Source: an archaeon (GTDB lineage Archaea; Iainarchaeota; Iainarchaeia; Iainarchaeales; JAAZKV01). Taken from it: 64,000 nucleotides of DNA. The position numbers and the translations under genes were made by a program. The notes under the pieces are model-generated. The model saw only the letters and a program-made list of their open reading frames with translations, was not told the origin of the DNA and ran no database searches. This document shows, piece by piece, positions 1-64,000 of this stretch. Positions within the stretch are counted from its first letter, which is position 1, and the number at the start of each line of letters is the position of its first letter. The stretch covers positions 725,554 to 789,553 of the forward strand of contig JBAZYC010000001.1 of NCBI GenBank assembly GCA_041659525.1, in the 5' to 3' direction.

Positions 1-1
1 T

Positions 2-385
2 AAAGAATTTGGGGCTGAGGCTAAGCGAAGAATTATTCTTGGGACTTTTGCAAGAATGTCTGGTTATCGTGATGCTTATTATTTGAAATCAATGAGAGTG
101 AGAGCAAAATTAATTAATGAATTTAACGAGGCTTTCAAAAAATATGATTTATTAATTTGCCCAACTATGCCTACTGTTGCTCCGCGTTTTGATGAAATAG
201 AAAAATTAACTCCTCTACAAAACTTTGCAATGGATCTTTGCACTGTCCCAGCTAACTTAGCAGGACTTCCTCACATTTCTTGCAATGCTGGTTTTAGTAA
301 TAATCTTCCAGTTGGGATAATGGCTATTGCCCCTCACTTACAAGAAAAAAGACTTTACTCATTCGCTAGTGTGGTGGAAGCATGA
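2..385 (+). CDS. gatA: Glu-tRNA(Gln)/Asp-tRNA(Asn) amidotransferase subunit A, C-terminal part (gene begins upstream of the window)
   Basis: Translation (KEFGAEAKRRIILGTFARMSGYRDAYY...DLCTVPANLAGLPHISCNAGF...LPVGIMAIAPHLQE) matches the conserved C-terminus of amidase-family GatA. The frame is open to the window edge. Confidence 0.75.
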   Translation, partial: KEFGAEAKRRIILGTFARMSGYRDAYYLKSMRVRAKLINEFNEAFKKYDLLICPTMPTVAPRFDEIEKLTPLQNFAMDLCTVPANLAGLPHISCNAGFSNNLPVGIMAIAPHLQEKRLYSFASVVEA

Positions 386-873
386 GTAAGAAAAATTTAG
401 CTATCAAAATTAATTACAGAAGAGCAGTTATTAGTGATATTAATAATATTTTAGAATTAAACAAATCTCTTGTAGCGAGTCAAAAAAAATATACTTGGTA
501 TTATCAATTAAGAAAAGATTATTCAACTAACATGAAAAAATTTATTCGAAAAAGTATTGTTTCTAAAAATTCTTTTGTAGGAATTGCTTTGGATAATGAA
601 AAAATAATTGGTTATTGCAATGCTGAAGTAAAAAAAGCTAATTCTATTACTAAGTGGGGAAAAGAACTAAATTTAATAGATCTTTTTGTTTCTAAATATT
701 ATCGCAATAAAGGAATTGGTTCAAAATTATTTTCTTTTGTTGAAGAATTTGGGAAAAAAAAGAAAGCAACTTTAATGAATTTACAGGTTGTAGAAGGAAA
801 TAATTTTGCTGAAAAATTATATATTCAAAAAGGAATGGTTCTTTTTAAAAAAAATTATTTGAAGATGATTTAA
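382..873 (+). CDS. GNAT-family N-acetyltransferase
   Basis: 163 aa ORF whose start overlaps the gatA stop (ATGA). A GNAT-like core (…VGIALDNEKIIGYCNAEV…RNKGIGSKLFSFVEE…) is present. Confidence 0.55.
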   Translation: MSKKNLAIKINYRRAVISDINNILELNKSLVASQKKYTWYYQLRKDYSTNMKKFIRKSIVSKNSFVGIALDNEKIIGYCNAEVKKANSITKWGKELNLIDLFVSKYYRNKGIGSKLFSFVEEFGKKKKATLMNLQVVEGNNFAEKLYIQKGMVLFKKNYLKMI

Positions 874-875
874 TA

Positions 876-950
876 TGGAAGAAACAAAAGTAATGATTGG
901 GCTTGAGATTCACGCTTACTTAGGAACTGAAAGTAAATTATTTATATTTT
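876..950 (+). pseudogene. Diverged 5' fragment of a gatB-like gene (25 codons, MEETKVMIGLEIHAYLGTESKLF then stop)
   Basis: The peptide aligns with the N-terminus of the intact GatB at 2371 (MMIGLEVHAYLDTKSKLFCSC). It terminates after 25 codons, and nucleotide identity to the real gatB 5' end is only moderate. Confidence 0.5.
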
Positions 951-1271
951 AATTTTACTTTTTGTTTAATCTAATTTCTATTTAATTATCAGTTGTCACC
1001 TCCGCTTTGTGGAATTTTTTCGTTGGACTCTGCTTTTCTCGACTTAAACCTTTCCCCTTTGGGTCGCTGTTGCTAAAGGTTTAATGTCTCCAAAAGCAGC
1101 GGGGCCGTCCATGAAAAAATTCGTTTTTTGCGGAGGTGGCTCAAATGATTTTTTTAAATAATTTAAGTAAACCCTCAAAAGAGGAAATATTGTCAGTAAA
1201 AAGAATTGCAAGATGCAATCCTGATGATTTGGATTCAAGAGAACTTTGGGTTCTTGAACAATCTTTAGAAG

Positions 1272-2405
1272 GTGATGAAGATGATTGATTCATCGCCGGC
1301 AAGAAGGTTGGTTAGGTGTTTAAAAACGCCTAATTTGCAGTCTTTTACAGATACTATGCAATTCAGTAATTATTTGTTGAACATAGCTTTGCCTGATGAA
1401 AATCTTGAAAAAGTTTTTGCCACAGAGTTCCCTATTTATATAACAGGGGTGAATAAAATTCTTTCATCACTTGTTAATGAAATTAAAGAAAATACTACTC
1501 AAAATTCATTACAATTAATTGCTTCTGAATTAAAAAATGATTCTACTTCTGTGCGATGTTGGTTAACTGGGTATAATCCTACACCAATACTTAAAGCGTA
1601 CAAGATTCTTAAAATTTGGAAATCTGTTTGTGGAAAAACAGAGGTTGAGTTTGAAACAAAATGGGATTTTTTATTTCAAAATGTTAGTGGATATAATTCT
1701 AGACGTATGCCTAAAGTAAAATTAACTAAAAGTCTTTCAAATGATTTAGCTTATGTAATAGGATTTTTTCTTGCTGATGGGCACATAAAAAATGTTGATA
1801 AGTTAGTACAAAGAGGAAAATATCCTGAATACACAATTGCATTTTATGACAAATCAGCAGACTTTTTGAAAAAAATTGAGGCAATTTTTGTAAAAGAATT
1901 TTCAGCTAAATGCAACCTACATTATGCAGAAGATAAAAAAGGTAGTTGGTATTGTCTAAGGTGTACTTCAAAACCAATTCATAGATTTTTTATTGAAGTG
2001 TTGGGCTTGCCTTTCGGATATAAACAAGGAAGGGTTTGTGCTCCCGAAATAATAAAACAAGCTTCTGTTGATGCGCAGAAAGAATTTATCTCTGGTTTTT
2101 GCGATGGAGAGGGGTGTGTTGGTATTTCTACTAAAAATCCTTATTTTGAAGTTGCGCAAGTTTCATATACTGCTAATCCCCCTGAAATTTTGGTTTGGGT
2201 TAGTCAAAAATTAAATGAATTTGGGGTAAAAATATCAGTTCCTCAAAAAGGAGTTACTGTTTGGAGAATAAGAACCGCTTCCCAGAAAGTTATTAATAAC
2301 TATTATACAATAATTTCTTCAAGACATGTTGACAAAATACCAAAATTTGAAGAAGTAAAAAGGTTTTCTTATGGTTCAAGAAGTAGAGATGATGATAGGA
2401 CTTGA
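1272..2405 (+). CDS. LAGLIDADG-family homing endonuclease (double-motif, single-chain type), free-standing
   Basis: Two LAGLIDADG-like motifs: LAYVIGFFLADGHI (about 1740-1790) and EFISGFCDGEGCVGI (about 2085-2125). There is a 377 aa ORF with an extra roughly 150-aa N-terminal region. The 3' end overlaps the gatB start in another frame. Confidence 0.7.
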   Translation: MMKMIDSSPARRLVRCLKTPNLQSFTDTMQFSNYLLNIALPDENLEKVFATEFPIYITGVNKILSSLVNEIKENTTQNSLQLIASELKNDSTSVRCWLTGYNPTPILKAYKILKIWKSVCGKTEVEFETKWDFLFQNVSGYNSRRMPKVKLTKSLSNDLAYVIGFFLADGHIKNVDKLVQRGKYPEYTIAFYDKSADFLKKIEAIFVKEFSAKCNLHYAEDKKGSWYCLRCTSKPIHRFFIEVLGLPFGYKQGRVCAPEIIKQASVDAQKEFISGFCDGEGCVGISTKNPYFEVAQVSYTANPPEILVWVSQKLNEFGVKISVPQKGVTVWRIRTASQKVINNYYTIISSRHVDKIPKFEEVKRFSYGSRSRDDDRT

Positions 2406-3777
2406 AGTCCACGCATATTTGGATACAAAATCAAAACTTTTTTGTAGTTGTTCAACAGCATCAGCAGATGCTCCAAATTCTCAAACTTGTCCTCTGTGTA
2501 ATGGTCATCCCGGCGCAAAACCCGTTTTAAATGAAAAAGCAGTTGAGCTTGGAGTTAAAGTTGGTTTAGCTCTTGGTTGTACAATTAATGAAGATTTTTT
2601 CTTTTCAAGAAAAACTTATTTTTATCCTGATATGAGTATGAATTACCAAATTACTCAATACGAGGTTCCGGTTGCCCAAAATGGATTAGTTGTTCTTCCG
2701 AGTGGAAAAAAAGTTAGAATTAGAAGAGCGCATATTGAGTGGGATCCTGCTGCTTTAGTTCACCCTAATGGAATGGGTAAGAGTAATTACGTTTTAATTG
2801 ATTATAATCGCTCAGGATTACCTTTAATTGAAATTGTAACTGAACCAGATATTGATTCTCCAATTGAAGCAAGAGAATTCATGAACACCTTAGAAAATAT
2901 TTTAGGTTATTTGGGTGTGTTAAAACCTGATACTACGATGAAAGCGGATTGTAATATTTCTCTTAATGGAGGAAACCGAACTGAAATAAAAAATGTTTCA
3001 GGTTTTGCTGCTGCAGAAAAAGCACTTACTTATGAAATTTCTAGACAAAAACAGGAACTAAAAAATGGAAAAGTAATTGAGCAACACACAAGAGCATTTA
3101 ACGCTGATACTGGGATGACTACCGAATTAAGAAAAAAAGAAACTGAGGATGATTATGGTTATATTTTTGATCCAGATTTAGTAAAAGTTTCTCTTGGAAA
3201 AGATTATTTAATAAAAATAAAATCCGAAATGCCTGAATTACCTGAAGAGAAAGCGCAGAGATTGATGAAGCAATTTAATTTTTCAGAGTACGAAGCAAGA
3301 GTAATTTGTGGGAATTTTAATTTAGGAAAATTGTTTGATGAATTAGTATTGCAAAAAGCAAATCCCAATATTTCAGCTAAATTACTTACAAGAGAACTAC
3401 TTGCAGTAATGAATCATGATGCCCTTTCTTGGAGTGAGGTTTTAGTTAAACCAAGCGAGTTAGTTGAACTTGTAAAATTAATTGAGAGTGGAAAAGTAAC
3501 TGACAAGAACACAAAGCAGTCAATGATTAACTATATTTCAGGAGACAAATCTTCTCCTAAAGCTTTTTTAGAAAAAAACAATTTACTTATTTCGGAGAGT
3601 ATTGATATTGATTCAGTTATAACAAAAATCCTAGTTGCTAATGAAAAAGCGGTTGTTGATTATAAAGCGGGTAACGAGAAATCTCTTAATTTCCTTGCCG
3701 GTTTAGTTATGAGGGAAACTAAGGGAACAGTTAATCCTAGTAAAGTTCAAGAACTTTTAAAACAAAAACTTGCTTAA
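2371..3777 (+). CDS. gatB: Asp-tRNA(Asn)/Glu-tRNA(Gln) amidotransferase subunit B
   Basis: 468 aa. The N-terminus is MIGLEVHAYLDTKSKLFCSCS and the C-terminal GatB/YqeY-like tail is NFLAGLVMRETKGTVNPSKVQELLKQKL. The length fits GatB and not the roughly 620-aa GatE. The true start is probably the internal MMIGLE Met. Confidence 0.8.
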   Translation: MVQEVEMMIGLEVHAYLDTKSKLFCSCSTASADAPNSQTCPLCNGHPGAKPVLNEKAVELGVKVGLALGCTINEDFFFSRKTYFYPDMSMNYQITQYEVPVAQNGLVVLPSGKKVRIRRAHIEWDPAALVHPNGMGKSNYVLIDYNRSGLPLIEIVTEPDIDSPIEAREFMNTLENILGYLGVLKPDTTMKADCNISLNGGNRTEIKNVSGFAAAEKALTYEISRQKQELKNGKVIEQHTRAFNADTGMTTELRKKETEDDYGYIFDPDLVKVSLGKDYLIKIKSEMPELPEEKAQRLMKQFNFSEYEARVICGNFNLGKLFDELVLQKANPNISAKLLTRELLAVMNHDALSWSEVLVKPSELVELVKLIESGKVTDKNTKQSMINYISGDKSSPKAFLEKNNLLISESIDIDSVITKILVANEKAVVDYKAGNEKSLNFLAGLVMRETKGTVNPSKVQELLKQKLA

Positions 3778-3888
3778 CCAAGTTCTAAAAGTCATATTAT
3801 TGACTTCTAAGTTGAATTAGTAAAAACCTACTGAAGAATAGTATTAATTAACCCTTTTGTCATTAGTAATAATAGTATTAGAGGTGTT

Positions 3889-4197
3889 TTGATGTCGGCT
3901 CCGTGGGATTTTTTAAGAGACCCAGTAACTTGGGTAGGGATTATTGAACCAATAACTTTGTGGGTTCTGCTTTTAGTTTCAATTGCACTTTTTGGATTAG
4001 CTCTATTAGCTTTGAAGAAAAAGAGTTCTTCAAAACTAAAATATGTTGCTGGCGCCTTTGGATTATTTTTCCTGAAATCACTTTTAATGGTAATGGATAT
4101 TTATTTCTCGCCAGGAGAATTTATGAATAAAGCAATTTTAGGTTTCTTTGATTTATTAATCATGATTGGATTTTTCGTTGCTTTGTTTAGGAAGTAA
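3889..4197 (+). CDS. Small membrane protein (3 predicted TM helices)
   Basis: 102 aa made of hydrophobic helices; no recognisable family. Confidence 0.4.
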   Translation: MMSAPWDFLRDPVTWVGIIEPITLWVLLLVSIALFGLALLALKKKSSSKLKYVAGAFGLFFLKSLLMVMDIYFSPGEFMNKAILGFFDLLIMIGFFVALFRK

Positions 4198-4221
4198 ATT
4201 AAGAATGGAAATTATTGAGGG

Positions 4222-4779
4222 TTGGTTTGTATGGGTAAAGTGGGGCTAGACAAACTCAATGAAGCGATGGCGCTTACTCCTAGGGATAAGATTTATTCTA
4301 CTATTGTTCAAAATCCTGGGCTTCACTTTAGAGAGATTCAAAGAAGAACAAATATTGCAACAGGCGCTCTTCAATATCACGTGGACTATTTGAAAAAGAA
4401 AAATTTTGTTAGAGAGGAGAAACAAGGAAAGTTTTCTCATTTTTATGCATTGCAAAATGAATCAGTGGATTCTTCTTTAATGAATTTAATGAGACAGGAA
4501 TCAGTTAGAAAAATTGTTATTTTTTTAATGAATAAAAGAAGAGCTACTCTTCCAACTATTTCAAAGAACATCGATCTTAGTCTTTCTACTACTAGTTTTC
4601 ATATGCAAAAACTTTTACAATCAAAGGTAGTAATGCAAAAAACTATTATTGGAAAAACTTATTTTTACCTTGCTGATAAAGAAAGGGTTTTGATTTTACT
4701 TGTCCAGTATAGAAAGAGTTTTTTGGATTCTCTTGTAGATAATTTTATTGATACTTGGGAGAAAGAGTTTAAACCATAA
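4222..4779 (+). CDS. Winged-helix transcriptional regulator (two wHTH-like halves)
   Basis: The motif FREIQRRTNIATGALQYHVDYLKKKNFV is an ArsR/MarR-like wHTH, and a second HTH-like segment is PTISKNIDLSLSTTSFHMQKLLQSKVV. Confidence 0.5.
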   Translation: MVCMGKVGLDKLNEAMALTPRDKIYSTIVQNPGLHFREIQRRTNIATGALQYHVDYLKKKNFVREEKQGKFSHFYALQNESVDSSLMNLMRQESVRKIVIFLMNKRRATLPTISKNIDLSLSTTSFHMQKLLQSKVVMQKTIIGKTYFYLADKERVLILLVQYRKSFLDSLVDNFIDTWEKEFKP

Positions 4780-4816
4780 CTCAAATTCTTGGACACGTTG
4801 TAGGGTATGATTTTGT

Positions 4817-5320
4817 ATGAAAGTAGTTTTTATTGTTCCAAAAAATAATTTTCGTGATCAGGAGCTCTTTATTCCTAAAGTTTTGATTGCAAATAAAGGA
4901 ATTGAATGTGTAATCGCTTCAAAGTATGTTTCTTCTCTAAAAGGAATGACTGGTACTATTGTAGAATCTACTCTTGCTTTATCAAAAGTGGATAATAGTT
5001 TTGATGCTATTATCTTTATTGGCGGAGAGGGTGCTAGAGAATATTTTGAAGACGCGGAAGCTCTCGCTTTAGCAAAAAAATATTTTGAAATGAATAGAGT
5101 GGTTGCAGCTATTTGTATTGCGCCTAGCATTTTAGCTAACGCTGGAATTTTGAACGGGAAAAAAGCGGTTTGCTTTGCTTCTGAAATGAGTAACTTAACT
5201 TCAAAAGGGGCAATTTGTCCTGGTGGCCCAATAATGGTTGATGGTAAAATAATTACTGCTGCTGGTCCTCTTGTAGCAAAACAATTTGGGGAAGAAATAG
5301 TTAAAGCACTAAAAAAGTGA
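4817..5320 (+). CDS. DJ-1/PfpI family protein
   Basis: 167 aa. The nucleophile-elbow region AAICIAPSILANAGIL and the DJ-1/PfpI-like fold pattern …IIFIGGEGA… are present. Confidence 0.6.
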   Translation: MKVVFIVPKNNFRDQELFIPKVLIANKGIECVIASKYVSSLKGMTGTIVESTLALSKVDNSFDAIIFIGGEGAREYFEDAEALALAKKYFEMNRVVAAICIAPSILANAGILNGKKAVCFASEMSNLTSKGAICPGGPIMVDGKIITAAGPLVAKQFGEEIVKALKK

Positions 5321-5382
5321 TTTTTTACCAATGTTTAGTTAGATGCTTAAGGATATAAATAACAAAAGCTAAGTGTATAACT

Positions 5383-5946
5383 ATGCAACAAATAATTTAC
5401 TTGTTTCGCCATGGCCACATTCAATCAAAGAAAAATATTCTTTGCGGTTGGATTAATCTTCCCTTAGATTCGCTTGGCGTGGAACAAGCAAAAGTACTTG
5501 CTAAAAAGTTAAAGGATGAAAAAATTGATGTTGCTTTTTGTTCTGATCAAATTAGAAGTAAACAATGTTTAGTTGAAGTTTTGAAATATCATCCAAAAGC
5601 AGAAGTAATTATTGATCCTAGGTTAAGAGAGAGGCACTTTGGGGCGCTTTCTGGCGAACTTGAAAGTGTTTTTGCTGATACTTCGGATTTAAAAAAAATA
5701 AATGGTTCTTACGTTGAGGGAGTTCCAGGAATTGAGAGTTTGGACACTGTTCGTAAAAGAGTTTTTCCATTTATGTCTCAATTAATAAAATTTGTACAAA
5801 ACGAGAAAGTAAATGTTGCAATCAGTGCACACAATGATTCGCTTGAATTAATCCAAGAATACTTAGAAGGACTAACTCCTGATCAAGCAAAAAAATTAGA
5901 ACACTTTCCAACGAATTACAAAAAATATGTAATTACTTTTAACTAG
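5383..5946 (+). CDS. Histidine phosphatase (phosphoglycerate mutase family) protein
   Basis: An N-terminal LFRHGH catalytic motif and a later …SAHNDSL… region. Confidence 0.6.
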   Translation: MQQIIYLFRHGHIQSKKNILCGWINLPLDSLGVEQAKVLAKKLKDEKIDVAFCSDQIRSKQCLVEVLKYHPKAEVIIDPRLRERHFGALSGELESVFADTSDLKKINGSYVEGVPGIESLDTVRKRVFPFMSQLIKFVQNEKVNVAISAHNDSLELIQEYLEGLTPDQAKKLEHFPTNYKKYVITFN

Positions 5947-5948
5947 CT

Positions 5949-6956
5949 CTATTTTAATTTAAATCCAGCTGCAATTAATAACGGGAAAATAATACTTGCT
6001 TCTCCCCAAACTTTTACATTGTTTTCATCAGGAGTGGCCTTTCCCCAGCTCTTAGCTTCGTTTACGTTTGCTCCAGCGTTACTTCCTTCTCCTTCATAAC
6101 CAGTGTTAATGTAAACAGTGTAATCTGCTCCCTCTCTCATCATACAAGAATTCATTATGAAATGCTTTGGTACACTTCCTCCAATTAAAATTGCTCCAAT
6201 TTTGTCTTCGTTTAATACTCTATCAATCATTTCTTCTACATCGCTAACCATATCTACTTCAAAATCAGGGTGCTCTTTTCTAAAAAAGTATAAGTGATCT
6301 CCAATTGCTCCATCATGCAGGGGAATGCAAAATAATTTTATATTATTTTTGTAAGCCCAGTAAACAAAACTCTCTTCTTTTTTTGGAGAAGTTTCTAGAG
6401 CTTTACCTAGTTCTCTAATTATAGTTGCACTTGTAACTCTTTTTTTACTTTTTTTGCTTTCAGTGTAAACACTCTCAAATACTTTTTTAACAAATTTTTC
6501 AAACCAAATATATCTTTCATTTGGGATAAAAATATTTCCAGTTCTATTAACCCCATTTTCTCTTAAGTATCCGCCATCTGCGTTAAAGTCTCCGTGTAAA
6601 AAGTCTCCATAAGTTTTGATTATGTCTTCTTCAAGTCCGCCAGTAGTAGTAACCATTACGTTAACTAATTTGTTTTTCGCTAAGTATGCAACATTGTCGC
6701 GTAATCCGCAAGTACCAATATTTGAAGTGAATCCTAAATAAATTGAGGAGTTGGTTTCCTGCATTTTTTTTACTAGTTCAATTGCTTTTCCTAAATTAGT
6801 TGCTTGAAAACCAGTATCTTTGAATGAATCAAAGAATTTTTTTGCATCAAAGGGTTTGTCAAAATCATACCCCTGTATTTTTCCAGACCCAATTTCTTTG
6901 CTCTTTTTTAGAACCGATTTTTTTGGATCAATTTTTGTTTTAACCATACAAAACAC
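5949..6956 (-). CDS. dys: Deoxyhypusine synthase
   Basis: Strong motif-level match to DHS: VMVTTTGGLEEDIIK, GDF..LRENGVNRTGNIFIPNERY, DGAIGDHLYFF, ILIGGSVPKHFIMNSCMMREGADYTVYINTGYEGEGSNAGANVNEAKSWGKA, KVWGEASIIFPLLIAAGF. Confidence 0.8.
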   Translation of the reverse strand: MFCMVKTKIDPKKSVLKKSKEIGSGKIQGYDFDKPFDAKKFFDSFKDTGFQATNLGKAIELVKKMQETNSSIYLGFTSNIGTCGLRDNVAYLAKNKLVNVMVTTTGGLEEDIIKTYGDFLHGDFNADGGYLRENGVNRTGNIFIPNERYIWFEKFVKKVFESVYTESKKSKKRVTSATIIRELGKALETSPKKEESFVYWAYKNNIKLFCIPLHDGAIGDHLYFFRKEHPDFEVDMVSDVEEMIDRVLNEDKIGAILIGGSVPKHFIMNSCMMREGADYTVYINTGYEGEGSNAGANVNEAKSWGKATPDENNVKVWGEASIIFPLLIAAGFKLK

Positions 6957-6982
6957 TAACTAATGCACTAAATTAATAATAG

Positions 6983-7056
6983 TGGACAGGATGAGATTTG
7001 AACTCATGACCGCACGATTATCAGTCGTGTGCTCCAACCAGCTGAGCTACCCGTCC
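6983..7056 (-). tRNA. tRNA-Ile (anticodon GAU), no encoded CCA
   Basis: The minus-strand sequence GGACGGGTAGCTCAGCTGGTTGGAGCACACGACTGATAATCGTGCGGTCATGAGTTCAAATCTCATCCTGTCCA folds as a cloverleaf. Acceptor GGACGGG/CCTGTCC, D-stem GCTC/GAGC, anticodon stem CACGA/TCGTG with loop CTGATAA, T-arm ATGAG/CTCAT. Confidence 0.8.
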
Positions 7057-7154
7057 ATGGACTTAATGGTCCTTAAAAAAATTGTTCAAGAAAAGCTTTA
7101 AATGGCTACTTGTTAACAAATTTATCTGAGGAGAACCTCCTCAAAATCTACAAT

Positions 7155-7227
7155 AGCCCCTTCGTCTAGTGGCCAAGGATGCAGGCCTTTGAAGCCTGAT
7201 ACCCCAGTCCGAATCTGGGAGGGGCTA
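7155..7227 (+). tRNA. tRNA-Gln (anticodon UUG), no encoded CCA
   Basis: AGCCCCTTCGTCTAGTGGCCAAGGATGCAGGCCTTTGAAGCCTGATACCCCAGTCCGAATCTGGGAGGGGCTA. Acceptor AGCCCCT/AGGGGCT, anticodon stem CAGGC/GCCTG with loop CTTTGAA, T-arm CCCAG/CTGGG. Confidence 0.75.
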
Positions 7228-7311
7228 TTTTTTTCTTGGGATATATACAGCGTCCGCTATTGGACTGGTAAACATAACTATTTTTTAATTAGCTGTTTAA
7301 GTAAATATTAT

Positions 7312-7932
7312 ATGCAAGTTAAATTTTTTGATTTAATAAATGCTAATCCAATATTGGGTTTCTTTATTGTTGCTATCGCGAGCACAACAATTTCAATTAT
7401 CACAACAAGAAATCTAACTTTGAATGATGATTTCTTTGGGCTTATTTTTTATGTTGCGGTAGTTTCTGTTATTGTGACGGTTTCAATACTGGCGTTGATA
7501 TGGATTCTGCTTGGGATTTTCGCTTTGTCGGTTTTTTTATTTCAAAAAATTAGTGCAGGGATTGGTTATTTAACTACTTATGAGGGAATAGTTTCTATGC
7601 CAAACAAAATAACTATTTGGTTACAGAGACACACTCGAGTACGTCTTTGTTTGGAATACGCATTTCGTCTTGTCATAATTCTCATAATTGGATATTTTTT
7701 ATTGTATTTTTTAGCTTGGCTTGTTAGTCAAGGTGTTTCTGAAACTGACCCCATTACTAACAGAAGAGACCTGATTATCTTGCTCTGGGGAATAGCACTT
7801 ACTTTGTTGGTTGAAGCTACAATGAAAGCAACAGATAAATTTAACGGACAAAAAACAACTGGTGAAAGAATCGACCTTATTGACGATAAACTTACGCGGA
7901 TTGAAAAGAAGCTAGATTCCAAAAAACGCTAG
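7312..7932 (+). CDS. Membrane protein (multi-TM), function unknown
   Basis: The listed ORF starts at 7189, but its 5' part overlaps tRNA-Gln, so the in-frame ATG at 7312 (MQVKFFDLINANPILGFFIVAIA…) is the more plausible start. Confidence 0.4.
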   Translation: MQVKFFDLINANPILGFFIVAIASTTISIITTRNLTLNDDFFGLIFYVAVVSVIVTVSILALIWILLGIFALSVFLFQKISAGIGYLTTYEGIVSMPNKITIWLQRHTRVRLCLEYAFRLVIILIIGYFLLYFLAWLVSQGVSETDPITNRRDLIILLWGIALTLLVEATMKATDKFNGQKTTGERIDLIDDKLTRIEKKLDSKKR

Positions 7933-7945
7933 ACTATAATTTTGA

Positions 7946-9295
7946 TTAGTTTCCGCAGTAAAATGTTGCTGTTAAGGTACCTTCTCGAGGCAGATTATTT
8001 AGACTGTTATCAGAATAATAAATAACATTTCCTGCCACCATTCCACCCATGCAATTTTCGTCAGAGAAAATGGAATCTTTTGCAAGACAAGAAATAAATC
8101 TACACTTTCTAGTATCACTACCTACTATCCAATGAATTAGTGTGCTTCCCATCATATTGGGGTGAAGACCATCTTTGTAACTTAAAGTTAAAACAAATGT
8201 ATTCTCATCTATTTTTTCCTGATTAGTTGTTGCGACAAAATCTAAGGGGGCATTCAAATCAGAAAATTGTTGACTATGCCCATTCGTTGTCACAATGGAT
8301 AATATCGCTGAGCTATACGGTGTTTTTTGTAAATAACAATAGTTTGAATCTGTCGGAATTGGAAATTTATTCAAATTTCTGTCATAGGATGAAAAATAGT
8401 CACAACTTGTACTTGTCATAGACCCATTGTTTGACACAACAGCATCTTTTGGGGATTGTAAAACAATATTATTAAGCAACTGAAAATTAATGTCATATAC
8501 TGCATTATAACTAACTTTATCCAATGTGAGAGGAGCTTGATAATTTTGGTCGACAGCATAAAACACGCCTATTTCATAATCAGTGCTTATTACATTGAGA
8601 CTTACGGACGGAAATATAAAAAAGAAAAGTAATATTGATATTACAAAAGAGCCAATAAAGGTTAATCCTGCTGTGAAAAGTAATTTTTTGTGGAAGGTGT
8701 TTTTTATTTTTGGGAAATACATAAGCCCTAGGAAAAAAGCTAGAAGACCTAAACCGACTGCCATATAAAAAACAGCGGTTAGCAATAGAGACGGCAAATA
8801 ATAGGAGACATTACTTCTAAAGATATTTATAAAACCAAACAATCCAAATGCAAAACCCAAAACAACAACTAAACTCGCCCCTATCCAAATAAGTAATTGT
8901 TTAGCATCTCTTTTATTACCAATTAGAAATACTAACAACCAAATAAAAACAAAATGAAGTACAACATACAAAGCTGAGGTTGTACTAAATAACAATTTTA
9001 CCTCCTCCAGATTTCCAATTAATCCTTTTAGTACTAATGAACTACCAAATGCCAAAAAGTAAGTTATAATTGTAAGTAAAATTGCTGGGAGTAATGCTTT
9101 GTTTAATAAGTTACTAATGGTAAACAAATCTTTGCCCTTTAAACCCAAAAATACCCAGCTATACCAAACAATAAATACAATTAACGAAACGACAAGTACT
9201 ATTTCAGGAATTGGGGCGAAGAAACTAATTGCATAAGCCATTAAGTCGTCTGCGAAACTCATATATTGAGATAGATTGGAATAGTTTAAGAACAA
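7946..9295 (-). CDS. Membrane protein with N-terminal multi-TM region and C-terminal extracytoplasmic domain
   Basis: 449 aa. About 8 hydrophobic helices are followed by a Cys-containing soluble domain; no family recognised. Confidence 0.4.
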   Translation of the reverse strand: MFLNYSNLSQYMSFADDLMAYAISFFAPIPEIVLVVSLIVFIVWYSWVFLGLKGKDLFTISNLLNKALLPAILLTIITYFLAFGSSLVLKGLIGNLEEVKLLFSTTSALYVVLHFVFIWLLVFLIGNKRDAKQLLIWIGASLVVVLGFAFGLFGFINIFRSNVSYYLPSLLLTAVFYMAVGLGLLAFFLGLMYFPKIKNTFHKKLLFTAGLTFIGSFVISILLFFFIFPSVSLNVISTDYEIGVFYAVDQNYQAPLTLDKVSYNAVYDINFQLLNNIVLQSPKDAVVSNNGSMTSTSCDYFSSYDRNLNKFPIPTDSNYCYLQKTPYSSAILSIVTTNGHSQQFSDLNAPLDFVATTNQEKIDENTFVLTLSYKDGLHPNMMGSTLIHWIVGSDTRKCRFISCLAKDSIFSDENCMGGMVAGNVIYYSDNSLNNLPREGTLTATFYCGN

Positions 9296-9394
9296 TTATG
9301 TTTAATTATTTTGCTATAATCTAATTGTTGAACCCAATATCTTTATTTTACTTTTAATGAGAACTAGTTTTCCTTCTTTTCTTTTAAAATTAGT

Positions 9395-10579
9395 TTATTC
9401 TTTTTCTTTAACGAATTTTAGCATTATTATTGCAACTATGGTTAATCCTAGTGATAAAATAAATGGGGTTGTTTTTCCCATGGTGTCCCAAAGAATTCCT
9501 GCTATTAAAGAAGCAGGAAGTGCGCATAGGCCTATTACCATTTGGTAGCCTCCTAGTGCGCTTGCTCTGAATTTCTTTGGAGCGAGTTCTGAAACAAAAG
9601 TTGCTTGGATTGGGCCTAGTGCGGCGTGGTGGAGTCCGTAGAATACAAATGTTAGTAAAATCGCCCACCATGCGTTTGATGAAATAAATATTATGCAAGT
9701 AATTGCCCAAAAGAGTAGGGCTATGTACATTACTTTTTTTCGCCCAATTTTGTCAGCGAGTTTTCCAAATGGAAGAGAAAAAGTTGCTGCGAGAACTACA
9801 TAAACTAAATAAAGAATTGGGATGAAAGTTAATTCGTATCCTGTTTTACTTGCGAATACTAAAAGGAATGAATAACTAAATGAACCTAGTGCAAATACTG
9901 CGCTTAGTGCGAGGAACAGTTTGTAATTATTACTAAGGTTTTTGAATTTTATTCCTTTGTAGAGTTTTATTTTATCATTCTTTTTTTCTTTTATTATAAA
10001 ATAAACTAGTGCTGCACTTATTACTGATGGGATTGCTGCGAGCATAAAAAAAGTGGTGTAACCAAAATAGTTTATTAAAAAAATACATAAGAGTATTCCA
10101 AATACTCCTCCTAATTTGTCAAGTCCTTTTATTAATCCAAAATTGTGTCCTCTATTTTTGTCAGTAGAGTGATCTGCCACAAGTGCGTCTCTTGGAGCGT
10201 CACGAATTTTTCCTGCTCTATCAATTATTCTAAATGGAATAATCATTGGCCAACTTGTGGAAATAGCATACCCAATTCTTGAGATTGCTCCTATTAAGTA
10301 ACCTAACCAAATGAATACTTTTCTTTTTCGTAATCTATCAGAAGCATATCCGCTTGCGGCTTGCGAGAGTGAAACTAGCGCATCTCCTAGTCCATCAACT
10401 AGTCCAAGTACGGACATGTTTGCGCCTAGAACGGTTGTAAGAAAGAGAGGCCAAATAGGGTAAATCATGTTCGCCCCAAAATCGTTTAAGAGAGAAGCAA
10501 TTCCAAAAGTCCAAACGGTTTTTTTGCTTTCGGAAAGAATTTTAGGGTTTTTTCGGGTTAAATTTTTTTTCTTTTGCAT
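9395..10579 (-). CDS. MFS-family transporter
   Basis: 394 aa with about 12 TM segments. MFS-like loop motifs: GYASDRLRKRKVF, and after TM6 a second repeat, ADKIGRKKVMY. Confidence 0.65.
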   Translation of the reverse strand: MQKKKNLTRKNPKILSESKKTVWTFGIASLLNDFGANMIYPIWPLFLTTVLGANMSVLGLVDGLGDALVSLSQAASGYASDRLRKRKVFIWLGYLIGAISRIGYAISTSWPMIIPFRIIDRAGKIRDAPRDALVADHSTDKNRGHNFGLIKGLDKLGGVFGILLCIFLINYFGYTTFFMLAAIPSVISAALVYFIIKEKKNDKIKLYKGIKFKNLSNNYKLFLALSAVFALGSFSYSFLLVFASKTGYELTFIPILYLVYVVLAATFSLPFGKLADKIGRKKVMYIALLFWAITCIIFISSNAWWAILLTFVFYGLHHAALGPIQATFVSELAPKKFRASALGGYQMVIGLCALPASLIAGILWDTMGKTTPFILSLGLTIVAIIMLKFVKEKE

Positions 10580-10648
10580 AATAGGACTAAGATGAGTTAA
10601 GGGGTTATTAATTTGTTGGTTAAGAAAAGAATTTGTTAAATAACAAAA

Positions 10649-11488
10649 TTAAGGGTGTGGTTTTTTTAATTGTAATTTTATTTCTGCTTGAACATCTTTG
10701 AAATATGCTCTCCAATAAGAATCATTGAGAACTTGTGAGAGATTGAATTGATATTCTTCAACTTCTCCACTTAACTGATTTCTAGCTACTATAGTTTCTC
10801 TTGCTCCGTGTGGCTCAACTGCTTCAGGAAATCCTCTTTCTGGACTTTTTTCTAATAAAATAAAGAGATGGACTTTTGAGTTTGGAAAAGCCTTTTCTAG
10901 TGCTGATTTAAAATAATATGATTGACTTTTTTGATTTGAGAAGTCTTCTATGATTACAATATTTTCTTTGTTTTTAAGAGAACCATAAGCAGGACTTGCC
11001 CGTATGTACTCTGCAAGTGCACTTGATCCTTTATCGAAAGCGAGTTCGTATTCTTTTCCTTTATTTCCCTGAAGTAATATATTTCCAAATAAGAATGATT
11101 CTGTAGTTCTTCTAGTTCCAGGTTTAGCTTTCATACAAACAGCTTGAGGAAGTTTTTGTCCAAGTTGCCAGCAAGCGGTTCGAACTAATCTTTCTGCCAT
11201 TAATCCTTTTCGTCCCACTGCAAAAATAGCTGAATTGGGGTTTGATTTAAAAATTTTAATAACTGGGCGAGCAACATTAATAGAAGCGGTTGCAGCAAAT
11301 TGTACTTGGTGTTGTTTCCAATATTGGGTCCCTGGTTGGCGTATTGTTTTTAGAAGGCCTCTTACCCGTTTTCTCCACATGCTTTTTAGACCTTTTTTCC
11401 AAACTTTTGTCTGGCTTCGTTTCCTTTCAGATAAACTGAGTTCAGACGGAGCACTTGTTACTCCAATTATTTTTGAACGGGTCTTCAT
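10649..11488 (-). CDS. Hypothetical basic protein
   Basis: 279 aa with a highly basic N-terminus; I could not assign a family. Confidence 0.3.
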   Translation of the reverse strand: MKTRSKIIGVTSAPSELSLSERKRSQTKVWKKGLKSMWRKRVRGLLKTIRQPGTQYWKQHQVQFAATASINVARPVIKIFKSNPNSAIFAVGRKGLMAERLVRTACWQLGQKLPQAVCMKAKPGTRRTTESFLFGNILLQGNKGKEYELAFDKGSSALAEYIRASPAYGSLKNKENIVIIEDFSNQKSQSYYFKSALEKAFPNSKVHLFILLEKSPERGFPEAVEPHGARETIVARNQLSGEVEEYQFNLSQVLNDSYWRAYFKDVQAEIKLQLKKPHP

Positions 11489-11548
11489 AAGATTATAAGT
11501 GAATTTTCAGACTAATAAATATTAGCTTTGTTAAAAAAAGAGTTAAAT

Positions 11549-12595
11549 TTATTTTACTTCAATTAATTCATATTTTTGACTTCCTAGCCCTATTTTTTCT
11601 GCGTGTTCAAGTACGTGGTCTCCGCCAAACATTTGTTTCTTCTCGTTTTTTCTTAAAAGATCTAAGCAGGCTTTATCTAAAGCAACTGGGTCAGTGGAAG
11701 CTAGTACTCCAATATCTTTTGCAATTGTTTGTTGTTCGCGTCCGTCACAGTCACAATTTTTTGTAATATTGAATACAAAGTTAAGGTAAATTACTTTTTT
11801 TCCTTTCTGTGCAGCGTAAGCGTGTTCTGCTAGTTTTTCAACAAATTCTCCTGGGCTAGTGCTTGCCCAATTAACGTGTACTGCCCCATATGGGCAAACC
11901 GCAATGCATTTTGCGCAGCCAATGCAAAGCGAGTAATCAATGTGAGGAACTAGCGTATCTATTATGCATGCTTCTGTTGGACAATTGTTTAAGCATGTGT
12001 GGCACTTTTTGCATTGAAGAGGATTGATTAGTGGTTTTGATTGGGCATGCATTGCAAGTTTTCCTCCGCGAGCAGCGCACCCCATTGAGAGTTGTTTTAT
12101 TGCGCCCCCAAATCCTGCGAGCATGTGTCCCTTAAAGTGAGCAAGAACAATTAGTTGTTTAGCCTGTGCAATTTCTTTTCCTATTTTGCATTCCTTGAAA
12201 TGCTTTGGTTTTGCGTCTTGGATGTTAACATTTTCATAAGCTTCCCCCATCTCTCCGTCAGCAATTACTATTGGGAGTTGAGTAAATCCATGTTCTTTTG
12301 CAAGAGCTAAGTGACTTTCTCTTGTTGTTCTTCTTCCTCGGTAAAGAACATTTGTTTCAATATAAGCTGCGTTTGCTTTATTTTCTTTTAAATAATTTAT
12401 TATTCCTTCAAAATTCTTTGATTCTATGTAAGTAATATTTTTTGCTTCTCCAAAGTGGACTTTTAGTGGAACTCTTTCTTTAAAATCAAGCATTTTGTTT
12501 TCTTCGTTAATTTTTTTTAAGAGTTCGCCAGCAGATTTACTTATTTCTCCAGTTTTTAAGTAGGAATCAATTGGCTTGAAATAAACTTTTGACAT
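11549..12595 (-). CDS. DUF362-domain protein with 4Fe-4S ferredoxin-type dicluster domain
   Basis: N-terminal DUF362-like region, then two CxxCxxCxxxCP motifs (CKKCHTCLNNCP and CIGCAKCIAVCP). Confidence 0.6.
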   Translation of the reverse strand: MSKVYFKPIDSYLKTGEISKSAGELLKKINEENKMLDFKERVPLKVHFGEAKNITYIESKNFEGIINYLKENKANAAYIETNVLYRGRRTTRESHLALAKEHGFTQLPIVIADGEMGEAYENVNIQDAKPKHFKECKIGKEIAQAKQLIVLAHFKGHMLAGFGGAIKQLSMGCAARGGKLAMHAQSKPLINPLQCKKCHTCLNNCPTEACIIDTLVPHIDYSLCIGCAKCIAVCPYGAVHVNWASTSPGEFVEKLAEHAYAAQKGKKVIYLNFVFNITKNCDCDGREQQTIAKDIGVLASTDPVALDKACLDLLRKNEKKQMFGGDHVLEHAEKIGLGSQKYELIEVK

Positions 12596-12658
12596 TTTTC
12601 ATCTACCTTTATTTGTTTTTAATTTTTTTTGGTTTTTTAAAACTTTATTTTTCAAATT

Positions 12659-13381
12659 TTATTTTTGCTCTTTTTTGTATTCTTTGTAAGAATATATTAT
12701 GAGTCCAATTGAGCCTATTATTAGTGGCACTAAAAGCAGAATTATAAAATAATTTGGGAGAATTATTCCAAATATGCAGAGTATTGCCGTTCCTTTGAAT
12801 AGTTTTTCTCCAAGTTTGTGTGTTTTATCCCAAACCGTATCACTGCTTAGTGTCCAAGGGGTTCTTATTCCAATAAAATAATTTCTCTTAGCTTTTCCGA
12901 TTAAATTTCCTACTGAATAAAATAGTGCAGCAAATGCAGGACTAAATAAAACCCCTATTTGTAAAGGGATTCCTAAATTTAGTAAAATTACTATTATTTG
13001 TATGTAAAGCATGAATCCTGAAAATACTGCAATAAACTTTTGGTATTCTTCTTGGATGCTTTCCATATTTTTTCTAAAAGGATCTAGTTTTGGTAGGTAA
13101 TACAAAACCGCAATTATAATTGTCATTAATACTGGGATTATTGCTAAACCCATTTCTTTTGAAGAGAATCCATTTGCTTCTCCATTTAGCCCCCAATGTG
13201 TAATCATTGTAGGGGGGAGCAAGTTGTAAGAGAAAGCGCTTATGAAAAATGCGAATAATATGCAAAGGTAAATAATTACTAGATTAGGGTTTATTGTTCT
13301 TTGACCTGGAGTGGCCTGCTTTGCTTGTTTTGCCTGCTTCTTCTGTATTGCTTGGCTTACGCGAGTTGTTTGGCTTTTCAT
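12659..13381 (-). CDS. Membrane protein, DUF1648/SdpI-like
   Basis: 240 aa, multi-TM. The motif PPTMITHWGLNGEANGFSSK resembles the DUF1648 signature. Confidence 0.4.
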   Translation of the reverse strand: MKSQTTRVSQAIQKKQAKQAKQATPGQRTINPNLVIIYLCILFAFFISAFSYNLLPPTMITHWGLNGEANGFSSKEMGLAIIPVLMTIIIAVLYYLPKLDPFRKNMESIQEEYQKFIAVFSGFMLYIQIIVILLNLGIPLQIGVLFSPAFAALFYSVGNLIGKAKRNYFIGIRTPWTLSSDTVWDKTHKLGEKLFKGTAILCIFGIILPNYFIILLLVPLIIGSIGLIIYSYKEYKKEQK

Positions 13382-13451
13382 ACTAACTCTTTAATTCTTA
13401 AAGTTTTTAAGGAAGTCGCAAACCAAATGAATTAGGAAGTTTTTTATTTGC

Positions 13452-13976
13452 TTGATTCTTCTATTGGTTAGTATGTATCCTGAAATGAAGTCAAAAAAGA
13501 GTGCAAAACCGCTTGCTAATTCTAGTGAAGAGAAGAACAATAGAGAGATTGTGGGTTTAGTTGTTTTTGATGGGGAAAAGTTCTTGTTAATGCATAGAGT
13601 GCTGAATTGGAAGGGTTGGGAATTTCCTAAAGGCCACCTAAAAGAAGGGGAATCCTATAACACCGCAATTGGCAGAGAACTATTTGAAGAAACGAGCATA
13701 AAAAAATTTGAAGTAGTTGAAAGCATTGATGAACTTGAGTATTATAATGATTCTAGAAAAATTAATAGTCATATAAAAAATTTTTTAGTTAGAGTTTCTA
13801 GTAATAATAAAATTAGTTTTGAGAATCAATCAATTAAAGATGGGAAGAAAGTTATTGAACATGATGATTTTAGATGGTGCTTTCCTGGAGAAGCCGTAAA
13901 AAAGCTTACTCACAAGAATATGAAAGAAACAATGAAGAAAGCCATTGCAATGCTTGGGCTTGACTTCGAAAAGTGA
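13452..13976 (+). CDS. Nudix hydrolase
   Basis: The Nudix box GHLKEGESYNTAIGRELFEETSI matches Gx5Ex7REUxEExGU. Confidence 0.65.
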   Translation: MILLLVSMYPEMKSKKSAKPLANSSEEKNNREIVGLVVFDGEKFLLMHRVLNWKGWEFPKGHLKEGESYNTAIGRELFEETSIKKFEVVESIDELEYYNDSRKINSHIKNFLVRVSSNNKISFENQSIKDGKKVIEHDDFRWCFPGEAVKKLTHKNMKETMKKAIAMLGLDFEK

Positions 13977-13993
13977 AATTTAGTTAATTACAT

Positions 13994-14239
13994 TTGTTCG
14001 GCACTCAAAATCCTGGACATATTTTACAATTATTTGGTGAAAAAATGGATTTATTTGGAAAAAAAGAAGAGGAAAAAAAAGAAAGTACTTCAGAAGAAAG
14101 TTCTGATTCAACTGAAGGTAAATACCAAGAAGCTTGTTCTTTGTGTGGTAAAGCTCCAACTGATAAAAAGTGGGGCGGACAATTCTTTCATCGCAAGTGT
14201 TATAGAAAATTGAAGAAGGGAGCTAGGGGAATGATTTAG
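13994..14239 (+). CDS. Small acidic/basic protein with putative zinc-ribbon (C-x2-C…H-x3-C)
   Basis: 81 aa, with CSLCGKAP…FFHRKCY. The start may be the internal Met (MDLFGKK). Confidence 0.3.
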   Translation: MFGTQNPGHILQLFGEKMDLFGKKEEEKKESTSEESSDSTEGKYQEACSLCGKAPTDKKWGGQFFHRKCYRKLKKGARGMI

Positions 14240-14508
14240 AGTGACTTCATTCCTATTATGACGAGTCCGTATTTTTCTAGTTCTTCTTTTGTATGGATTT
14301 TTTCCATTCCTTTTGTATTTGTGATGTAAGTAACTTGTTTTTTTATTTCTCTGCCAGTATAGTTTTTATTTTTTGGGTTCCATTCGCGGAGCAGAATTAA
14401 ATCTCCTTCTTTTATTTCGAAATCTGCAAGTCTTACTTCAAAGTTTTTTGTTCCCATAAGCACTTTTTCGAAATATTCAGGCCAAATTTTTTTTTCTATT
14501 AAATTCAT
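14236..14508 (-). CDS. ASCH/PUA-like small protein
   Basis: 90 aa. The pattern FEVRLADFEIKEGDLILLREW resembles ASCH/DUF3850 beta-barrel proteins. Confidence 0.4.
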   Translation of the reverse strand: MNLIEKKIWPEYFEKVLMGTKNFEVRLADFEIKEGDLILLREWNPKNKNYTGREIKKQVTYITNTKGMEKIHTKEELEKYGLVIIGMKSL

Positions 14509-14526
14509 TTATTCACTTTCTTTGGA

Positions 14527-16410
14527 TTATTTTTTTTGTATTTCTTTTCTTAATATTTCGCTGAGTACTTTTCCATCTACTCCTTTGAGAGACTCTTCTC
14601 GCATAATGTCTCCCATTAAGGGTCCAATTGCACCCATTCCTTTTGCTTTTACAATACTTGAATTTTTTAGTATAATTTCTTTTATTTTGCTTTCAATTAT
14701 TTTTGTATCTACACTTTGAATTTGTTTTGCTAATATTTCTGAAATTGTTTTTCCTTTCGAGATTGCTTCAACCGCTTCGCCTAAATTGTTTTTTGATATT
14801 TTTCCTTTGCTTTCTAGTATTAGTAATTCTCTTAGTTCTTCACGAGCAACTTTTTCAACTTCTACCCCATTTCTCTTTAATTCAGTTAGGGTTTGAAGTA
14901 ATAATCCTGCAGCAACTTTTGCCTGTGCGCCAAGTGCTACAGTTTCTTCAAAAAATCTTGCAAAATTATTTAGTTTCATCTCTTCAACATGATTTGTACT
15001 TAAACCCATTTTTGCATATGCTTTTTCTCTCTCACTAACGTTTTTTGGAAGTCCTTTTTCTAAAACTAGTAAGTATTTTGAGTTTATTTCTTTGAATGGA
15101 ATATCCGTTTCTGGATACATTCTTGCTTCTCCAGCAATTGGTCTTTGGTATTCACTACTTCCATCTTCTAGTGCCCCTCGTGTTTCCATAGGAACTCTTT
15201 CAAACGCAACAAGTATTCTTCCTTTTATTGCTTCAAATGCTTTTAATGCATTTTCTTTTTGTGCAACAATTAAAACAAAATTGTCTTCATTAGTACATTT
15301 GAGTGCTTTGCAAACATCTTCTACTTCGTTTTGTGTTATTCCGTAATTTGGTAATTCGTCTCGGTGAAGTAATCCGCTTACTCCAGTTGCTTTTGCATAA
15401 TTAGATAATTCACTTCCAAATCTCTTTGCTCCGATTTTTTCTCCCAAACTTCCTTTCAGGTTATTTAGTTTCATTGCAAAAATTGTTTTTCCTTTCACAA
15501 ATTTTGCTGCACTATTTGTAAATACATTTGTTAATTCAGTACTTTCAGAAAATAGTTCTTGTTTGTTTTTTAATTTTCCAAATTTTTCATTTAATTTTTC
15601 TTTTAAATTTAAAAGATCTAATTGTCTTTCAGCTTCTTTCTCAACAACCGTTCCAATCATCTCTAGTTCTTGGCATCCTTTTATTTCGCATCTTGATCCT
15701 TGTGCAATTGAAACATTTACATCCTGTCTAATAGTTCCTTTTCCTCTTTTTGTTCTTCCTGTTAATCTCATTACTTCCCCAATTTTTCCAGCAGTTGCAA
15801 TAGCTTCCGCGGGTGTTCTAATATCAGGATCAGTTGCAAGTTCAATTAGTGGTATTCCTAATCTGTCAAGGTTGTAGTATACTTTTCCATCCTCTTTTTT
15901 TATTGGTCTTGCAGCATCCTCTTCAAGTACAATTGTTTGCACTCCAATTTTTTTTGCTTTTCCTTCGCTTGTTTTTATTTCAAAGCTTCCACCAAGTGAA
16001 ACAAGTGAGGTTCTCTGAAATGCACTTGTGTTTGAACCATCTATTACAGTTTTTCTCATAGTGATTAATTTGCTCACTGGTTTTGAATTACAAAGTAAAG
16101 CTACTTCAAGAACCGTTTTTAGTGCCTCTTCATCCATTGGTTGTGGAGGTTCTTCATCGAGTTCAATTAGTGAAATGTTTTCTTTTTTTCCAGAGTAATA
16201 AAATGTTTCATTTCTTTTGAAAGCATCAATAGCAGTTTTATCATATTCTCCCAGTTCACTAGCAACGGGCCTAAGTTTTCTTTCAACAGTAAAATCAATT
16301 TCATCAGTTAGGATACTGGGAGTTCTAATAAACAATTTTCCAGTATCTAATTGTTGGTGTACTTCTAGTCCGCATTTGAGTCCTAGTTTTTCAAAATCTG
16401 CTTTTTGCAT
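14527..16410 (-). CDS. gatE: Glu-tRNA(Gln) amidotransferase subunit E
   Basis: 627 aa. The N-terminus is KLGLKCGLEVHQQLDTGKLF, and an internal AspRS-like insertion gives the GatE-specific length. Confidence 0.85.
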   Translation of the reverse strand: MQKADFEKLGLKCGLEVHQQLDTGKLFIRTPSILTDEIDFTVERKLRPVASELGEYDKTAIDAFKRNETFYYSGKKENISLIELDEEPPQPMDEEALKTVLEVALLCNSKPVSKLITMRKTVIDGSNTSAFQRTSLVSLGGSFEIKTSEGKAKKIGVQTIVLEEDAARPIKKEDGKVYYNLDRLGIPLIELATDPDIRTPAEAIATAGKIGEVMRLTGRTKRGKGTIRQDVNVSIAQGSRCEIKGCQELEMIGTVVEKEAERQLDLLNLKEKLNEKFGKLKNKQELFSESTELTNVFTNSAAKFVKGKTIFAMKLNNLKGSLGEKIGAKRFGSELSNYAKATGVSGLLHRDELPNYGITQNEVEDVCKALKCTNEDNFVLIVAQKENALKAFEAIKGRILVAFERVPMETRGALEDGSSEYQRPIAGEARMYPETDIPFKEINSKYLLVLEKGLPKNVSEREKAYAKMGLSTNHVEEMKLNNFARFFEETVALGAQAKVAAGLLLQTLTELKRNGVEVEKVAREELRELLILESKGKISKNNLGEAVEAISKGKTISEILAKQIQSVDTKIIESKIKEIILKNSSIVKAKGMGAIGPLMGDIMREESLKGVDGKVLSEILRKEIQKK

Positions 16411-16497
16411 AACATAAAGTTAGTGGGAAAGATTAAAAAAAGCCCTTTTTGTTCCAAACTCGGGGGGTATTTATTTTTTTTGGATGCCAATTATTGT

Positions 16498-17757
16498 ATG
16501 GTTAGTGTAATTAATGTTGCTCTTGTGGGCTTAGGTACAATAGGTTCAGGAGTAGTTGAGATTTTGCTAAATAATTCTAAATTAATTGAAAAGAGGACTG
16601 GGGTAAAAATTGTTCTAAAAAATGTTTGCGATTTGGATGAGAAAAGAGCGCTTTCTCTTGGCGTTGAAAAGATTTTGATTAAGGATTATAAAAAAATCTT
16701 GGCTGATAAAGAGATTGATGTAATTGTTGAATTAATTGGGGGGTACGAGCCCGCTCACACAATTATTGTAGATTCTCTTAATTCAGGCAAACACGTTGTT
16801 ACTGCAAACAAAGCAGTGATTGCAAAGTATGGTTATGAATTATTTGAATTAGCCCAAAAGAATAAAGTAAATTTTTTGTTCGAAGCCTCTGTTGGAGGGT
16901 GTATTCCAATTATTCGAACAATTGAAGAGAGTTATTCTTCAGATAATATTGAAAGTATTTATGGGATACTAAATGGAACTACTAATTTTATTCTTACAAA
17001 AATGAATGAAGGATTAAGTTATGAGAGTGCGTTAAAGAAAGCACAAGAATTAGGTTTTGCAGAAGCGAATCCTTCTTTTGATGTAGATGGTTTTGATGCT
17101 GCTCAAAAACTTTTTATTTTAGCTTCCCTTGCTTTTGATGCAAAAATTTCTCAAAGTGCTTTTACAGAAGGTATAACAAAAATAACTTCTTCTGATTTAG
17201 AATATGCTTCAAAGATTGGTTATACTATTAAACTTCTTGCAGTGGCAAAAAAAACTAAAGAAGGAATTTCTCTTAGAGTTCATCCCGCATTAATTTCAAA
17301 AAATCATGTTTTTGCAAATGTTTCAAATGAAGTGAACGCAGTTCTTCTTTCAGCAAAACATGTTGGAGAAATATTTCTCTCAGGTAAGGGGGCAGGAAAA
17401 CTTCCTACAGCAACTGTAGTAGTTACTGATATTATTGAACTTGCTTCAAGAACTAGGGTTACTCAGCGTTACTTTGATGAAGTAAAAGTAATTCCTTTTT
17501 CGGAGAATGTTTCAAGATTTTTTATGAGATTTGTTATTGCTGATAAACCTGGGGTTCTTGCAACTATTACAAAAGTTCTTGGAGATGAAGGGATTTCAAT
17601 TGAATCTCTTGATCAAAAGAAATCAAGTGCTGATTCTGTCAGAGTAATGTTAATTACTCATCCTGCTAAAGAAGTTCAAATAGCCTCTGCTCTTAATGAA
17701 GCTAAAAAGCTTTCAAGCGTTAGTGAAATATCTTTAATTAGAGTGGAAGATTTTTAA
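16498..17757 (+). CDS. hom: Homoserine dehydrogenase (with C-terminal ACT domain)
   Basis: Rossmann N-terminus MVSVINVALVGLGTIGSGV, then NAD-binding and catalytic domains (…LNGTTNFIL…), and a C-terminal ACT-like domain. The listed ORF start (16405) overlaps the divergent gatE start, so the internal ATG at 16498 is preferred. Confidence 0.8.
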   Translation: MVSVINVALVGLGTIGSGVVEILLNNSKLIEKRTGVKIVLKNVCDLDEKRALSLGVEKILIKDYKKILADKEIDVIVELIGGYEPAHTIIVDSLNSGKHVVTANKAVIAKYGYELFELAQKNKVNFLFEASVGGCIPIIRTIEESYSSDNIESIYGILNGTTNFILTKMNEGLSYESALKKAQELGFAEANPSFDVDGFDAAQKLFILASLAFDAKISQSAFTEGITKITSSDLEYASKIGYTIKLLAVAKKTKEGISLRVHPALISKNHVFANVSNEVNAVLLSAKHVGEIFLSGKGAGKLPTATVVVTDIIELASRTRVTQRYFDEVKVIPFSENVSRFFMRFVIADKPGVLATITKVLGDEGISIESLDQKKSSADSVRVMLITHPAKEVQIASALNEAKKLSSVSEISLIRVEDF

Positions 17758-17831
17758 AAAAAGTTTTTTTCTTGCCAAAAAAGTAGGCAAGAAATTAAAT
17801 AAAATTATTTTTTTAGTTTACAATTTTTTTG

Positions 17832-18185
17832 TTAGCAATAACCGTAGTATCCGCAAACGCTTCCTCTTCCTATTGAGATTCCCCATCCATTACTTCCTGA
17901 GTAGATACTCATGTTAGTGTATCCGCCTGTTGGATAGTAAGTTGGCACTGGTACATATGCTGGATAAGCGTATGTTGGATAAACGTAGGTAGGGTAGCTT
18001 CTATAGTAAGTTGTACTATATGCGTATCCTGGTGTTGTGTAAACAGTGTATGCTGGAGTGGGCATGTAAACAGGAGAGTAGTAGTTGTCTGTGTAGTAGT
18101 ATCTGTTGAATCCTGTGTAAGCCATTGCTCCGCTGGCAACAAAAATTAATGCAACTAATAGTCCTAATAGATAAATTGCTTTCAT
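17832..18185 (-). CDS. Small secreted Tyr/Pro/Thr-rich low-complexity protein
   Basis: 117 aa. Signal peptide MKAIYLLGLLVALIFVASGAMA, then YYSPVYMPTPAYTVYTTPGYAYSTTYYRSYPTYVYPTYAYPAYVPVPTYYPTGGY. Confidence 0.5.
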   Translation of the reverse strand: MKAIYLLGLLVALIFVASGAMAYTGFNRYYYTDNYYSPVYMPTPAYTVYTTPGYAYSTTYYRSYPTYVYPTYAYPAYVPVPTYYPTGGYTNMSIYSGSNGWGISIGRGSVCGYYGYC

Positions 18186-18280
18186 ATGCTCACCTTCGTA
18201 TATATTGCTGCAAACCTTATTTATATACCTTTCGTTAACGTTAACCAGTTAATTAGGGGGGCTTTTTGAAGAGTTGGTTT

Positions 18281-19591
18281 TCACTCTTCTAAATAAGTAT
18301 CAGTTCTACTAAATTCGCTTATCTCTCCGCGCAAGTTCTTTGTAAGCATTTCGCGAGCCTCTTTTGGATTAAAGTTTCCAAGTAACCAAGAAAGTTTCAT
18401 TAATGCAGTTTCAGGTAACATATCTTCGCAGTGAATTGCTCCTGTGGAAGCAACTTTTCGTAAATTAGTGTAAACATTTGGGTGTACTCTTCCATTTAAG
18501 CATTGAGAGGTAACTCCAACAACACAACCTGATTCAACTAATTCTCCTAGAGCCTTTACAAAAGAATCTTTTTCTCCAATAGGAGTGTGCCCGAGTCCAG
18601 TTCCTTCAATTATTAGTCCTTTGTATTTTTCTTTTCTATAAAAAGCAAGTTCTTTTTCAGAAACAAGCGGATGCATTTTTAGTAAACCAACTTTTTCTTC
18701 AAATTTATTTAATAATTTGAATTCGCCTTTAGATTTTTCTAGTTCTGTTTTGTTTTTTATCCACTTAATTTCTTTTGTAAAATAATTAATTAGTGCAATT
18801 GGGGTGTCATTTATTGGTTTGAATGCATCTCTTCTTGAGGTATGCATTTTTCTTGTTTTTGTTCCTGGGAGGATTGCACAATTATCATCATTAGTAGATT
18901 GGTGCATGCACACCGCTACTCCTTTGTAATTTGTTTTTGTAATAAAAGTTGCTGCACTAATTAAGTTCATTGCAGCATCACTACTTCCTCTATCTGAACT
19001 CCTCTGTGCTCCAACAATTAAAACCGGTATTGGGCAATTTTCTAGTTCAAATGAAAGAGCAGCTGCACTATATCCAAGCATATCCGTTCCGTGTCCAATA
19101 ATTATTCCCTTAACTCCTTTTTTGATTTGTTCTTTTACTGCAGTAGATATTTTTTGAAAATCAGTTACTTTCATATCTTCTGACATCATGTTTGAAACAA
19201 AAACTGATTCAATGTTAGCAATAGTAGTAAGTTCTGGAAACATTGTTACTAAATCATTAATGTCAAAACTCGCGTAAACTCCGCCTGTTGAGTAATTTAC
19301 TCTTGAAGCTATAGTTCCTCCTGTGTGAAGAATTGCGATTGTTGAAAGAGCAGGATTTTTCTTTATTTCAATTGTTTTTGCTTTTCCAACTGATTTACTC
19401 TCTCCTAAGGACTTAATGCTTTTTACTTTAGTTAATTCAAAACCAGCATTATATCCAGTACTTAGTTTTAGCATTAGCGTATCATCATTGCTTGGAATAA
19501 TTGTTCCGCTGACTTTGTTTCCCTCAAAGTCAAACTCAATCATTAACCCTTCTTTTAGAGAGTTCTTTTTGTAAAATTCAATTAGTTTCAT
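18281..19591 (-). CDS. gatD: Glu-tRNA(Gln) amidotransferase subunit D (asparaginase-like)
   Basis: 436 aa. Asparaginase motif ILHTGGTIAS and a 'GatD-type N-terminal domain'. Confidence 0.85.
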   Translation of the reverse strand: MKLIEFYKKNSLKEGLMIEFDFEGNKVSGTIIPSNDDTLMLKLSTGYNAGFELTKVKSIKSLGESKSVGKAKTIEIKKNPALSTIAILHTGGTIASRVNYSTGGVYASFDINDLVTMFPELTTIANIESVFVSNMMSEDMKVTDFQKISTAVKEQIKKGVKGIIIGHGTDMLGYSAAALSFELENCPIPVLIVGAQRSSDRGSSDAAMNLISAATFITKTNYKGVAVCMHQSTNDDNCAILPGTKTRKMHTSRRDAFKPINDTPIALINYFTKEIKWIKNKTELEKSKGEFKLLNKFEEKVGLLKMHPLVSEKELAFYRKEKYKGLIIEGTGLGHTPIGEKDSFVKALGELVESGCVVGVTSQCLNGRVHPNVYTNLRKVASTGAIHCEDMLPETALMKLSWLLGNFNPKEAREMLTKNLRGEISEFSRTDTYLEE

Positions 19592-19677
19592 TCACATAGA
19601 TAAGAGCGGTTTAATTTTTAATTGCTTTCTTAAGGGGTTTTTTCATTAATTATTCAATAGTCAACTTTTTTGAAGAA

Positions 19678-20640
19678 TTAGCAACTTCCTTCAAAAGTTG
19701 TTTTTGTACAATAAGCGCTTTCACTATTTATTGGGGTGAAGGTTGTTCCAATTTGTTTTTTGTTCCAAGCACTAGCACAATCAAAAGAATTTAAGCAATT
19801 TGCACAATAATGAATTTCTTGGTAAGTGCTATTATTTGGGTTAAATATGCTTTCTCCTACTCCTCCAGTTTTGCAAGCTTTAGTAGTATCAAGAGTGAAT
19901 ATTATTGAGTTTTCATCAAACCCTGCGTTTTGTCCTTCAAAAGTAAATATTGCTTTGTATTCTCCTGAATTACTTGGGGCAATACTCCAAAGGAAAGGGT
20001 AACTCTCCCCAGGCATTATTGTCATTGTTTCTTTTGTTTCGGAAACATAATCTGTTTCGACCCAATTAGTTGGGGATTTTTTTTCAAGTTTCAAAGAGTT
20101 TTTTCCGAAAGCAAGTTCGTTTGAACCAATATTTTTTACAAGTACTTTTATTTCTGCAGTTCCGTTTGTGTTATCAACTAATTCTATTTTATCGATTTTT
20201 GCTTGTGCAGGCAAACTTCCCAAATAAAATTTACAAGTAGCTAGTTCTCCTTGTTTGATACATCTTAAACTTGTTTGGATTTTTGTTGTATCTTTAACTT
20301 TAAAGAAATCATAATCCCATTCAATTGATTTGTTACATTTATAATTTTTGTCTTGATCCTCTTTTCTTATACAGCACTCTTTTGGATCCAAGCATTCAAA
20401 TGCAACTAATACAGTTTTGTAATCAAAATTGTTTTTGTTTACAATAAATTCTTCACCATAAAGCGGGAAACCTAAGTTCATTGTTTTTCCTAACATTGTT
20501 TGTAATTTAGCTATTTCAATGGATTTTTTCATATTATCTACGCTTTGTTTATTTTCTAGAAATTGAGGGGCAAACGTCAAAAAAACCATTACTAATGCAA
20601 GAGCAACAATTGCATAAATTATTATTTCAAATGTATTCAT
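19678..20640 (-). CDS. Cys-rich extracytoplasmic protein with N-terminal hydrophobic anchor/signal
   Basis: 320 aa. N-terminal TM MNTFEIIIYAIVALALVMVFLTF, followed by many Cys (…CLDPKECCIRK…CANCLNSFDCASAWNK…). Confidence 0.4.
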   Translation of the reverse strand: MNTFEIIIYAIVALALVMVFLTFAPQFLENKQSVDNMKKSIEIAKLQTMLGKTMNLGFPLYGEEFIVNKNNFDYKTVLVAFECLDPKECCIRKEDQDKNYKCNKSIEWDYDFFKVKDTTKIQTSLRCIKQGELATCKFYLGSLPAQAKIDKIELVDNTNGTAEIKVLVKNIGSNELAFGKNSLKLEKKSPTNWVETDYVSETKETMTIMPGESYPFLWSIAPSNSGEYKAIFTFEGQNAGFDENSIIFTLDTTKACKTGGVGESIFNPNNSTYQEIHYCANCLNSFDCASAWNKKQIGTTFTPINSESAYCTKTTFEGSC

Positions 20641-20644
20641 TTTT

Positions 20645-20854
20645 TCACTTCAAGAGTTTGTATTCTATTACAAATAATTTTTTTATTATCATCCCTACTA
20701 TGAGGGCCATTACTGCTAAGAAAATGTAAAATAACCAATTGTCTTGGTAAAAGAATAGATCTTTCCATTCTCCAGCCCAAAGATCAATGCTAAATAGTAT
20801 CCAAACAACTATAACTCCTGAAGCAAGGAATAGTAATAACTTTGCTAGTTTCAT
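20645..20854 (-). CDS. Small membrane protein (2 TM)
   Basis: 69 aa, hydrophobic. Confidence 0.3.
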   Translation of the reverse strand: MKLAKLLLFLASGVIVVWILFSIDLWAGEWKDLFFYQDNWLFYIFLAVMALIVGMIIKKLFVIEYKLLK

Positions 20855-20916
20855 TCTTATCAGGAGGATTTTACTATTTTCAATTACTTAAACTTTACTT
20901 TGAGGGGTATTTTTAG

Positions 20917-22773
20917 CTAATTTCCCGCTCCATAAGTGTCTTCTAAGGAGACTCTTTTTTGAATTGAAAACATTTTCTTTACTTCTTCAACAGTAGTAGC
21001 ACTCTCTGCTTTTTTATCTGTTCTCAAAACTATCATTCTTGGGAATCTTAAGGCAAATCCTTTTCCTTTTTCTTTTCCACAGGAGTGCATTGGGCTTAAA
21101 GTAATTTCATCTGCCCTAGTTTCTACTACATATTGAGGAATAACCCAGTGATCCGGTTCAACTTCTGAAGTTACTCTTACTGGTTTGTTTTTTGAAATTG
21201 TTTTAGAAAGTAAACCTTCAAGTTCACTAAGAATTTCTTCACTCATTCCCGTCCCTATTTTTGCAATGCTTTCAAACATATCTTTTTTCTCATTGTAAGC
21301 CGCGGCAAGCAGTGCTCCTAGTCCAAATTGAGTTCTTTTTCCCTTTCCACTATAGTATCCAATTATTACAAGGTCAAGTGTATCATCAAGTGTTCCTTTG
21401 TAGGAGCGTTTTAGTTTTATCCAAGCAAATTTTCTTGCTCCTGCAATATAAGGTGCATCAAGATCCTTGGCAATTATTCCTTCTAGTCCCTTTGCAATTG
21501 CATCTTCAAAGAATTCTTCTAGTTCTTTAGAATTATCAATTATTTTTTGTTCACTAAGTCTAATTATTTCGCTTCCATTTTCTTTTATTATACTCTGGAG
21601 TTTTTTTCTTCTTTCCTGCAGGGGTTTTTCTAAATAGCTTTCTCCATCACAGTACATAATATCAAATAAAAATAATTTCAGAGGATATTCTTTTGCTTTT
21701 TTTTCAACTTCGTATTTTCTTTTCCTTTGAATTGTAACTTGGAATGGATAATATTCTTGTGTTTCTTCATTAAAAGCAAGTGCCTCTCCTTCTACTATAC
21801 ATTTTTTTGGAATTAAGTTTTCTCTTACCGCTGCAATAATTTCAGGGAACATATCAGTGATTTCTTCGCTTTGTCTTGAAAATATTTTTACATTATCTCC
21901 GTCTTTACTTATTTGTACTCTGAATCCATCATATTTGTGTTCTACTGCACATTTTCCTAGTTTCTCAATTATTTCTTTTGCGCTTGGTAATCTCTCTGCA
22001 GCAGTGGGTCTTATGGGAGTACCTGGTTTTATTTTTATTTCTTCAAGGCCCTCTAGTCCTTCTTCTTTTAGTATTTGAGCGATTTCTCCAAGATCAGAGT
22101 CAACATTATAAGCGGCTTCAATTTTTTCTCTAATTCCAACTTTTATTTTTCTTTGTCTGTCTCCAATTTCTTTTTGTTCTTTTTTCTTCACTGTTTTTCC
22201 TTTTTCTTTTTTTAATTCTTCTTGTTCTTCTTTTGAAAGAACCATTGCAAATGCATCCATTATAGTGGGATCCCCAATTCCTAATCTAATATTTCCTAGT
22301 GGAATTCTTGCAATGTAACGGGATTCTATTGGAGAAGCTGAATTAAATAATTCTGCAAGTAATTTTGTTTTTAGTTCCTGACTTCCTATTCCTTCTGTTT
22401 GAGCCATTTTTTTTAAGTTAGAAAAAACTTTATCGATTGTTAAGCTCTCTGCGAATAGTGCTTGTTGTTTTCTTTTTTGCATCATTTGTTCAGCTGCATC
22501 CCCAAGGTCCCCTGATTTGTTAAACAATGCATCTACTTCTACTCTTGTAAACCCGCTTGATTTTGCTATTCCTTCTGCAATTAGTTTTTCTCCAAACCCA
22601 ATTTCTTTTGCTTCAAATTGCGGAGCTATTCTTCCTTGGAGAAGATAAATAACTTTTTTAGCGTCATTAGCAGGGATTATTTCAAATAACTCGGCTAAAT
22701 AATCAGTCATTATTAGTCTTGAAGAGGCTCGTTCTATTTTGTCAAAATATTGTGCAACTGTTCTGAATTCCAT
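20917..22773 (-). CDS. lig: ATP-dependent DNA ligase
   Basis: 618 aa. Adenylation motif I is KYDGFR (…EHKYDGFRVQISKDG…); the OB-fold domain follows. Confidence 0.85.
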   Translation of the reverse strand: MEFRTVAQYFDKIERASSRLIMTDYLAELFEIIPANDAKKVIYLLQGRIAPQFEAKEIGFGEKLIAEGIAKSSGFTRVEVDALFNKSGDLGDAAEQMMQKRKQQALFAESLTIDKVFSNLKKMAQTEGIGSQELKTKLLAELFNSASPIESRYIARIPLGNIRLGIGDPTIMDAFAMVLSKEEQEELKKEKGKTVKKKEQKEIGDRQRKIKVGIREKIEAAYNVDSDLGEIAQILKEEGLEGLEEIKIKPGTPIRPTAAERLPSAKEIIEKLGKCAVEHKYDGFRVQISKDGDNVKIFSRQSEEITDMFPEIIAAVRENLIPKKCIVEGEALAFNEETQEYYPFQVTIQRKRKYEVEKKAKEYPLKLFLFDIMYCDGESYLEKPLQERRKKLQSIIKENGSEIIRLSEQKIIDNSKELEEFFEDAIAKGLEGIIAKDLDAPYIAGARKFAWIKLKRSYKGTLDDTLDLVIIGYYSGKGKRTQFGLGALLAAAYNEKKDMFESIAKIGTGMSEEILSELEGLLSKTISKNKPVRVTSEVEPDHWVIPQYVVETRADEITLSPMHSCGKEKGKGFALRFPRMIVLRTDKKAESATTVEEVKKMFSIQKRVSLEDTYGAGN

Positions 22774-22860
22774 TTTAATTACCCAACTCTTTTTTAGTAG
22801 TTTTTTTCTAATTAATATAGATTGATTAGCTTTTTATAATCCTTGTGAGTATATTTATTC

Positions 22861-23298
22861 ATGGCTTGGGGACTTGAGTACATTGCTGGGTTTAATCCTT
22901 TTCCTTTCGGGGGAATGGCTATAATTGGAGCCTTTGTTTTTTTGTTTGCTTTTGGTTATATTGCTAATAGAGGAAAATCTAACGCTGCTGAACTTTCTCT
23001 TGAAACAGTAGGATATTCTCTTTTAATTGGTGGTATTTTGTTTATAATGAATCTTCCTCCATTAGTGCTCGGAGTAGGTTATATTGCAGGATACATTTTA
23101 GTTAACAAGCATGTTTCTAAAACAAAAACCGATTTTAGCTGGGTTGTTTTTGTATTTTACCTTCTTTTTGTTTTCACAGTGCTCGCTGTTCTTGATGAAT
23201 TTTCAAGGTTTTGGTGGACTGTTTTTGTATTAGTGTTTATGGTTGCTACTAACGAAATTGATCTTAAGCACAAAGTTGCCCAAAAGCCAAAGAAATGA
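22861..23298 (+). CDS. Membrane protein (4 TM)
   Basis: 145 aa, hydrophobic. Confidence 0.35.
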   Translation: MAWGLEYIAGFNPFPFGGMAIIGAFVFLFAFGYIANRGKSNAAELSLETVGYSLLIGGILFIMNLPPLVLGVGYIAGYILVNKHVSKTKTDFSWVVFVFYLLFVFTVLAVLDEFSRFWWTVFVLVFMVATNEIDLKHKVAQKPKK

Positions 23299-23378
23299 GC
23301 CTTACCCAACTTTTAAAAACCATTTTGAGGAATTTTTCTTTATTAAACCTTTGACAAAGTCAAATGTATAACAGTAAG

Positions 23379-23452
23379 GGGGATATAGTCTAGCCTGGTT
23401 AGGACCGGCGCTTTGGGAGCGTCAAACACGAGTTCAAATCTTGTTATCCCCA
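23379..23452 (+). tRNA. tRNA-Pro (anticodon UGG), no encoded CCA
   Basis: GGGGATATAGTCTAGCCTGGTTAGGACCGGCGCTTTGGGAGCGTCAAACACGAGTTCAAATCTTGTTATCCCCA. Acceptor GGGGATA/TATCCCC, anticodon stem GGCGC/GCGTC with loop TTTGGGA. Confidence 0.75.
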
Positions 23453-23624
23453 TTTATTTTTTTTAATTTTTTTATACTTTTTTTAGCATAATGCATTTTT
23501 TTTGTTTTTTTAGTCTTTTTTTTCTTAAATTTAATTTTGCCTTTTCCCTAACTAAATCAATACTAATTTAAACACTTTTTTAGTAAATTATATCAAAATT
23601 AGTTTCTCTATTGGGGGGTTATTT

Positions 23625-24440
23625 ATGAAGAAAGAGGTTTGTGATTGTAATGGGGGAGATTGTCACTCAATGCCAAAAATATTGGCTGTTCTTGCAATAA
23701 TTTTGCTTGCAGGAATTTTGGTTGCAGTTTCTTTTAACGCTGGAATCAATTCTAGTCCATCAAATGTAATATTAAATTCTGATGGAAAATTGGATGTTAA
23801 AACATTAAGTGTTTCAGGTAATGTAACTAAAATGGTTTCTCCTAACAAAGTAGATATTGTTTTGAGTGTTGAAACACTTGATTTATTAGCACAAAAGAGT
23901 CAAAGCGATAACGCTGTTATTGCTGATAAAGTAAAGGGTTCTCTTGAAGCACTTAGTTCTGTTAAGGCTGAAGTAAAAACAGTTTCTTACTCAGTGAACG
24001 AAGAATTTGAATGGAATGATATAACAAAGAAATCTGAATCAATTGGTTATAGAACAGTTAACCAAATTCAAGTTACTTTAAATGAAGCTGATATTTCTAG
24101 TGCTGGAAAAATAATTGATATAGCAGTAGAAAATGGAGCTAATAGAGTTTCAAGTATTGCTTTCGGTTTAACTAAATCAAGAGAACTTGCAGTAAGAAAA
24201 ACTGCTTTGAACGAAGCAAGTTCAACTGCTAAAATTAAAGCAGAGTCAATAGCACAAGGATTAGGAATTACAATAGGGGAAGTTCGCACAGTAAGCGAAA
24301 ACTCTTTCTATTATACTCCTAACTATGCTAACTATGATTTAGCTAAAGTTGCTGGTAGTGCAGAAGCAGTATCTACTCCAATAGTAGCAGGGGACGTAGA
24401 AGTATCTGCTAGCGTTGCAGTAGAATTCGAATTAAAGTAA
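23625..24440 (+). CDS. SIMPL/DUF541-domain secreted protein
   Basis: 271 aa with an N-terminal TM/signal. The overall pattern resembles BP26/SIMPL-family proteins (…VSYSVNEEFEWN…GDVEVSASVAVEFELK). Confidence 0.5.
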   Translation: MKKEVCDCNGGDCHSMPKILAVLAIILLAGILVAVSFNAGINSSPSNVILNSDGKLDVKTLSVSGNVTKMVSPNKVDIVLSVETLDLLAQKSQSDNAVIADKVKGSLEALSSVKAEVKTVSYSVNEEFEWNDITKKSESIGYRTVNQIQVTLNEADISSAGKIIDIAVENGANRVSSIAFGLTKSRELAVRKTALNEASSTAKIKAESIAQGLGITIGEVRTVSENSFYYTPNYANYDLAKVAGSAEAVSTPIVAGDVEVSASVAVEFELK

Positions 24441-24451
24441 ACTCTTTTTGA

Positions 24452-24490
24452 TTGCGAGCAAATTGCTCGCAATTTTTTTATTTTTTTTAT
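24452..24490 (+). terminator. Perfect 10-bp-stem hairpin (TTGCGAGCAA-A-TTGCTCGCAA) followed by T-run
   Basis: The inverted repeat lies immediately after the stop of the 23625..24440 gene and is followed by TTTTTTTATTTTTTTT. Confidence 0.5.
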
Positions 24491-24604
24491 TTGTTCTTCT
24501 AATTTAAATTATTTTAAACCCTATTTGTTAGTTCATTTTTTTGCTAATTTAACCCCCCCGAAATACTTTAAATAACAAACAAACTCAGTATTTGTGGTGA
24601 TTTT

Positions 24605-25333
24605 GTGCCTGTTACTCTAAGAAGACATTTAGCTACTAAAAAAAATGCTGCTGGGAAAAGAATAGTTCCTTTTTCAGGATTACGCGAAGGAGTTAATGCT
24701 GGTGAAGCACTAAAAAGGCATTTTGCTTTTATGAAAGTAAATAAAATCAAAGGATATTCTACTGAAGTTGAAAGAGGGGTTCTTGGAGCAAAAACTGCTC
24801 AAAGAAGATTTGGGGTAAAAAAACCTTTAGTTAAATTAAGAAAAGAACTTGGGTTAGCTAATATTTTTATTGATGAAAAAAAAGCAGTTGAAATTTTGAC
24901 TAATAAATATGGTGGGGACGAAGTTAAATCTAGAAATGCTTGGCTTAAAGGGGATACTCTTGAAGGAACATTAAAACCTTGGGATAAAATTTCTGAAGAT
25001 ATTGTTAGAAGAAGATTTGGTTTAGCACTTGCTGCAGAAGCAGGTAAAAGTGGAGCGGGAAGAAAAGGAGTTGCGTTACGAAGTGTATTACAAGATAATG
25101 TTACTCATAGTTGGATAGTCGAATCAGTGGTTCAAAGATTAACTAAAGGAATGAAGAACGTTCCTAAAATGGTTGGTCTTCCAAAAGAAACTACTGGAAT
25201 AAAAATGCAATTTGTAAAAATCCCTGATGGAAGATTTAGGGTATATATGGAATATGAAGAATTTCGTGGGGACGTTACAAGAAATTTTGCAGAATGCATG
25301 CTTCCTTCGGTTAGAAAATATTTAGAAGCATAA
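24605..25333 (+). CDS. Hypothetical basic protein (GTG start)
   Basis: 242 aa, Lys/Arg-rich, no recognised family. It sits immediately upstream of the multi-swivel cluster. Confidence 0.35.
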   Translation: MPVTLRRHLATKKNAAGKRIVPFSGLREGVNAGEALKRHFAFMKVNKIKGYSTEVERGVLGAKTAQRRFGVKKPLVKLRKELGLANIFIDEKKAVEILTNKYGGDEVKSRNAWLKGDTLEGTLKPWDKISEDIVRRRFGLALAAEAGKSGAGRKGVALRSVLQDNVTHSWIVESVVQRLTKGMKNVPKMVGLPKETTGIKMQFVKIPDGRFRVYMEYEEFRGDVTRNFAECMLPSVRKYLEA

Positions 25334-25409
25334 ATATTTAGTTGAGATGAATAGTTGGGTGATTTTTTTCATTAAGTTTATTTAACTAACAAGCTTTGGG
25401 GTTGTTTTT

Positions 25410-28400
25410 TTGGAATTGACTAAATTTTTTAGTAATCTTTCAAAAGAAAGCGTGGGCATTGCTGGAGGAAAAGGAGCTTCTCTAGGGGAAATGACTCGCG
25501 CTGGTATTCCAGTTCCTAATGGTTTTGTAGTTCTCTCTGATTCTTTTGAAAAGTTTTTAGAGGAAACAGATTTAAATGTTGAAATTGATGCAATTTTAGA
25601 TTCAGTGAATCACAACGAGATGCAATCAATTGAGAATGCTTCTGAAGAAATTAAAGCTCTTATTCTTAATGCGAAAATGCCAATTGATATTGAAAAAGAA
25701 ATAAAAAAGGATTTCAAAACTTTGAATGCAAAATTTGTTGCGGTTCGTTCTAGTGCAACTAGTGAAGATTTTTCTAGTGCTGCTTGGGCTGGACAACTTG
25801 ATAGTTTTCTTAATACTAAAGAAAAGGATTTACTTGAAAAAGTAAAACATTGTTGGGCTTCTCTATTTACTCCTAGAGCTATTTTTTACAGATTTGAAAA
25901 AGGACTTCACACTACAAAAATTAGTGTGGCTGTTGTAGTTCAAAAAATGGTTAATTCAGAGATAAGCGGAATAGCTTTTTCTGTTCACCCCGTAACCCAG
26001 GATAGGAATCAATTAATTATTGAAGCAGGATTTGGTTTAGGAGAAGCAATTGTTTCAGGTAGTATTACTCCTGATTCTTATGTGGTTGAAAAGAATCCAA
26101 GAAGAATAATTGACAAGAATATTAGTGATCAAGAAAGAGGGTTGTTTAAAGTTGAAACTGGCGGAAACGAATGGAAGAGTACTAAAGAAAATGGGGTAAA
26201 GCAAAAGCTTTCAGATAAGCAAATAATGGAGCTTAGTGAAATAATTTTGAGAATAGAAAAACATTATGGTTTTCCTTGCGATATAGAATGGGCATTTGAA
26301 GGGGGAAAATTCTTTATTGTCCAATCAAGACCAATTACCACTCTTTTAGATAAAAGTAATGATAACGAAATGCCTAGCGTAGTTAAAACAAAAAAAGTTT
26401 CAAGTAAATCAAAAGAGGATGAGATTCAAAAGTTTGTTTCATTGATTAATTCGCAACCACTTGATGTTAAGCAAGCCAAATGTAGTGTTTTGGCCGCTGA
26501 CATAGTTTTTGGGGTTTATTCTAATAAAGTAGTTTTCAATGAAAATTATTCACCCTTGATTCATCCGTATAAGTGGCCTAATTTGCAGCAAGTAATTCTT
26601 GAAGGAAGAATGAAAGGGGTTGAAAGAGTTATTTGGACAAATGCGATTAAGAACAAAAAAAAGTTTACAAGAGTTTTGAGTGAAGGTTCTGCTTTGCATA
26701 AAAAAATAGTGCGTATGAGTATTCCTGATTCACAACTATCAAAACTTTCTGAGCCACAGCTCTTAAAATATTTTGAGGAATTAGTTGAATTAACTAAAAA
26801 ATGGTGGGTGTATGCTGCGATAGGGGAAGATAAGGGGCTTGTGGTTGAAGAAAAATTAATTCCTTTGTTAGTTAAAAATCATAATTTAACTCCTCATGAA
26901 GCACAAGAATATTCTTCTGACATGGCTTCTCCCAAGGGGCAATCAGTGTTCTCAAAAGAAAGAACTGCTTTTTTAGAACTCTGTTTGATTCTTTCAAAAA
27001 ATAAAGCTCTTTTTAATTTAATAAAAAAAGGAGAGTCTTTACCTAAAAATAAGTTTTCTTTATTTTCAAAAAAAATAAATGATTATTCTAAAAAGTATTT
27101 TTACTCAAGAACAGATTTTTATGGAGGTCAAAAAATAAATGATTTTACTTTACCAAAATTAGTATTTGACGAATTAAATAAAACTACTTTATCAAAATTA
27201 AAACACGAGTTTATTGTTTTTAAAACTTCTGAAAAAGAATTAGAAAAAAGGCAAAAAGCGTGGTCAAAACGAGTTTCTTCAATTACAAAAGAAGAAAAAG
27301 ATTATTTGTGGTATTCTGAGGTAATGCACACTTGGATTGATGAAAGAAAAGTTTGTATGGTGTCCCAGTTTTATTATTTGTTTTCAGTTCTTGAAGAACT
27401 TTCTTTGAGAAGAAATATTAGTTATGACAAGCTTGCCTTACTAACTATAAGTGATTTAAAAAAATTTATCAAGGACGGAACAATTGATTTTGATTTAATC
27501 AAAAAAAGAGGAGAAGGAGCAGTTTTTGTTTATGAAAAAAACAAGCCTGTTGTAGAATTTTTTGAAAAAGACGCGGATTTGTTTAATGAAGCAATAAATA
27601 GGCACAGTTCTTCAGAAACAGTTGCTGGAACAATTGCAAGTAAGGGTAATGGCGAAAAAATTATTGTTGGTCGCGTAAAAATAGTTCATGATCCGTTTAA
27701 GGATTCTTTTGCTGAAGGGGAAGTATTAGTAACTACTATGACTCGTCCAGAGTTCGTACCTATAATGAAGAAAGCCATTGCGATTGTTACTGATGAAGGT
27801 GGACTTACCTCTCATGCTGCAATAGTATCAAGAGAGCTTGGGGTGCCTTGTATAATTGGAACAAAGAATGCTACAAAACTACTCAAGGACGGAGATTTGA
27901 TTGAAGTTGATGCAAATACAGGGGTTGTGAGACTAATAGATTCTACTAAAATTGAATCTTTAGTAAAAAATAATTTGGTTTTTGAAAAATCTATTACTCG
28001 TGATTGGGGAATGATTTATGCTGAAATTTGGCACAAAGTTTTCACCAGTGAATTCAAAAAGCAACTTGGTTGGGGTTATACAGAAGTTGTGTTTGAGGGT
28101 AAAAATAATTCTGTGACTATTTATCGTGCACCAAGTGAACATTTGGATGGAATGCGAGATTTTATTCTTGCTAATCTTGACAAGGACAAAGATTGGTTAA
28201 GGAATCATGCAAAAATAGTAAAAAAAATGGTGAACAAAGCAATTTCTTGGATGAATTATTTAGAAACCAAAAAGTTGTCAAATTATTCTTCAAAAGAACT
28301 AGCAATTATTTTTGATGATTTTGTTAAAATGAATATAGAACTAGGCCCGCGTTTTATTATGATGCTTTGGTTTCCAATTCAAATGGAGAAACATAATAAA

Positions 28401-31400
28401 GCAAATCAATACAAAGATGATGTTAAAGTAGCTATAGAAACTAGGGAAGAAATTGAAAAAATTGGTCCACTAGTTGATACTCTTGCAAGAAAAATTGCTG
28501 ATGAAGTTTCGCTTAGGGCTAAACTAGATAATTCTTTTTCTCGTTTTATTAGTATTGATCAAATAGATAACTATTTGAAGAAAAAAATAGTTCCTGATAG
28601 CAAGAACTTATCTTCAAGAAGCAAATATTTTATTGTTACTAATGAAGGAATATTACCAGAAGAATTTGAAAATTATTTAGCAAGAAAGAATTATTCATTA
28701 AAGAAAATTGATTTATCCAATATAACTACTATTAAGGGAAATCCTGCTTATCCTGGAGTGGTTAGGGGTATTGTAAAAATAATTAAGAATAAAGATTCTT
28801 TTGGAAAATTAAATGAAGGGGAAATTTTAGTTACTGGAATGACTACTCCTGATTTTTTACCAGTGATGAAGAAAACAGCTGGTTTCATCACTGATGAGGG
28901 CGGAATCACTTGTCATGCTGCAATAGTTGCTCGTGAACTAAAAAAGCCCTGCATAATAGGAACAAAAATAGCTACCGAAGTCCTAAAAGACGGTGATTTG
29001 GTAGAAGTTGATGCAAACAATGGAATTGTAAAAATCCTTGAGAGTTCAAAAGTAAAAGTTGAAAAGAGCAAAAGTGATTTGTCCCCAGGGCTTTGGAAAG
29101 ACTCTTTTCGTTGGAAATATGAGGCTTGGCCATTTTTCACATCTGTGTATTTGAAAGCTTCTTTGCCTGGGGAATCAAGTTATTATGTTCCGTGGCCAGA
29201 TTTTGTTAACAAGTTTGAAAATGGACATTTGGAAGCTTATTTGCCAAAAAAAGAAATTCTTTCTAAAGGTAAAGTTGAAATTGATGAATTAATTAGAGGG
29301 GATGATTATTTTGCAAAAGAATTTAGGTTACTTTTGAATAGAATACATAAAGCGATAAGTAATTGTGAAAAAGTAAGAAAGGACAAAAATTATTCTGAAC
29401 TAAATTTATGGTGGCCAGAGGTACAAAGCGTTCTTTCAGATGTTGCAGCACTATTATTTGGTTTTGATTATACTTTAAATGATTGGATGAAGGAGATGCA
29501 AACAAAAGATCCTGAATTGTTTAGTTCTATTTCATCTAGTATAAAAGAAATCAAACCATCTTTTATTAATGAAGCAATAAATGAAGTAGTTTCTTTAGTA
29601 AACAAATACCCTAATGACTTTGATAAAGTTCATTCTAAATTTATTGAAAACTTTTCATGGTTTCAGAATTCTTATGCTGGGGAGTTTGATATTACAAAAG
29701 AATGGCTCAGAAAATTTTATGAAGAGAATAAATCAAAAGTGAATCAAAATCATTCTAGCCCTAAAGCTTCTTCTCCAAAAAAATATAAATTACTATGTGA
29801 ACTTGCAAGTGAGGCAGTTTCGTTTAGAGATGACAAGAAAAAATTGCTTTTAATTGCAGTTGAGTTAATGAATGATTGGCTAAGAGAAAATTGCGAGAAA
29901 AATTCATTGAATTTTGATGAAATGAAATGGTTAAGCGTTGATGAAGTAGTTGAGGCAATTAGTGGAAACAAAAAAATTACTGCTTATGCAAAAAAATGCG
30001 CTTCTCAAAACAAAAGAATTGGTTTGATGGTTGAAAGGGGATATGAAGATGTTTCTGAAGATTTTTTTAACGAAATTGGCGAAGTTTTTTTGGGTTCGGG
30101 CAAGATAATTGAATTAAGAGGGATGACTGGGAATAAAGGAAAAATAGTTGGTAAAGCCAGAGTAATTCTTGATGCAAAAAAAGAGGAATATAAGCTTCAA
30201 ATGGGGGATATTTTAGTTACCTCCATGACTCGTCCAGAGTTTTTACCATTAATGAATAAAGCTGCGGCTTTTGTTACTGATGAAGGTGGAATAACTTGTC
30301 ACGCTGCGATTGTTGCAAGAGAAATGAACAAGCCTTGTATAATTAGTACCAAAACTGCCACTCAAATAATTAAAGATGGAGATTTGATTGAAGTTGATGC
30401 GAATACTGGGATTGTTAAAATCCTTGAGAGTTCAATTAAAAAAAAAAGTTTAACTGAGCCAATTGAATTAAGCAAGATTTATTCTCGAGAAAAAAGTCTT
30501 TTGTATTATAGAATGTGGAGTGATTCTGACAGAAAGGGGTATGAAAAATATTTGAATCACAAAGTAAAAAATAATTTGTTTATAATTTCTAAAAGTGGGG
30601 AAAAAGGGAGTGTTTGGTATAGTTTAGAAGAACTCAAAGAAATTGAAAAAAAGTTTTTAGAAATATATGAAGCTAATCCAAAAATTATTCAAGAAATCCT
30701 AAAAGATATAGCGGCCTCTTGGAAAGTTCTTCAAAAATACCTTTCTTCAGAAATATCTTCTCTAAATGATTTTAAAAAATATTATTCAAATTTAGTTGAT
30801 TTTTGGGCTGGTTGGAACACAATAATTAATGTTCCTGATTATTCTTGGGTTTTGGAAAAAGATAAGCAAAGGGTTTTGGATTCTAGAAAAGAAACAGAAA
30901 ATTACACCGAACAGCTTTCTTCTCTATTAACAAATTTTGTTGAAAAAGAGTTCCCTTCTCTAAAGGAACACTCTTTTTTTATTGATGTTGAAGAATTCCT
31001 TAACCCAAATCCGAATATAATGGAAAAGCTTCTAGAAAGAAAAAATGGTTGTTTTTTACTTAATGGCAAGCTTTATCCAAAAAATGAACTTGAAAATGTT
31101 TTGAATAAAAATAATTTGAAACTAGGGGTTGAATCAAATCCATCTTTGCAAGAAAGTTCAAAAGAAAAGTATTTTTTTGCAAGGGAAAGACCTTGGCTCT
31201 TTAATCCGGTTTATTGGAATCCGGTTGTTCAAACAAGTAAAGAAATAGAAGCAATTTATGGTACTTTTCTTTCAGTAGAATGGAATATTTACAAAGAAGG
31301 GCGAATGAGAGTAATAATTCCTCAAGAGGAGTGGGATAGAATTGGAGTATTTATTGCAAACAAAATGTTTTCTGATAAGCAATATTTTGATAATTTAGTA

Positions 31401-32576
31401 TCTAAAACTAAAAGTGCTAAAAAAGAAATTGATTCTTTTTTAATAAAATCTAAAAAACAGGATTATTCAAAATGTTCTTTAAAAGAGTTGAATTCTTTTG
31501 CTAAAGAGATTTATAGTTTGTTTATGAAGTATGATTCTGCAAGTGTATTTTCTTGGTTTATTGCAGGGGATTTGTTTAAAGAAAAAGTGCATAACAAATT
31601 AGGGTTAAGTTGGGAAGATTTTGAGATTGTTTCACTCCCTGAAGAAAAAACTTTTGTTTCAAAACTTGATGAAGATTTGCTAAAAGCATCTCTTTTGAAA
31701 AATCCCACTCTTCAAGCAGCAAATCTTTCAAATAAATACTATTGGGTGCCTTTTGGATATGATGGACCAAGTATTTGGGGCAAAGAGTACTTTTTGGAAA
31801 AAATAAATTCTATTAAAGATAATACAAAATTAGTAAAAAAAGAGTTAGAGAAAATAAAAGAGAATGATTTGAATAAGAAAAAAAAGATAAAAATTATATT
31901 AAACAAAATTTCAAAAGATAAACAAGCAATTGAGCTTTTGAAAAGAATGCATTATTTGACGCTTTGGACTGATGAGCGAAAAATGCTTGAGTTTCAGTTA
32001 TTTTATTATTATAATTTGGTTCTTGAGAGAATTGGTAAATTAACAGGGTTTTCAGTTATTCAACTCAAACATCTTACTGTTGAAGAACTTTTGTTGATTT
32101 CTCAAGAAAAAAATAGTTTAATTCAAAAAGCAAATGATAGAATCAATAATCCATTTCTTACTATTATAAAAAAAGGAAAAGTAGATTTTTGTACAAATGA
32201 AGAATATAATGAAATGTATGAGAAGATTGAGAATCAGCTTTCATCAACTGAACTAAAAGGGACAGTGGCTTGTAAAGGGCCAAAGGAAAAATATGTGGCA
32301 AAAGTAAAAGTGGCTTCTTCTCCAAAAGATGGTGAAAAGTTACTTGAAGGAGAATTTTTAGTAGCCTCAATGACTACTCCTGAATATATTGTTTCAATGA
32401 AAAAAGCTATTGGGTTTATTACTGATGAGGGTGGAGTAACTTGTCATGCTGCAATTGTTGCAAGAGAAATGAACAAACCTTGTGTTATTGGCACAAAAGT
32501 TGCTACTAAAGTTCTCAAAGATGGCGATTTGGTAGAGGTAGATGCAAATACAGGGATAATTAAGAAGATTTCTTAA
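25410..32576 (+). CDS. Giant (2388 aa) PEP-utilizing-enzyme family protein: N-terminal PPDK/PEP-synthase-type ATP-grasp nucleotide-binding domain plus four swivel phosphohistidine domains
   Basis: N-terminus GIAGGKGASLGEMTRAGIPVPNGFVV…VAVRSSATSEDF…CDIEWAFEGGKFFIVQSRPIT is the PEPS/PPDK/rifampin-phosphotransferase ATP-binding domain. There are four copies of …TDEGG[LIV]T[SC]HAAIV[SA]RE[LM][GNK][VK]PC[IV]IGTK…DGDL[IV]EVDAN[TN]G[IV]…, with His codons at 27812, 28914, 30300 and 32445. Unknown helical regions of about 300-450 aa precede each copy. It is a single uninterrupted ORF with an apparent TTG start. Confidence 0.8.
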   Translation: MELTKFFSNLSKESVGIAGGKGASLGEMTRAGIPVPNGFVVLSDSFEKFLEETDLNVEIDAILDSVNHNEMQSIENASEEIKALILNAKMPIDIEKEIKKDFKTLNAKFVAVRSSATSEDFSSAAWAGQLDSFLNTKEKDLLEKVKHCWASLFTPRAIFYRFEKGLHTTKISVAVVVQKMVNSEISGIAFSVHPVTQDRNQLIIEAGFGLGEAIVSGSITPDSYVVEKNPRRIIDKNISDQERGLFKVETGGNEWKSTKENGVKQKLSDKQIMELSEIILRIEKHYGFPCDIEWAFEGGKFFIVQSRPITTLLDKSNDNEMPSVVKTKKVSSKSKEDEIQKFVSLINSQPLDVKQAKCSVLAADIVFGVYSNKVVFNENYSPLIHPYKWPNLQQVILEGRMKGVERVIWTNAIKNKKKFTRVLSEGSALHKKIVRMSIPDSQLSKLSEPQLLKYFEELVELTKKWWVYAAIGEDKGLVVEEKLIPLLVKNHNLTPHEAQEYSSDMASPKGQSVFSKERTAFLELCLILSKNKALFNLIKKGESLPKNKFSLFSKKINDYSKKYFYSRTDFYGGQKINDFTLPKLVFDELNKTTLSKLKHEFIVFKTSEKELEKRQKAWSKRVSSITKEEKDYLWYSEVMHTWIDERKVCMVSQFYYLFSVLEELSLRRNISYDKLALLTISDLKKFIKDGTIDFDLIKKRGEGAVFVYEKNKPVVEFFEKDADLFNEAINRHSSSETVAGTIASKGNGEKIIVGRVKIVHDPFKDSFAEGEVLVTTMTRPEFVPIMKKAIAIVTDEGGLTSHAAIVSRELGVPCIIGTKNATKLLKDGDLIEVDANTGVVRLIDSTKIESLVKNNLVFEKSITRDWGMIYAEIWHKVFTSEFKKQLGWGYTEVVFEGKNNSVTIYRAPSEHLDGMRDFILANLDKDKDWLRNHAKIVKKMVNKAISWMNYLETKKLSNYSSKELAIIFDDFVKMNIELGPRFIMMLWFPIQMEKHNKANQYKDDVKVAIETREEIEKIGPLVDTLARKIADEVSLRAKLDNSFSRFISIDQIDNYLKKKIVPDSKNLSSRSKYFIVTNEGILPEEFENYLARKNYSLKKIDLSNITTIKGNPAYPGVVRGIVKIIKNKDSFGKLNEGEILVTGMTTPDFLPVMKKTAGFITDEGGITCHAAIVARELKKPCIIGTKIATEVLKDGDLVEVDANNGIVKILESSKVKVEKSKSDLSPGLWKDSFRWKYEAWPFFTSVYLKASLPGESSYYVPWPDFVNKFENGHLEAYLPKKEILSKGKVEIDELIRGDDYFAKEFRLLLNRIHKAISNCEKVRKDKNYSELNLWWPEVQSVLSDVAALLFGFDYTLNDWMKEMQTKDPELFSSISSSIKEIKPSFINEAINEVVSLVNKYPNDFDKVHSKFIENFSWFQNSYAGEFDITKEWLRKFYEENKSKVNQNHSSPKASSPKKYKLLCELASEAVSFRDDKKKLLLIAVELMNDWLRENCEKNSLNFDEMKWLSVDEVVEAISGNKKITAYAKKCASQNKRIGLMVERGYEDVSEDFFNEIGEVFLGSGKIIELRGMTGNKGKIVGKARVILDAKKEEYKLQMGDILVTSMTRPEFLPLMNKAAAFVTDEGGITCHAAIVAREMNKPCIISTKTATQIIKDGDLIEVDANTGIVKILESSIKKKSLTEPIELSKIYSREKSLLYYRMWSDSDRKGYEKYLNHKVKNNLFIISKSGEKGSVWYSLEELKEIEKKFLEIYEANPKIIQEILKDIAASWKVLQKYLSSEISSLNDFKKYYSNLVDFWAGWNTIINVPDYSWVLEKDKQRVLDSRKETENYTEQLSSLLTNFVEKEFPSLKEHSFFIDVEEFLNPNPNIMEKLLERKNGCFLLNGKLYPKNELENVLNKNNLKLGVESNPSLQESSKEKYFFARERPWLFNPVYWNPVVQTSKEIEAIYGTFLSVEWNIYKEGRMRVIIPQEEWDRIGVFIANKMFSDKQYFDNLVSKTKSAKKEIDSFLIKSKKQDYSKCSLKELNSFAKEIYSLFMKYDSASVFSWFIAGDLFKEKVHNKLGLSWEDFEIVSLPEEKTFVSKLDEDLLKASLLKNPTLQAANLSNKYYWVPFGYDGPSIWGKEYFLEKINSIKDNTKLVKKELEKIKENDLNKKKKIKIILNKISKDKQAIELLKRMHYLTLWTDERKMLEFQLFYYYNLVLERIGKLTGFSVIQLKHLTVEELLLISQEKNSLIQKANDRINNPFLTIIKKGKVDFCTNEEYNEMYEKIENQLSSTELKGTVACKGPKEKYVAKVKVASSPKDGEKLLEGEFLVASMTTPEYIVSMKKAIGFITDEGGVTCHAAIVAREMNKPCVIGTKVATKVLKDGDLVEVDANTGIIKKIS

Positions 32577-32639
32577 TTTCTCTAAAAATCAATCCTTAAA
32601 ACATCTTTTGTTGTTTTTATTGTGTGTTGAAGTGTTGTT

Positions 32640-34067
32640 ATGATTGTTCAAAATCTTCCTTTGAATCCTAAAGCTGAATTATTTAGGTGGGGTCCGATTC
32701 AGGTACATCCGTTTTATCTTGATCATATTGAAATGATGCATTCTGGAGAGTTTGAAAAAGTTTATCCGAATTATTCGTGGCCAGAATCGCTTTTGTTGTT
32801 TAAAGGAAACGATTTGCTTTGGTTAAATGAGTTTTCCGAGCTTTGGGCAGTTGGAAAAAGAACTTTTATTGATTTAATTTTTGAAAAAAAACAATTTTTA
32901 AAAGTAAGAAAGAGCTATGAATCTGCAAGAAAAAAAGTTGTTGTTTTTGAAAAAAAATTGGATAATACCAAGATTGAACTACTATCGGATAAAGAATTGG
33001 GTTTGCTTTCAGCAAATTTTAGTAAGGTTTGGAATTCTTTTTGGGTTCATGGTTTGATTCCTGAGCTTGCGAATTGCGGGGCGGACAAGTATCTTGAGGA
33101 AAAGCTAAAAGAAGTAGTTTCTGATTCTACTGAAAGATTGGCTGTAATGGAAGCACTTACTGCTCCTGAAGAGCTTTCTTTTTATCAACAAGAAGAAATT
33201 GAGCTTTTAGAGACAAAAAACCTAAAAAAACACAGGGATAAGTATTTTTGGATAAAAAATGGGTATGGGCATGTAGTTGACCTTGATGTTGAATTTTTTG
33301 TTGAAAGAAAAAAGGGTTTATCAAAAGGCCTAAAGAAACAAATAACTGCTAGATTGAATCAGGCAAAAGAAAAAAAGAAAGTTGTTCAAAAAAAGTATCA
33401 CTTATCAAAAGAAATAATGGAAATAGCTAGAAAAATTGTTTATTGTATTGTTTGGCAGGATGAAAGAAAAAAGAATATTGAACGTTTTTTACATTATAAA
33501 TATTTGTTGCTTGCTGAATGTTCAAGAAGAAAAGAAATTTCTAAAACTGATTTACTTACGCTTTTCTCTTTTGAACTTGAACAATTGCTTTTAGGAAAAT
33601 CTTTTGATGAAGAACTTAAAAAAAGAAAAAAAAGCTTTGCGTTGATTCTTGCTTCAAAAAGATTAGAGTTTATTTATCCTCCTCTTGCTGACGAGTATTG
33701 GGGTGTTTATTCTGAAAAAGTTGATGGACAAATAAAAGAAATAAAAGGGATAGTTGCAAGTACTGGAGAAAATCCTTTAATCAGTGGGCGAGTTAGAATT
33801 ATTCTTGATCCTCATAAAGTATCTGATTTTAAGGAAGGTTCAATTCTTGTTGCTCCAATGACTAGTCCAGATTATATTTATGTAATGAGAAAATCAATTG
33901 CAATTATAACTGATACAGGGGGATTGACTTCTCATGCTGCAATAGTTTCAAGAGAGCTTGGAGTACCTTGCATTGTTGGAACTAAAATTGCTACCCAAGT
34001 TTTCAAAGATGGAGACTTGGTAGAAGTTGATGCGAATAAAGGGATTATTAGAAAACTCAAGAATTGA
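32640..34067 (+). CDS. PEP-utilizing-enzyme swivel-domain protein (unknown N-terminal module + 1 phosphohistidine domain)
   Basis: 475 aa. C-terminal …TDTGGLTSHAAIVSRELGVPCIVGTK…DGDLVEVDANKGII (His codon 33933). The N-terminal module is similar to inter-swivel regions of the upstream giant gene. Confidence 0.7.
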   Translation: MIVQNLPLNPKAELFRWGPIQVHPFYLDHIEMMHSGEFEKVYPNYSWPESLLLFKGNDLLWLNEFSELWAVGKRTFIDLIFEKKQFLKVRKSYESARKKVVVFEKKLDNTKIELLSDKELGLLSANFSKVWNSFWVHGLIPELANCGADKYLEEKLKEVVSDSTERLAVMEALTAPEELSFYQQEEIELLETKNLKKHRDKYFWIKNGYGHVVDLDVEFFVERKKGLSKGLKKQITARLNQAKEKKKVVQKKYHLSKEIMEIARKIVYCIVWQDERKKNIERFLHYKYLLLAECSRRKEISKTDLLTLFSFELEQLLLGKSFDEELKKRKKSFALILASKRLEFIYPPLADEYWGVYSEKVDGQIKEIKGIVASTGENPLISGRVRIILDPHKVSDFKEGSILVAPMTSPDYIYVMRKSIAIITDTGGLTSHAAIVSRELGVPCIVGTKIATQVFKDGDLVEVDANKGIIRKLKN

Positions 34068-36991
34068 TTTTTATGAATTTTAAAGAATTGTTTGACTGGG
34101 TTTCTGCTTCTAAAAACGAATATGAATTAAGCAAATTTGATGGAGATATTTTCTTTTACACTGACATGGTTCTTTTTGATACTTTAAAGAAAAAGTACCA
34201 AATAGTTTTGCTTTACCCAAAAGATGATCCTTACAGGTATTGGTATTTTTCAAATCTCTCTGCTCTTGAAAGTAATTCAAAAAAGCTTTATAAAAAATAT
34301 TTGAAAAATCCAGCTAAACTTAAAAAAGAGTTTAATGCAAAAAAGAAAAAAGTTCTTTTAGCGAACAAGGTTCTTTTTAGTTCTAAACAAGTTGATTTGA
34401 AAAAGTACAAAAAGTTAGTTGTTTCAGTAAAAGGTTTTGCTAGTATTGTAATGAATACTCTTGAGGGGTTAGAGAAAATTCTTGGGAAAGAATTAGTTAA
34501 AGAATTTCCTGATGAAAAAATAAGAACTGTGTTGTCCACTTCTTTGTATACTTCCTACGCTCAATCTGAAGAGGAAGCCCTAATAAAAATAATTGAACAA
34601 TTGCCTAAAAATGAATTTGAGTTGTTAAAAACCGGGGAAAAGGATTTTAAAAAATATCCTGTTTTTAGTAAAAAGCTTAAAGTACACGAATCTAATTGGG
34701 GTTGGGCTTACTCGAATTATGCTTCTCATGAATTTGGTTTAACTAAAGAGATATTCCAAAAATCTTTATCAATAGTAAATAATATCGAATTTGACAAATT
34801 AAGATTTAGTGGGTTAGAAGTTAAACGAAGTGAAAAAAGAACCTTAATTAAAAAATTGAGTTCTAAAAAAAGAAAAATAGTTGAATTACTTGATTTGCTT
34901 TTCCAAATGCGTGATGAAAGAAAAGAAACTTGGATAAAAATTACCCCTCCTACAAAGCTTTTCTTAGGAAAATTTGCTGTAGAGCATGGTTTGACTTATA
35001 ATGATTTTAGATGGCTTACTTTTGAAGAACAAATAAGTTTCGAAAAAAATAAAGAAAAATATCTGTCTTTAATTAATGAAAGAAAAAACGGGTTGGTTGC
35101 TTTTTATGGATTTGGAAAAGAAAACAAGTTAATTTTCACAGGAAATGATTCTGAAAAGTTTGGGGAAATATTTTTTAAAAGAGAAAGTGTTTTGAAGTTA
35201 AAAGGAACTCCTGTTTCAGTTGGTAAAGCTACTGGAGAAGTTTGCATAATAATGAATAAATCTGATTTCCAAAAGTTCAAAGAGGGAAATATTTTAGTTT
35301 CTTCTCACACCACTCCTGATTATTTGCCTTTAATGAAGAAAGCTAGTGCGATTCTTGCTGAACGAGGGGGAATAACCTCTCACGCAGCAATTGTCTCAAG
35401 AGAACTACACATTCCTTGCATTGTTGGAATAAAAGGATTAGTTGGAAATTTCAAAGACGGCGATTTAGTAGAAGTGGATGCGAATAAAGGAATTGTAAAA
35501 ATAATAAAAAATAATGAAGAAATCAAACGCAATTCTAGAGAATTTGATTTTGAGGGTATTTCAAAAATGAAGTGGCGTTATATTCACAAAAGATTTAGGA
35601 CTCCTTTTTACATGTTCTTGCTTTTTGATGGTATTTCAAATCATTACAACAAGGAGTTTGATTTTCCTTATGAAATTGCAGGATTAGTGCTTGATTATGA
35701 ATTAATGCTGTCGCAGGAAGATTGGGACAAACAAAAAGTAATGGCTCTTGAAAAGATTAAACAAAATCCTTCTTTTTGTTTGGATTTTACAAAAAAAGCT
35801 TATTTGCAAAATGAAGAAAATCTAAAGTTAATTAAATCCATGGCCAAAATGGATTTAGCTTCTGTTTCAAATGCCTCTCTTGCCGATTTGCTTGTTAATT
35901 ATTCTAAAAAATCAATGAATATTTCTTCATTTATGGTTTTACCATTGCTTTTTGAACAAGACTTAGAAAAAAACATTCACGAAGCGGTTGAAAAAAAATA
36001 TGGGGCAAAAGCAACTGGAGTTATGCATACTTTAACGATTCCAATAAAGAAAACAACCACTCAGTTAGAAGAAAATAATATTCTAAAGCTTGCCTTATTA
36101 AAGAAAAAAAATAAATTAACTTTAACTCAAGTAGAAGAGCACCAAGCAAAATATGGGTGGCTAAAAAATACCTCTTTTGATGGTAGTTTTTATTCTATCC
36201 GAGAAATCCAAGATAAGATTGATATTGCGTCTAAAAGTAATCTTTTAGAGAAACTTAAACATAAAAAATTAGAAGAAGAAAAGCAAATTAAGTTGTTTAA
36301 AAAATACCGAAATTCATTCAAAGGATCAAAAATAGCAAATTCTATTGATACATTAAATGAACTTATCTTTTTTAGAAGTTGGAGAACAGAAATATTCTCT
36401 CAAAATGCTCAACTTTTAAAAGAATTTTTTGCACAAATCTCAAAAAGAATTGATTTGGATAATTCAACAAATTTGTTTTACTTAACTCATTTAGAAATAG
36501 CTAAACTTTTAACTGATGGGAAAAGTGCTCCCTCTAATTTGATAGAGGAAAGAAAAAAAGGTTATTTTATGTTTGCATCAAAGAAAAGTACTATTGTTGG
36601 AGAAGGAGAGTTGCTTGCGAATTTAAAGAAATGTATGAATATTCACTCTAATGAAGAGGTTAAAGATGAAATAAAAGGAAAATCAGCTTTTCCTGGATTG
36701 GTTACGGGAATTGTTTGTATCATAAATTCAAAAGCAGATTTTGCTAAAGTAAATTCAAAGAATCAAATAATTGTGGCATTCTCAACCACTCCCGATCAAG
36801 TTCCTATAATAAAAAAAGCTGCAGCAATTGTTACTGACGAAGGGGGGATTTTAAGTCACGCATCAGTAATATCAAGAGAATTAAAAATTCCTTGCATAAT
36901 TGGAACAAAGAACGCAACAAAAATCCTAAAAGACGGCGATTTGATAGAGGTTGATGCTAACAAAGGAATTATAAAGAAGAAAAGTAATTAG
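34064..36991 (+). CDS. PEP-utilizing-enzyme swivel-domain protein (2 modules)
   Basis: 975 aa. Swivel domains at about aa 375-480 (ERGGITSHAAIVSRELHIPCIVGIK, His 35381) and at the C-terminus (TDEGGILSHASVISRELKIPCIIGTK, His 36857; variant motif). The start overlaps the previous stop (ATGA). Confidence 0.7.
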   Translation: MIFMNFKELFDWVSASKNEYELSKFDGDIFFYTDMVLFDTLKKKYQIVLLYPKDDPYRYWYFSNLSALESNSKKLYKKYLKNPAKLKKEFNAKKKKVLLANKVLFSSKQVDLKKYKKLVVSVKGFASIVMNTLEGLEKILGKELVKEFPDEKIRTVLSTSLYTSYAQSEEEALIKIIEQLPKNEFELLKTGEKDFKKYPVFSKKLKVHESNWGWAYSNYASHEFGLTKEIFQKSLSIVNNIEFDKLRFSGLEVKRSEKRTLIKKLSSKKRKIVELLDLLFQMRDERKETWIKITPPTKLFLGKFAVEHGLTYNDFRWLTFEEQISFEKNKEKYLSLINERKNGLVAFYGFGKENKLIFTGNDSEKFGEIFFKRESVLKLKGTPVSVGKATGEVCIIMNKSDFQKFKEGNILVSSHTTPDYLPLMKKASAILAERGGITSHAAIVSRELHIPCIVGIKGLVGNFKDGDLVEVDANKGIVKIIKNNEEIKRNSREFDFEGISKMKWRYIHKRFRTPFYMFLLFDGISNHYNKEFDFPYEIAGLVLDYELMLSQEDWDKQKVMALEKIKQNPSFCLDFTKKAYLQNEENLKLIKSMAKMDLASVSNASLADLLVNYSKKSMNISSFMVLPLLFEQDLEKNIHEAVEKKYGAKATGVMHTLTIPIKKTTTQLEENNILKLALLKKKNKLTLTQVEEHQAKYGWLKNTSFDGSFYSIREIQDKIDIASKSNLLEKLKHKKLEEEKQIKLFKKYRNSFKGSKIANSIDTLNELIFFRSWRTEIFSQNAQLLKEFFAQISKRIDLDNSTNLFYLTHLEIAKLLTDGKSAPSNLIEERKKGYFMFASKKSTIVGEGELLANLKKCMNIHSNEEVKDEIKGKSAFPGLVTGIVCIINSKADFAKVNSKNQIIVAFSTTPDQVPIIKKAAAIVTDEGGILSHASVISRELKIPCIIGTKNATKILKDGDLIEVDANKGIIKKKSN

Positions 36992-36998
36992 CATTTAG

Positions 36999-38069
36999 AT
37001 GGTTCTTAAGGAATCTTGCCCTAACTTATTTAGTACTGGTGTTGATTGGCAGCTTTATTTATCGCGTCCGTTTTCTATTTTCGAATCTTCTTTGTGGCAT
37101 TCTTGGTTTTCTTCTGAAGAATTACTTTCTGTTTTAGGGGTTGTTTCTCCTAAAGGATTGTACATTGAATATCCTAAAGAAATTAGTAACAATTACCGTG
37201 ATTCAACTGAGTTAAAAAATTTTTCTGATTCTTTTGAATTAATTCCAAAAACAAATCGAGAAAAATCATTGGCTCTTCTAAAAAAAGGACTTGAGTTAAA
37301 TAATAAAACAATTGAATTAATAAAAAGTAATTCGCTTTCGCTTGAAGAGGCAGTGAATCATTTAACTCTTCTTGCAGTTCATTCTACTATAGCTCCTTTT
37401 TTTATTAGAAATGGATTAGAAAAGCATAATTTAATTGATGAAGAAATTGCCACTCTTGCAGATGAACTTAGAAAAAAATCATTTTATCCTGATTATTTAG
37501 AGAAAGTAATTTTTCCTATTGCTCAAAAAAGAATTGAGTCATTAGGGTTTGAAAAAGATTGTTTGCCTTTCATTACTTACAAGGATTTGATTAAAGGAAA
37601 TACAAGTACTGTTTTATTGAATAAGGAAAAATCAAAGCAAGGATTGCTTTTTGTTTATGATTGTAATACTAGCGATGAAAATGTTACTTTTGTTGAAGAT
37701 ACTAGTCCAATAATAAAATCACTTAACAAAGATTTTGTTGAAAGTAAAATTGGGGGCTGTACTGCCTATAGTGGAAAAGTTATTGGTAAAGTTCATTTAG
37801 TTTTTACAAATAACCCTAAAGGAATTATTTTTGATCAGGGGGATATTTTAGTTGCTATTCACACAAGTCCTAGATTGAGTCCTCTTTTTGATAAAGCTGG
37901 GGCGATTGTTACTGATGAAGGTGGAATTGCTTGTCACGCAGCAATTATTAGTAGAGAAATGCATATTCCTTGTATTGTTGGAACAAAGAATGCAACAAAA
38001 ATTTTGCATGATGGAGATTTAGTAGAAGTTGACGCAAGTAAAGGGACTGTAAAAATCTTAACTAAATAA
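36999..38069 (+). CDS. PEP-utilizing-enzyme swivel-domain protein (unknown N-terminal module + 1 phosphohistidine domain)
   Basis: 356 aa. C-terminal TDEGGIACHAAIISREMHIPCIVGTK…DGDLVEVDASKGTV (His 37935). Confidence 0.7.
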   Translation: MVLKESCPNLFSTGVDWQLYLSRPFSIFESSLWHSWFSSEELLSVLGVVSPKGLYIEYPKEISNNYRDSTELKNFSDSFELIPKTNREKSLALLKKGLELNNKTIELIKSNSLSLEEAVNHLTLLAVHSTIAPFFIRNGLEKHNLIDEEIATLADELRKKSFYPDYLEKVIFPIAQKRIESLGFEKDCLPFITYKDLIKGNTSTVLLNKEKSKQGLLFVYDCNTSDENVTFVEDTSPIIKSLNKDFVESKIGGCTAYSGKVIGKVHLVFTNNPKGIIFDQGDILVAIHTSPRLSPLFDKAGAIVTDEGGIACHAAIISREMHIPCIVGTKNATKILHDGDLVEVDASKGTVKILTK

Positions 38070-38125
38070 TAAATTTATAAAGAATAAAATTAATTTACTT
38101 CAAAAAATTGACTTAACTCAAAAGT

Positions 38126-38764
38126 TTATTTAAGTCCAGCTTCTATTGAATCAACATCGTCTGCGGAGATTATTTCAAATCCTTCGCCATCGTATTCTAG
38201 TTCAAATAGTGCGCAGTCTTTGATTCCACTTACTTCAAATCCAATTATTTCTCTAAAAATAGCAGTTATTGGTCCGCCGTGAGTCAAAAATGCAATTGAA
38301 TCAGTTTCTGCTTCACTTTCTTCTTCAATTATTTCATTAAATGCAGCTAACACTCTTTCACAAAATTCAAAGTACCCTTCAGAATCTTTTACATGGTGGT
38401 AGGGAGCGTTTTCTTCAAGATCCATTACTTCATCTTCATATTCTTCTTTTGCTTCCTCTTTTTTCATTCCGCTTAGTATTCCATAATTATTTCTTTCGCG
38501 TAAATCAGGAACTGAAATTAAAGTGGGTTGTATTTCTTTTCCAATAATTGCAGCAGTTTCAACCGCTCTTTTTTTTGGGCTAACAAATAGTTTAGTTATT
38601 TCGCTTTCGCTTAATCTTTTAGCAAGTTCTGCTGCTTGTTTTTTTCCTTTTGGAGTAAGAGAATCATCATATTCTCCGCCGTAGCGTTTCTCAATATCTG
38701 AAGTACTTTCGCCGTGTCTTAAAAGAAAAACTCGCATATTCTCACAAAGAAAAAATAATTCCAA
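38126..38764 (-). CDS. Histidine phosphatase (phosphoglycerate mutase family) protein
   Basis: The LLRHGEST motif near the N-terminus (the real start is probably the internal MRVFLL), and a later …THGGPI… region. Confidence 0.6.
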   Translation of the reverse strand: MELFFLCENMRVFLLRHGESTSDIEKRYGGEYDDSLTPKGKKQAAELAKRLSESEITKLFVSPKKRAVETAAIIGKEIQPTLISVPDLRERNNYGILSGMKKEEAKEEYEDEVMDLEENAPYHHVKDSEGYFEFCERVLAAFNEIIEEESEAETDSIAFLTHGGPITAIFREIIGFEVSGIKDCALFELEYDGEGFEIISADDVDSIEAGLK

Positions 38765-38858
38765 GACTTTATAATTGTTTTTAGAGCGACTTAATTTTTA
38801 GCCAAACTCACCCTATTAACCTTTAAAATCCCTTTCCTTATTAGTTTCTTTAGTAGAT

Positions 38859-40322
38859 GTGGTAAAAATGGCTGATCAACTTAAACTCCCTGATTACAAG
38901 AACCAACCTAGTGAGTGGTACACTGAAATAGTTAAGGAAGCCCAATTAGCGGATATTCGTTACGGGGTTAAGGGTTGCTTGGTTTTCCAACCTTGGTCTG
39001 TTGAGGCAATGGAAAAAATGTATGATTATTTAGAAAAAGATTTGAAGAAAAGAGGACACACTAATTACTGGTATCCTACTTTGATTCCCGAATCTTATTT
39101 TTACAAAGAAGCTGAGCACATAGAAGGTTTTTCTCCTGAAGTATTTTGGGTAGAAAAAGGTGGGACAGAGAAGTTAGAAGAAAAATTAGCATTAAGACCA
39201 ACAAGTGAAACTGCTTTTTACACAATGTTTGCGCTTTGGATTCGCTCTTACAAAGATTTGCCTTTCAAAACTTATCAAAGAGCAAATGTGTTTAGATACG
39301 AATCAAAAGCAACTAGACCTTTTTTAAGAAGCAGAGAATTTTTTTGGATAGAGACTCACTGTGCTTTTGCTACGCAAGAAGAAGCTTTCCAAAATGTTTT
39401 AGATGACATGGAGACTACTAAGAGAGTAGTATTTGGAATTTTTGGAGTACCAACTATTGTATTTGAGAGACCTGCTTGGGACAAATTTGCAGGAGCTAGT
39501 AGAACTTTTGGAGCAGATGCTTTTACTCCAAGTGGAAGAGTAGTTCAACAACCAAGTACTCACATGATTAATCAGCACTTTACTCAATCATTCGGCGTAA
39601 AATTTGCGGATAAGGATGAAAAAGAAAAAACTCCTTACACTACTTGTTATGGTCCCGCTATTTCAAGAATATTTGCATCAGTTGTACTAACTCACGGAGA
39701 TAATAAAGGACTAAAATTCCCTTTCGAAATTGCTCCTAAACAAGTAGTAATTATTCCAATCATGGCAGAGAAAGAACCCAAAGTTTTAGAAAAAGCAAAA
39801 GAACTCGCAGATATTTTAGATGGAGCTGGGTTCAGAGTAGAAATAGATGCAACTGAAAAGAGACCTGGTGAAAAATATTATTTTTGGGAAATGAAAGGGG
39901 TTCCTCTTAGAATAGAACTTGGTCCAAGAGATTTAGCTGAAAGCAAATTCATGTTATTTAGAAGAGATACTGCTGAAAAAGTTAGTGTTCTTGAGAAAGA
40001 TATGCTTTCAGAAGTTTACAAACAAGGAAAAAGTCTTAGTGAGAACTTAAGAGAAAATGCGTTAAAGAATTTTGAAGGACTAATTAAAGATGTTAGTACT
40101 ATTGAAGAGGTAAAAGGAATTGTTGGTAAAGGAATTGCGAGGGCAAACTTTTGTTCAGTTGAAAAAGATGGAGAGGCTTGTGCTGAAGTAATTGAAAAAG
40201 AAACTGGCGGAAAGATACGCGGAACAAGAATTGATGTTAAGGACGAATTAATTGGCGAAGGTAATTGCATTGCCTGCGGAAAGAAAGCAACAAAAGTAGT
40301 TTACATTGCAAAAGATTACTAA
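38859..40322 (+). CDS. proS: Prolyl-tRNA synthetase, archaeal/eukaryotic type
   Basis: 487 aa. Class II motifs (…FRYESKATRPFLRSREFFWIE…, …TTCYGPAISRIF…), and a C-terminal Zn-binding domain typical of archaeal-type ProRS. Confidence 0.85.
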   Translation: MVKMADQLKLPDYKNQPSEWYTEIVKEAQLADIRYGVKGCLVFQPWSVEAMEKMYDYLEKDLKKRGHTNYWYPTLIPESYFYKEAEHIEGFSPEVFWVEKGGTEKLEEKLALRPTSETAFYTMFALWIRSYKDLPFKTYQRANVFRYESKATRPFLRSREFFWIETHCAFATQEEAFQNVLDDMETTKRVVFGIFGVPTIVFERPAWDKFAGASRTFGADAFTPSGRVVQQPSTHMINQHFTQSFGVKFADKDEKEKTPYTTCYGPAISRIFASVVLTHGDNKGLKFPFEIAPKQVVIIPIMAEKEPKVLEKAKELADILDGAGFRVEIDATEKRPGEKYYFWEMKGVPLRIELGPRDLAESKFMLFRRDTAEKVSVLEKDMLSEVYKQGKSLSENLRENALKNFEGLIKDVSTIEEVKGIVGKGIARANFCSVEKDGEACAEVIEKETGGKIRGTRIDVKDELIGEGNCIACGKKATKVVYIAKDY

Positions 40323-40366
40323 TTTTGTCTTGTATTTTTCTATTAATTTTAAGGTTTCTAAAAAAA

Positions 40367-40813
40367 TTATACTTTTATTGCCCATATTTCTACTTCGCTT
40401 TCATCAATTATTTTGTCATGCATTTTTTCAAAATTAAATCCTACATCATCGTATAAGTGTTTTGCCCCCAAATTATCTTTTTTAACTAATAGAAAAAGTC
40501 GTTGAACTTTTTTGTGTTTGCATTCGTTTATGCATTGTTCAACTAGGGCAGTTCCTATTTTTTGGTCTCTCCAACCATCATCTACAAAAACTGCATTGAG
40601 TCTTGCTTCTTTTTTGTCAGGGAAGAATTCCAGTTCAGCAAATCCTGTTAAAATATTTTTTTGCTTTGAAACAAGAACTAAGTGTTTTGAATCATTAATT
40701 CTTTCAATGATTTTATCAGGGGTAAAAGTAGTGTAAGGGAACTCTTGTTTTATCATTTCATCTAGCCATTCTGCTTCACTAGCTTTTGCTTTTTCTATTT
40801 CCAAAAAGTTCAC
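40367..40813 (-). CDS. GNAT-family N-acetyltransferase
   Basis: 148 aa with …RDQKIGTALVEQCINEC… (acetyl-CoA-binding-like motif). Confidence 0.55.
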   Translation of the reverse strand: MNFLEIEKAKASEAEWLDEMIKQEFPYTTFTPDKIIERINDSKHLVLVSKQKNILTGFAELEFFPDKKEARLNAVFVDDGWRDQKIGTALVEQCINECKHKKVQRLFLLVKKDNLGAKHLYDDVGFNFEKMHDKIIDESEVEIWAIKV

Positions 40814-41512
40814 CTATTGTTGTTCTTTGAAATCCTTGTTATTTAGGTATTCGTTTATTTCTTTTTCACTCACTGCGCACCCGCCGAATTTTGCTGCCCA
40901 AAGAGCTGCTTCAATTTCCAATTTTCCGTGTGCAAGTTCATGGTCAAACAAGCCTTGTTCGTAAGCGAATGCGATTAAATCAACGCTTCTAAACATTAAA
41001 AGATTAGGAAACATATTTCTAATCGAATCTAGGTTTTGTTGATTCACTTTTATTTCTTCTTCTTGTTTTCTTTCAAGTGTTTGTTTTAACCTTGAAGGAT
41101 TTTCTATTAAAGATCTTGTTGTTCTTTCATCAATGAATAATGCTTTTGCCCCATAAATTTTTGCAATAGCAAGTGCTTCAGCTTCCCCTGCTTGGATTAT
41201 TTTTAATGGCCCATCTTTAGTAAAGAAAATATTATTTGATAATGTAAGTATTTTTTGCATAGTGTTTGTTATTTCGCTTGTAACAGGGATTACTTTCACA
41301 GTTTGTTCGCTTAGAGCGTATTTTATTCTTGCAGCATTTAGTGCAAATCTTTTATTAGTAATTGGTTTCCAAACACTTTCTTGTGCAACGGTACTTGAAA
41401 TTAATAATTCAACTTTATTTGTTCTTACAAATGACTTGAACACGTTCATTAGGCATGTCCCTGAGAGGGTAATCATTGTTCCTGTGTCAATTACTGCTTT
41501 CATTTTCATCAT
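40814..41512 (-). CDS. PIN-domain protein
   Basis: N-terminal VIDTGTMI, plus …IQAGEAEALAIAKIYGAKALFIDERTTR… acidic residues arranged as in PIN nucleases. A C-terminal helical extension follows. Confidence 0.45.
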   Translation of the reverse strand: MMKMKAVIDTGTMITLSGTCLMNVFKSFVRTNKVELLISSTVAQESVWKPITNKRFALNAARIKYALSEQTVKVIPVTSEITNTMQKILTLSNNIFFTKDGPLKIIQAGEAEALAIAKIYGAKALFIDERTTRSLIENPSRLKQTLERKQEEEIKVNQQNLDSIRNMFPNLLMFRSVDLIAFAYEQGLFDHELAHGKLEIEAALWAAKFGGCAVSEKEINEYLNNKDFKEQQ

Positions 41513-41554
41513 CTCTAAATTTAATTTTTTTCAATTTTTGTTATTTTCTTCAAT

Positions 41555-42112
41555 TTACTTTGCCTCAATAATAGTTTTTAGTTCTTTTATTCTTTGCACA
41601 ATGTTTTTCGCTTCTGGTTCTTCATCGTGCATTGTAGTAAATCCAATGTAGGATTGAACTTCTTTAACATCAGCGCCAGTAAGTTCTGCTGATTGAGCAA
41701 TACTTAATCCGTAGGAGTAAGCAAGTGAAGCTTCTTTCACTTTTGCTTTTTCATAAATGTTTTGAGCATAATTTCCTATTTCGTTATCAATCCCTCTGAT
41801 GCTTAATATTATTGATTTTAGTGAACTAAAAAATTGTTTTTCATTTTCGTTTAGCGCGGCTTCTCTTGCGGTTGATAAGTTTTCTGAAATTATTTGTTTT
41901 ACTTTTATCCACTGTGAGCTTTGTACAAAGTGGGGTTTTGTTTCTATTTTGTGTAATGAATAAGCAATTACCCCCAGTTCTGCTTTAGCATAATCATTTT
42001 GCATTGCAGCTTCTCTAATTAATCTGCTACTTAGTCCACGTAAATCAAGCACGTTTTTTTGCTCAAAGAGTCTTAGTACTTCTTCAATATCGTAGCTTAG
42101 TGGTTTCATCAA
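41555..42112 (-). CDS. Hypothetical all-helical protein
   Basis: 185 aa, no family recognised. Confidence 0.3.
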   Translation of the reverse strand: MMKPLSYDIEEVLRLFEQKNVLDLRGLSSRLIREAAMQNDYAKAELGVIAYSLHKIETKPHFVQSSQWIKVKQIISENLSTAREAALNENEKQFFSSLKSIILSIRGIDNEIGNYAQNIYEKAKVKEASLAYSYGLSIAQSAELTGADVKEVQSYIGFTTMHDEEPEAKNIVQRIKELKTIIEAK

Positions 42113-42220
42113 AAAACAATTGTTTTTCTTCTATTTAATGGTTGCGCGGAAGAGGGTGAGGTATGTGGCTTTGGTAGGGGCAATTGGCTTTGAAAGATTG
42201 TTTTTTAAGCCAAAATACTA

Positions 42221-42643
42221 ATGTTATTGTTATTGAGTGGTGTTATGAAGGTTTTAGTTCCATTGCTTTCTGGTAAAGAATCAGATAAAGCGTTTGTTGA
42301 AACTTTTGCTTCTAAAGCAGATGAAATAATTCTTCTTCAAATAGTGGATAAGGATTTTATGAACAAAACTGCTTTTGCTCTTGGAGAGTTGAGGCAATCA
42401 AAGGCCACTGTTGAAGAAATAAAGAAAATGGTTAATTCTAAAAAGAAAAAATTTACTGAAGTTACTGAGTGGGGTTCTACAATAAAAAAGATTTTGGGTA
42501 TTGCGATTTTACAAAAAGTTGATAAGGTATATTTGGTTAATCAAAAAAATCAATTCTTTGGAGATATATTAAAAGAGTTAAAGAAAAACAAAGTTGTTTT
42601 TGAAGTAATTGATGTTTTGGAAAAAGAAGAGGAAAAGGAGTGA
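42221..42643 (+). CDS. Universal-stress-protein-like (UspA fold) protein
   Basis: KVLVPLLSGKESDKAFVETF…ILLQIVDKD resembles the Usp N-terminal pattern; weak. Confidence 0.35.
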   Translation: MLLLLSGVMKVLVPLLSGKESDKAFVETFASKADEIILLQIVDKDFMNKTAFALGELRQSKATVEEIKKMVNSKKKKFTEVTEWGSTIKKILGIAILQKVDKVYLVNQKNQFFGDILKELKKNKVVFEVIDVLEKEEEKE

Positions 42644-43209
42644 TTAATATGGCTGAAAATAAGATTGCGGGCAAAATTCAAAATAGCTCTGAGCACAATG
42701 TTGCGCTTCTTTTAGAAAACAAAGTTCTTGTAGAAGATTCTACTCTCAAAGGAACTCTTGTAGAAAAAGGTTTTGGAGAAAACAAGGGAAGAAATTTGAT
42801 TCTTGATTTATTTGAAGCGCTTTACTTAATTCAAAAAGATAAACTCACTTTGTTGGACAAAAAAGGGAAATCTGTTTCCTCAAAAAAATTACTTTCCTTA
42901 GGTCTAGAGGATGAAAAAAGTTTTTACTCAAAATTTGTTGTTTACTCTGATATTAAAGAAAAAGGTTATTGCATTAAAACCGGTTTAAAATTTGGTTTTG
43001 ATTTTAGAGTTTACCCTAAAGGAAAAAAAATGGGTGAAGTCCATTCTCAATATGGAGTGCATGTTTCTCCTGAGAATGAAAAACTTTCAATGACTCAACT
43101 AAGCAGAATGACTCGCCTTGCAGGAAATATTCACATCAAAGCAATAATTGCAGTGGTGGACAGAGAGGATGAAATTAATTATTATTCTTCTGATAGAATT
43201 CTTTTTTGA
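42640..43209 (+). CDS. endA: tRNA-splicing endonuclease (catalytic subunit)
   Basis: 189 aa. C-terminal catalytic region KTGLKFGFDFRVYPKG…HSQYGVHV…KAIIAVVD carries the conserved Tyr/His/Lys pattern of archaeal EndA. Confidence 0.65.
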   Translation: MINMAENKIAGKIQNSSEHNVALLLENKVLVEDSTLKGTLVEKGFGENKGRNLILDLFEALYLIQKDKLTLLDKKGKSVSSKKLLSLGLEDEKSFYSKFVVYSDIKEKGYCIKTGLKFGFDFRVYPKGKKMGEVHSQYGVHVSPENEKLSMTQLSRMTRLAGNIHIKAIIAVVDREDEINYYSSDRILF

Positions 43210-43342
43210 AGTCTATTATTGATTTTTTTTAAGGGACTAAATTTTTTTAAAAATTAGTTTTTTTAAAAATAATAAAAAGTGTTTTAGGAATTGGATTTTT
43301 TCCAATTCCAAAACTTAATAGAAACTCTTTTTCTTTAGTTCT

Positions 43343-43567
43343 TTAGAAGTCGCATGCTCTAACAGTTTTTCTTCCGTTTTCTTTTGCTCTTGCAGCTGCT
43401 TCTTTTACCATTTTAGCTACTTTTCCGCTCAAAGCGTCAACAACATCGCTTGCTGTGTTACAATCTTCTGCTTTGATTGCGTCCTTAATTTTTGATGCTA
43501 CAACTAATACTTCAGCCATAATTATCTCCCCCATGCCCCTTTGTTGAGGCACTTTTCTGAAAAACAA
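43343..43567 (-). CDS. Histone-fold-like small DNA-binding protein (DUF1931-like)
   Basis: MAEVLVVASKIKDAIKAED…VVDALSGKVAKMVKEAAARAKENGRKTVRACDF has the histone-fold alpha2/alpha3 pattern including GRKT[IV]. The real start is probably the internal MAEV (about 43519). Confidence 0.5.
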   Translation of the reverse strand: MFFRKVPQQRGMGEIIMAEVLVVASKIKDAIKAEDCNTASDVVDALSGKVAKMVKEAAARAKENGRKTVRACDF

Positions 43568-43676
43568 TAACCCTAAAGAGTATTTAAACCAAATGGTTCA
43601 ATTTGGCATTTTAGGCAAGTGTGGGTCACTTTTTCTTTTAGTGGCTTTGTTAAAAGCTTTTTTACTCTTTAATTAC

Positions 43677-43734
43677 TTGTCTGTGATGAAGCTAATGTTC
43701 TGATTTGTGATGAACGATGGGCGAACTGAGACAA
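43677..43734 (+). ncRNA. C/D-box sRNA (2'-O-methylation guide)
   Basis: The elements are: 5' stem TTGTC, C box GUGAUGA (43683-89), a 10-nt guide, D' CUGA (43700-03), a 3-nt linker, C' GUGAUGA (43707-13), a 12-nt guide, D CUGA (43726-29), and 3' stem GACAA complementary to the 5' stem. This is canonical archaeal C/D sRNA spacing. Confidence 0.65.
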
Positions 43735-43822
43735 CTTTAAACTACAGCTTTGATAAGAGCGATTTTTAGTTTGGTGGTAGGTTTAAATACTTTCAAAGAG
43801 TTTCTATCTATAATTCAATTTA

Positions 43823-44713
43823 GTGGTTCTAATGCAAGAGGATGGTGTGTTTATTCCCTCAGAAAAGGCTTCTTCGCCTGGGTTTTCAATTAAAATGGAT
43901 AACTTGGGTTCTACTCAAATAAAACCTGAAAAAGATTCTCTTACTGGGGAAAAAGAAGATGATTATTCTGTTCCTGAAAAAGAAATAGTGGTAGAAAGAG
44001 TTAATGATGGTTCCGATACTTCAAGAGTAAAAACTGGGATAGTTGGTTTTGATGAACTAATTGAAGGTGGATTTGAAAGAGAATCAATTGTGTTAACCGT
44101 TGGTTCTAGTGGGACTGGTAAAACAATTTTAAGTATGCAATTTCTTTACAAAGGAATAGTAGATTATAACGAACCAGGAGTTTTCATTTCTTTTGAAGAA
44201 GAAAGAGATTCGCTCTTCAAGCATTCTTTGCAATTTGGTTGGGATTTTGAGAACTTAGAAAAAAATGATAAATTTAGATTACTAGTGTTTAAGCCTCACC
44301 AAGTTCCAAAAATTTTGGAAGAAGGGGGAGGACAAATCAGAGATGCTTTGGCTGAAGTTGGAGCAAAGAGAGTAGTTATTGATTCAATCACTGCTTATGG
44401 ATTACTTTTTAGAGATGAGTATAAAAGAAGAGAAAAGATTTTAGAGTTTTTTAATTTACTTAGAAGATGGGGAGTAACTTCAATGATTGTTTGCGAGGAT
44501 TCTCCAAAAGATGTTGAAGAACAAGAAGGAAGTATTGGATTTATTAGTGATGCAATTGTTTCTCTTTACTACGAGCATGATAAAGAAAAAGGAATTAGAA
44601 TTCATTCACTTGAAGTGTTAAAGATGCGCGGAACAAAACACACAAACAAAGTTTGCGCAATGAACTTTGAAAAAGATGGAATTACAGTCTACCCTGACGT
44701 AGAGGTATTCTGA
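43823..44713 (+). CDS. KaiC/RecA-superfamily ATPase
   Basis: Walker A VGSSGTGKT inside the typical KaiC-like context TGIVGFDELIEGGFERESIVLTVG. Confidence 0.65.
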   Translation: MVLMQEDGVFIPSEKASSPGFSIKMDNLGSTQIKPEKDSLTGEKEDDYSVPEKEIVVERVNDGSDTSRVKTGIVGFDELIEGGFERESIVLTVGSSGTGKTILSMQFLYKGIVDYNEPGVFISFEEERDSLFKHSLQFGWDFENLEKNDKFRLLVFKPHQVPKILEEGGGQIRDALAEVGAKRVVIDSITAYGLLFRDEYKRREKILEFFNLLRRWGVTSMIVCEDSPKDVEEQEGSIGFISDAIVSLYYEHDKEKGIRIHSLEVLKMRGTKHTNKVCAMNFEKDGITVYPDVEVF

Positions 44714-44799
44714 TTATCAGGGTCTACCCTGACGTAGAAGTGTTTTAGAAAATTACTTAGCTAATCTTTATTCAGTTTTTTTATTTTTCTGATTTTTTT

Positions 44800-45384
44800 T
44801 CATGCTTTTTCATCAGCAAGCGCGATAGTTGAAACGTAGGTGCTTGAGTAATCATATACTTTGTCAGAGAATTCTTTTGCAAGATCAATTATTTTTTGAT
44901 CAGTGGATTCATTTATAGTAAAAATAATTGCAGAGTTTTCTTCGAGTCTAGTTTTGTTACTAAATAAGTGCAAGAATTTTCCAAGAACCTCTCTTTTATT
45001 ATAAATTGCCATTACATTTAGTGCATCAAAAATAATTACTGTTTCGCCAGGAACTTTTTTTTCTGCTCTTTCAACAGCTATTTGAATATTAGTTAAATCT
45101 GAAGCATTGTTTACTGAAATTATGCTTGAAAAATAAGTGTTTGGGTCTTTTGAAAAAGCATCAATTATTACTATTCTTCCAAAATAATTCTTATTTACTT
45201 TTTGAAGTATTTCTTCCCCCGGTCCGCTCATTGAAACAAATATAATAGAGTATTTTTTTTGAGCAAGAATAGTTTCAATTGCAAAATCAATTGAGGGTTT
45301 TAATTGTTTTTGGTTTAAAACAACAAGTGAAATGTTCTTGTCCAAATTGACAAGAGCTTCTTTCAAAAAGAAAACGTTTTGCAT
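44800..45384 (-). CDS. Degenerate KaiC-like/DUF835-like protein (no Walker A)
   Basis: 194 aa. Shares a pattern (…IIDAFS…IIFDALNVMAIY…IIFTINES) with the 59026..59706 ORF. Confidence 0.35.
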   Translation of the reverse strand: MQNVFFLKEALVNLDKNISLVVLNQKQLKPSIDFAIETILAQKKYSIIFVSMSGPGEEILQKVNKNYFGRIVIIDAFSKDPNTYFSSIISVNNASDLTNIQIAVERAEKKVPGETVIIFDALNVMAIYNKREVLGKFLHLFSNKTRLEENSAIIFTINESTDQKIIDLAKEFSDKVYDYSSTYVSTIALADEKA

Positions 45385-45472
45385 ACTGAGATTAAGTGTT
45401 TTTCTTAATAAAAACCTTACTTGAAAACCCTCTAGTAATTAATAAATACCATTTAACTCCTTTATTCTTCTG

Positions 45473-48400
45473 ATGAACCCTCTAAGTAGTAATAAGGCAA
45501 TTTCTAATGCAAATAAAGAGTTAAACCAAAAAGGGCAAACAGCAATAGAGTTACTACTTATTCTTTCTGTTTGTGTGGTAGCTCTAGCAATAATTTATTC
45601 TCTTTATTACCAACAAGTAGATTTATCCAATTCTTCAAAAGAATTGACTACTTCTAAAAATACTATTCAGCGACTTATAAACACTGCTAATACTTTGTAT
45701 CTTTCAGGGGCTGGTTCAAAATCTCGTGTTTGGGTTGATTTACCTGATTCGTTAATAATGAGTGGAGCAAATATTATTGGGCGAGAAGTTTCGCTAAGAC
45801 TTTCAAACGGAACGGATATTTTTGGATCTTCTGATGTAAATTTTTTAGGGGATTGGAAAAAAAGGGATGGAAATTATATTACTGGGGGATATTATGCTAA
45901 TTTGGTTTTCAATGGAACTGTTGTAGAAATTTTTTATGATGATTTTGAAGTAAGTAATGAGAGTATTTACATTTCAGCAAAACAAGGCTCTACTACTCAA
46001 AAATCTTTTACAGTGCGGAATAATTCTTCTTACCCAGCGGTTTTTTGGTTGAGTTCAAATTTTTCTCATTCTCCTTTTGCTTCGATTTTAATTGAAACTA
46101 GTGATAGTTATTTTTCTCTCGCCTCAGGTGAATCAAAAATAATTGATTTTAATGTAGTGCTCGCTCTTGCAGCTTCAGGGAATTTTGCAGGAAATATTGA
46201 AATAATTGGTCAAATAAATGATGGATTAGTGGATACTAATATCACTAAATTTGTTTCTGTTTCAGTTGAATCTTTTTTAGAAATAAAAGAATTAATGGCT
46301 TATCCTAACTCAACTTCTTTCTCTTCTTTTTCAGGAATTTTAAATACAAAAAATTTTTCAATTTGCAATACTAGTTCAAATACTATTTCAGATATTACTT
46401 GGAGCAAAGACGGGAATGCTGATGCAAATGCATCAGGATGGTTTTCTCTTCCAACAATTACTAATATTGGGGCTAGTCAATGTACTTCTTTTGATTTAAA
46501 TATTTTAGTTCCAGTCGGAACTGCATCTATGTTGTATGATGCAAATATTACTGCTCATTATAATTCTTTAGCTTCTTCTACAAGCGCTTACATTTATGTT
46601 ACTGTTAATAATCCTTTAATTCCAAGTTCTTATTTCCTTTCAGTTACTCAAAATACTTTTCCAAACAATTATTCTAACTCAAATTTTGTTTCACAAAGAA
46701 CTGATGATAATTCTTGGGGGGCAACTGGGGAGATTGATTGGAATACTCAACTAGTAAATGCAATTTCTTCGCAAGCAAGAGCTTTGGGTTCTGATAATAA
46801 TGTTGCTGGTCTTTGGGACGCGAATTTAATTGCGGTTTATCACTTAGATGGAAATTTAGTTGATTCAAAAAATTCAAATGATCTTACTAACACGGGAAGT
46901 ACTCCAACAACTAGTGGGATGTTTGGATCGCTTGGTTATTCATTTAATGGTTCAAGTCAAAAATTATCAAAAACTTCAGGAGTTTCTTGGGATATTACTG
47001 GGACTCCAACTAAAAGTTATTCTTTTGGAGGGTGGTTTAAACCTTCTGTACTTAGTGGTATTTCAGGAATGTCTTTGTCTGCAACTGTTTCAGTAATAAG
47101 ACTTGCTTGTTCTAGTTCTTCAGGGGTTTGGATTATACAAAATGTTGCTGGTTATTCTAATGCCTCTGGTGGAGTTTGTGTAATAGGTAAATGGCAACAT
47201 ATATTTGGTACTTATGATAAAGATACTAATAGATTAACCCTTTACCAAAATGGGGTTAGAGTTGCAACAGCAATTGCAGATTATAATGGGAATAATACTG
47301 GTGCTACTGCTGACGGAATAAATATTGGTAATTCTCAAAATTATTTTGCAGGGGCTATTGATGAAGTACTTGCTTTTGACAAAACTCTTTCTGAAAGTCA
47401 AGTTCAAGCAATTTATGATTCTCAAAGAGCAAAATTTGATTCTAATTTAGTTGCTTATGTTAAGTTCAATGATTTTAATGGAACTAGTACTATTGAAGCT
47501 GCAAGGGGACTAACAGTTGGTTCCTATAATTCAACTGGATTCACTTCTGGAATGTGGGATTCTAATGCAGTTACACTTGATGGAACTAATGATCATGCAA
47601 TTATTTTTACAGGGCAGGATAATAATTTCAAATATAAGGGAGGGGATATGAGTATTTCTGTTTGGACTGTTCCATTTGCAGATACTGACGGGGGTTATTT
47701 AGTTTCAAAACCTTGGAATGCTGGAGGGGTGTATAATTATTGGGTTAAAGTTGCTGATAGAAATATTAATGTTGTTCTTTACGGGTCAAATGGAACAAGT
47801 ATAACAACCCCTTATGTATTGAACAATTTTCAATGGAATCAAGTGGTAATTGTTTTAACTTCTGATAGAAATATTTATACTTATGTTAATGGAGCTCTTG
47901 TGAATAGATTTCCACATTCTATTACTAATTGGACTACTATTCCTGGTGCAGGGGACATAAATACAAATTTAGCAATTGGATCAATTTATCCTTATGGTAC
48001 TTGGTCCGGGAGTACTACTCTTGCCTACAAAGGAATTATTGATGAAGTAAAAATGTATACAAAAGCTCTTACTCAAGCAGAAATAATTGCGGATTATAAT
48101 TCTTGGTTAGTGAACAAATTTGTTGATTCAAATATTATTGATTCGAATTCAACTGCTGATTGGAATTCAATTAGAGTAAACAAAACTGCTGGATATAATT
48201 TTGGAAAAGAGATTGAGGATTGGAATATTCTAAAATCAATGGGAATTAATGAACTTGGAAATAATGTTGATTCAAATTATTTGTACAATGATGTTAATCT
48301 AATTGGGTTATGGCATTTCAATGACAAAAATTCTAGTGGATGGGTTTTGAATTCAAAAACAAATTTAAGAGATGGAAATTTGTTTGGGAAGGCAGATGTT

Positions 48401-49813
48401 AATGGAGTTGGACTTTGGGACACTAATGCGGGGTTCTTTGATGGAAATGGTGATTATTTTGAAGCAGTAAATCGACAGGATTATAATGCAGGTAATAATT
48501 TTTCAATTTCAGCTTGGATTTATCCAAAAGCAAACGGGGCTGCAAATGGTGGGGATATTATTACAAAATTTTATTCAGCTAGTGTGCCTTATGTTTCTTA
48601 CGGATTAGAATTTCTAAGTACTAATGTACTCGCATTCGGTTCGGGTGCAACAGATAATTCTTACACAAATACTACTACTACTCCTGTTTTAACTTTGAAT
48701 AATTGGTATAATGTGGTTGCAACTTATGATGGTTCACTTAAGAAAATATATCTAAATGGAGTACTTGTTGATTCTGATTCTTATACAAAAACAATTATTT
48801 ACAATACAGGTAATGTTAATATTGGTTGTTGGACCGGGAATCTTTCTGGAAATTGTTTTAATGGTTATATTGAAGAGCCTTCAATTTGGAATCGTGTTTT
48901 ATCCGCTTCAGAAATTTCTGATTTATACACTTACCAAAAACCAATGTTTCAAAATGGTTTAATTGGTTTGTGGCATTTGAATGGAAACTTGAATGATTCG
49001 AGTGGGAACTCAAATAATGGTACTCTTAATGGAGGGAGTATAACTAATGGGTTGTGGGGTACTAATGCATATTTGTTTAATACTACCAATGATTATTTTA
49101 CAGTTGCCAATAGCACTAAATTAAATCCAAAAAGATTTGCTATTAGTGCTTGGATTTATCCTTATCAAAGAGATAAATTAATGCAAATATATTCGCATAG
49201 AGATTCAGCTAATACTGGAAGTGCTTTTTTATTAATTTCTTCAAATAACACAATAATGCTTGATACTTATAATACTAGTCAGAGTAGATTGAATCCAGCA
49301 AGCACTTTTTTAGATTCTATTGATGTTAACAAGTGGATTCATGTTGTTGCTGTTTCGGATGGGGCTAATAAGAGCATTTACAAAAATGGGGTTTTGTTTA
49401 ATAGTGCTGCTTGGGCTTTTGATACTAACACTGCTTCTTCAAATGTTTATATCGGCTCAGATTCACTTAACCCTAATACTTATAATTTTGTTGGAAAAAT
49501 AGAGGAAGTTGGGTTGTGGGAAAGAGGATTGAGTGCCGCCGAAGTAAAAGACCTTTATAGAAAAGGGGTTTCTAAACTCGATTTGAATGTTTATTCTTGC
49601 TCTGATGCGAGTTGTGTTACTAAAACTGGTTCGCAATATATTTCTGATGTGAATAATGGCCTCTGGACTTCTTTGAGTTCTAGTGTAACTAATTCGCGTT
49701 ACCTTGGAGTAGATGCTTTCTTTAAACCCTCAACTAGTTTTGCTGACCAAAACGCTAATATTTTTTGGACTGGGGCTTTCTTGAAAGATTTGAATGTATT
49801 CTTTTACAAGTAG
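45473..49813 (+). CDS. Giant (1446 aa) surface protein with class III (prepilin-type) signal peptide and three LamG/concanavalin-A-like lectin repeats
   Basis: N-terminus …KGQTAIELLLILSVCVVALAII fits the archaeal prepilin cleavage motif. Three repeats of about 200 aa start at about 46800, 48300 and 48950 (e.g. LIGLWHLNGNLNDSSGNSNNGTLNGG…). The protein is Asn/Ser/Thr-rich. Confidence 0.7.
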   Translation: MNPLSSNKAISNANKELNQKGQTAIELLLILSVCVVALAIIYSLYYQQVDLSNSSKELTTSKNTIQRLINTANTLYLSGAGSKSRVWVDLPDSLIMSGANIIGREVSLRLSNGTDIFGSSDVNFLGDWKKRDGNYITGGYYANLVFNGTVVEIFYDDFEVSNESIYISAKQGSTTQKSFTVRNNSSYPAVFWLSSNFSHSPFASILIETSDSYFSLASGESKIIDFNVVLALAASGNFAGNIEIIGQINDGLVDTNITKFVSVSVESFLEIKELMAYPNSTSFSSFSGILNTKNFSICNTSSNTISDITWSKDGNADANASGWFSLPTITNIGASQCTSFDLNILVPVGTASMLYDANITAHYNSLASSTSAYIYVTVNNPLIPSSYFLSVTQNTFPNNYSNSNFVSQRTDDNSWGATGEIDWNTQLVNAISSQARALGSDNNVAGLWDANLIAVYHLDGNLVDSKNSNDLTNTGSTPTTSGMFGSLGYSFNGSSQKLSKTSGVSWDITGTPTKSYSFGGWFKPSVLSGISGMSLSATVSVIRLACSSSSGVWIIQNVAGYSNASGGVCVIGKWQHIFGTYDKDTNRLTLYQNGVRVATAIADYNGNNTGATADGINIGNSQNYFAGAIDEVLAFDKTLSESQVQAIYDSQRAKFDSNLVAYVKFNDFNGTSTIEAARGLTVGSYNSTGFTSGMWDSNAVTLDGTNDHAIIFTGQDNNFKYKGGDMSISVWTVPFADTDGGYLVSKPWNAGGVYNYWVKVADRNINVVLYGSNGTSITTPYVLNNFQWNQVVIVLTSDRNIYTYVNGALVNRFPHSITNWTTIPGAGDINTNLAIGSIYPYGTWSGSTTLAYKGIIDEVKMYTKALTQAEIIADYNSWLVNKFVDSNIIDSNSTADWNSIRVNKTAGYNFGKEIEDWNILKSMGINELGNNVDSNYLYNDVNLIGLWHFNDKNSSGWVLNSKTNLRDGNLFGKADVNGVGLWDTNAGFFDGNGDYFEAVNRQDYNAGNNFSISAWIYPKANGAANGGDIITKFYSASVPYVSYGLEFLSTNVLAFGSGATDNSYTNTTTTPVLTLNNWYNVVATYDGSLKKIYLNGVLVDSDSYTKTIIYNTGNVNIGCWTGNLSGNCFNGYIEEPSIWNRVLSASEISDLYTYQKPMFQNGLIGLWHLNGNLNDSSGNSNNGTLNGGSITNGLWGTNAYLFNTTNDYFTVANSTKLNPKRFAISAWIYPYQRDKLMQIYSHRDSANTGSAFLLISSNNTIMLDTYNTSQSRLNPASTFLDSIDVNKWIHVVAVSDGANKSIYKNGVLFNSAAWAFDTNTASSNVYIGSDSLNPNTYNFVGKIEEVGLWERGLSAAEVKDLYRKGVSKLDLNVYSCSDASCVTKTGSQYISDVNNGLWTSLSSSVTNSRYLGVDAFFKPSTSFADQNANIFWTGAFLKDLNVFFYK

Positions 49814-49887
49814 TCTTCTTTTGAAGACTACAAGTAGTCTCCTTTGGAGAATACAAGTAGTAGTCCTTTTTTGGACTACAAGTAAGT
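49805..49887 (+). repeat. Four tandem copies of TACAAGTAG (includes the stop codon of the preceding gene), each followed by a short hairpin
   Basis: tacaagtag-[agtcttc ttt gaagact]-tacaagtag-[tctcc ttt ggaga]-a-tacaagtag-[tagtcc tttttt ggacta]-caagtaag. Confidence 0.6.
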
Positions 49888-49988
49888 AAAAAACAGCTTT
49901 CCCTAAATATAAATAATGTGATTTTTGCTTTTTTTAGCTCTAAAAACCATTTTATATCAGAATTCCTTTAGTATAAACAGATTTAGGG

Positions 49989-51059
49989 TTGGTTTTGTTG
50001 AAAAAAAATGTTTTTAGAAAAAAAGGAAGAGCTCAATCCTCTCTTGAAACTCTGTTGATTCTAGCTACTGCTTTGTTTATTTTAACTGCACTTGTTTCAA
50101 TGGTTTATGATCAATTAGATTCAGGTAATTTACAGCAACAACAAAAAATGGGTTCAAATGTGTTAAGGACTCTTGCAAAAGAAATTGATGATACTTATTT
50201 TTTGGGCCCAGGGACAGTAAAAAATATTACTATTACAATACCTGGGATGGTTGATTATAATAAATCTTATATTGAAGGAAAAGGGCTTGTGCTTAATGTG
50301 GGGGGAAGTGATTTTGTTGCTTCGACAAAAATAGAAGCAAGAGGAATTTGGCCTAACACTAGCGGTTCTTATGTTTTTCAAATAACTGCTTATGATGATT
50401 ACGTTGGAGTATCAACTCAAGTAGTTAGTTTCAATCCTAGTCAAGTGAATGAAGTTATTCCTCAATTTAGTTCAACTGATGTTAATGTCTCTATTACAAG
50501 TAGTAGTAATAGTGATTTGAATTATTTAATAAATATTGAATTTCCTTCTAGTGGAGAAAATTTAGTAACCCTAACCTCAAGTTTGAGTTCAATTTTAGTT
50601 CCTGCTAATGCAAGCGCAATTGTTCCACTAACTTTGAATTGTGAGAGAGATTCTTTTGGTTCGTATAATGGAAAAATAGTTTTTGTCCCAGTTAATTCGA
50701 CTGATTTTAATGTTTCTGTTCCGATTGATCTTGTTTGTTCTTCTTCCCAAACAAAACTAGGGATTTACCCTATTTACAAATTAATTAATTCAGTTAAATT
50801 AATTTCTAGCACAGATTCTCTTCTTGTGTGTAATGGTTCTTCAGGAGATTTTTCAAATTCAGTAGTTTCTTTTACTGGGGAGGCTGCAAGGTATATTTTC
50901 TCGGATTTTAATGGAACGATTACTGCAGAGTCTTGTCGTTCACTTGATTTAATAATAAATCCAGTTCCTGATGCAAATAATTTTAGTGGAAAGATTTATG
51001 TTTATTCAAGTGGTTATTCTGCAGTAGCAGATTTGAATTTAGTGGTTAGCGTGAGTTAA
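49989..51059 (+). CDS. Pilin-like protein with class III signal peptide
   Basis: MVLLKKNVFRKKGRAQSSLETLLILATALFILTALV; the rest is a Ser/Thr/Asn-rich beta-type domain. Confidence 0.55.
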   Translation: MVLLKKNVFRKKGRAQSSLETLLILATALFILTALVSMVYDQLDSGNLQQQQKMGSNVLRTLAKEIDDTYFLGPGTVKNITITIPGMVDYNKSYIEGKGLVLNVGGSDFVASTKIEARGIWPNTSGSYVFQITAYDDYVGVSTQVVSFNPSQVNEVIPQFSSTDVNVSITSSSNSDLNYLINIEFPSSGENLVTLTSSLSSILVPANASAIVPLTLNCERDSFGSYNGKIVFVPVNSTDFNVSVPIDLVCSSSQTKLGIYPIYKLINSVKLISSTDSLLVCNGSSGDFSNSVVSFTGEAARYIFSDFNGTITAESCRSLDLIINPVPDANNFSGKIYVYSSGYSAVADLNLVVSVS

Positions 51060-51071
51060 AGGGTTTTATTT

Positions 51072-51491
51072 ATGAATAATTTTGTTAAACATAAAAAGAA
51101 TACTCAAAAAGGACAATTGAGTTTTGAATTTATTATTACTGTAATTTTGATTTTGGGGATTTTTATTTATGGGTTATCTATTTTTCAAGCACGAAATGAT
51201 TTGAATTCTTCTTCTATTCAAAAATGGTCTTCTAATGAAATGGCTTGGAAGATTGCAAGAAATATTAATAATGTTTATTTGCTTGACGATAATTCTTCAA
51301 TAATGGATTATATTTATTGGAATGAAACTGGGGCCAGCGTTTCTGTTAACAGAGTCGTTCAGGTTTATTACGGAGAAAATTATTCTGATGCTCCACTTTT
51401 AACAAATATTGTCGATTGGAGAATAACTGACTTAAATGGAGCAATTTATTTTAAAAAAATAAATGGGAGAGTTGTAGTTGATTATTCTTAG
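51072..51491 (+). CDS. Pilin-like protein with class III signal peptide
   Basis: …KKNTQKGQLSFEFIITVILILGIFIYGL. Confidence 0.55.
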   Translation: MNNFVKHKKNTQKGQLSFEFIITVILILGIFIYGLSIFQARNDLNSSSIQKWSSNEMAWKIARNINNVYLLDDNSSIMDYIYWNETGASVSVNRVVQVYYGENYSDAPLLTNIVDWRITDLNGAIYFKKINGRVVVDYS

Positions 51492-52135
51492 TGATTTTTA
51501 TGAAATTTAAGAGAAATTTAAATGAAATCGGGCACCCGTTTTTGAACGAGTGTGGGCACCCGCCTTTGGGCGAGCGCGGGCGCTCCCTACTTAGTGAGCG
51601 CGGACAATCCCCTTTAGGGGATCGCGGGCAATTTTTCTCCCCTGACTTAGTTATTGCGGTAGGGGTATTTGTTTTTGGTTTAATGTTGTTTTTTAGTGCG
51701 AGTAATTCTGTTTTTGCCCAAGCAGAGTTATTTGATTCAAGAAAACAAGCGGATGAAGTAGCTCACTCGGTTTTGAATTCTTTAATTCTTTCACCAGGTT
51801 ATCCTAATGATTGGCAAAAGTATTCTCTAGATGATATTAATTCAATTGGTTTAGCTTCTACTCCTAATATGATTGATAGTAACAAAACAATTACTCTAAT
51901 AAATTGGTTAAATAATACTTCTACTTATTCCTCTTTAAAGCAAAAACTTGGTTTAGGCCCTTATGATATTTTCTTAAAAATTTCTACTGCTAGCGGAGAA
52001 ACCATTTTTGATTCTATTTCGCTTGGAGGAGGAGTAATCGCTTCAGACCCCCAACTCAAAATAGTTTATTCCAGAATAGTTTATTACAATAATGAATCAG
52101 TTATGCTAAATATTATTGTTTCACTTGAGAATTGA
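51491..52135 (+). CDS. Pilin-like/membrane-anchored protein with repeat-containing N-terminal leader
   Basis: Leader GHPFLNECGHPPLGERGRSLLSERGQSPLGDRGQFFSPDLVIAVGVFVFGLMLFF. Tandem 8-aa repeats are each encoded by a 24-nt GC-rich unit and contain RG[QR]; a TM helix follows. Confidence 0.4.
   Translation: MIFMKFKRNLNEIGHPFLNECGHPPLGERGRSLLSERGQSPLGDRGQFFSPDLVIAVGVFVFGLMLFFSASNSVFAQAELFDSRKQADEVAHSVLNSLILSPGYPNDWQKYSLDDINSIGLASTPNMIDSNKTITLINWLNNTSTYSSLKQKLGLGPYDIFLKISTASGETIFDSISLGGGVIASDPQLKIVYSRIVYYNNESVMLNIIVSLEN
51529..51646 (+). repeat. Five tandem about 24-nt GC-rich repeat units (GGGCNNNCC-N9-GAGCGC) inside the 5' end of the 51491 ORF
   Basis: cgggcacccgtttttgaacgagtgt / gggcacccgcctttgggcgagcgc / gggcgctccctacttagtgagcgc / ggacaatcccctttaggggatcgc / gggcaattttt…. 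Strong GC island in an AT-rich background. Confidence 0.6.
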
Positions 52136-52581
52136 TTTTTATGGATAAGAATATTTTTAACGCGAGAAAAGGTTTCATAATTACAGTGGATGCTTTTTTG
52201 AGTGTTACTCTTATTTTGCTTTTAGTGATACTTTCATTTTTCTATCTCTCAAGTACTTCGCTTGATTCTTGGAATGTTGTTGATTTGAAGAACATTGTTT
52301 TTGATTGTGCAAGTGTTCTTGAAAAAAGTCTTGCCCTAGAATCAGCGGTAAAGCAATCTTCTTCTGAAGGAATTTTATTAATTTTAAATAATACTCCTAA
52401 TAGGTATTGCTTTGAAGTTTCTGTACTTGATTCAACTAATCTTTCACCAATAATAACTGTGCTAAAAGCGGGGTGTGTTAAGTACTCGACCGAAATTATT
52501 TCTTACGAACGAGGACTAGTAGTAAAAACTGATATGGATACCTCTTTTTATCTTGCAAGAGTAGCGGGGTGGGTTAAGTGA
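52132..52581 (+). CDS. Pilin-like protein with class III signal peptide
   Basis: …NARKGFIITVDAFLSVTLILLLVILSFF. Confidence 0.5.
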   Translation: MIFMDKNIFNARKGFIITVDAFLSVTLILLLVILSFFYLSSTSLDSWNVVDLKNIVFDCASVLEKSLALESAVKQSSSEGILLILNNTPNRYCFEVSVLDSTNLSPIITVLKAGCVKYSTEIISYERGLVVKTDMDTSFYLARVAGWVK

Positions 52582-53471
52582 GTAATCCTAAAAATAAATT
52601 AAAAAGTAAAGGAAATTTTGTGAGTAATTTTAAAAATTTCTTTTCAAACAAAGGTTTCCTTTTTACTATTTCAGTCATCATGTTTGCTTCCACTTTAGTT
52701 ATTTTTGCACAAAATTATTCTCAAATTAATTCATCAAGTGAGCAACAAATAATTGTTTCTACAAAACCACTAAATCTCTTAATGCTAAATGATGATGTTT
52801 CCTTTGATTTACAAAGGTTGCTTGGTTTAAGCATGGATTTTAATTCTTCTAACTTAGGTTCGTTAACAATTTCAGGGGTAATTGATTCAAGTGCGAATGT
52901 ATCAAGTGCACTTACTAATTATGAAACTTTTTTGAATAATGTTTTATTTCCAAGGATTGCGGGGGATCAAGTAATTGATATTTCTTCAATGAAAGACGGA
53001 AAAGCGGCGCTAAACTTTGGAAACAATTTGCTTCTTGATTACAATTATGGTAATAATATGGAGTTCTTATCTATTGGTAAACCTATTACTGGCCTTGACA
53101 TTGATTTGGATTCAACAGGGAGTACAATTGATTATACTTGGTTGGATAAGTCAACGGGTTCAGTTCCTGTTAGAATAAAGTACTCTAATGATTCTAATGG
53201 TTTTTATCTTTCTGAATCGCTTGATGCTAATGCTGTTTCAACTCTTCAAGTATTTTCTCCCGATGGAAATGTTTTGTTAGTATTTGGAAAAGTAACTTCA
53301 AGTGGAGTGGATTACAATTCTTCTTTTAGGATAAGTTCTCCGGGTAAAGTGAATTATTCTTTTACTGCAAATTATTCTAATTCAAACCCTCTTCCTGTTA
53401 AAATAAATGCTTCTATTAGAAATTCTTCTGAAAAGATTGATTCAAACTCTACTCTAGTACTTAGAAGATAA
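52578..53471 (+). CDS. Pilin-like protein with class III signal peptide
   Basis: …FFSNKGFLFTISVIMFASTLVIFA. Confidence 0.5.
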   Translation: MSNPKNKLKSKGNFVSNFKNFFSNKGFLFTISVIMFASTLVIFAQNYSQINSSSEQQIIVSTKPLNLLMLNDDVSFDLQRLLGLSMDFNSSNLGSLTISGVIDSSANVSSALTNYETFLNNVLFPRIAGDQVIDISSMKDGKAALNFGNNLLLDYNYGNNMEFLSIGKPITGLDIDLDSTGSTIDYTWLDKSTGSVPVRIKYSNDSNGFYLSESLDANAVSTLQVFSPDGNVLLVFGKVTSSGVDYNSSFRISSPGKVNYSFTANYSNSNPLPVKINASIRNSSEKIDSNSTLVLRR

Positions 53472-53609
53472 ATAAAGTTCATTGAGCAGAGTTAGAGTTA
53501 ATTGCTATTTTTATTTAATTAACTTTTATTTTAGCTAGTCTTTTCTTAAGAAAAAAATTAAAAAAAGATTGGACTCCCAATGAAGGGAGGTCCTTTCAAA
53601 AGAGATTAT

Positions 53610-54074
53610 TTATGCGCATGTTCCTACTAGATCCGCAGTTCCTTTTTGTACTTTGCTATTGATTGTTGTTGAATCGTATCCTATTTGGATATAATCCTTA
53701 GGGTATGAGTACTTTGAACCAGATGTGCAAGTAACAGCGATTGTCTTTGATATTGTTGCTCCGGGTGCTACGTTGTCTGAATCAGTTATATTTGAATCAG
53801 TTGCTGTGATGTTTAAATCATTAAAGTTCATTGATTCAAATGTATTGTTCTTCAGAACTATAGTCATTGAAGTAGTACTTCTTGTCCAGTCAACTATTGC
53901 CCATGGTTCTGCTGATTTCCATGCACTTTTAGCAGTTGTTTCTGGTATTCCGCTTCCTTGGTTCATTATTTGTAACAATAATCCTACTACTACTAGTGCG
54001 ATTACTACTACAATTGCTATGATTACCAAGTATTCAATTGTACCCTGTCCTTTTGTTTTATTTAGTGTTGCCAT
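53610..54074 (-). CDS. Type IV pilin-like protein (class III signal peptide)
   Basis: MATLNKTKGQGTIEYLVIIAIVVVIALVVVGLLL is the classic archaeal prepilin N-terminus. Confidence 0.65.
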   Translation of the reverse strand: MATLNKTKGQGTIEYLVIIAIVVVIALVVVGLLLQIMNQGSGIPETTAKSAWKSAEPWAIVDWTRSTTSMTIVLKNNTFESMNFNDLNITATDSNITDSDNVAPGATISKTIAVTCTSGSKYSYPKDYIQIGYDSTTINSKVQKGTADLVGTCA

Positions 54075-54192
54075 TTAGATAACCTCCTTTCGAGTTTTAT
54101 TACCAGATTAAAGGTTTTGGAAGTATTTAAATCTTATTGTGGGGAGCTATAGAGGGCTATAGGATTTGTATTCAAGAGTTTTGAATAATTTG

Positions 54193-55245
54193 TTAGATTG
54201 AAAAATTACCTAGTAACCCGCCTACTGCTGTCACGAAGATGGTAAACAAAATTAGTCCTACAATGATCATTATGGGGGCAAATTTGAGTCCGTCCTTTAT
54301 TTTTCCCCCTCCTAAAATTCCAATGAATATACTTGCTAGTAACGAGTTAGTAAATATTACAAAGTAAGCAATGAGTTTCATAAAATCAGCAGTAATAGTA
54401 ATTGTTCCTCCGCCTAGTCCAGATTGTTTCATTAATTCGTCATTTCCTCCTCCAGTTAATCCACTTGTTTTCACTTGTATTCCTGATAAAACATTCAAAA
54501 ATTGCACACTTACTGCTAAGAGCATTGGAGATGCTATTATTACAACAAATAAAATAAACATAGAGTACATTTTTGTGGAAGTGGCAAGTTCTTTTTTTAG
54601 TTGGTTTGTTTGTTTAATATCTGCGGCAGTTGTTTCAATTAATTGAGCTAAGTGTCCACCTGACCTGAGTGCTTGTGAAAAGAATTTTGTAGTGTCTGAT
54701 AATACTTTTGAATCAATTCTTCTTCCAATATCACGCAAAGCATCAGAGAATGATTGAACTCCTAAACTTTTTTGAGTAGCAATTTTTATTTCTTCACTTA
54801 GTGGACCAAATTCGGGTCTTACTGCTGAACGAAAAGCATAGAAAGGACTCATTCCACTTTTTAGATTATTTCCGACTAAGAATAAGAAATCTGGTAAAAT
54901 ATTTTCAACCATTTTTTTTCGTCCATCAATAACATAAGAAATATGTAAGTAAAATAGTGCACTTGTTGCAAGAAAAGCAACTATTGCAAGAACGAACATT
55001 AATGCTAATTTTATTGTTGGGGGAAAATATATTTCCCAATTAAGTGCTACATTAAGCAAAGGAAACAAGCTAAAGGGGATCAAAAATCCAATTGTTGCCA
55101 TTAAAGTAGCAATGAATAATCTTAATCCTATCCAATTTCTTGCGTCATCCTTTGATCCTGCGTAAGTAAGTGCAACTTTTACTTTTTCTTCCATGAATTT
55201 TTTTGGAACAAGAATTGAAAACATTTGTGCAATAATTTCAAACAT
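54193..55245 (-). CDS. TadC/FlaJ-like (type II secretion system F-domain) membrane protein
   Basis: 350 aa. A cytoplasmic T2SSF-like helical domain sits between TM segments. Confidence 0.6.
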   Translation of the reverse strand: MFEIIAQMFSILVPKKFMEEKVKVALTYAGSKDDARNWIGLRLFIATLMATIGFLIPFSLFPLLNVALNWEIYFPPTIKLALMFVLAIVAFLATSALFYLHISYVIDGRKKMVENILPDFLFLVGNNLKSGMSPFYAFRSAVRPEFGPLSEEIKIATQKSLGVQSFSDALRDIGRRIDSKVLSDTTKFFSQALRSGGHLAQLIETTAADIKQTNQLKKELATSTKMYSMFILFVVIIASPMLLAVSVQFLNVLSGIQVKTSGLTGGGNDELMKQSGLGGGTITITADFMKLIAYFVIFTNSLLASIFIGILGGGKIKDGLKFAPIMIIVGLILFTIFVTAVGGLLGNFSI

Positions 55246-56145
55246 TTACTTCACAACCTTTGGTACTTTTGATCTTACAAGCATTATCATAGCTAATTGT
55301 ATTGAAAGAGAAAGCACTACGATTAATATTACTGCTTCGGGACCAATTCCTGATCCTCCTACTGAGGAAGCAATTACTAAGAAAGTTATTCCTAATGAAG
55401 GCATTGCTGCTGCAACTATTAAATAAACTAATGTCCAAAGATTTAGTTCTGCAGAGTAAGCTTTGATTGCATCTATTTGTTGAGCTACTAATGCTTCTAC
55501 TTGGGATTCTAATGCATTTACTATTGATCCTCCGCTTCTCATAGTGGTTATTATTTGCCAAATTGTTTTCTTTAGTACTTCTGATTTTGTTCTAAAAGCA
55601 AGTTTTTCAAGTGCTTGTGTTTCGCTCATTCCTGAGTTAACATCTTTAACAACAAAAGTAAATTCAGCTGATACTTGTCCATAATTTGATTTTGAAATCA
55701 TTTTCATTGCTTCAAATAAACTAATTCCTGAACTAAGTTGGATTAGCATTGTTCTAATCGCAAATAATAGTTCTTGGTCAACCATGTTTGCAAGTTGGAA
55801 AGCTGCAATTTTTGGATACATTAAGTGGAATATTAGCATTGAAATAAATGAACCAATACTAGCAACGAGCATTAAGGTAATTGTAAATACTCCTACTTGT
55901 TTTGAAATAATTGCTCCAAAAGCAAGTCCTACAAAGAGAAACATTACTGCATAAAGAAGAGCGGATACTAGTGAAGCTAGGCAGTATCTTTCCACATCAA
56001 TATCCATTTCGGCTTTTTGCAAATCATACTTTAGTGAGAAAACAACTTTTGAAAGAAATCTCCCGAAAAAGAGGTATCTTTCACTAAATTGCTTTGCTTT
56101 CTCTATTGGGAAAAGCATCATTACTGGTGTTTTTTCTTTTTCCAT
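55246..56145 (-). CDS. TadB/FlaJ-like (T2SSF-domain) membrane protein
   Basis: 299 aa. Same architecture as the neighbouring gene; immediately upstream with no gap. Confidence 0.55.
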   Translation of the reverse strand: MEKEKTPVMMLFPIEKAKQFSERYLFFGRFLSKVVFSLKYDLQKAEMDIDVERYCLASLVSALLYAVMFLFVGLAFGAIISKQVGVFTITLMLVASIGSFISMLIFHLMYPKIAAFQLANMVDQELLFAIRTMLIQLSSGISLFEAMKMISKSNYGQVSAEFTFVVKDVNSGMSETQALEKLAFRTKSEVLKKTIWQIITTMRSGGSIVNALESQVEALVAQQIDAIKAYSAELNLWTLVYLIVAAAMPSLGITFLVIASSVGGSGIGPEAVILIVVLSLSIQLAMIMLVRSKVPKVVK

Positions 56146-56247
56146 CTGTTTTCAACTCAAAATTATTTAATTTTTTTTATTTAACTAAATTAACCATGAT
56201 TTTAATCAATTTTTTTGTTATTTTTATTTTTTTAATTCCCATTTTTT

Positions 56248-58836
56248 TTACATTGAAAAATTTTCTTTATTTGCTGCGTTTTGTTGATTTACTGTTTGCA
56301 TTGCACTAGCATCATCTTTTTCTCCTTGCATCATTTTTCTGATTTCTTCAATAGGTGTATTTTTTTTTGCGAGTTTTTTGATTTGTTCAGGGTATGAGTA
56401 AAACATTTTTACAATATACCCAATATCATCTAAATCATTTAGATCTATTCTCTTTAACCATTCAAGAATTTCTTTTCTTTCAGCTATTTCTCTATTAATA
56501 TCATCCTCAGTCATTCCTGTGTGCATGTTTAGTAGGGTGATTAGTTTTGTGGGTTTGTTTAGTTTTTCCCACGAATCAGTTCTTGGGAGCCATTTATAAA
56601 CAGTATTAATTTGTAGTCCCTGTCCGCTACTTGTTTGTTCTATTTCGGATATTTCATAAGTTCTTCTTTTGTTTGTTTTTCTATCACGGTACTGTACTAC
56701 AATTAAATCAATTAGTTCAATTTGCATTAATGGAATATTAATTGGTGGTTCAGCTAGTCTTCTTAGTACTTGGTAACCTGAGTTTGCATGTAGGGTAGAG
56801 TAAATACTGTGTCCTGTTTCAATTGCTTCCATTAGTACTTCTGCCTCTTTTTTTCTTCTAATTTCTCCCACAATTATTCTATCGGGTCTCATTCTTAGTG
56901 AGGTAACCATTAAGTCAAGCATTGTTACTTCACCTAGTCCTTCTGGGTTTGGAGATCTTGTAACCATTGGTATCCAATTCCAATCAAGGTACTTTGGCAG
57001 AATTATTTCTCTTACATCTTCAATTGAAAGTATTCTGTGGTAAGTGGGTACGAGTGCAAGCATTGAGTTTAGTGCACTTGTTTTTCCACTCGCAGTTCCT
57101 CCTGCAATTAATATATTCATTTCGTATTGCATTGCTAGCCAAAGCATTGCGGCCATTTCTGAATTCATGGTGTGTGCTTTTCCGATAAAATCAACAATAG
57201 TCCAAGGTTTTCTTGCAAATCTTCTAATAGTAATTGTGTTTCCTTCTGAAGAAATTGGGAATAGGGTTGCATTAACACGATCTCCTGAAAGCAAGTGTGC
57301 ATCAAGAATCGGACTTAGGTTAGTTATTTCTCTTCCAATTTTTCTTCCGATTTGTGAAGAAAAATTATTTATGTCTTCTTCAGTTCCTGGCATTAAATTT
57401 GTTTTTAACCAACCATGAATTCTATGGTAAACTGTAATAGGGGTTTTTGCTGAATTTATTCCCACTTCTTCCAGCATATCATCTCCCATTATTATCTCAA
57501 TATCTCCAAGTCCATACATTTCATGTAAGAGTACTCCTGAAAGCATGTTGAGTAAATCTTTTGGTGCTTCGGGGAAATATTTTGAAAGATGAGAATTTAA
57601 TTCAAAAAAGAATCTTTCTTTTAGTTTTTTTGATTTTTTTGGGTCAACAATTTCTTCAATTTCTATGGGCATGTTTTCGGCTACTTCGTCTTTAATAAAT
57701 TCTAAAAATCTTTTAGTGTATTTTCCAATGCTGGGCATTTCAAGTGCATAAATGGGTCTTGCTTCTTCAGGATCAAGTACTATTGAAATTTGAGCAGGAA
57801 CATAATCTACTTCTATTTGATAAGTTTCAAGGACTTTTCCAACCGGAATTTTAGTTAATTTTGAAGGAGTAGGATTTTTTAGAATTAAAATTGGTTTTTT
57901 AGTTAAACTTGTAGGGTACTCTATTTCAACTACTCCGTCGCTTTCAAACATCTTTGAAATCTTTTCAACTATTAATGGATCTATTTGCAAGTAATTTGCA
58001 ATTTCACCTGTATCAATTTTTTTATATTTTTCGAGTAGTTCAAATATTTTATCAACAGGGGTTTTTAGTGAATTTATTTTATTTTCGATTCTTTTTTGTT
58101 CTTCTGCATTTCTTTTTTGTTTTGAAAAAGCACTTTCTTCTTCAGCTTCAAAATCTTGGGTGATGGGTTCTTCTATTATTGGTTCATCCATCCAACTATA
58201 GTGCTCTTCTTTTTGGCTCAAAAAAGAATCTTTGTCTTTAGTTTCTTTTGTTGAATTAACTTCAATTGGTTTTTGAATTAATGGTTCTTGTTTTTGATTA
58301 GCTGAAAGCACAACTGGTTTTGCATTAAGCGAGCTTTGCATTGAAATAGCTCCTTCGTTAGAATTTTCTTGTTGAACAATTTTTTCTGGTGTTATTGACT
58401 GCTTACCAAAATCAGTGCTCGATAGAGTTTCTTTCTTTTTATCAGTAGTAATGTTTGAAGATTTTAAATTCAAAAGTTTGTCAAAAGAACTTGAAGCGGA
58501 AGTTGAAGTTTGAGTACTATCTTTTTTAGTAATATTTGAATCCGAATTTTCTTTAGATTTATTTAGTTCTTTAGGCGTACCATAATTTGGTTCTGAATTT
58601 AGTTCTTTTACTGAAGTTACTTGAGTAAATATCTTTTGTTCTTCTTTAAATGCTGCTAGATCTACTTTTGATTGAGTGCTTTTTGAAGTGAACGGTTTTT
58701 TTTCTTCAAAAGGGAATTTTGGGGTCTGTGCCGAAGGCTGTTTTGTATTCTCTTGACCCATAGTTAAGCGTTTTATCTCGTCAAGGTCCTTATTTTTTTC
58801 TTTCCCTGAAAAAGGAAAAATCGACATTTTGTTCAC
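56248..58836 (-). CDS. FlaI/TadA/VirB11-family secretion/pilus-assembly ATPase with long low-complexity N-terminal extension
   Basis: Walker A AGGTASGKTSALNSM in a VirB11/GspE-like core within the C-terminal approx. 450 aa. The N-terminal approx. 400 aa are S/T/K/E/Q-rich and low complexity. Confidence 0.8.
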   Translation of the reverse strand: MNKMSIFPFSGKEKNKDLDEIKRLTMGQENTKQPSAQTPKFPFEEKKPFTSKSTQSKVDLAAFKEEQKIFTQVTSVKELNSEPNYGTPKELNKSKENSDSNITKKDSTQTSTSASSSFDKLLNLKSSNITTDKKKETLSSTDFGKQSITPEKIVQQENSNEGAISMQSSLNAKPVVLSANQKQEPLIQKPIEVNSTKETKDKDSFLSQKEEHYSWMDEPIIEEPITQDFEAEEESAFSKQKRNAEEQKRIENKINSLKTPVDKIFELLEKYKKIDTGEIANYLQIDPLIVEKISKMFESDGVVEIEYPTSLTKKPILILKNPTPSKLTKIPVGKVLETYQIEVDYVPAQISIVLDPEEARPIYALEMPSIGKYTKRFLEFIKDEVAENMPIEIEEIVDPKKSKKLKERFFFELNSHLSKYFPEAPKDLLNMLSGVLLHEMYGLGDIEIIMGDDMLEEVGINSAKTPITVYHRIHGWLKTNLMPGTEEDINNFSSQIGRKIGREITNLSPILDAHLLSGDRVNATLFPISSEGNTITIRRFARKPWTIVDFIGKAHTMNSEMAAMLWLAMQYEMNILIAGGTASGKTSALNSMLALVPTYHRILSIEDVREIILPKYLDWNWIPMVTRSPNPEGLGEVTMLDLMVTSLRMRPDRIIVGEIRRKKEAEVLMEAIETGHSIYSTLHANSGYQVLRRLAEPPINIPLMQIELIDLIVVQYRDRKTNKRRTYEISEIEQTSSGQGLQINTVYKWLPRTDSWEKLNKPTKLITLLNMHTGMTEDDINREIAERKEILEWLKRIDLNDLDDIGYIVKMFYSYPEQIKKLAKKNTPIEEIRKMMQGEKDDASAMQTVNQQNAANKENFSM

Positions 58837-59025
58837 ACTCGGTACAATTATTTCTGCTTCATAATTAGTTCTTTCTTATTTATAAGAGTGTTGAAATGAA
58901 CTCTAAAAGAATGAATTAACTAAAGAACTAACTGATTTTTCACTTTTTTTCAATGGAACTTGAAGTTTTCTTTAAGTTTAATACAATAATTCACGTTTAA
59001 TAATAAGTTAGGTCATTACTCTTGC

Positions 59026-59706
59026 ATGGTTAGTGGCTTTTCAATTACTCCTGAACAGGAAAAAGCGTTTGAAAGTATTCTTTCAAATAAAGATTCTGTT
59101 TTAGCTTCTGTTTCAAAGGAATCTGAAAAGTTTAATGCATTTAATGCTTTGGTTGGTTCGCAAAGAGTGCTTACTGAAATTAAAACAAAAATTTCTACTA
59201 ACTTTTCAGGTCAAGCACTTGTTGTTTGTGATCCTTCTAATTCAAAAGAGGTTCTTCTTGCTTTAACCACGTTTGTAAAGCAATCAAATCAAATTCCTGT
59301 TTTGGTTCTAATGAATCATAATTACAAAACAATTCTCTCTGATTTAAAGAAAGCGGGTGTTGAGGATAGAGTTATTATTATTGATACGGTTTCAAAGAGT
59401 ATTGCTACTGTGGAAGAAACTAGAGAGCTTATTTTTGTTGATTCGTTAAGAAACCTTACCCAGCTTCAAATAAAGATGTTTAATATAATGGAAAAAAATC
59501 ATGGTTGCGCATTTATTTTTGATTCAATAGCAATGCTTGAACTTTACCATGAAGAAGAAATAGTTTTCAAATTCATTTACTCTTTAACAAAGATTCTCCA
59601 CAAAAATAATGTTAATGGATTTTATATCTCAACAACTTCAGAGTCTTCTGGAAAGTTAGGGCAATTCTTCGAAGAAACTATTTTGCTCAAAAAGTTCTTG
59701 GATTAG
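59026..59706 (+). CDS. Degenerate KaiC-like/DUF835-like protein
   Basis: 226 aa. Paralogous pattern to 44800..45384 (…VIIIDTVSKSIA…FIFDSIAMLELY…). Confidence 0.35.
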   Translation: MVSGFSITPEQEKAFESILSNKDSVLASVSKESEKFNAFNALVGSQRVLTEIKTKISTNFSGQALVVCDPSNSKEVLLALTTFVKQSNQIPVLVLMNHNYKTILSDLKKAGVEDRVIIIDTVSKSIATVEETRELIFVDSLRNLTQLQIKMFNIMEKNHGCAFIFDSIAMLELYHEEEIVFKFIYSLTKILHKNNVNGFYISTTSESSGKLGQFFEETILLKKFLD

Positions 59707-59775
59707 AAATCAACTAGGACTTTTTCTTTCAAAAAAGCTGTGTGCAATAATTAAATACTCCTTTTTCTCTTATAG

Positions 59776-60495
59776 TTGTGCATGTATTTCCCTAAACAAG
59801 TTGTTTACTCTTTTTTTGTAGTGCTCTTTTCTTTGGTATTTTTTGGGATGTTATTTTTAGTTTTCTTTTCACAAGCTCTTGATGTGGTTGATCCTTCCGT
59901 TTCAATTATTGGCTCAGATATAGTTCTGAAAATGACTATTAAAAATATTTCAACGCACGCTGTAGACGGGGTTAAAGTTGAAGTAATTAATGGTGAAGAA
60001 GCAAAATCATTTTATCTAAAAGGGGTAAATGATGGGGAATTTTCTTCTCTTGCGCCTGGGGAAAAATATGATTTTGTAGCAGCAATTCCTATTTCGGAAA
60101 GTTTGGCTTATTCTGTAAGCATTTCAGCTCCTTTCAATAGGGCAATCCCTCTTAACTTTACTCTTGAGCAAACTACAATTGACCCTGTTAAAGCTGAAGT
60201 TTCTTTGCCTTCAAAACTTTACTTAAACGAAGCTTACACTTATTCAGTAAAACTATGTAATGTTTCAGGGAGTGATTTATCTGAAGTTATTTGGTTAGAA
60301 AATGCTCCTGCTGGTTTGTTTAAAGAAAATTTCTTTGAAAGAAGTATTTCGCTTAAAGCAGCACAATGTACTACGATTTTTTCAACACTTACTCCAATAA
60401 AGTTAAATGACTCAAGTATTGGATTTATTCTAAAGATTGGTACTATTGAGAAAAAGAGTTCTAAAGCCCTTCAAATAGTGGAGCGGTCTGCTTAA
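59776..60495 (+). CDS. Membrane-anchored extracytoplasmic protein
   Basis: An N-terminal TM, then a beta-rich domain; no family recognised. Confidence 0.35.
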   Translation: MCMYFPKQVVYSFFVVLFSLVFFGMLFLVFFSQALDVVDPSVSIIGSDIVLKMTIKNISTHAVDGVKVEVINGEEAKSFYLKGVNDGEFSSLAPGEKYDFVAAIPISESLAYSVSISAPFNRAIPLNFTLEQTTIDPVKAEVSLPSKLYLNEAYTYSVKLCNVSGSDLSEVIWLENAPAGLFKENFFERSISLKAAQCTTIFSTLTPIKLNDSSIGFILKIGTIEKKSSKALQIVERSA

Positions 60496-60586
60496 TTGAG
60501 TTGGTGAGATTTAAATACTCGGGAGCATTTATACTCTAATGAGTACAGGTACTCTAGAGCGTTTAGTATTGTATAAATTAAGTTAG

Positions 60587-61243
60587 TTGATAATAATGAC
60601 TAAAGCAGATTCAATTATTGAAATAATTCAAAAGATGGTTCAAGAGGGCCAATCTAGTGACAAGATTGTTGCTACTCTTCACGATCTTGGGGTTAGCGAT
60701 GACCAGGCAAAAAGACTTTTACTAATTGCAGAAGCAGACACTTTTACTTTACTAAAAAAAGAAATTAATAATCTTGTAAGAGAAGAGGTTTATTCTCAAA
60801 AAAAAGATTTTGAGGATATGATTAAACAAGATTTGAAGCAAATCGAGGCGGAAGAAAAATTAAAAACTAGTGAAATTGCTCATGAAGAATTAAAAGAAGT
60901 AAAAAATGATGTTCTTGAACAATCAAGAGGGTTTGAAGGAAGGGTAAACAAAGTTATTAATGATTCTCAAAAAACTGTTTCACTTGTAAGAGTAGCACTT
61001 GATTCATTAAACAATAGACTTTCACAAATAGAACTTGATGTTGAACAAATGAAGGTTCATAAATTTAGAAAAAAATCAATGTTTTTCTCTTACACTATGC
61101 TTAGTTTGGGGGCAATGATTTTGTTAATTGCCTTATTTTTATTGTTCATGAATTTTGCAAAATTAGATGTCTCTCAAATAGTAATAATCTCTATTCTAAT
61201 TCTTGCAAGTGTAACTTTAATGTTTGCTTCAATAATTGGATAA
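60587..61243 (+). CDS. Coiled-coil protein with C-terminal TM anchors
   Basis: 218 aa. A central heptad-like region and two C-terminal hydrophobic helices. Confidence 0.35.
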   Translation: MIIMTKADSIIEIIQKMVQEGQSSDKIVATLHDLGVSDDQAKRLLLIAEADTFTLLKKEINNLVREEVYSQKKDFEDMIKQDLKQIEAEEKLKTSEIAHEELKEVKNDVLEQSRGFEGRVNKVINDSQKTVSLVRVALDSLNNRLSQIELDVEQMKVHKFRKKSMFFSYTMLSLGAMILLIALFLLFMNFAKLDVSQIVIISILILASVTLMFASIIG

Positions 61244-61466
61244 AATTTAGTAAGTTCTTTGTCTTTTTGCACTTCAAGTTAGTGCCAAATTCTAGCTAAA
61301 TATACTTAAAAACAGCTTAATTTTCAAAATAAAGCATTTTTCACTTTTATTGAAGAAAGGCACTATTTTTTTAATCTTTTTATAAAATCGTCATTTTTTT
61401 GATATTCAATGCCTTTTTAAGTGTTTTCTTGAGGGTTTTACTTATTCACAAATTAGATTTACAAAC

Positions 61467-62348
61467 TTGGTTAATTGGGGGGTTTTGAGCATGGCTGGAA
61501 TGGACAAATTGAAAGCAAAAGAAGAGGAAGAGGACGAGACTAGTGAAGAAGAAACCCTAGAAACTGAAAAAACTATTACTGCGCTTGATAATAACGAATC
61601 TGTTGAGGGCGATTCTAATCCAAGTCACTCTGTTAATGATGATGGGGAAGAAAATGATGAGGAAGAAACTTCTGCTGAGGTAAGCGAAGATAATGACAAA
61701 ATGCCTTTCCCAAGAGCTACTATTACTAAACTTGTGAGAAGAAATATTTCTAAAGGTAAACAAATTAAAGGAACAGTTAAGGATGAAATGAATTTTTGGG
61801 TTGCTCAAATGGTTGAGCGAATAGCAAAGAAAATGAATTCCCAACCCTATACTTTTGTTAATTACGATATGCTAAAAGATGCAGTTGCTCCTTATGAGGA
61901 TATTCAAGGAATAAACAAACAAAGAGAGGTTCTTGTAGCCAAAATTAATGCAATTAAAACTGAATGTGACACTGTAATTAATGAAATTGATACTGAAATT
62001 AAATCTAAATCAGTTTCACTTAAATTAGAACAAGAAGAAATGCCTTTCCCTAAAGCAACTATTACTAATAAACTTAGAAAGTTCCTTGGGGACGGTAAAA
62101 CAATTAAGGGTCCTGTAAAAAGAGGACTAAATGTTTGGATTGGTAGTGTAGTTGAGAGAGTTTCAAAGAAAATGGATTCCTATCCTTACCCTTACATTGA
62201 TCGCTCAATGTTCAAAGAAGCAGTTGAACCCTACGAAGCGGTAGGCGAAATAGAACTTGAGAAAGAAAGAATAATTCAGCAAATGGAATCAATGAAAACC
62301 ATGTGCGATTTATTAGTAATGGAAATTGACAGAAAGTTTAAAGTTTAA
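61467..62348 (+). CDS. Acidic protein with two internal repeats of about 100 aa (possible histone-fold-like halves)
   Basis: Repeats MPFPRATITKLVRRNISKGKQIKGTVKDEMNFWVAQMVERIAKKM…PYE and MPFPKATITNKLRKFLGDGKTIKGPVKRGLNVWIGSVVERVSKKM…PYE. The N-terminal stretch is D/E-rich. Confidence 0.4.
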   Translation: MVNWGVLSMAGMDKLKAKEEEEDETSEEETLETEKTITALDNNESVEGDSNPSHSVNDDGEENDEEETSAEVSEDNDKMPFPRATITKLVRRNISKGKQIKGTVKDEMNFWVAQMVERIAKKMNSQPYTFVNYDMLKDAVAPYEDIQGINKQREVLVAKINAIKTECDTVINEIDTEIKSKSVSLKLEQEEMPFPKATITNKLRKFLGDGKTIKGPVKRGLNVWIGSVVERVSKKMDSYPYPYIDRSMFKEAVEPYEAVGEIELEKERIIQQMESMKTMCDLLVMEIDRKFKV

Positions 62349-62475
62349 AATTTTAATTTAAAATAAAATTTTTCTTTAAACTTTATTCTTTTTTTTATTT
62401 TTTTAAAAATCTAGTTTTTTTTTAGTTTTTTTTCTATTTTTTTTTCTTTAAACTTTTTTAATTTGTATTTTAAAA

Positions 62476-63054
62476 TTAGAGTGTTAAATTTAATTTTTCT
62501 CTGACTTTTTTTGCCATTGTTGCATTTGGATTAAAGAAAAGCATTGCGTCGCACTGACCAATATTTTTTGTGTGATTTTCTTTTAATGAAGCTTTTTCAA
62601 AATCAATTATAACTGGGGAGTAAATCGCTTCATGAGTATTTGGTTCATTAGTTTTTTTTACTAAAATATTTTTTCCTATTTGCAATTGGTTGTGACTTAG
62701 ATTTACTTTATTGAGTGCATAAAGTTGTTTGTATAATTCTTTAATAAAATTGTACAACTGAGTTGCATTAACTTCTTCATTAAAAGAATTACTCAAAATC
62801 CAATCAAATAATTTTTGTCCTTTAACATATTCCATTACCACAAAATTTTCTTTGTAATTTATTTCTTTTATTTTTGGTCCCACTCCTACTGAGTTTGCGA
62901 GCAGCAACATTTTTCCTTCTCTTTCTGCTAAGTTTTTTCGATTAGATTTTTCTCTAACTTCTTTTAACACAAATTCTTTTCCTTTATTGTCTTTTACTAT
63001 CCAAATGTAAGAACTCCAACCCTTAGCAATTTGATTGATTTTTGTGTATTTCAT
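62476..63054 (-). CDS. Bud32/PRPK-like small protein kinase (KEOPS subunit-like)
   Basis: 192 aa. Pattern GWSSYIWIV…KEFVLKEV… / …FVVMEYVKGQKLFD… / …IIDFEKASL resembles RIO/Bud32 minimal kinases. Confidence 0.5.
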   Translation of the reverse strand: MKYTKINQIAKGWSSYIWIVKDNKGKEFVLKEVREKSNRKNLAEREGKMLLLANSVGVGPKIKEINYKENFVVMEYVKGQKLFDWILSNSFNEEVNATQLYNFIKELYKQLYALNKVNLSHNQLQIGKNILVKKTNEPNTHEAIYSPVIIDFEKASLKENHTKNIGQCDAMLFFNPNATMAKKVREKLNLTL

Positions 63055-63134
63055 AGCTATTTTCTATAGGGAATTAACTTTAAATACAACCCAAGCATAT
63101 TTTGGTAATGATTGCAAATAAAGCTTACTCTAAT

Positions 63135-64000
63135 ATGGTTAGTGCGCAGGCCCCCTGTAGAGGGCAGGTACCCCTAAGGGCGCAGGGTACTATTGAGTAT
63201 TTGGTTATTCTTGCGATTATTGTTGTTATTTCTCTTGTTGTTGTTGGTTTAGTTACAGGGGTAGTGGGTTCGCCTTCTACTCAAATTAATTCTTCAACTG
63301 ACAAGATTGGAAATTTGACTAGTGGTGGAATTACTGTTGTGGAATCTGTTAGTGATTCTAGTGGAGATTCTTTAGTTAAATTGCAAAACAATAGTGGAGA
63401 AACACTGACTCTTGAAAAAGTTATGGTTGGTGAAAATGAAACTACTTTTAATGAACAATTAGTAACTGGGGACAACAAAACTTTTTCTTTGAGTGATTTG
63501 GATTTGAGTTGCCCTTGTACAGATGGTCAGGATAAAGTTTCTTGTAATTTTACATTTTACTTAACTACATCTACTGGACTGCAAAAAAAACAAGTTGTTA
63601 CTGTTAAAACTCAGTGCCAGCCAACAGTGGAAGCAACAAACCCTGCTGAAATAATTGGTTTAGGATCAGGAACTCTTTTGGATCCGTGGATAATAAATTC
63701 TTGTAGTGAATTACAAAATATTAGTCAACATTTAGATGGGAACTATTCACTTGGCGCTGATATAAATTGTTTAGAAACAAGAACTTGGAATGATTTAAAT
63801 GGATTTATTCCAATTGGTGCTAATAGTCCTTTTACAGGAACATTAAATGGGGCAAACAAAACTATTTCAGGATTATATATTAATATTCCGACAACAGACA
63901 AAAATATTGGATTATTTGGATCTACTTCTTCTGCAGCAATAATACAAAATATTGGTTTAATTGATCAAAATGTAATTGGAGTTCAAAGAGTGGGTGGGTT
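63135..64000 (+). CDS. Large pilin-signal surface protein, 5' part (runs off the window)
   Basis: MVSAQAPCRGQVPLRAQGTIEYLVILAIIVVISLVVVGL shares the GQGTIEYLVI signature with the pilin at 53610..54074. The frame stays open to position 64000. GC-rich codons encode the leader. Confidence 0.5.
   Translation, partial: MVSAQAPCRGQVPLRAQGTIEYLVILAIIVVISLVVVGLVTGVVGSPSTQINSSTDKIGNLTSGGITVVESVSDSSGDSLVKLQNNSGETLTLEKVMVGENETTFNEQLVTGDNKTFSLSDLDLSCPCTDGQDKVSCNFTFYLTTSTGLQKKQVVTVKTQCQPTVEATNPAEIIGLGSGTLLDPWIINSCSELQNISQHLDGNYSLGADINCLETRTWNDLNGFIPIGANSPFTGTLNGANKTISGLYINIPTTDKNIGLFGSTSSAAIIQNIGLIDQNVIGVQRVGG

Follow-up and report, generated by a model that had tools for sequence, protein, structure and literature searches.

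Mobile endonuclease ORFs (mORFs) of fungal mitochondria are known to replace the 3' ends of genes, for example atp6 in Allomyces macrogynus and atp6, atp9, cox2 and nad3 in Glomus sp. (PMC3630166); mORFs also appear in Paquin et al. 1994, as cited in PMC3630166. In such gene-end replacement, native sequence has 91% identity and foreign sequence 63.5% (PMC3630166). In phage T4, hairpins sequester the ribosome-binding site (RBS) of homing endonuclease genes (HEGs), and one-sided illegitimate double-strand-break (DSB) repair has been described (PMC2988022). The archaeal locus described here resembles both systems. As with the mORFs, a LAGLIDADG ORF (LAGLIDADG or GIY-YIG in mORFs) appears to have moved with the foreign end of a conserved housekeeping gene, which is still intact as a hybrid, and whose native end persists as a displaced duplicate; the mORF-type combination of native stub and foreign gatB 5' end is found at 875-943 and 2371-2517. 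The identities are also alike, since mORF native ends are ~91% identical to relatives and the copies ~63% to one another, compared with 92-94% and 62-67% here. The likeness to the seg and mob genes of T-even phages ('intronless homing') lies in a HEG outside any intron or intein and beside its presumed target gene, an apparently co-converted flanking gene, a patchy distribution among relatives, a HEG RBS sequestered in a hairpin, a possible promoter inside that hairpin, and a junction apparently formed without homology after resection (PMC2988022).

The window, as the whole analysed stretch of 64,000 nucleotides is called here, belongs to a DPANN archaeon, and its segment ~944-2517 is, with a probability of roughly 80%, a mobile cassette built around a free-standing LAGLIDADG HEG and inserted into gatB. 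Read from the sequence, the cassette consists, in order, of a structured leader RNA, an upstream ORF of ~45 aa, the HEG and the donor's first ~49 gatB codons. All features lie on the + strand. The native flank begins with the 3' end of gatA (2-385; Pfam Amidase 1.2e-26), which is 87% identical at the nucleotide level to that of the HEG-less relative L012 (GatA, 94% aa). It is followed by a GNAT acetyltransferase gene (382-873; Pfam Acetyltransf_1 4.3e-12), which lies between gatA and gatB but outside the cassette. This GNAT shares just 38% aa identity with that of L012, although the flanking genes are 93-94% identical, and no nucleotide homology between the window and L012 was found from 420 to 878; by this comparison, the GNAT gene is hypervariable between close relatives.

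The 25-codon GatB-like ORF that an earlier note had pointed out behind the GNAT gene is present at 875-952, starting 2 nt past the GNAT stop and encoding MEETKVMIGLEIHAYLGTESKLFIF before its stop codon. Its codons 1-23 (875-943) are native gatB sequence, the left junction lies at 943/944, and two junk codons and the stop follow. The foreign block opens with an AT-rich segment lacking L012 homology (944-994) and continues with the leader hairpin (995-1140; 146 nt), a conserved small ORF (sORF) of 47 aa (1145-1288), whose stop overlaps the HEG start, the HEG (1272-2405) and the donor-derived first ~49 codons of the working gatB (2371-2517), recognized by their mismatch density against L012. The rest of gatB (2518-3777) is native. 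The GC content is 44-46% at 1001-1150 versus 20-30% in the flanks, and ARAGORN detected no tRNA near the locus. gatB (2371-3777) is intact, and its start precedes the HEG stop (2403-2405), so that the HEG 3' end and the first 35 nt of gatB share sequence in different frames. The stub, HEG and gatB occupy three different reading frames, and gatB is complete without splicing. Every element named in the earlier note is present, but the end it gave, 2405, is too short, as the foreign tract runs ~147 nt into gatB, to ~2517.

The origin of the two gatB starts can be read from L012. The stub (878-943) is 92.4% identical to L012 gatB 2560-2625 by BLASTN, differs from the L012 start at 4 of 63 nt when compared by eye and is 92-94% identical overall, and all 17 residues of its peptide core MIGLEIHAYLGTESKLF are found in the closest HEG-less GatBs, P0015 and P0017. 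Against the resident gatB start, the identity of the stub is 62% (43/69, ungapped), or 67% (34/51) in the MIGLE..KLF core, which bears out the earlier estimate of about two-thirds. The resident codons 1-49 mismatch L012 at ~37% of nucleotides (i.e., ~60-65% identity), whereas beyond codon 49 the mismatch is mostly 0-10%, and 11% overall. Counted per 30 nt, there are 10-13 mismatches over codons 1-51 and 0-3 over the next ~110 codons; the contrast between the 5' segment and the remainder is significant (Fisher p = 1e-15). The native part (2518-3777) is 89% identical to L012 gatB in nucleotides and 93-94% in amino acids, and the whole protein matches Pfam GatB_N (6.8e-89) and GatB_Yqey (6.7e-32). 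In the alignment with relatives that had been proposed as a check, the stub is L012-like and resident codons 1-49 are divergent; therefore, the block ~944-2517 is foreign and the stub is the displaced native start. The stub does not belong to an unrelated conserved gene.

The same mosaic is observed in a second pair of loci, L005 (with the HEG) and L017 (without it at gatB). The L005 stub is 98% identical to the L017 gatB start (2 mismatches in 94 nt) up to codon 35, while the working gatB of L005 diverges from that of L017 through about codon 55 and is 90% identical thereafter. The left junctions differ between the two events (codon 35 in L005, codon 23 in the window), whereas the right boundary is common to both. 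A third stub is annotated on the P0003 contig as a 47-aa GatB_N product directly 3' of gatA. By tblastn, no gatB stubs were found in HEG-bearing loci other than the window and L005; L002, L008 and the second clade (L004, L006, L007, L009 and L010) have none, and in L007 the HEG lies within the operon with 4-nt overlaps at either side. Therefore, not every insertion was one-sided. The 5' segment of gatB is also more similar than the remainder in the pairs L002/L008 (79% vs. 67%) and L005/L011 (81% vs. 71%), indicating that this segment travels with the HEG.

Relatives also provide empty sites. In L012, whose GatB is 90% identical to that of the window, gatC, gatA, GNAT and gatB are contiguous; L013-L016 have the order gatC-gatA-gatB, and L017 and L018 the order aspS-gatC-gatA-GNAT-gatB with no HEG at gatB. 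HEG absence was confirmed by genomic context for L012-L016. A word-index search returned 13 HEG homologues, and ~25 GatBs that are 74-90% identical to that of the window have no HEG counterpart among the 13 homologues listed; HEG-profile scans of genome and metagenome collections added four further loci. At the sequence level, the HEG is present or absent among close relatives, with precise empty sites. Where it is present, it lies directly upstream of gatB in 11/11 places with recovered context, comprising 10 loci with DNA (of which L002 and L003 are near-identical copies) and the P0003 contig by annotation. It overlaps gatB at the recovered places, with the exception of L006, which possibly has a short gap and is also the sole frameshifted HEG copy among the 11. 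HEG and GatB divergence run parallel across loci (73/74, 58/68, 51/50 and 45/47%), which would also fit long vertical co-inheritance with losses.

The gatA-gatB interval itself is highly changeable. Even near-identical genomes have GNATs of just 29-38% identity, L013 and L015 lack GNAT, and L021 carries a GNAT stub; other cargo in the interval includes an inositol phosphatase, CorA plus Ldh2, an HD protein plus AP endonuclease, and a membrane protein. The GNAT adjacent to the gatB stub has also been replaced in both pairs of HEG-bearing and HEG-less loci, and this replacement is left unexplained by a simple homing model.

The HEG encodes 377 aa from a GTG, or 376 aa from the ATG at 1275 used in the NCBI annotation. 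As the earlier note had claimed, it is a double-motif LAGLIDADG ORF whose stop overlaps gatB; Pfam LAGLIDADG_3 matches it in two stretches (3.9e-11). Motif 1, LAYVIGFFLADGH, covers residues 159-171 (nt 1746-1784), and motif 2, FISGFCDGEGCV, residues 272-283 (nt 2085-2120). The catalytic acidic residues, on which the note had made its reading depend, are conserved: D169 (nt 1776-1778) is invariant in 13/13 sequences and E280 (nt 2109-2111) is kept in all 11 sequences covering the site. An AlphaFold2 model (pLDDT 83, pTM 0.82), compared by Foldseek, shows the alpha-beta-beta-alpha-beta-beta-alpha fold repeated twice. Its top Foldseek matches are archaeal intein endonuclease domains as well as I-Tsp061I (TM 0.62) and I-DmoI (TM 0.70-0.75 on target), with a probability of 1.00, and hmmsearch against the PDB found the TliVMA intein (2e-8) and I-DmoI (1.7e-5). 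A helical N-terminal domain spans residues ~30-140, for which a Pfam scan gave nothing credible. The modelled fold and the two conserved acidic residues make the enzyme look active, and it is under purifying selection, the catalytic residues remaining intact across 38-73% divergence.

Between the stub and the HEG, the earlier note had seen a structured spacer with long-range complementary GC-rich segments. These segments are real: GTCACCTCCGC (995-1005) pairs with GCGGAGGTGGC (1130-1140) and closes the 146-nt rod-like hairpin at 995-1140. The structure is upheld by the folding check that had been proposed (RNAfold -64.6 kcal/mol, z = -6.7; 0/200 shuffles fold as well), but as a description the spacer was incomplete, as it comprises a conserved leader RNA plus the sORF. 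Helix P1 (995-1005 with 1130-1140) encloses a core rod, P2-P5 (1011-1122). The hairpin is conserved in L002/L003, L005, L008 and L017 and partially in L011. The paired share of alignment cells is 90.6%, compared with 43-58% when the partners are slid, covariation is 0.23 versus <= 0.12, and nine pairs are changed on both sides. In the core helices, G-U pairs outnumber C-A mismatches, which points to a + strand RNA. No Rfam family matches the hairpin. With a single occurrence in the 64-kb window, it is not a multicopy repeat or MITE. When viral contigs were scanned twice for exact patterns of its core motifs, one scan gave two chance matches without hairpin context (L019 and L020) and the other none.

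The 3' arm of the hairpin holds the SD of the sORF. In P1, the anti-SD CACCTCC (997-1003) pairs with the SD GGAGGTG (1132-1138), so that the SD is base-paired in a stable stem of the type that sequesters the RBS of T4 I-TevI, segB and mobE. GGAGGTG occurs once in the 64-kb window, and strong SDs are rare in this genome (1/46 genes). Covarying anti-SD/SD helices equivalent to P1 are present in L002, L005 and L008. The L017 cassette is an exception in lacking the anti-SD arm of P1, and the second clade yielded no hairpin; thus, SD occlusion is not universal. Conservation of the core goes far beyond what SD occlusion by itself would call for. A TATA-like box, TTTAATTA, lies at 981-988, ~30 nt upstream of the core, and TATA-like hexamers are found 24-30 nt upstream of the core hairpin (P2 base) in 5/5 cassettes, even in the GC-richer L002 and L008, making this a putative promoter. 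Transcription would start from it at the P2 base, suggesting that only read-through transcripts of the gat operon carry the anti-SD arm, which would follow the logic of the phage T4 HEG hairpins. The unusually strong sORF SD, as the 3' arm of P1, would in such transcripts be occluded by the anti-SD 130 nt upstream.

Homologous sORFs of 42-47 aa are found in L002, L005, L008, L011 and L017, with the pattern ...P..EI......L..RELW[IV]..., and L001 holds a 3' fragment cut by the contig end. The ratio of synonymous to nonsynonymous codon differences is 5:3 for L005/L017 and 9:12 for L005/L011. The stop codons of the sORFs overlap the HEG start (ATGA or TAATG), so translation of the two is probably coupled. 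In L017, the leader and sORF accompany a different ORF at another locus, of which an 84-aa partial sequence was recovered (P0134). Pfam scans of four sORFs and of a 119-aa divergent ORF of L017 gave no credible match.

These observations would be accounted for by the following history. The endonuclease would have cut a HEG-less gatB in the conserved Cys/Zn-loop region ...C..CLGHPGSKP, at about codons 36-55. At the right-hand end, the break may have been repaired by homologous recombination with a HEG-bearing donor gatB, with a crossover at the conserved HPG(S/A)KPVLN codons. The left-hand end would have been resected and joined illegitimately without homology, because the gatA-gatB interval is hypervariable. 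The native codons 1-23 would thereby have been stranded as a stub behind the GNAT gene and codons ~24-49 lost, leaving a hybrid, complete gatB with its start codon inside the last 11 HEG codons. The reading first offered in the earlier note, a free-standing HEG with a co-converted flank from a divergent donor, is strongly supported by the empty-site relatives and the sharp mosaic breakpoints.

A cleavage site within HEG-less gatB is suggested by the breakpoints (codons 23-55), which in two events cluster at one of the most conserved GatB motifs, and by substitutions in HEG-bearing alleles. In the close GatB set, the L-G of C..CLG.PG is substituted in 4/4 HEG-bearing alleles, each time differently (N, M, S and I+S), versus 9/92 others (Fisher p = 2e-4), the four alleles representing 2-3 lineages. 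Such substitutions would look like the immunity expected of a target site. The shared right boundary could also mark the first well-conserved stretch that permits recombination, rather than the cut site. As a marker of the HEG, a non-LG motif (CLAHPG) was not confirmed; L021 (P0089) has this motif and is HEG-less with a GNAT stub only, and its gatB is possibly an ex-HEG allele.

Three other explanations have to be weighed against this cassette. The classical locations of archaeal LAGLIDADG genes are rRNA introns and inteins, to which the nearest solved structures also belong, and here the stub and the ORF are separated by a structured RNA. The earlier note had offered a degenerate group I intron or intein at about codon 25 as its alternative. 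Such an element, or an archaeal BHB intron, interrupting gatB with the stub as exon 1, is the least probable of the three and hardly credible. The covariance search it had proposed found no group I or group II intron at E <= 10; the five matches that Rfam cmscan of 600-2800 gave at this threshold are at chance level (miRNA, snoRNA, sRNA and a viral tRNA-like pseudoknot) and include no intron. In shape, the hairpin is a plain rod with an SD sequence at its end, Pfam detects LAGLIDADG only and no Hint/intein domain, and the ORF is out of frame with both the stub and gatB, which is complete with its own start. A native stub with a foreign downstream copy is not predicted by exon duplication. For BHB pairing, the best junction duplexes (-9.3 and -6.5 kcal/mol) do not outperform shuffled sequences (mean -10.7, sd 3), and this candidate was rejected.

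The two remaining explanations are each improbable, to about the same degree, and question the role of the endonuclease. It could be a domesticated LAGLIDADG protein, a vertically inherited, immobile and host-serving gatB partner (for instance, by analogy with WhiA, a regulator that binds DNA or RNA, or a maturase-like factor), with stubs arising by local rearrangement of the hypervariable interval. The position immediately 5' of gatB, which does not vary among the loci even at 38% identity, the tracking of GatB identity by HEG identity, the single frameshifted copy (L006) among 11 places, the gatB start codon inside conserved C-terminal HEG codons and the presence of WhiA among the structural matches (TM 0.70 on target) would all suit such a partner. 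WhiA does not conserve the catalytic acidic residues of LAGLIDADG enzymes, however, and the HEG conserves both; moreover, the closest GatB relatives (74-90% identical) lack the gene at precise empty sites, the sharp native/foreign mosaic in two lineages speaks for recent horizontal arrival with a donor gatB start, and the leader and sORF accompany a different ORF elsewhere (L017). Alternatively, the LAGLIDADG gene could be an inactive or irrelevant passenger, the cassette and foreign gatB start having been exchanged by ordinary or illegitimate recombination or other mobile machinery. The gatA-gatB interval is indeed a hotspot irrespective of the HEG, with variable GNATs, GNAT loss and variable cargo. 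Against this, no integrase or transposase gene or flanking terminal repeats were noticed in the ORF and repeat listings, and the 146-nt hairpin is an internal inverted repeat. In addition, purifying selection on the endonuclease and its intact catalytic residues, the same insertion gene throughout, the clustering of breakpoints at a highly conserved motif in two events and the substitution of that motif in HEG-bearing alleles all speak against a passenger.

A broader proposal can also be made, which is speculative and rather unlikely as a whole. The hairpin, sORF and first ~35 HEG codons would form a portable 5' module of a larger family of free-standing archaeal LAGLIDADG cassettes that target different genes, routinely rewrite the ends of essential genes and drag cargo, such as the hypervariable GNAT, between DPANN lineages, and the strongly conserved leader core would serve a further purpose besides SD occlusion. 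It might, for example, bind the endonuclease or the sORF peptide for autoregulation or homing. In cassettes of the L005 subclade, the divergently transcribed ORF may also be part of the module. At E <= 1e-30, the wider HEG family comprises 33 cluster representatives of more distant, full-length proteins, a number that rises to 375 at E <= 1e-10.

DPANN archaea have small genomes and are reliant on gatCAB for Asn/Gln-tRNA. With its breakpoints resolved, the locus would be a clean example of how a homing endonuclease can rewrite the start of an essential gene of translation fidelity on an archaeal chromosome, and would indicate that a selfish element can drive horizontal partial replacement of a housekeeping gene in DPANN archaea. 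It also yields a candidate for a new meganuclease, whose target is predictable (the GatB C..CLGHPGSKP codons), as well as a previously uncatalogued conserved archaeal leader RNA and a conserved sORF. In annotations, the 25-codon ORF is best marked as a relic, and gatB phylogenies of these lineages should leave out the first ~50 codons.

Among known systems, the closest enzymes are I-DmoI and I-Tsp061I, encoded in rRNA introns, and the archaeal VMA/PI-PfuI intein endonucleases, which have the same monomeric double-motif fold and D/E catalytic pair and are the best sequence and structure matches of the HEG. Unlike these, the HEG lies outside any intron or intein, its presumed target is a protein-coding gene, and it has an extra N-terminal helical domain of ~140 residues without a Pfam match. 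Compared with T-even HEGs, which are of the GIY-YIG or HNH type, the gene described here is of the LAGLIDADG type in a cellular archaeal host, a sequence-conserved rod of 146 nt takes the place of a short stem, and a conserved sORF lies between hairpin and HEG. The closest known analogue of the whole arrangement appears to be the fungal mitochondrial mORF, of which the locus is a mirror image: with the HEG upstream of the gene, it is the 5' end that has been exchanged, and the cassette therefore has to bring along the gatB translation start, inside the 3' codons of the HEG. The ORF and the host gene are not joined in frame, a conserved structured leader RNA and an upstream sORF precede the ORF, and the cassette resides in an archaeal (DPANN/Diapherotrites-like) chromosome instead of an organelle. 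New relative to the mORFs are thus the archaeal chromosome, the 5' end and the RNA/sORF module, by which gene-end replacement, known from fungal mitochondria, would be extended to a further domain of life and to gene starts.

The locus was outlined by reading and ORF listing of window positions 1-4200, and its parts lie on the + strand. The 3' end of gatA (to 385; Pfam Amidase) is followed by a GNAT acetyltransferase gene (382-873; Pfam GNAT), a 25-codon ORF (875-952) encoding MEETKVMIGLEIHAYLGTESKLFIF up to its stop and here called the stub, an AT-rich stretch, and a GC-richer region (1001-1150) with 44-46% GC compared with 20-30% around it. Then come a small ORF of 47 aa (sORF; 1145-1288), a homing endonuclease gene (HEG; 1272-2405) of 377 aa matching Pfam LAGLIDADG_3 (3.9e-11) and full-length gatB (2371-3777; Pfam GatB_N and GatB_Yqey). 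The earlier note had described a diverged gatB-like 25-codon ORF, complementary GC-rich spacer segments and a LAGLIDADG ORF overlapping an intact gatB. This description is correct, since stub and resident gatB start share 62% DNA identity (67% across the conserved core) and complementary arms at 995-1005 and 1130-1140 close a rod-like 146-nt hairpin (-64.6 kcal/mol, z = -6.7). Elsewhere in the window, at 25410-38069, an ORF of 2388 aa and the next three (475, 975 and 356 aa) have in common a repeat of about 232 nt, present in eight copies that are 63-76% identical and 1.1-2.1 kb apart; the group has the appearance of a tandem family of large proteins containing repeats.

A word-index search of 5.8 billion proteins returned only 13 homologues of the endonuclease, with 41-73% identity. 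Its catalytic residues, on which the earlier reading of a homing enzyme depended, are retained: the motif 1 aspartate (LADG, D169) is invariant across the homologue alignment, and the motif 2 glutamate (GFxDGE, E280) is kept in every homologue covering that position. In structure comparison, the AlphaFold2 model (pLDDT 83, pTM 0.82) resembles I-Tsp061I, I-DmoI and the endonuclease domains of archaeal inteins (TM 0.70-0.75 on the target), and a profile search against PDB sequences is concordant (TliVMA intein 2e-8, I-DmoI 1.7e-5). The model also confidently predicts an additional helical domain at residues ~30-140, for which a Pfam scan gave no match. Profile searching against 1.84 billion cluster representatives gave 33 related proteins at E <= 1e-30 and 375 at E <= 1e-10. 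Full-length alignment (~320-340 aa) is common among them, so this architecture belongs to a larger protein family.

Many relatives of the window GatB are found at 74-90% identity, while the nearest HEG homologue from the word-index search accompanies a GatB of 73% identity, so the distribution of the HEG appears patchy. In the closest relative (P0015, 90%; locus L012), gatC, gatA, GNAT and gatB are contiguous and no HEG is present; other HEG-less relatives have the order gatC-gatA-gatB. Nucleotide identity of the window to L012 is 87% at 2-420, 92.4% at 878-943 and 85% at 2472-4001, with no detectable match from 944 to ~2470. Compared codon by codon, the two gatB genes carry 10-13 mismatches in each 30 nt of codons 1-51 and 0-3 in each 30 nt of the next ~110 codons, with 89% identity overall from codon 50 on (Fisher p = 1e-15 for the mosaic). 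All 17 residues of the stub's peptide core match the closest HEG-less GatBs at their N-termini, compared with 14/17 for the resident N-terminus. The identity pattern and these core matches show that the stub is the original gatB start of this lineage and that the block at ~944-2517, including the first ~49 codons of the working gatB, is of outside origin.

A second invasion is observed in L005, with the order gatC-gatA-GNAT, a 37-codon stub, a minus-strand ORF, hairpin, sORF, HEG and gatB. As far as codon 35, its stub differs at 2 of 94 nt (98% identity) from the gatB start in the HEG-less relatives L017/L018 (aspS-gatC-gatA-GNAT-gatB). Its working gatB has 30-40% mismatches up to about codon 55 and about 10% from there on. 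On the left, the junction of the window lies at codon 23 and that of L005 at codon 35; on the right, both mosaics end at the same place, the HPG(S/A)KPVLN codons. On a further contig (P0003), a 47-aa GatB_N product directly after gatA is followed by three minus-strand genes, sORF, HEG and gatB. Within two pairs of HEG-bearing loci, similarity is higher over the first ~50 gatB codons than over the remainder, at 79% vs 67% for L002/L008 and 81% vs 71% for L005/L011, so the 5' segment of gatB moves together with the endonuclease.

The HEG lies directly upstream of full-length gatB wherever context is available (L001, L002/L003, L004-L011 and, by annotation only, the P0003 contig) and overlaps the gatB start, except for a possible short gap in L006. 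The L006 copy is frameshifted: the endonuclease homologue at 378-1454 is broken into one ORF at 378-686 and another at 732-1454, through either decay of this copy or an error in the assembly. The gatA-HEG interval differs by locus, holding GNAT, other genes or nothing; in L007, gatC-gatA-HEG-gatB are joined through 4-nt overlaps with no gene between gatA and HEG. Across L002, L008, L009, L010 and L004 the cargo genes are unrelated (inositol phosphatase, a 239-aa ORF, CorA + Ldh2, HD + AP endonuclease, a membrane protein), and the interval behaves as an insertion hotspot. The GNAT gene is hypervariable (window 382-873; L012 2042-2551; L005 2511-2984; L017 3522-4004), at 29-38% amino acid identity where GatA and GatB reach 93-96%, with a body lacking nucleotide homology, and is absent between gatA and gatB in L013-L016. 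Such a pattern suggests that a GNAT within the tRNA-amidotransferase operon has undergone xenologous replacement or diversifying selection.

These data strongly support a free-standing HEG with a co-converted flank from a divergent donor gatB, as the earlier note had suggested, given the empty sites, the mosaic at ~944-2517 and the second case in L005. Its alternative of a degenerate group I intron or intein is not supported, and neither is a BHB intron: the Rfam search gave no intron family match, no Hint domain is present, gatB is complete, stub, HEG and gatB are in three different frames, and the junctions do not pair. The invariant position of the HEG and its divergence in parallel with GatB could indicate domestication as a host-serving gene, but precise empty sites, recent gatB mosaics and intact catalytic residues make this unlikely. 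The endonuclease could also be a passenger at a generally recombinogenic gatA-gatB interval, an unlikely reading that draws on the replacement of the GNAT beside the stub in both pairs of HEG-bearing and HEG-less loci (29-38% amino acid identity, vs 94-96% for GatA). The homing model does not explain this replacement.

The hairpin (995-1140) is kept in L002/L003, L005, L008 and L017, with the L011 copy cut by the contig end, in genomes spanning 32 to 49% GC. In a five-sequence alignment, 90.6% of cells are paired vs 43-58% with slid partners, nine pairs show double-sided changes, and the covariation score is 0.23 vs <= 0.12 for slid partners. In the core helices, C-A mismatches are far fewer than G-U pairs, an indication that the RNA is read from the + strand; no Rfam family resembles it. 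In the basal helix, GGAGGTG makes up the 3' arm and sits 5-8 nt ahead of the start of the sORF, which is conserved at 42-47 aa; the 5' arm complements it, and the helix covaries between loci. GGAGGTG occurs once in the 64-kb window, in this hairpin, and Shine-Dalgarno (SD) motifs upstream of long ORFs there are rarely strong (1/46; 4-mers 8/46), so the cassette supplies a strong translation signal of its own, albeit an occluded one. At all loci, the stop of the sORF and the start of the endonuclease overlap (ATGA or TAATG), and the codon differences of the sORF lean synonymous (5:3 and 9:12), which suggests a real peptide translationally coupled to the endonuclease. In 5/5 cassettes, the base of helix P2 is preceded by a TATA-like box, 24-30 nt upstream. 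Were transcription to start at that base, the cassette's transcripts would lack the anti-SD arm, and silencing would be confined to transcripts reading through from the gat operon; this arrangement, here inferred, has been described for T4 I-TevI, segB and mobE (PMC2988022). The core is conserved beyond the needs of SD occlusion, the L017 copy lacks the anti-SD arm, and no hairpin is detectable in a second clade of shorter HEGs. The leader RNA probably has a further role.

In L017, another hairpin and a 46-aa sORF (8793-9407) lie 3.5 kb downstream of the intact, HEG-less gatB. This module, 84% identical in nucleotides to L005 3628-4002, feeds a different ORF of ~390 aa that agrees with the L005 endonuclease over its first ~35 residues and diverges beyond them. 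Leader, sORF and N-terminal segment thus form a portable module serving at least two different ORFs. A divergently transcribed 119-aa ORF precedes the L017 module, and the P0003 cassette has one of matching length and orientation in front of it.

The locus is consistent with a free-standing endonuclease that homes with homologous repair on one side only. The enzyme would cut a HEG-less gatB in the conserved Zn-loop region, and the downstream end would invade the donor allele, copying the donor gatB start, HEG, sORF and leader. The upstream end would undergo illegitimate joining, since genomes lack homology in the interval before gatB. The motif C..CLG.PG is present in 83/96 close GatBs, and all four known HEG-bearing alleles deviate from it, each differently (CNG, CMG, CLS, CIS), compared with 9/92 others (p = 2e-4). 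This marks a candidate target and immunity site, the association being suggestive only. The variant allele CLAHPG in L021 was checked and has no HEG; between gatA and gatB it holds only a 27-aa GNAT N-terminal stub (4926-5010), which may be the scar of a deletion in this interval, and its gatB has a 15-residue N-terminal extension. Several GatBs of 636-705 aa (P0023, P0035, P0041, P0048, P0050, P0054, P0055, P0058, P0060, P0061, P0065, P0096) carry an inserted PF04073 tRNA_edit (YbaK/ProX-like) domain right after KLFCSCxT, in the same Zn-loop region as the HEG junctions; an aminoacyl-tRNA editing domain within GatB is a curiosity in its own right.

The cassette is an mORF-like, intronless-homing element in an archaeal chromosome; it substitutes the 5' end of gatB and brings along a small ORF and a conserved leader RNA, itself novel. 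A literature search found no paper linking LAGLIDADG, gatB and archaea. The homing principle is already known, but this example is resolved unusually well and yields a target site open to testing, a new RNA motif and a hint that such cassettes form a wider family. T4 intron homing provides a documented case of one-sided repair that is microhomology-mediated and involves long resection, and "intronless homing" with co-conversion of flanks is likewise documented for free-standing enzymes (PMC2988022). In fungal mitochondria, mobile endonuclease ORFs (mORFs) carry a foreign C-terminal piece of atp6, atp9, cox2 or nad3 that displaces the native one, with identities of 91% between native piece and relative and 63.5% between copies (PMC3630166). 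The outcome in the window, where the gatB 5' end is replaced, is the mirror image of these.

Follow-up and report, generated by a model that had tools for sequence, protein, structure and literature searches.

A four-gene archaeal cluster with one ATP-grasp domain and eight swivelling-histidine domains, a putative multi-module small-molecule dikinase

Introduction

To our knowledge, all characterised dikinases with a swivelling histidine (PEPS, PPDK, GWD, RPH, PigC, PpsAB, and HpeHI) have one ATP site, one carrier, and one acceptor site. The swivel fold works in a phospho-relay in Enzyme I of the PTS. Every known relative with an RPH-type module is a small-molecule kinase (PMC12167813, PMC4844700), and HpeHI provides a biochemical precedent for loading in trans (PMC12167813). 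A first-pass annotation of the archaeal DNA studied here had called its multi-module system undescribed, and no account of multi-swivel proteins turned up in our full-text literature search either. Closest came a DPANN metagenome paper in which genes were automatically annotated as "phenylphosphate synthase" without the downstream pathway (PMC8091004), and giant proteins of Omnitrophota that contain PPDK_N domains.

Results

One ATP-grasp domain and eight swivels in four genes

Four genes, g1 to g4, occupy 12.7 kb (25410-38069, + strand) of the window, by which we mean the whole 64-kb stretch of DNA that was analysed, from a genome of ~1 Mb. The genes contain no frameshifts or stop codons and are separated by gaps of 63, -4, and 7 bp, a tight operon structure. 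The TTG start of g3 overlaps the g2 stop by 4 bp, with an ATG at 34073 as an alternative start.

25410-32576, + strand: g1, 2388 aa, TTG start; ATP-grasp followed by four pairs of helical module and swivel (Pfam PPDK_N once, PEP-utilizers four times)
25410-26384, + strand: ATP-grasp (PPDK_N) nucleotide-binding domain, g1 aa 1-325; PF01326, the window's only copy
32640-34067, + strand: g2, 475 aa; module M5 and swivel S5
34064-36991, + strand: g3, 975 aa; modules M6 and M7, swivels S6 and S7
36999-38069, + strand: g4, 356 aa; module M8 and swivel S8

PF01326 (PPDK_N) has a single Pfam match in the four proteins, at g1 aa 17-321 (338 bits), while PF00391 (PEP-utilizers) matches g1, g2, g3, and g4 four, one, two, and one times (E 1e-25 to 4e-105), with whole-protein scores of 89-344 bits against a gathering score of 23.1. 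The first-pass annotation had read a motif repeated eight times, spread 4 + 1 + 2 + 1 over four same-strand genes, as the PEP-utilizer swivel and had placed the sole ATP-grasp at the N-terminus of g1; the Pfam matches and the motif count agree with it. A sensitive six-frame scan of the whole 64 kb with family-specific HMMs gave the same total of eight swivels and one ATP-grasp, with no further copy of either in the window (next-best matches E>0.5). PF02896, the PEP/pyruvate-binding TIM barrel, had no match at E<=0.1 in any of g1-g4, carbohydrate-binding and condensation domains were absent from the Pfam matches of these proteins, and no hydrophobic 19-residue window above 1.6, as a sign of membrane insertion or secretion, was found in g1-g4.

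The eight swivels are old copies under purifying selection

The swivels were located by Pfam and by their motif, together with the window scan (S1-S4, S6, and S7) or a structure model (S5 and S8).

27639-27944, + strand: S1, GGLTSH, His codon 27813
28737-29045, + strand: S2, GGITCH, His codon 28914
30120-30431, + strand: S3, GGITCH, His codon 30300
32268-32573, + strand: S4, GGVTCH, His codon 32445
33756-34064, + strand: S5 (g2), GGLTSH, His codon 33933
35204-35512, + strand: S6, GGITSH, His codon 35381
36677-36988, + strand: S7, GGILSH, His codon 36857
37755-38066, + strand: S8 (g4), GGIACH, His codon 37935

Seven of the His codon positions listed previously are correct; the first, given as 27812, is one base off. 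Eight copies of the motif GG-x-x-[SC]-H...DGDL[VI]EVDA are present, the catalytic His is kept in every swivel, 22 positions are invariant across all eight, and the PF00391 domains have the swivel beta-barrel fold. Amino-acid identity between swivels is 46-65% (mean 53%), and identical residues share the same codon at a fraction of 0.53, against 0.49 expected from codon usage. This identity, with synonymous sites at chance level, indicates that the swivels are old copies under purifying selection, and rules out recent tandem duplication or gene conversion.

The ATP-grasp domain is the most conserved part

The ATP-grasp domain of g1 aligns to RPH (5fbs, residues 8-324) and to an archaeal PEPS (8a8e). 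The equivalents of RPH Lys22, Arg117, and Glu297 (the Glu of DIEW-Glu) are K21, R113, and the E of CDIEW in g1. The g1 protein passes the cut-off of NCBIfam NF005057, "phosphoenolpyruvate synthase" (793 against 598 bits), because five stretches are summed, which makes this match an annotation trap. The RPH equivalogs NF041857 and NF000283 stay below their cut-offs even with domains summed (525 against 999 bits and 373 against 1700 bits).

Between orthologues, conservation falls from 85% in the ATP-grasp to 70% in the swivel and 40-45% in the module, the gradient expected if a common loader constrains every swivel and the pockets are free to diverge. The loader domains of Patescibacteria and DPANN archaea are 66-69% identical, and the extreme conservation of the ATP-grasp could instead reflect recent transfer between bacteria and archaea.

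Eight types of RPH-like helical module

Each swivel is preceded by a helical module.

26400-27638, + strand: M1, g1 aa 331-743; long-type, WIDERK; cluster 5; profile aligns to RPH-Lm 595-866
27945-28736, + strand: M2, g1 aa 846-1109; short-type; hhalign 99.9% to M8 and 98.8% to the N-terminal part of M4
29046-30119, + strand: M3, g1 aa 1213-1570; long-type; FRDDKK, i.e., R-D-x-K-K, nearest to R-E-x-x-K of RPH
30432-32267, + strand: M4, g1 aa 1675-2286; composite, short-type (first ~235 aa) then long-type, WTDERK
32640-33755, + strand: M5, g2 aa 1-372; helical module, WQDERKK
34064-35203, + strand: M6, g3 aa 1-380; long-type, MRDERK; hhalign 97% to M1 and M4
35513-36676, + strand: M7, g3 aa 484-871; long-type; diverged FRSWRT (family consensus fRt.RT)
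36999-37754, + strand: M8, g4 aa 1-252; short-type; conserved R23 and LR158xxSYYP

The modules measure 252-612 aa and form two size classes, a wider spread than the ~300-450 aa first estimated. Profile comparison using hhalign showed that the long modules are all mutually homologous (M1, for example, to M3, M4, M5, and M7) and that the short ones are a trimmed version. In M4, residues 11-232 match M2 and M8 and residues 236-612 match M1, M3, M5, and M7; its short-type half has no swivel of its own. None of the inter-swivel modules resembles an ATP-grasp in hhalign, so no cryptic ATP-grasp was found between the swivels. These stretches match the helical substrate-binding domain of RPH, by profile alignment and in AlphaFold models of g2 and g4, in keeping with the earlier proposal that they are candidate substrate-binding domains. 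The modules of g1-g4 are eight different sequence types of this domain.

Module types have orthologues with conserved residues in distant taxa. M3 is 64% identical to module 5 of a 3462-aa protein (locus L002), an M4-type composite of 605 aa is also present in locus L001, and the M2 family conserves tRDw and A...R..te residues. The most numerous module type sampled is that of M5, for which the g2 search had enriched the sample, and M6 is a singleton cluster with no close relative among the fetched sequences.

The AlphaFold models of g2 (pLDDT 94.6, pTM 0.91) and g4 (pLDDT 94.4, pTM 0.90) both have an RPH-type module plus swivel. RPH (5hv1) superposes on module and swivel together over 382 residues in g2 and 287 in g4, and is the sole PDB chain matching these models beyond the swivel. 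The family motif W-x-D-x-R-K aligns to RPH Y665-R666-E667-Y668-P669-K670, with its Asp at Glu667 and its Lys at Lys670; except in M3 and M7, its Arg aligns at Pro669, three residues beyond Arg666. The R666A and E667A mutations of RPH abolish rifampin phosphorylation (Stogios et al., PMC4844700). The putative phosphate-transfer motif aligning with Glu667 and Lys670 is kept in most long modules, and its D, R, and K (D274, R276, and K277 in a g2-type protein) do not vary within the g2 and M1 families. The motif has diverged in M7, and the short modules retain single conserved Arg residues only.

The layout recurs across Patescibacteria and DPANN archaea

Each of the 120 best homologues of g1 combines one ATP-grasp with 2-7 swivels, so that single polypeptides with one ATP-grasp reach seven swivels. 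Among 35 complete GTDB loci, 34 have 1-6 swivels clustered around the ATP-grasp domain and one has none; no second ATP-grasp was found within the fetched ~10-kb flanks of any of the 35. Syntenic clusters were also found in related archaea, with 1 to 9 swivels, in loci that are built of the same kinds of parts and vary in gene fusion and fission. In a Paceibacterota locus (L091), 15 swivels lie within 21 kb with no ATP-grasp inside the array, which closes with an XRE-type HTH fused to a module and swivel. In two Magasanikbacteria loci (L006 and L088), a g2 orthologue adjoins a stand-alone ATP-grasp gene, 1:1; judged by sequence, such a pair would be a classical two-component dikinase, which suggests that a module with an ATP-grasp is a self-sufficient unit.

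A module type is almost never repeated within a locus (8/84), module order is not conserved, and module composition is combinatorial, with >100 sequence types. The layout recurs across Patescibacteria (CPR) and DPANN archaea and is common in ultra-small bacteria and archaea. This wide recurrence, together with the loader identity across two domains of life, suggests that the cluster probably matters to the way of life of these uncultured symbionts and has probably been transferred between bacteria and archaea. Viral origin or carriage was rejected, as the IMG/VR matches to the g2 profile covered the swivel alone and no relative of the ATP-grasp domain was present there.

Neighbouring genes give no pointer to substrates

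No pointer to a substrate was found from a conserved neighbour, a riboswitch, or an annotated relative; the window and six related loci contained no riboswitch or other RNA clue. A gene of the histidine phosphatase superfamily (His_Phos_1) abuts the cluster here and in two other loci, L004 (Parcubacteria) and L008. Its product is generic (cobC/PspA/GpmB-like, below all cut-offs), and it was rejected as a dedicated partner, as phmmer finds the neighbour in only 2 of 80 GTDB loci. A 242-aa protein encoded upstream of g1 was rejected as part of the system, since it has synteny only in related archaea and no family match. The PADLOC anti-phage defence models gave no matches for g1-g4 and both neighbouring genes, and a known defence system was rejected.

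Discussion

A proposed shared loader for many acceptor modules

The domains identified here, with their folds and counts, the conserved motifs, and the comparative pattern support the overall interpretation of the first-pass annotation, a multi-module PEP-synthase/RPH-like system. We think it probable that g1-g4 form a hub-and-spoke small-molecule dikinase of the RPH/two-component kind (HpeHI, PpsAB, CreHI), in which a single loader would feed many substrate-specific modules. Analogy with RPH, PpsAB, and HpeHI is the basis for the proposed chemistry, for a shared loader, and for the assignment of one substrate to each module. The N-terminal ATP-grasp of g1 would bind ATP, pyrophosphorylate the catalytic His of any docking swivel, whether one of the four on its own polypeptide or of the four on the separate g2, g3, and g4 proteins, and then leave that His monophosphorylated. 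The loaded swivel would swing back onto its own adjacent helical acceptor domain, where the conserved acid/Arg/Lys cluster would position His~P and the phosphate would move to the hydroxyl of a bound small molecule. The net reaction would be ATP + X-OH + H2O -> AMP + Pi + X-O-P. Eight acceptor sequence types suggest that up to eight substrates are probably phosphorylated via one shared loader.

The 1:8 ratio might be only local, with stoichiometry restored by other ATP-grasp or PEP-dependent proteins that load the modules from outside the window. The window covers 64 kb of a roughly 1-Mb genome (a 985-kb contig, which carries MFA5931451.1 and MFA5931453.1, encodes an identical g4 protein), the Magasanikbacteria loci show that stand-alone ATP-grasp genes exist in the family, and another ATP-grasp protein elsewhere in the genome, such as a true PEP synthase, could load some of the modules. 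We consider this unlikely given the single polypeptides with up to seven swivels per ATP-grasp, the flanks of the complete GTDB loci, the Paceibacterota array without an ATP-grasp inside it, and the short gaps that tie g2-g4 to g1. It is likewise improbable that the modules act in succession on a single scaffold, as in GWD-like multi-site phosphorylation of a glycan or cell wall or PigC/RedH-like stepwise activation and ligation. NCBIfam matches place PigC/RedH and GWD in one superfamily with g1-g4, and the genes are clustered and fused in assembly-line fashion; however, related archaea have anywhere from 1 to 9 modules at the same syntenic site, the modules are shuffled in order and drawn in varying combinations from >100 types, the g2 type stands as an isolated two-gene unit in Magasanikbacteria, and g1-g4 have no carbohydrate-binding or condensation domains.

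A regulatory role, in which swivels exchange phosphate or signal the ATP/AMP state, with the helical domains as sensors or scaffolds, would fit the HTH fusion that ends the Paceibacterota array, the phosphatase-superfamily gene abutting the cluster here and in Parcubacteria, and the relay function of the fold in Enzyme I. This phospho-relay is quite improbable, as every swivel has beside it an RPH-type acceptor domain with putative phosphate-transfer residues, an HPr-like or receiver partner is absent, the His_Phos_1 neighbour is rare, and the known module-bearing relatives are small-molecule kinases. The diverged motif of M7 and the loss of a swivel from the N-terminal half of M4 might be expected if the extra modules were decaying duplicates of one functional RPH-like enzyme. 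Conservation largely refutes this and makes it very improbable: the catalytic His and 22 invariant positions persist in all eight swivels, synonymous sites are saturated while protein sequence is conserved, orthologues of the module types keep conserved residues in distant taxa, and the reading frames are intact.

For the shared-loader dikinase, candidate roles are to trap or salvage metabolites from the host, to inactivate toxic compounds, or, as PigC/RedH do, to activate molecules for ligation. More tentatively, and as a possibility to which we give limited credence, CPR and DPANN may share an ATP-driven analogue of the PTS, in which a conserved loader and fast-evolving, horizontally exchanged modules (>100 types, with a maximum of at least 15 per genome) capture host small molecules by phosphorylative trapping or neutralise them. 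If true, this would partly explain how cells that have hardly any biosynthesis and few classical kinases are provisioned. At this locus a single ATP site apparently serves eight carrier/acceptor pairs, and in a relative at least nine, which raises the question of how one ATP-grasp domain recognises and schedules many swivels, and >100 uncharacterised predicted kinase specificities are on offer. The g2 and g4 proteins are deposited under the generic name "PEP-utilizing enzyme"; generic names, "phosphoenolpyruvate synthase", and "phenylphosphate synthase" can feed wrong metabolic reconstructions.

Comparison with known systems

PEP synthase and PPDK presumably have their three-step dikinase chemistry in common with g1-g4; they differ in domain order and in their PF02896 TIM barrel, which g1-g4 lack. 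The PTS shares the swivel fold (Enzyme I) and, as a functional likeness that we infer, the logic of a general phosphoryl-loading component feeding many specific ones. Unlike the PTS, g1-g4 would use ATP and not PEP as donor, have no HPr or membrane permease, and carry a swivel on each specific module. The order of RPH from Listeria monocytogenes (PDB 5FBS/5HV1), ATP-grasp, helical domain, and C-terminal His swivel, is that of the first 845 aa of g1. However, RPH has one swivel per ATP-grasp against eight at this locus, identity is only 17-18%, and modules of the short class are missing roughly one third of RPH's RIF-binding domain.

The HpeH, PpsA, and CreH subunits have the same helical substrate-binding domain as RPH and the g1-g4 modules. 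The g2, g3, and g4 proteins share the HpeH/PpsA layout of substrate-binding domain plus swivel without an ATP-grasp, and the stand-alone ATP-grasp gene beside the g2 relative in Magasanikbacteria resembles HpeI/PpsB (PMC12167813). The residue at position -2 of the swivel motif is Thr in six of the eight g1-g4 copies, as in PEPS, whereas it is Met in HpeH, CreH, PpsA, and RPH. HpeHI, PpsAB, and CreHI come from free-living bacteria, where each is a 1:1 gene pair with phenolics as substrates; in g1-g4, by contrast, the ATP-grasp is fused to four modules and faces eight swivels. The enzyme type, RPH/two-component dikinase, is thus already known, and the 1:8 multi-swivel layout is new to the literature searched.

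One ATP-grasp domain and eight swivel domains in four adjacent genes

Positions 25410-38069 are filled by four open reading frames on the same strand, with intergenic gaps of 63, -4 and 7 bp:

25410-32576 (+), g1, 2388 aa
32640-34067 (+), g2, 475 aa
34064-36991 (+), g3, 975 aa
36999-38069 (+), g4, 356 aa

Pfam searches of the four proteins returned a single PPDK_N (ATP-grasp) match at g1 residues 17-321, with a score far over the gathering cut-off, eight PEP-utilizers (swivel) matches split 4+1+2+1 over g1 to g4, all far over their gathering scores, and no match to PF02896. A sensitive six-frame scan using HMMs built from the g1-g4 domains detected no further ATP-grasp or swivel domain in the 64 kb. 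Both analyses confirm the domain count and split proposed in the first-pass annotation, whose overall interpretation of the cluster we judge to be essentially right; the observation itself is real. The GGxx[SC]H...DGDL[VI]EVDA motif occurs in eight copies across g1-g4, with His codons starting at 27813, 28914, 30300, 32445, 33933, 35381, 36857 and 37935. Seven of these positions had been placed exactly and the first was one base off (27812). The cluster does not follow the usual 1:1 pairing of ATP-grasp and swivel.

The g1 ATP-grasp domain retains equivalents of Lys22, Arg117 and Glu297 of rifampin phosphotransferase (RPH). The swivels share 22 positions that are invariant across all eight, are closest to those of archaeal PEP synthase (PEPS), and carry the PEPS-type Thr at -2 in six cases out of eight. 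Protein identity between swivels is 46-65%, and the same codon is used at 53% of identical residues versus 49% expected from codon usage alone. A codon match this near to chance indicates that the swivels are old and under purifying selection, and rules out recent duplicates or gene-conversion tracts.

Two classes of helical module, and a long-class motif that aligns to RPH

Each swivel is preceded by a helical module (M1-M4 in g1, M5 in g2, M6-M7 in g3, M8 in g4). These inter-swivel regions span 252-612 aa, and none resembles the ATP-grasp domain in profile-profile comparisons (probability <0.5%), so that no cryptic ATP-grasp was found between swivels. The lengths of 760 modules, drawn from every relative fetched, have two peaks (~235-260 and ~365-410 aa). 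By profile-profile comparison, M1, M3, M5, M7 and the C-terminal 375 aa of M4 are mutually homologous members of the long class, to which M6 is also, more weakly, homologous; the short class consists of M2, M8 and the first ~235 aa of M4. The N-terminal ~120 residues are common to both classes, and pairwise identity among modules is only ~25%. These class matches indicate that M4 is a swivel-less short module (window 30432-31140; g1 residues 1675 to ~1910) fused ahead of a long module. An M4-like 605-aa composite is kept in a 2021-aa protein of the related locus L001.

An M1-type profile aligns to residues 595-866 of RPH-Lm and places the family motif W-x-D-x-R-K on RPH Y665-R666-E667-Y668-P669-K670. 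In this alignment Glu667 is matched by the invariant Asp and Lys670 by the invariant Lys; the invariant Arg lies three residues past the Arg666 position. In RPH, R666A and E667A abolish rifampin phosphorylation and spare the ATP half-reaction (Stogios et al., PMC4844700). The short modules have a conserved N-terminal Arg (tRDw or RPF) and a mid-helix Arg.

Motif in the long modules
M1, WIDERK
M3, FRDDKK, fits the RPH pattern R-acid-x-x-K
M4, WTDERK
M5, WQDERK
M6, MRDERK
M7, FRSWRT, diverged; R..RT is conserved in its family

Swivel number varies between related loci

The best 120 homologues of g1 (1340-3657 aa; labelled Parcubacteria, Patescibacteria, Paceibacterota, Woesearchaeota or Nanoarchaeota) all contain one ATP-grasp domain and 2-7 swivels, two of them with extra fragmentary matches. 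The top 150 matches of a swivel profile among 1.84 billion cluster representatives were multi-swivel proteins only. A GTDB scan placed ATP-grasp relatives in 240 matching stretches; the 35 complete GTDB loci have one swivel (16 loci), two to six (18) or none (one).

Related archaea have the same syntenic site, in the order SIMPL, 242-aa hypothetical protein, cluster, ProRS. Clusters at this site contain 1, 2, 3, 6, 7, 8 (the window) or 9 swivels and one ATP-grasp domain each, with differing gene boundaries. In the Parcubacteria locus L004, 9 swivels accompany one ATP-grasp domain; a group I intron (744-1021; Rfam RF00028, 86 bits) lies upstream of its dikinase cluster. On a Paceibacterota contig (L091), 15 swivels lie within 21 kb, and the fetched stretch contains no ATP-grasp domain. 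This array comprises thirteen consecutive single-module genes, a 996-aa two-swivel protein that extends past the left edge, and, at the array end (18720-20411), a 563-aa fusion of an XRE-type HTH (HTH_3/HTH_19) to a module and swivel, which could link transcription to phosphoryl state or ligand binding.

The Magasanikbacteria orthologue of g2 (40-46% identity, full length) is flanked on one side by an HD-domain gene and on the other by an ATP-grasp gene that stands alone (320-335 aa). The operon order is HD, module+swivel, ATP-grasp, and the latter pair is a classical two-component arrangement. The HD-domain gene codes for a phosphohydrolase and overlaps the start of that orthologue (L006 9394-9999; L088 5394-6020); immediately upstream is a Carb_kinase-family gene.

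Sequence clustering splits the modules into more than 100 groups, with the eight window modules in eight different ones. Two modules of one type share a locus in only 8 of 84 loci, and module order varies between loci. Orthologues in related archaea are ~85% identical in the ATP-grasp domain; orthologous swivels are ~70% identical and modules 40-45% (one pair 64%). Against CPR bacteria, ATP-grasp identity is 66-69% in the orthologue comparison and 66-75% overall (25410-26384 versus L016-L087 and proteins P0005, P0007 and P0029). This is unusually high across two domains of life and suggests bacterial-archaeal transfer, very strong constraint, or both.

Genomic surroundings

Gene content is archaeal (GatD, GatE, ATP-dependent DNA ligase, archaeal-type ProRS, deoxyhypusine synthase and tRNA-intron endonuclease) and GC content is ~32%. 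Labels on the nearest loci read Nanoarchaeota, Woesearchaeota or "ainarchaeum", and the DNA probably comes from a DPANN archaeon. Two database entries named "MAG: PEP-utilizing enzyme [archaeon]", MFA5931451.1 and MFA5931453.1, are identical to g2 and g4 respectively.

1272-2405, LAGLIDADG-domain ORF, overlapping the start of a GatB/GatE-family gene at 2371-3777
14527-16410, GatE
18281-19591, GatD
24605-25333 (+), basic 242-aa protein, immediately upstream of g1
38126-38764 (-), His_Phos_1 (histidine-phosphatase-superfamily) gene, directly after the cluster
43679-43731 (+), archaeal C/D-box sRNA sR2 match, 44 bits, barely over the gathering score of 42
45473-49813 and 54193-58836, 1446-aa protein with four Laminin_G_3 (concanavalin-like) domains and T2SSE/T2SSF pilus-type gene set, surface/attachment equipment typical of DPANN-like cells

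The 242-aa protein has no family match; its position is kept in related archaeal loci (L001, L002, L010, L011, L013 and L014) and it was not detected in CPR loci. A His_Phos_1 gene also follows the cluster in close relatives (L008, ~14027; L092, 2128-2739) and, independently, the 9-swivel cluster of L004 (21715-22251). The neighbour protein is generic (cobC/PspA/GpmB/SixA-like), falls under every NCBIfam cut-off, and was detected with phmmer at no more than 2 of 80 GTDB loci. A possible role is dephosphorylation of products or His~P.

A shared loader as the proposed mechanism

Of the readings considered, the best supported is that of a hub-and-spoke dikinase with a single loader, the ATP-grasp domain, shared by all swivels. 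The loader would phosphorylate the His on each of the swivels, acting in cis on four and in trans on the other four, and every loaded swivel would hand its phosphate on to a module-specific small molecule at the D/R/K site of the acceptor domain that belongs to it. By analogy with PEPS, RPH and the two-component dikinases PpsAB and HpeHI, the chemistry would be beta-phosphate transfer with release of AMP and Pi. A shared loader is supported by the fusion/fission pattern across loci, by the independent units of one module and one ATP-grasp domain in some lineages, and by the conservation gradient, which fits many swivels docking on one loader. The HpeH-HpeI complex is only transient, and HpeH alone moves phosphate between substrates (PMC12167813). 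Hydrophobic segments are absent from g1-g4, which should therefore be cytosolic.

Loading by ATP-grasp proteins encoded elsewhere in the genome, outside the 64-kb window, may still occur but is disfavoured by the existence of single polypeptides with one ATP-grasp domain and seven swivels. Conservation refutes the idea that the extra modules are decaying duplicates. The fusion to an HTH and, at some loci, a His_Phos_1 neighbour hint at a phospho-relay or regulatory device, but a catalytic-looking acceptor domain stands beside every swivel and we disfavour this reading, as we do a single-pathway assembly line, given that module number varies and order is shuffled. For the shared-loader dikinase, a module repertoire that is variable, non-redundant and horizontally mobile argues against a fixed pathway and for an adaptive toolkit, used either to capture metabolites or to detoxify. 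A core metabolite may be what the g2 type, which is very widespread, serves.

Relation to known dikinases

We place the units in the RPH-type small-molecule dikinase superfamily. Rifampin phosphotransferase proper was rejected, with equivalog scores far under the cut-off, and PEP synthase was ruled out by the lack of the PEP/pyruvate domain (PF02896) in g1-g4. Against NCBIfam NF005057 'phosphoenolpyruvate synthase' (PRK06464), g1 scores 793 bits (cut-off 598) because five stretches, the ATP-grasp domain and four swivels, are summed; automatic pipelines may call g1 a PEP synthase. No account of multi-swivel proteins turned up in full-text searches of the literature, and the one-loader/many-swivel architecture is common in CPR and DPANN genomes and apparently undescribed so far. 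The stand-alone units of the cluster match the layout of HpeH, PpsA and CreH; the cluster as a whole departs from the one-to-one ATP-grasp/swivel pairing of known RPH-type dikinases. The architecture is new as an arrangement; the kind of enzyme is already known.

Follow-up and report, generated by a model that had tools for sequence, protein, structure and literature searches.

The window (the whole 64,000-nt stretch of DNA that was analysed) has a GC content of 32% and carries several archaeal markers, namely tRNA-intron endonuclease, deoxyhypusine synthase, GatB, GatD, GatE, ProRS and an ATP-dependent DNA ligase. It also encodes a type IV pilus-like cluster and very large LamG-domain proteins, and contains three tRNAs and no rRNA. 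The locus described here is a 312-nt spacer between a gene for a 58-aa protein (43343-43519, minus strand) and a KaiC-like gene (ATG at 43832, plus strand). The matches of the 58-aa gene, to archaeal histone (NCBIfam, E-value 0.016) and to the LonB LID domain (Pfam, E-value 0.005), were weak and below threshold. Relatives of the KaiC-like protein are named Candidatus Diapherotrites or Iainarchaeum, and the organism is accordingly a DPANN archaeon of this group.

A box C/D sRNA gene in the spacer

We observed that this spacer holds, almost certainly as a real gene, a box C/D sRNA at 43677-43734 (plus strand). It reads TTGTC-T-GTGATGA-AGCTAATGTT-CTGA-TTT-GTGATGA-ACGATGGGCGAA-CTGA-GACAA, and no ORF was found to overlap it. 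Its parts, along with the signals that flank it, are the following:

43650..43657, plus strand: TATA-like octamer TTAAAAGC, with TTG before it and a T run after it; conserved at fixed spacing
43677..43681, plus strand: 5' half of the terminal stem, TTGTC, complementary to 43730-34
Between the 5' stem half and box C, plus strand: single T
43683..43689, plus strand: box C, GTGATGA; invariant in the 7 orthologs
43690..43699, plus strand: D' guide AGCTAATGTT, 10 nt, probable orphan; different in each ortholog
43700..43703, plus strand: box D', CTGA; present in 6 of 7 orthologs, degenerate in L133
43704..43706, plus strand: D'-C' linker, TTT; 3 to 44 nt among orthologs
43707..43713, plus strand: box C', GTGATGA; core TGATGA kept in 6 of 7 orthologs
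43714..43725, plus strand: D guide ACGATGGGCGAA, 12 nt; core invariant in the 7 orthologs
43726..43729, plus strand: box D, CTGA; invariant in all orthologs and present also in box-degenerate copies
43730..43734, plus strand: 3' half of the terminal stem, GACAA, pairing with 43677..43681
43763..43767, plus strand: T5 run, 29 nt downstream of the element; possible terminator of the primary transcript

The initial annotation had described the four boxes, their spacings and the 5-bp terminal complementarity, and our reading of the window sequence agreed with it base for base. The D guide has the typical length of ~12 nt, and the D' guide (10 nt) is slightly short. The terminal stem TTGTC/GACAA was also recovered by a minimum-free-energy fold.

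A regular expression for the four boxes, run over both strands of the 64-kb window, had a single match, at 43677-43734. There were no four-box matches in 300 dinucleotide-preserving shuffles, even with the looser form included. A relaxed scan (degenerate boxes allowed, terminal stem required) returned the sRNA site and one match within an ORF. The latter, a loose four-box-like match (AATGATGA...CTGA at 61631-61682, plus strand), lies in an acidic coding repeat of the ORF 61467-62348, and we took it as chance.

In an Rfam cmscan, the interval 43679-43731 (plus strand) matched sR2 (RF01139), an archaeal C/D family, with 44.0 bits, just above the gathering score of this family (42). Roughly twelve further C/D families hit the same interval, all of them below threshold. 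The boxes and the spacing of sR2 align end to end with the window sRNA; however, its D guide, GUgGAUGGCgGcu, is off by an indel and several bases, and its D' guide is unaligned. The match is carried by the boxes, and a common target with sR2 is not supported by the guides. Because the guide sequences differ, we rejected the window sRNA as a true member of the sR2 family.

The assignment to the C/D box class, as made in the initial annotation, was borne out by the four boxes and the stem, by the Rfam score above gathering, by six orthologs and by RNA-seq-verified kin (Mma sR106 and Iho sR11, described below). No L7Ae, Nop5 or fibrillarin was found among the Pfam-scanned ORFs of the window (those of at least 110 aa, and the 58-aa gene).

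Conservation and promoter signals

We compared the KaiC neighbourhoods of relatives, with a KaiC identity of 65-82%. These relatives share a gene order that begins with ProRS and GNAT and continues, further on, with the tRNA endonuclease, the 58-aa gene (minus strand), KaiC and LamG. An ortholog of the sRNA, adjoining the same 58-aa gene, was observed in six related genomes, giving seven sequences with that of the window:

L125, 35-94: D'-C' region canonical
L131, 8028-8086: D'-C' region canonical
L129, 9810-9908: structured D'-C' linker of 44 nt
L255, 6944-7022: hairpin D'-C' linker of 24 nt
L256, 1443-1516, minus strand: D'-C' linker of 17 nt
L133, 7410-7479: GCC-GAAA-GGC hairpin flanked by degenerate D'/C'

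None of the seven sequences departs from the others in box C (GTGATGA), in box D or in the core of the D guide, GATGGGCGA (also written GAUGGGCGA). Five relatives have a GCC/GGC stem, L255 has GCU/GGC, which includes a G.U pair, and the window has GUC/GAC; the change from GCC/GGC to GUC/GAC affects both sides of the stem and is compensatory. Every genome had a D' guide of its own (AGCTAATGTT, AGCTTTCATT, TGCTTAATTTAT, TGTTTTTCATT, AGCTTTAATCAC, AGCCAAAATT and CAAAACATTATT). Inserted hairpins were seen in the linkers of the orthologs, e.g. CUCC-UUCG-GGGG and GAUUGCU/AGCAAUU.

Each of the seven orthologs has an octamer of the form TT[AT][AT]AA[AG][GC] (TTAAAAGC or a close variant) at a distance of exactly 19 nt from the 5' stem, on its upstream side, and the sequence of the spacer between the two varies. 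The conservation of this TATA-like box at a fixed spacing argues for transcription of the sRNA, and the octamer would act as its promoter. The conserved promoter spacing and the fixed D guide, together with a D' guide and a linker that are free to change, indicate a real gene with one constrained guide.

The centre of the octamer lies ~26 nt before G43679, and the usual archaeal TATA-to-start distance fits a start ~26 nt past the octamer. This suggests that the 5' end of the transcript is near G43679. With such a start, only the conserved 3-bp stem GUC/GAC would be left inside the RNA. The initial annotation had the 5-bp stem closing the k-turn; the 5-bp complementarity is there, but the stem within the RNA may be only these 3 bp.

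The sRNA had also been placed upstream of the KaiC-like gene. The position is correct, but the link is positional only, since relatives keep the sRNA with the 58-aa gene. The sRNA and KaiC are separated by other genes in L131, L133 and L255; it is the 58-aa gene, and not KaiC, with which the sRNA keeps company.

A further motif, GGTTTAAATAC, occurs twice in the 312-nt spacer, at 43580-43590 (reverse complement), where it faces the 58-aa gene, and at 43780-43790 (plus strand), where it faces the KaiC-like gene. The KaiC-proximal copy is conserved in relatives as TTTAAATACTTTTAAATC. These copies are likely BRE/TATA promoters, in which case the spacer would hold three promoters.

Other versions of the sRNA were also seen. 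A box-degenerate one lies upstream of KaiC in L125 (3810-3869) and L126 (3835-3895), at the place that the intact sRNA occupies in the window, with the same element in L127 and L128. It reads ATGTAACTAAA..TC[A/G]TCTTTCGG[C/A]GCAGATGGGCGAGCTGAGGC, and is without the C, D' and C' boxes but retains box D and the D guide. The two lineages share about 50 conserved nt, with flanks that could not be aligned. L125 has its intact copy (35-94) besides the box-degenerate one, and the latter, in L125 and L126, may be a pseudogene or a repurposed RNA. In L131, 85 nt 3' of the intact sRNA, there is a partial second copy (8110-8176; the same in L132) that has only the stretch TGGGCGAGCTGAGGCGATTA in common with it, and it folds as a stable hairpin (-26.6 kcal/mol, z-score -2.5).

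The D guide and helix 44 of 16S rRNA

We searched the sRNA catalogue and the 16S/23S alignments of seven archaea in the supplement of Dennis et al. 2015 (PMC4644070, Additional file 1). The guide core GAUGGGCG was also present in four RNA-seq-verified sRNAs of this catalogue:

Methanococcus maripaludis (Mma) sR106, D guide: AAGAUGGGCGAG
Ignicoccus hospitalis (Iho) sR11, D' guide: CCGAUGGGCGGA
Sulfolobus acidocaldarius (Sac) sR122, D' guide: GCGAUGGGCGGC
Methanopyrus kandleri (Mka) sR114, D' guide: GUGAUGGGCGGA

The D guide of the window sRNA, ACGAUGGGCGAA-CUGA, shares the register of these four published sRNAs of the GAUGGGCG family, with its fifth base opposite C1402. Mma sR106, which is among the most abundant M. 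maripaludis sRNAs by the RNA-seq coverage column (PMC4644070), has the same layout (box C, a 12-nt D' guide, CUGA, UUU, box C', a 12-nt D guide and CUGA). Its D half is identical to that of the window sRNA at 26 of 30 positions, the D guides being AAGAUGGGCGAG and ACGAUGGGCGAA. However, its D' guide, ACGGAGUAGCUU, is unrelated, and it belongs to the Euryarchaeota rather than to DPANN. Iho sR11, Sac sR122 and Mka sR114 have the core GAUGGGCGG and the same 16S h44 register, with C1402 at N+5. They differ in that the guide is at D', has G and not A at position 2, and forms 10-11 bp. Their hosts are hyperthermophiles, and the partner guides aim elsewhere (e.g. 16S U894 and A1223). A full-text literature search with the guide sequence gave nothing relevant, and a C'-guide-D pattern had no matches in viral contigs.

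Guides of the GAUGGGCG family pair with 16S helix 44 at CCGCCCGUC (E. coli 1399-1407), so that N+5 is C1402. When we paired the Sac, Mka, Iho and Mma guides with the helix 44 sequence of their own species (same supplement, PMC4644070), the following duplexes were obtained:

Sac sR122: 11 contiguous bp; position 11 is C-G1408
Mka sR114: 11 contiguous bp; position 11 is U-A1408
Iho sR11: 10 contiguous bp; position 11 is C-G1408
Mma sR106: 8 contiguous bp; no position-11 pair

Each of these four duplexes has one U.G wobble, opposite G1405. As position 11 pairs in Sac, Mka and Iho, guide position 11 follows 16S nucleotide 1408 in three of the four species.

With the rRNA of other archaea, the window D guide formed 8 bp (seven Watson-Crick and one U.G) with the universal h44 sequence CGCCCGUC (1400-1407). 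It has an A.C at position 2. With an A at nucleotide 1408 it would also have a C.A at position 11, and with G1408 in its own 16S it would reach 9 bp. The fifth position from box D is G, the Watson-Crick partner of C1402. In three DPANN (Woesearchaeota) 16S+23S sets, no other small-subunit site ranked above h44 for any guide of the family by the N+5 rule, and for the relatives' majority guide h44 gave the best duplex overall, with -17.4 kcal/mol.

C1402 is a P-site nucleotide of the decoding centre, and its ribose carries a methyl group in E. coli (m4Cm1402), in yeast (Cm1639, by snR70) and in human (Cm1703, by SNORD43). Iho sR11 has already been proposed in print as a Cm1402 guide. It is rather probable that the D guide of the window sRNA acts at 16S C1402, guiding Cm1402.

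Several observations count against this assignment. N. equitans has Cm1402 yet no such sRNA (Seistrup et al. detected the modification, with 'no obvious sRNA candidate'), H. volcanii is without the C1402 modification, and in I. hospitalis the methylation of C1402 is below 50%. Dennis et al. 2015 gave 'NP' (no prediction) for Mma sR106 (NP/NP), Sac sR122 and the Mka sR114 D' guide (PMC4644070). Lastly, the invariant U at position 8, along with A/G at position 2 and C/U at position 11, would fit a hypothetical target, UCGCCCAUCG, even better.

The eukaryotic guides snR70 and SNORD43 (U43) are alike in directing methylation of the homologous nucleotide (E. coli C1402). The SNORD43 guide, GACGGGCGGA, has the register of the Mka guide and differs from it by one base. 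In contrast to the U of the archaeal guides, the eukaryotic ones have C opposite G1405, and they are intron-encoded and nucleolar. No SNORD43/snR70 covariance-model match was present among the 18 Rfam matches with an E-value up to 10, and the resemblance of the window sRNA to these snoRNAs is one of predicted target only.

The element would be an independently transcribed box C/D sRNA gene of an Iainarchaeota/Diapherotrites-type DPANN archaeon. We infer for it transcription, sRNP assembly and methylation, in the following way. Transcription would start near G43679, ~26 nt past the TATA-like octamer that the orthologs share. A kink-turn would be formed by boxes C and D, with the short GUC/GAC stem closing it, and a k-loop by boxes C' and D'. 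Both motifs would be bound by L7Ae, and a Nop5 dimer and two fibrillarins would complete the sRNP. The 12-nt D guide would then pair with the stretch 5'-CGCCCGUC-3' of 16S helix 44 (E. coli 1400-1407), where G1405 would be in a U.G wobble, and fibrillarin would 2'-O-methylate the nucleotide opposite the fifth guide base upstream of box D, that is C1402.

Other targets and the guide family in archaea

We also evaluated other targets for the D guide. A genuine single-guide C/D sRNA might instead be directed to a tRNA or other non-rRNA with 5'-UCGCCCAUCG-3', although we consider this unlikely. The variation of the guide agrees with such a target, since A/G at position 2 and C/U at position 11 are what pairing to U and G allows, and position 8 is always U. 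Further, sRNAs that target tRNAs typically have one functional and one orphan guide (Lui et al.), and the 'NP' entries above mean that Mma sR106, Sac sR122 and the Mka sR114 D' guide have no rRNA target in Dennis et al. (PMC4644070). However, UCGCCCAUCG was absent from the window and its three tRNAs, from the 16S/23S of seven archaea and, except as the sRNA antisense, from ~150 kb of DNA of the relatives. CGCCCAUC, likewise, had no match in the 16S or 23S alignments of Dennis et al. (PMC4644070). The window tRNAs were rejected as a target, all three being without a match. The only tRNA matches to the pattern were six tRNA-like T-arm ones in a scan of viral contigs, of which the clearest was a bacterial-type tRNA-Pro. 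This T-arm/acceptor placement was also rejected. It would methylate tRNA position 63, which to our knowledge is not a known archaeal modification.

A second candidate is 23S helix 35, where the D guide of a genuine C/D sRNA would target 5'-GCCCAUCG-3' and methylate the equivalent of E. coli C786. With AAGCCCAUCGA in Woesearchaeota-type 23S, the window guide forms 8 Watson-Crick bp (-16.7 kcal/mol), which ties with or slightly beats h44. Helices 35/35a are reported hotspots of conserved archaeal methylation, and a window-specific U-to-C change at guide position 11 improves the H35 pairing. The Woesearchaeota 23S loci, however, had been fetched by a pattern requiring GCCCATCG, which introduces an ascertainment bias for the H35 site. 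Among the species that share the guide core, H35 reads GGCCAAUCGAG (Mma, Mka), GGCCAAUCUAG (Iho) or GACCAAUCUAG (Sac), and GCCCAUC is absent throughout the 23S of these four species. H35 is therefore unable to explain the family-wide conservation of the guide. The relatives' majority guide was also weaker at 23S H35 (-14.7) than at h44 (-17.4), and we regard H35 as quite unlikely to be the target.

Pairing at helix 44 could also serve a purpose other than methylation, with the sRNA acting as a folding chaperone of helix 44 or an assembly checkpoint. This segment of h44 is also where Pyrobaculum sR25 and Thermoproteus tenax sR35 pair (the site is 16S C1389* in the pan-archaeal alignment and C1368 by the numbering of Pyrobaculum). 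These differ from the family in having C at position 8 and a conserved N+5 mismatch, and owing to this mismatch they are predicted not to methylate. Chaperone roles have been proposed for the h44/45 guides of N. equitans, and the sub-stoichiometric methylation of C1402 in I. hospitalis would be in line with such a role. In the GAUGGGCG family, however, the N+5 pair is a Watson-Crick G-C, a configuration that permits methylation, and Cm1402 does occur in archaea. The G-C pair makes a chaperone that does not methylate less likely, and we hold this to be very improbable. That the motif arose by chance, or is a relic that has decayed and lost its function, as the box-degenerate copies in L125 and L126 might suggest, can hardly be credited given its intact boxes, the absence of matches in the 300 shuffles, the compensatory stem change, and a D guide and promoter spacing conserved in seven genomes despite diverging flanks.

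The initial annotation had both guides target rRNA or tRNA. This looks right for the D guide, with its invariant core and its fit to 16S C1402, but it is not supported for the D' guide, which varies and for which we saw no convincing target. In the window, its three tRNAs, E. coli rRNA and six DPANN-type rRNAs, the D' guide had no site that exceeded chance, and the three matches to AACATTAGCTTAGAAGCAG in a JGI metagenome scan did not include rRNA. Because it varies freely among the orthologs, the D' guide is probably an orphan, evolutionarily unconstrained and without a target.

Two placements of both guides together on 23S were considered and rejected. For sites near E. coli 959 and 1056 (the GTPase-associated centre), the pattern TTCGCCCATCGT-N70-100-AACATTAGCT had no matches in the genome contigs. 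For adjacent sites in H35/H35a, the scan GCCCATCG-N4-16-TAGCTGGTT gave mostly chance matches and six archaeal 23S loci. The positions in these that were not forced by the pattern matched neither guide, and only the 8-bp core of the D guide survived.

With the present work, a DPANN lineage for which we know of no described sRNAs gains a well-supported C/D box sRNA gene. The class itself is textbook. It also joins this sRNA to a guide family common to distant archaeal phyla, one whose members the main archaeal sRNA catalogue mostly lists as 'orphan'. As a tentative but reasonable possibility, GAUGGGCG may be a pan-archaeal guide (in Crenarchaeota, Euryarchaeota and DPANN) for the universally conserved 16S C1402 methylation, with a fixed U.G at G1405, and the counterpart of snR70/SNORD43. 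If so, Iainarchaeota would still use a guide RNA for a modification that RsmI introduces in bacteria and that N. equitans also has. Should the assignment to C1402 hold, Mma sR106, Sac sR122 and Mka sR114 (with its D' guide), all of them abundant and listed with no target, would gain a P-site function. The RNA-guided origin of a modification found in all three domains could then be tested in the genetically tractable M. maripaludis.

Some other features were observed. In a groundwater Woesearchaeota MAG, the 23S rRNA gene carries a group I intron (Rfam RF00028, 53.8 bits; L028, 6455-6793, minus strand). In the window, a 377-aa ORF that has LAGLIDADG_3 homing-endonuclease domains (1272-2405, plus strand) lies directly 5' of GatB (2371-3777, plus strand) and overlaps its start. 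The region 25410-38069 (plus strand) comprises an ORF of 2388 aa followed by three successive ORFs, each with PEP-utilizers mobile domains. Relatives have a giant PPDK_N + PEP-utilizers gene at this position, and the group of ORFs in the window could be a split or multi-intein gene.
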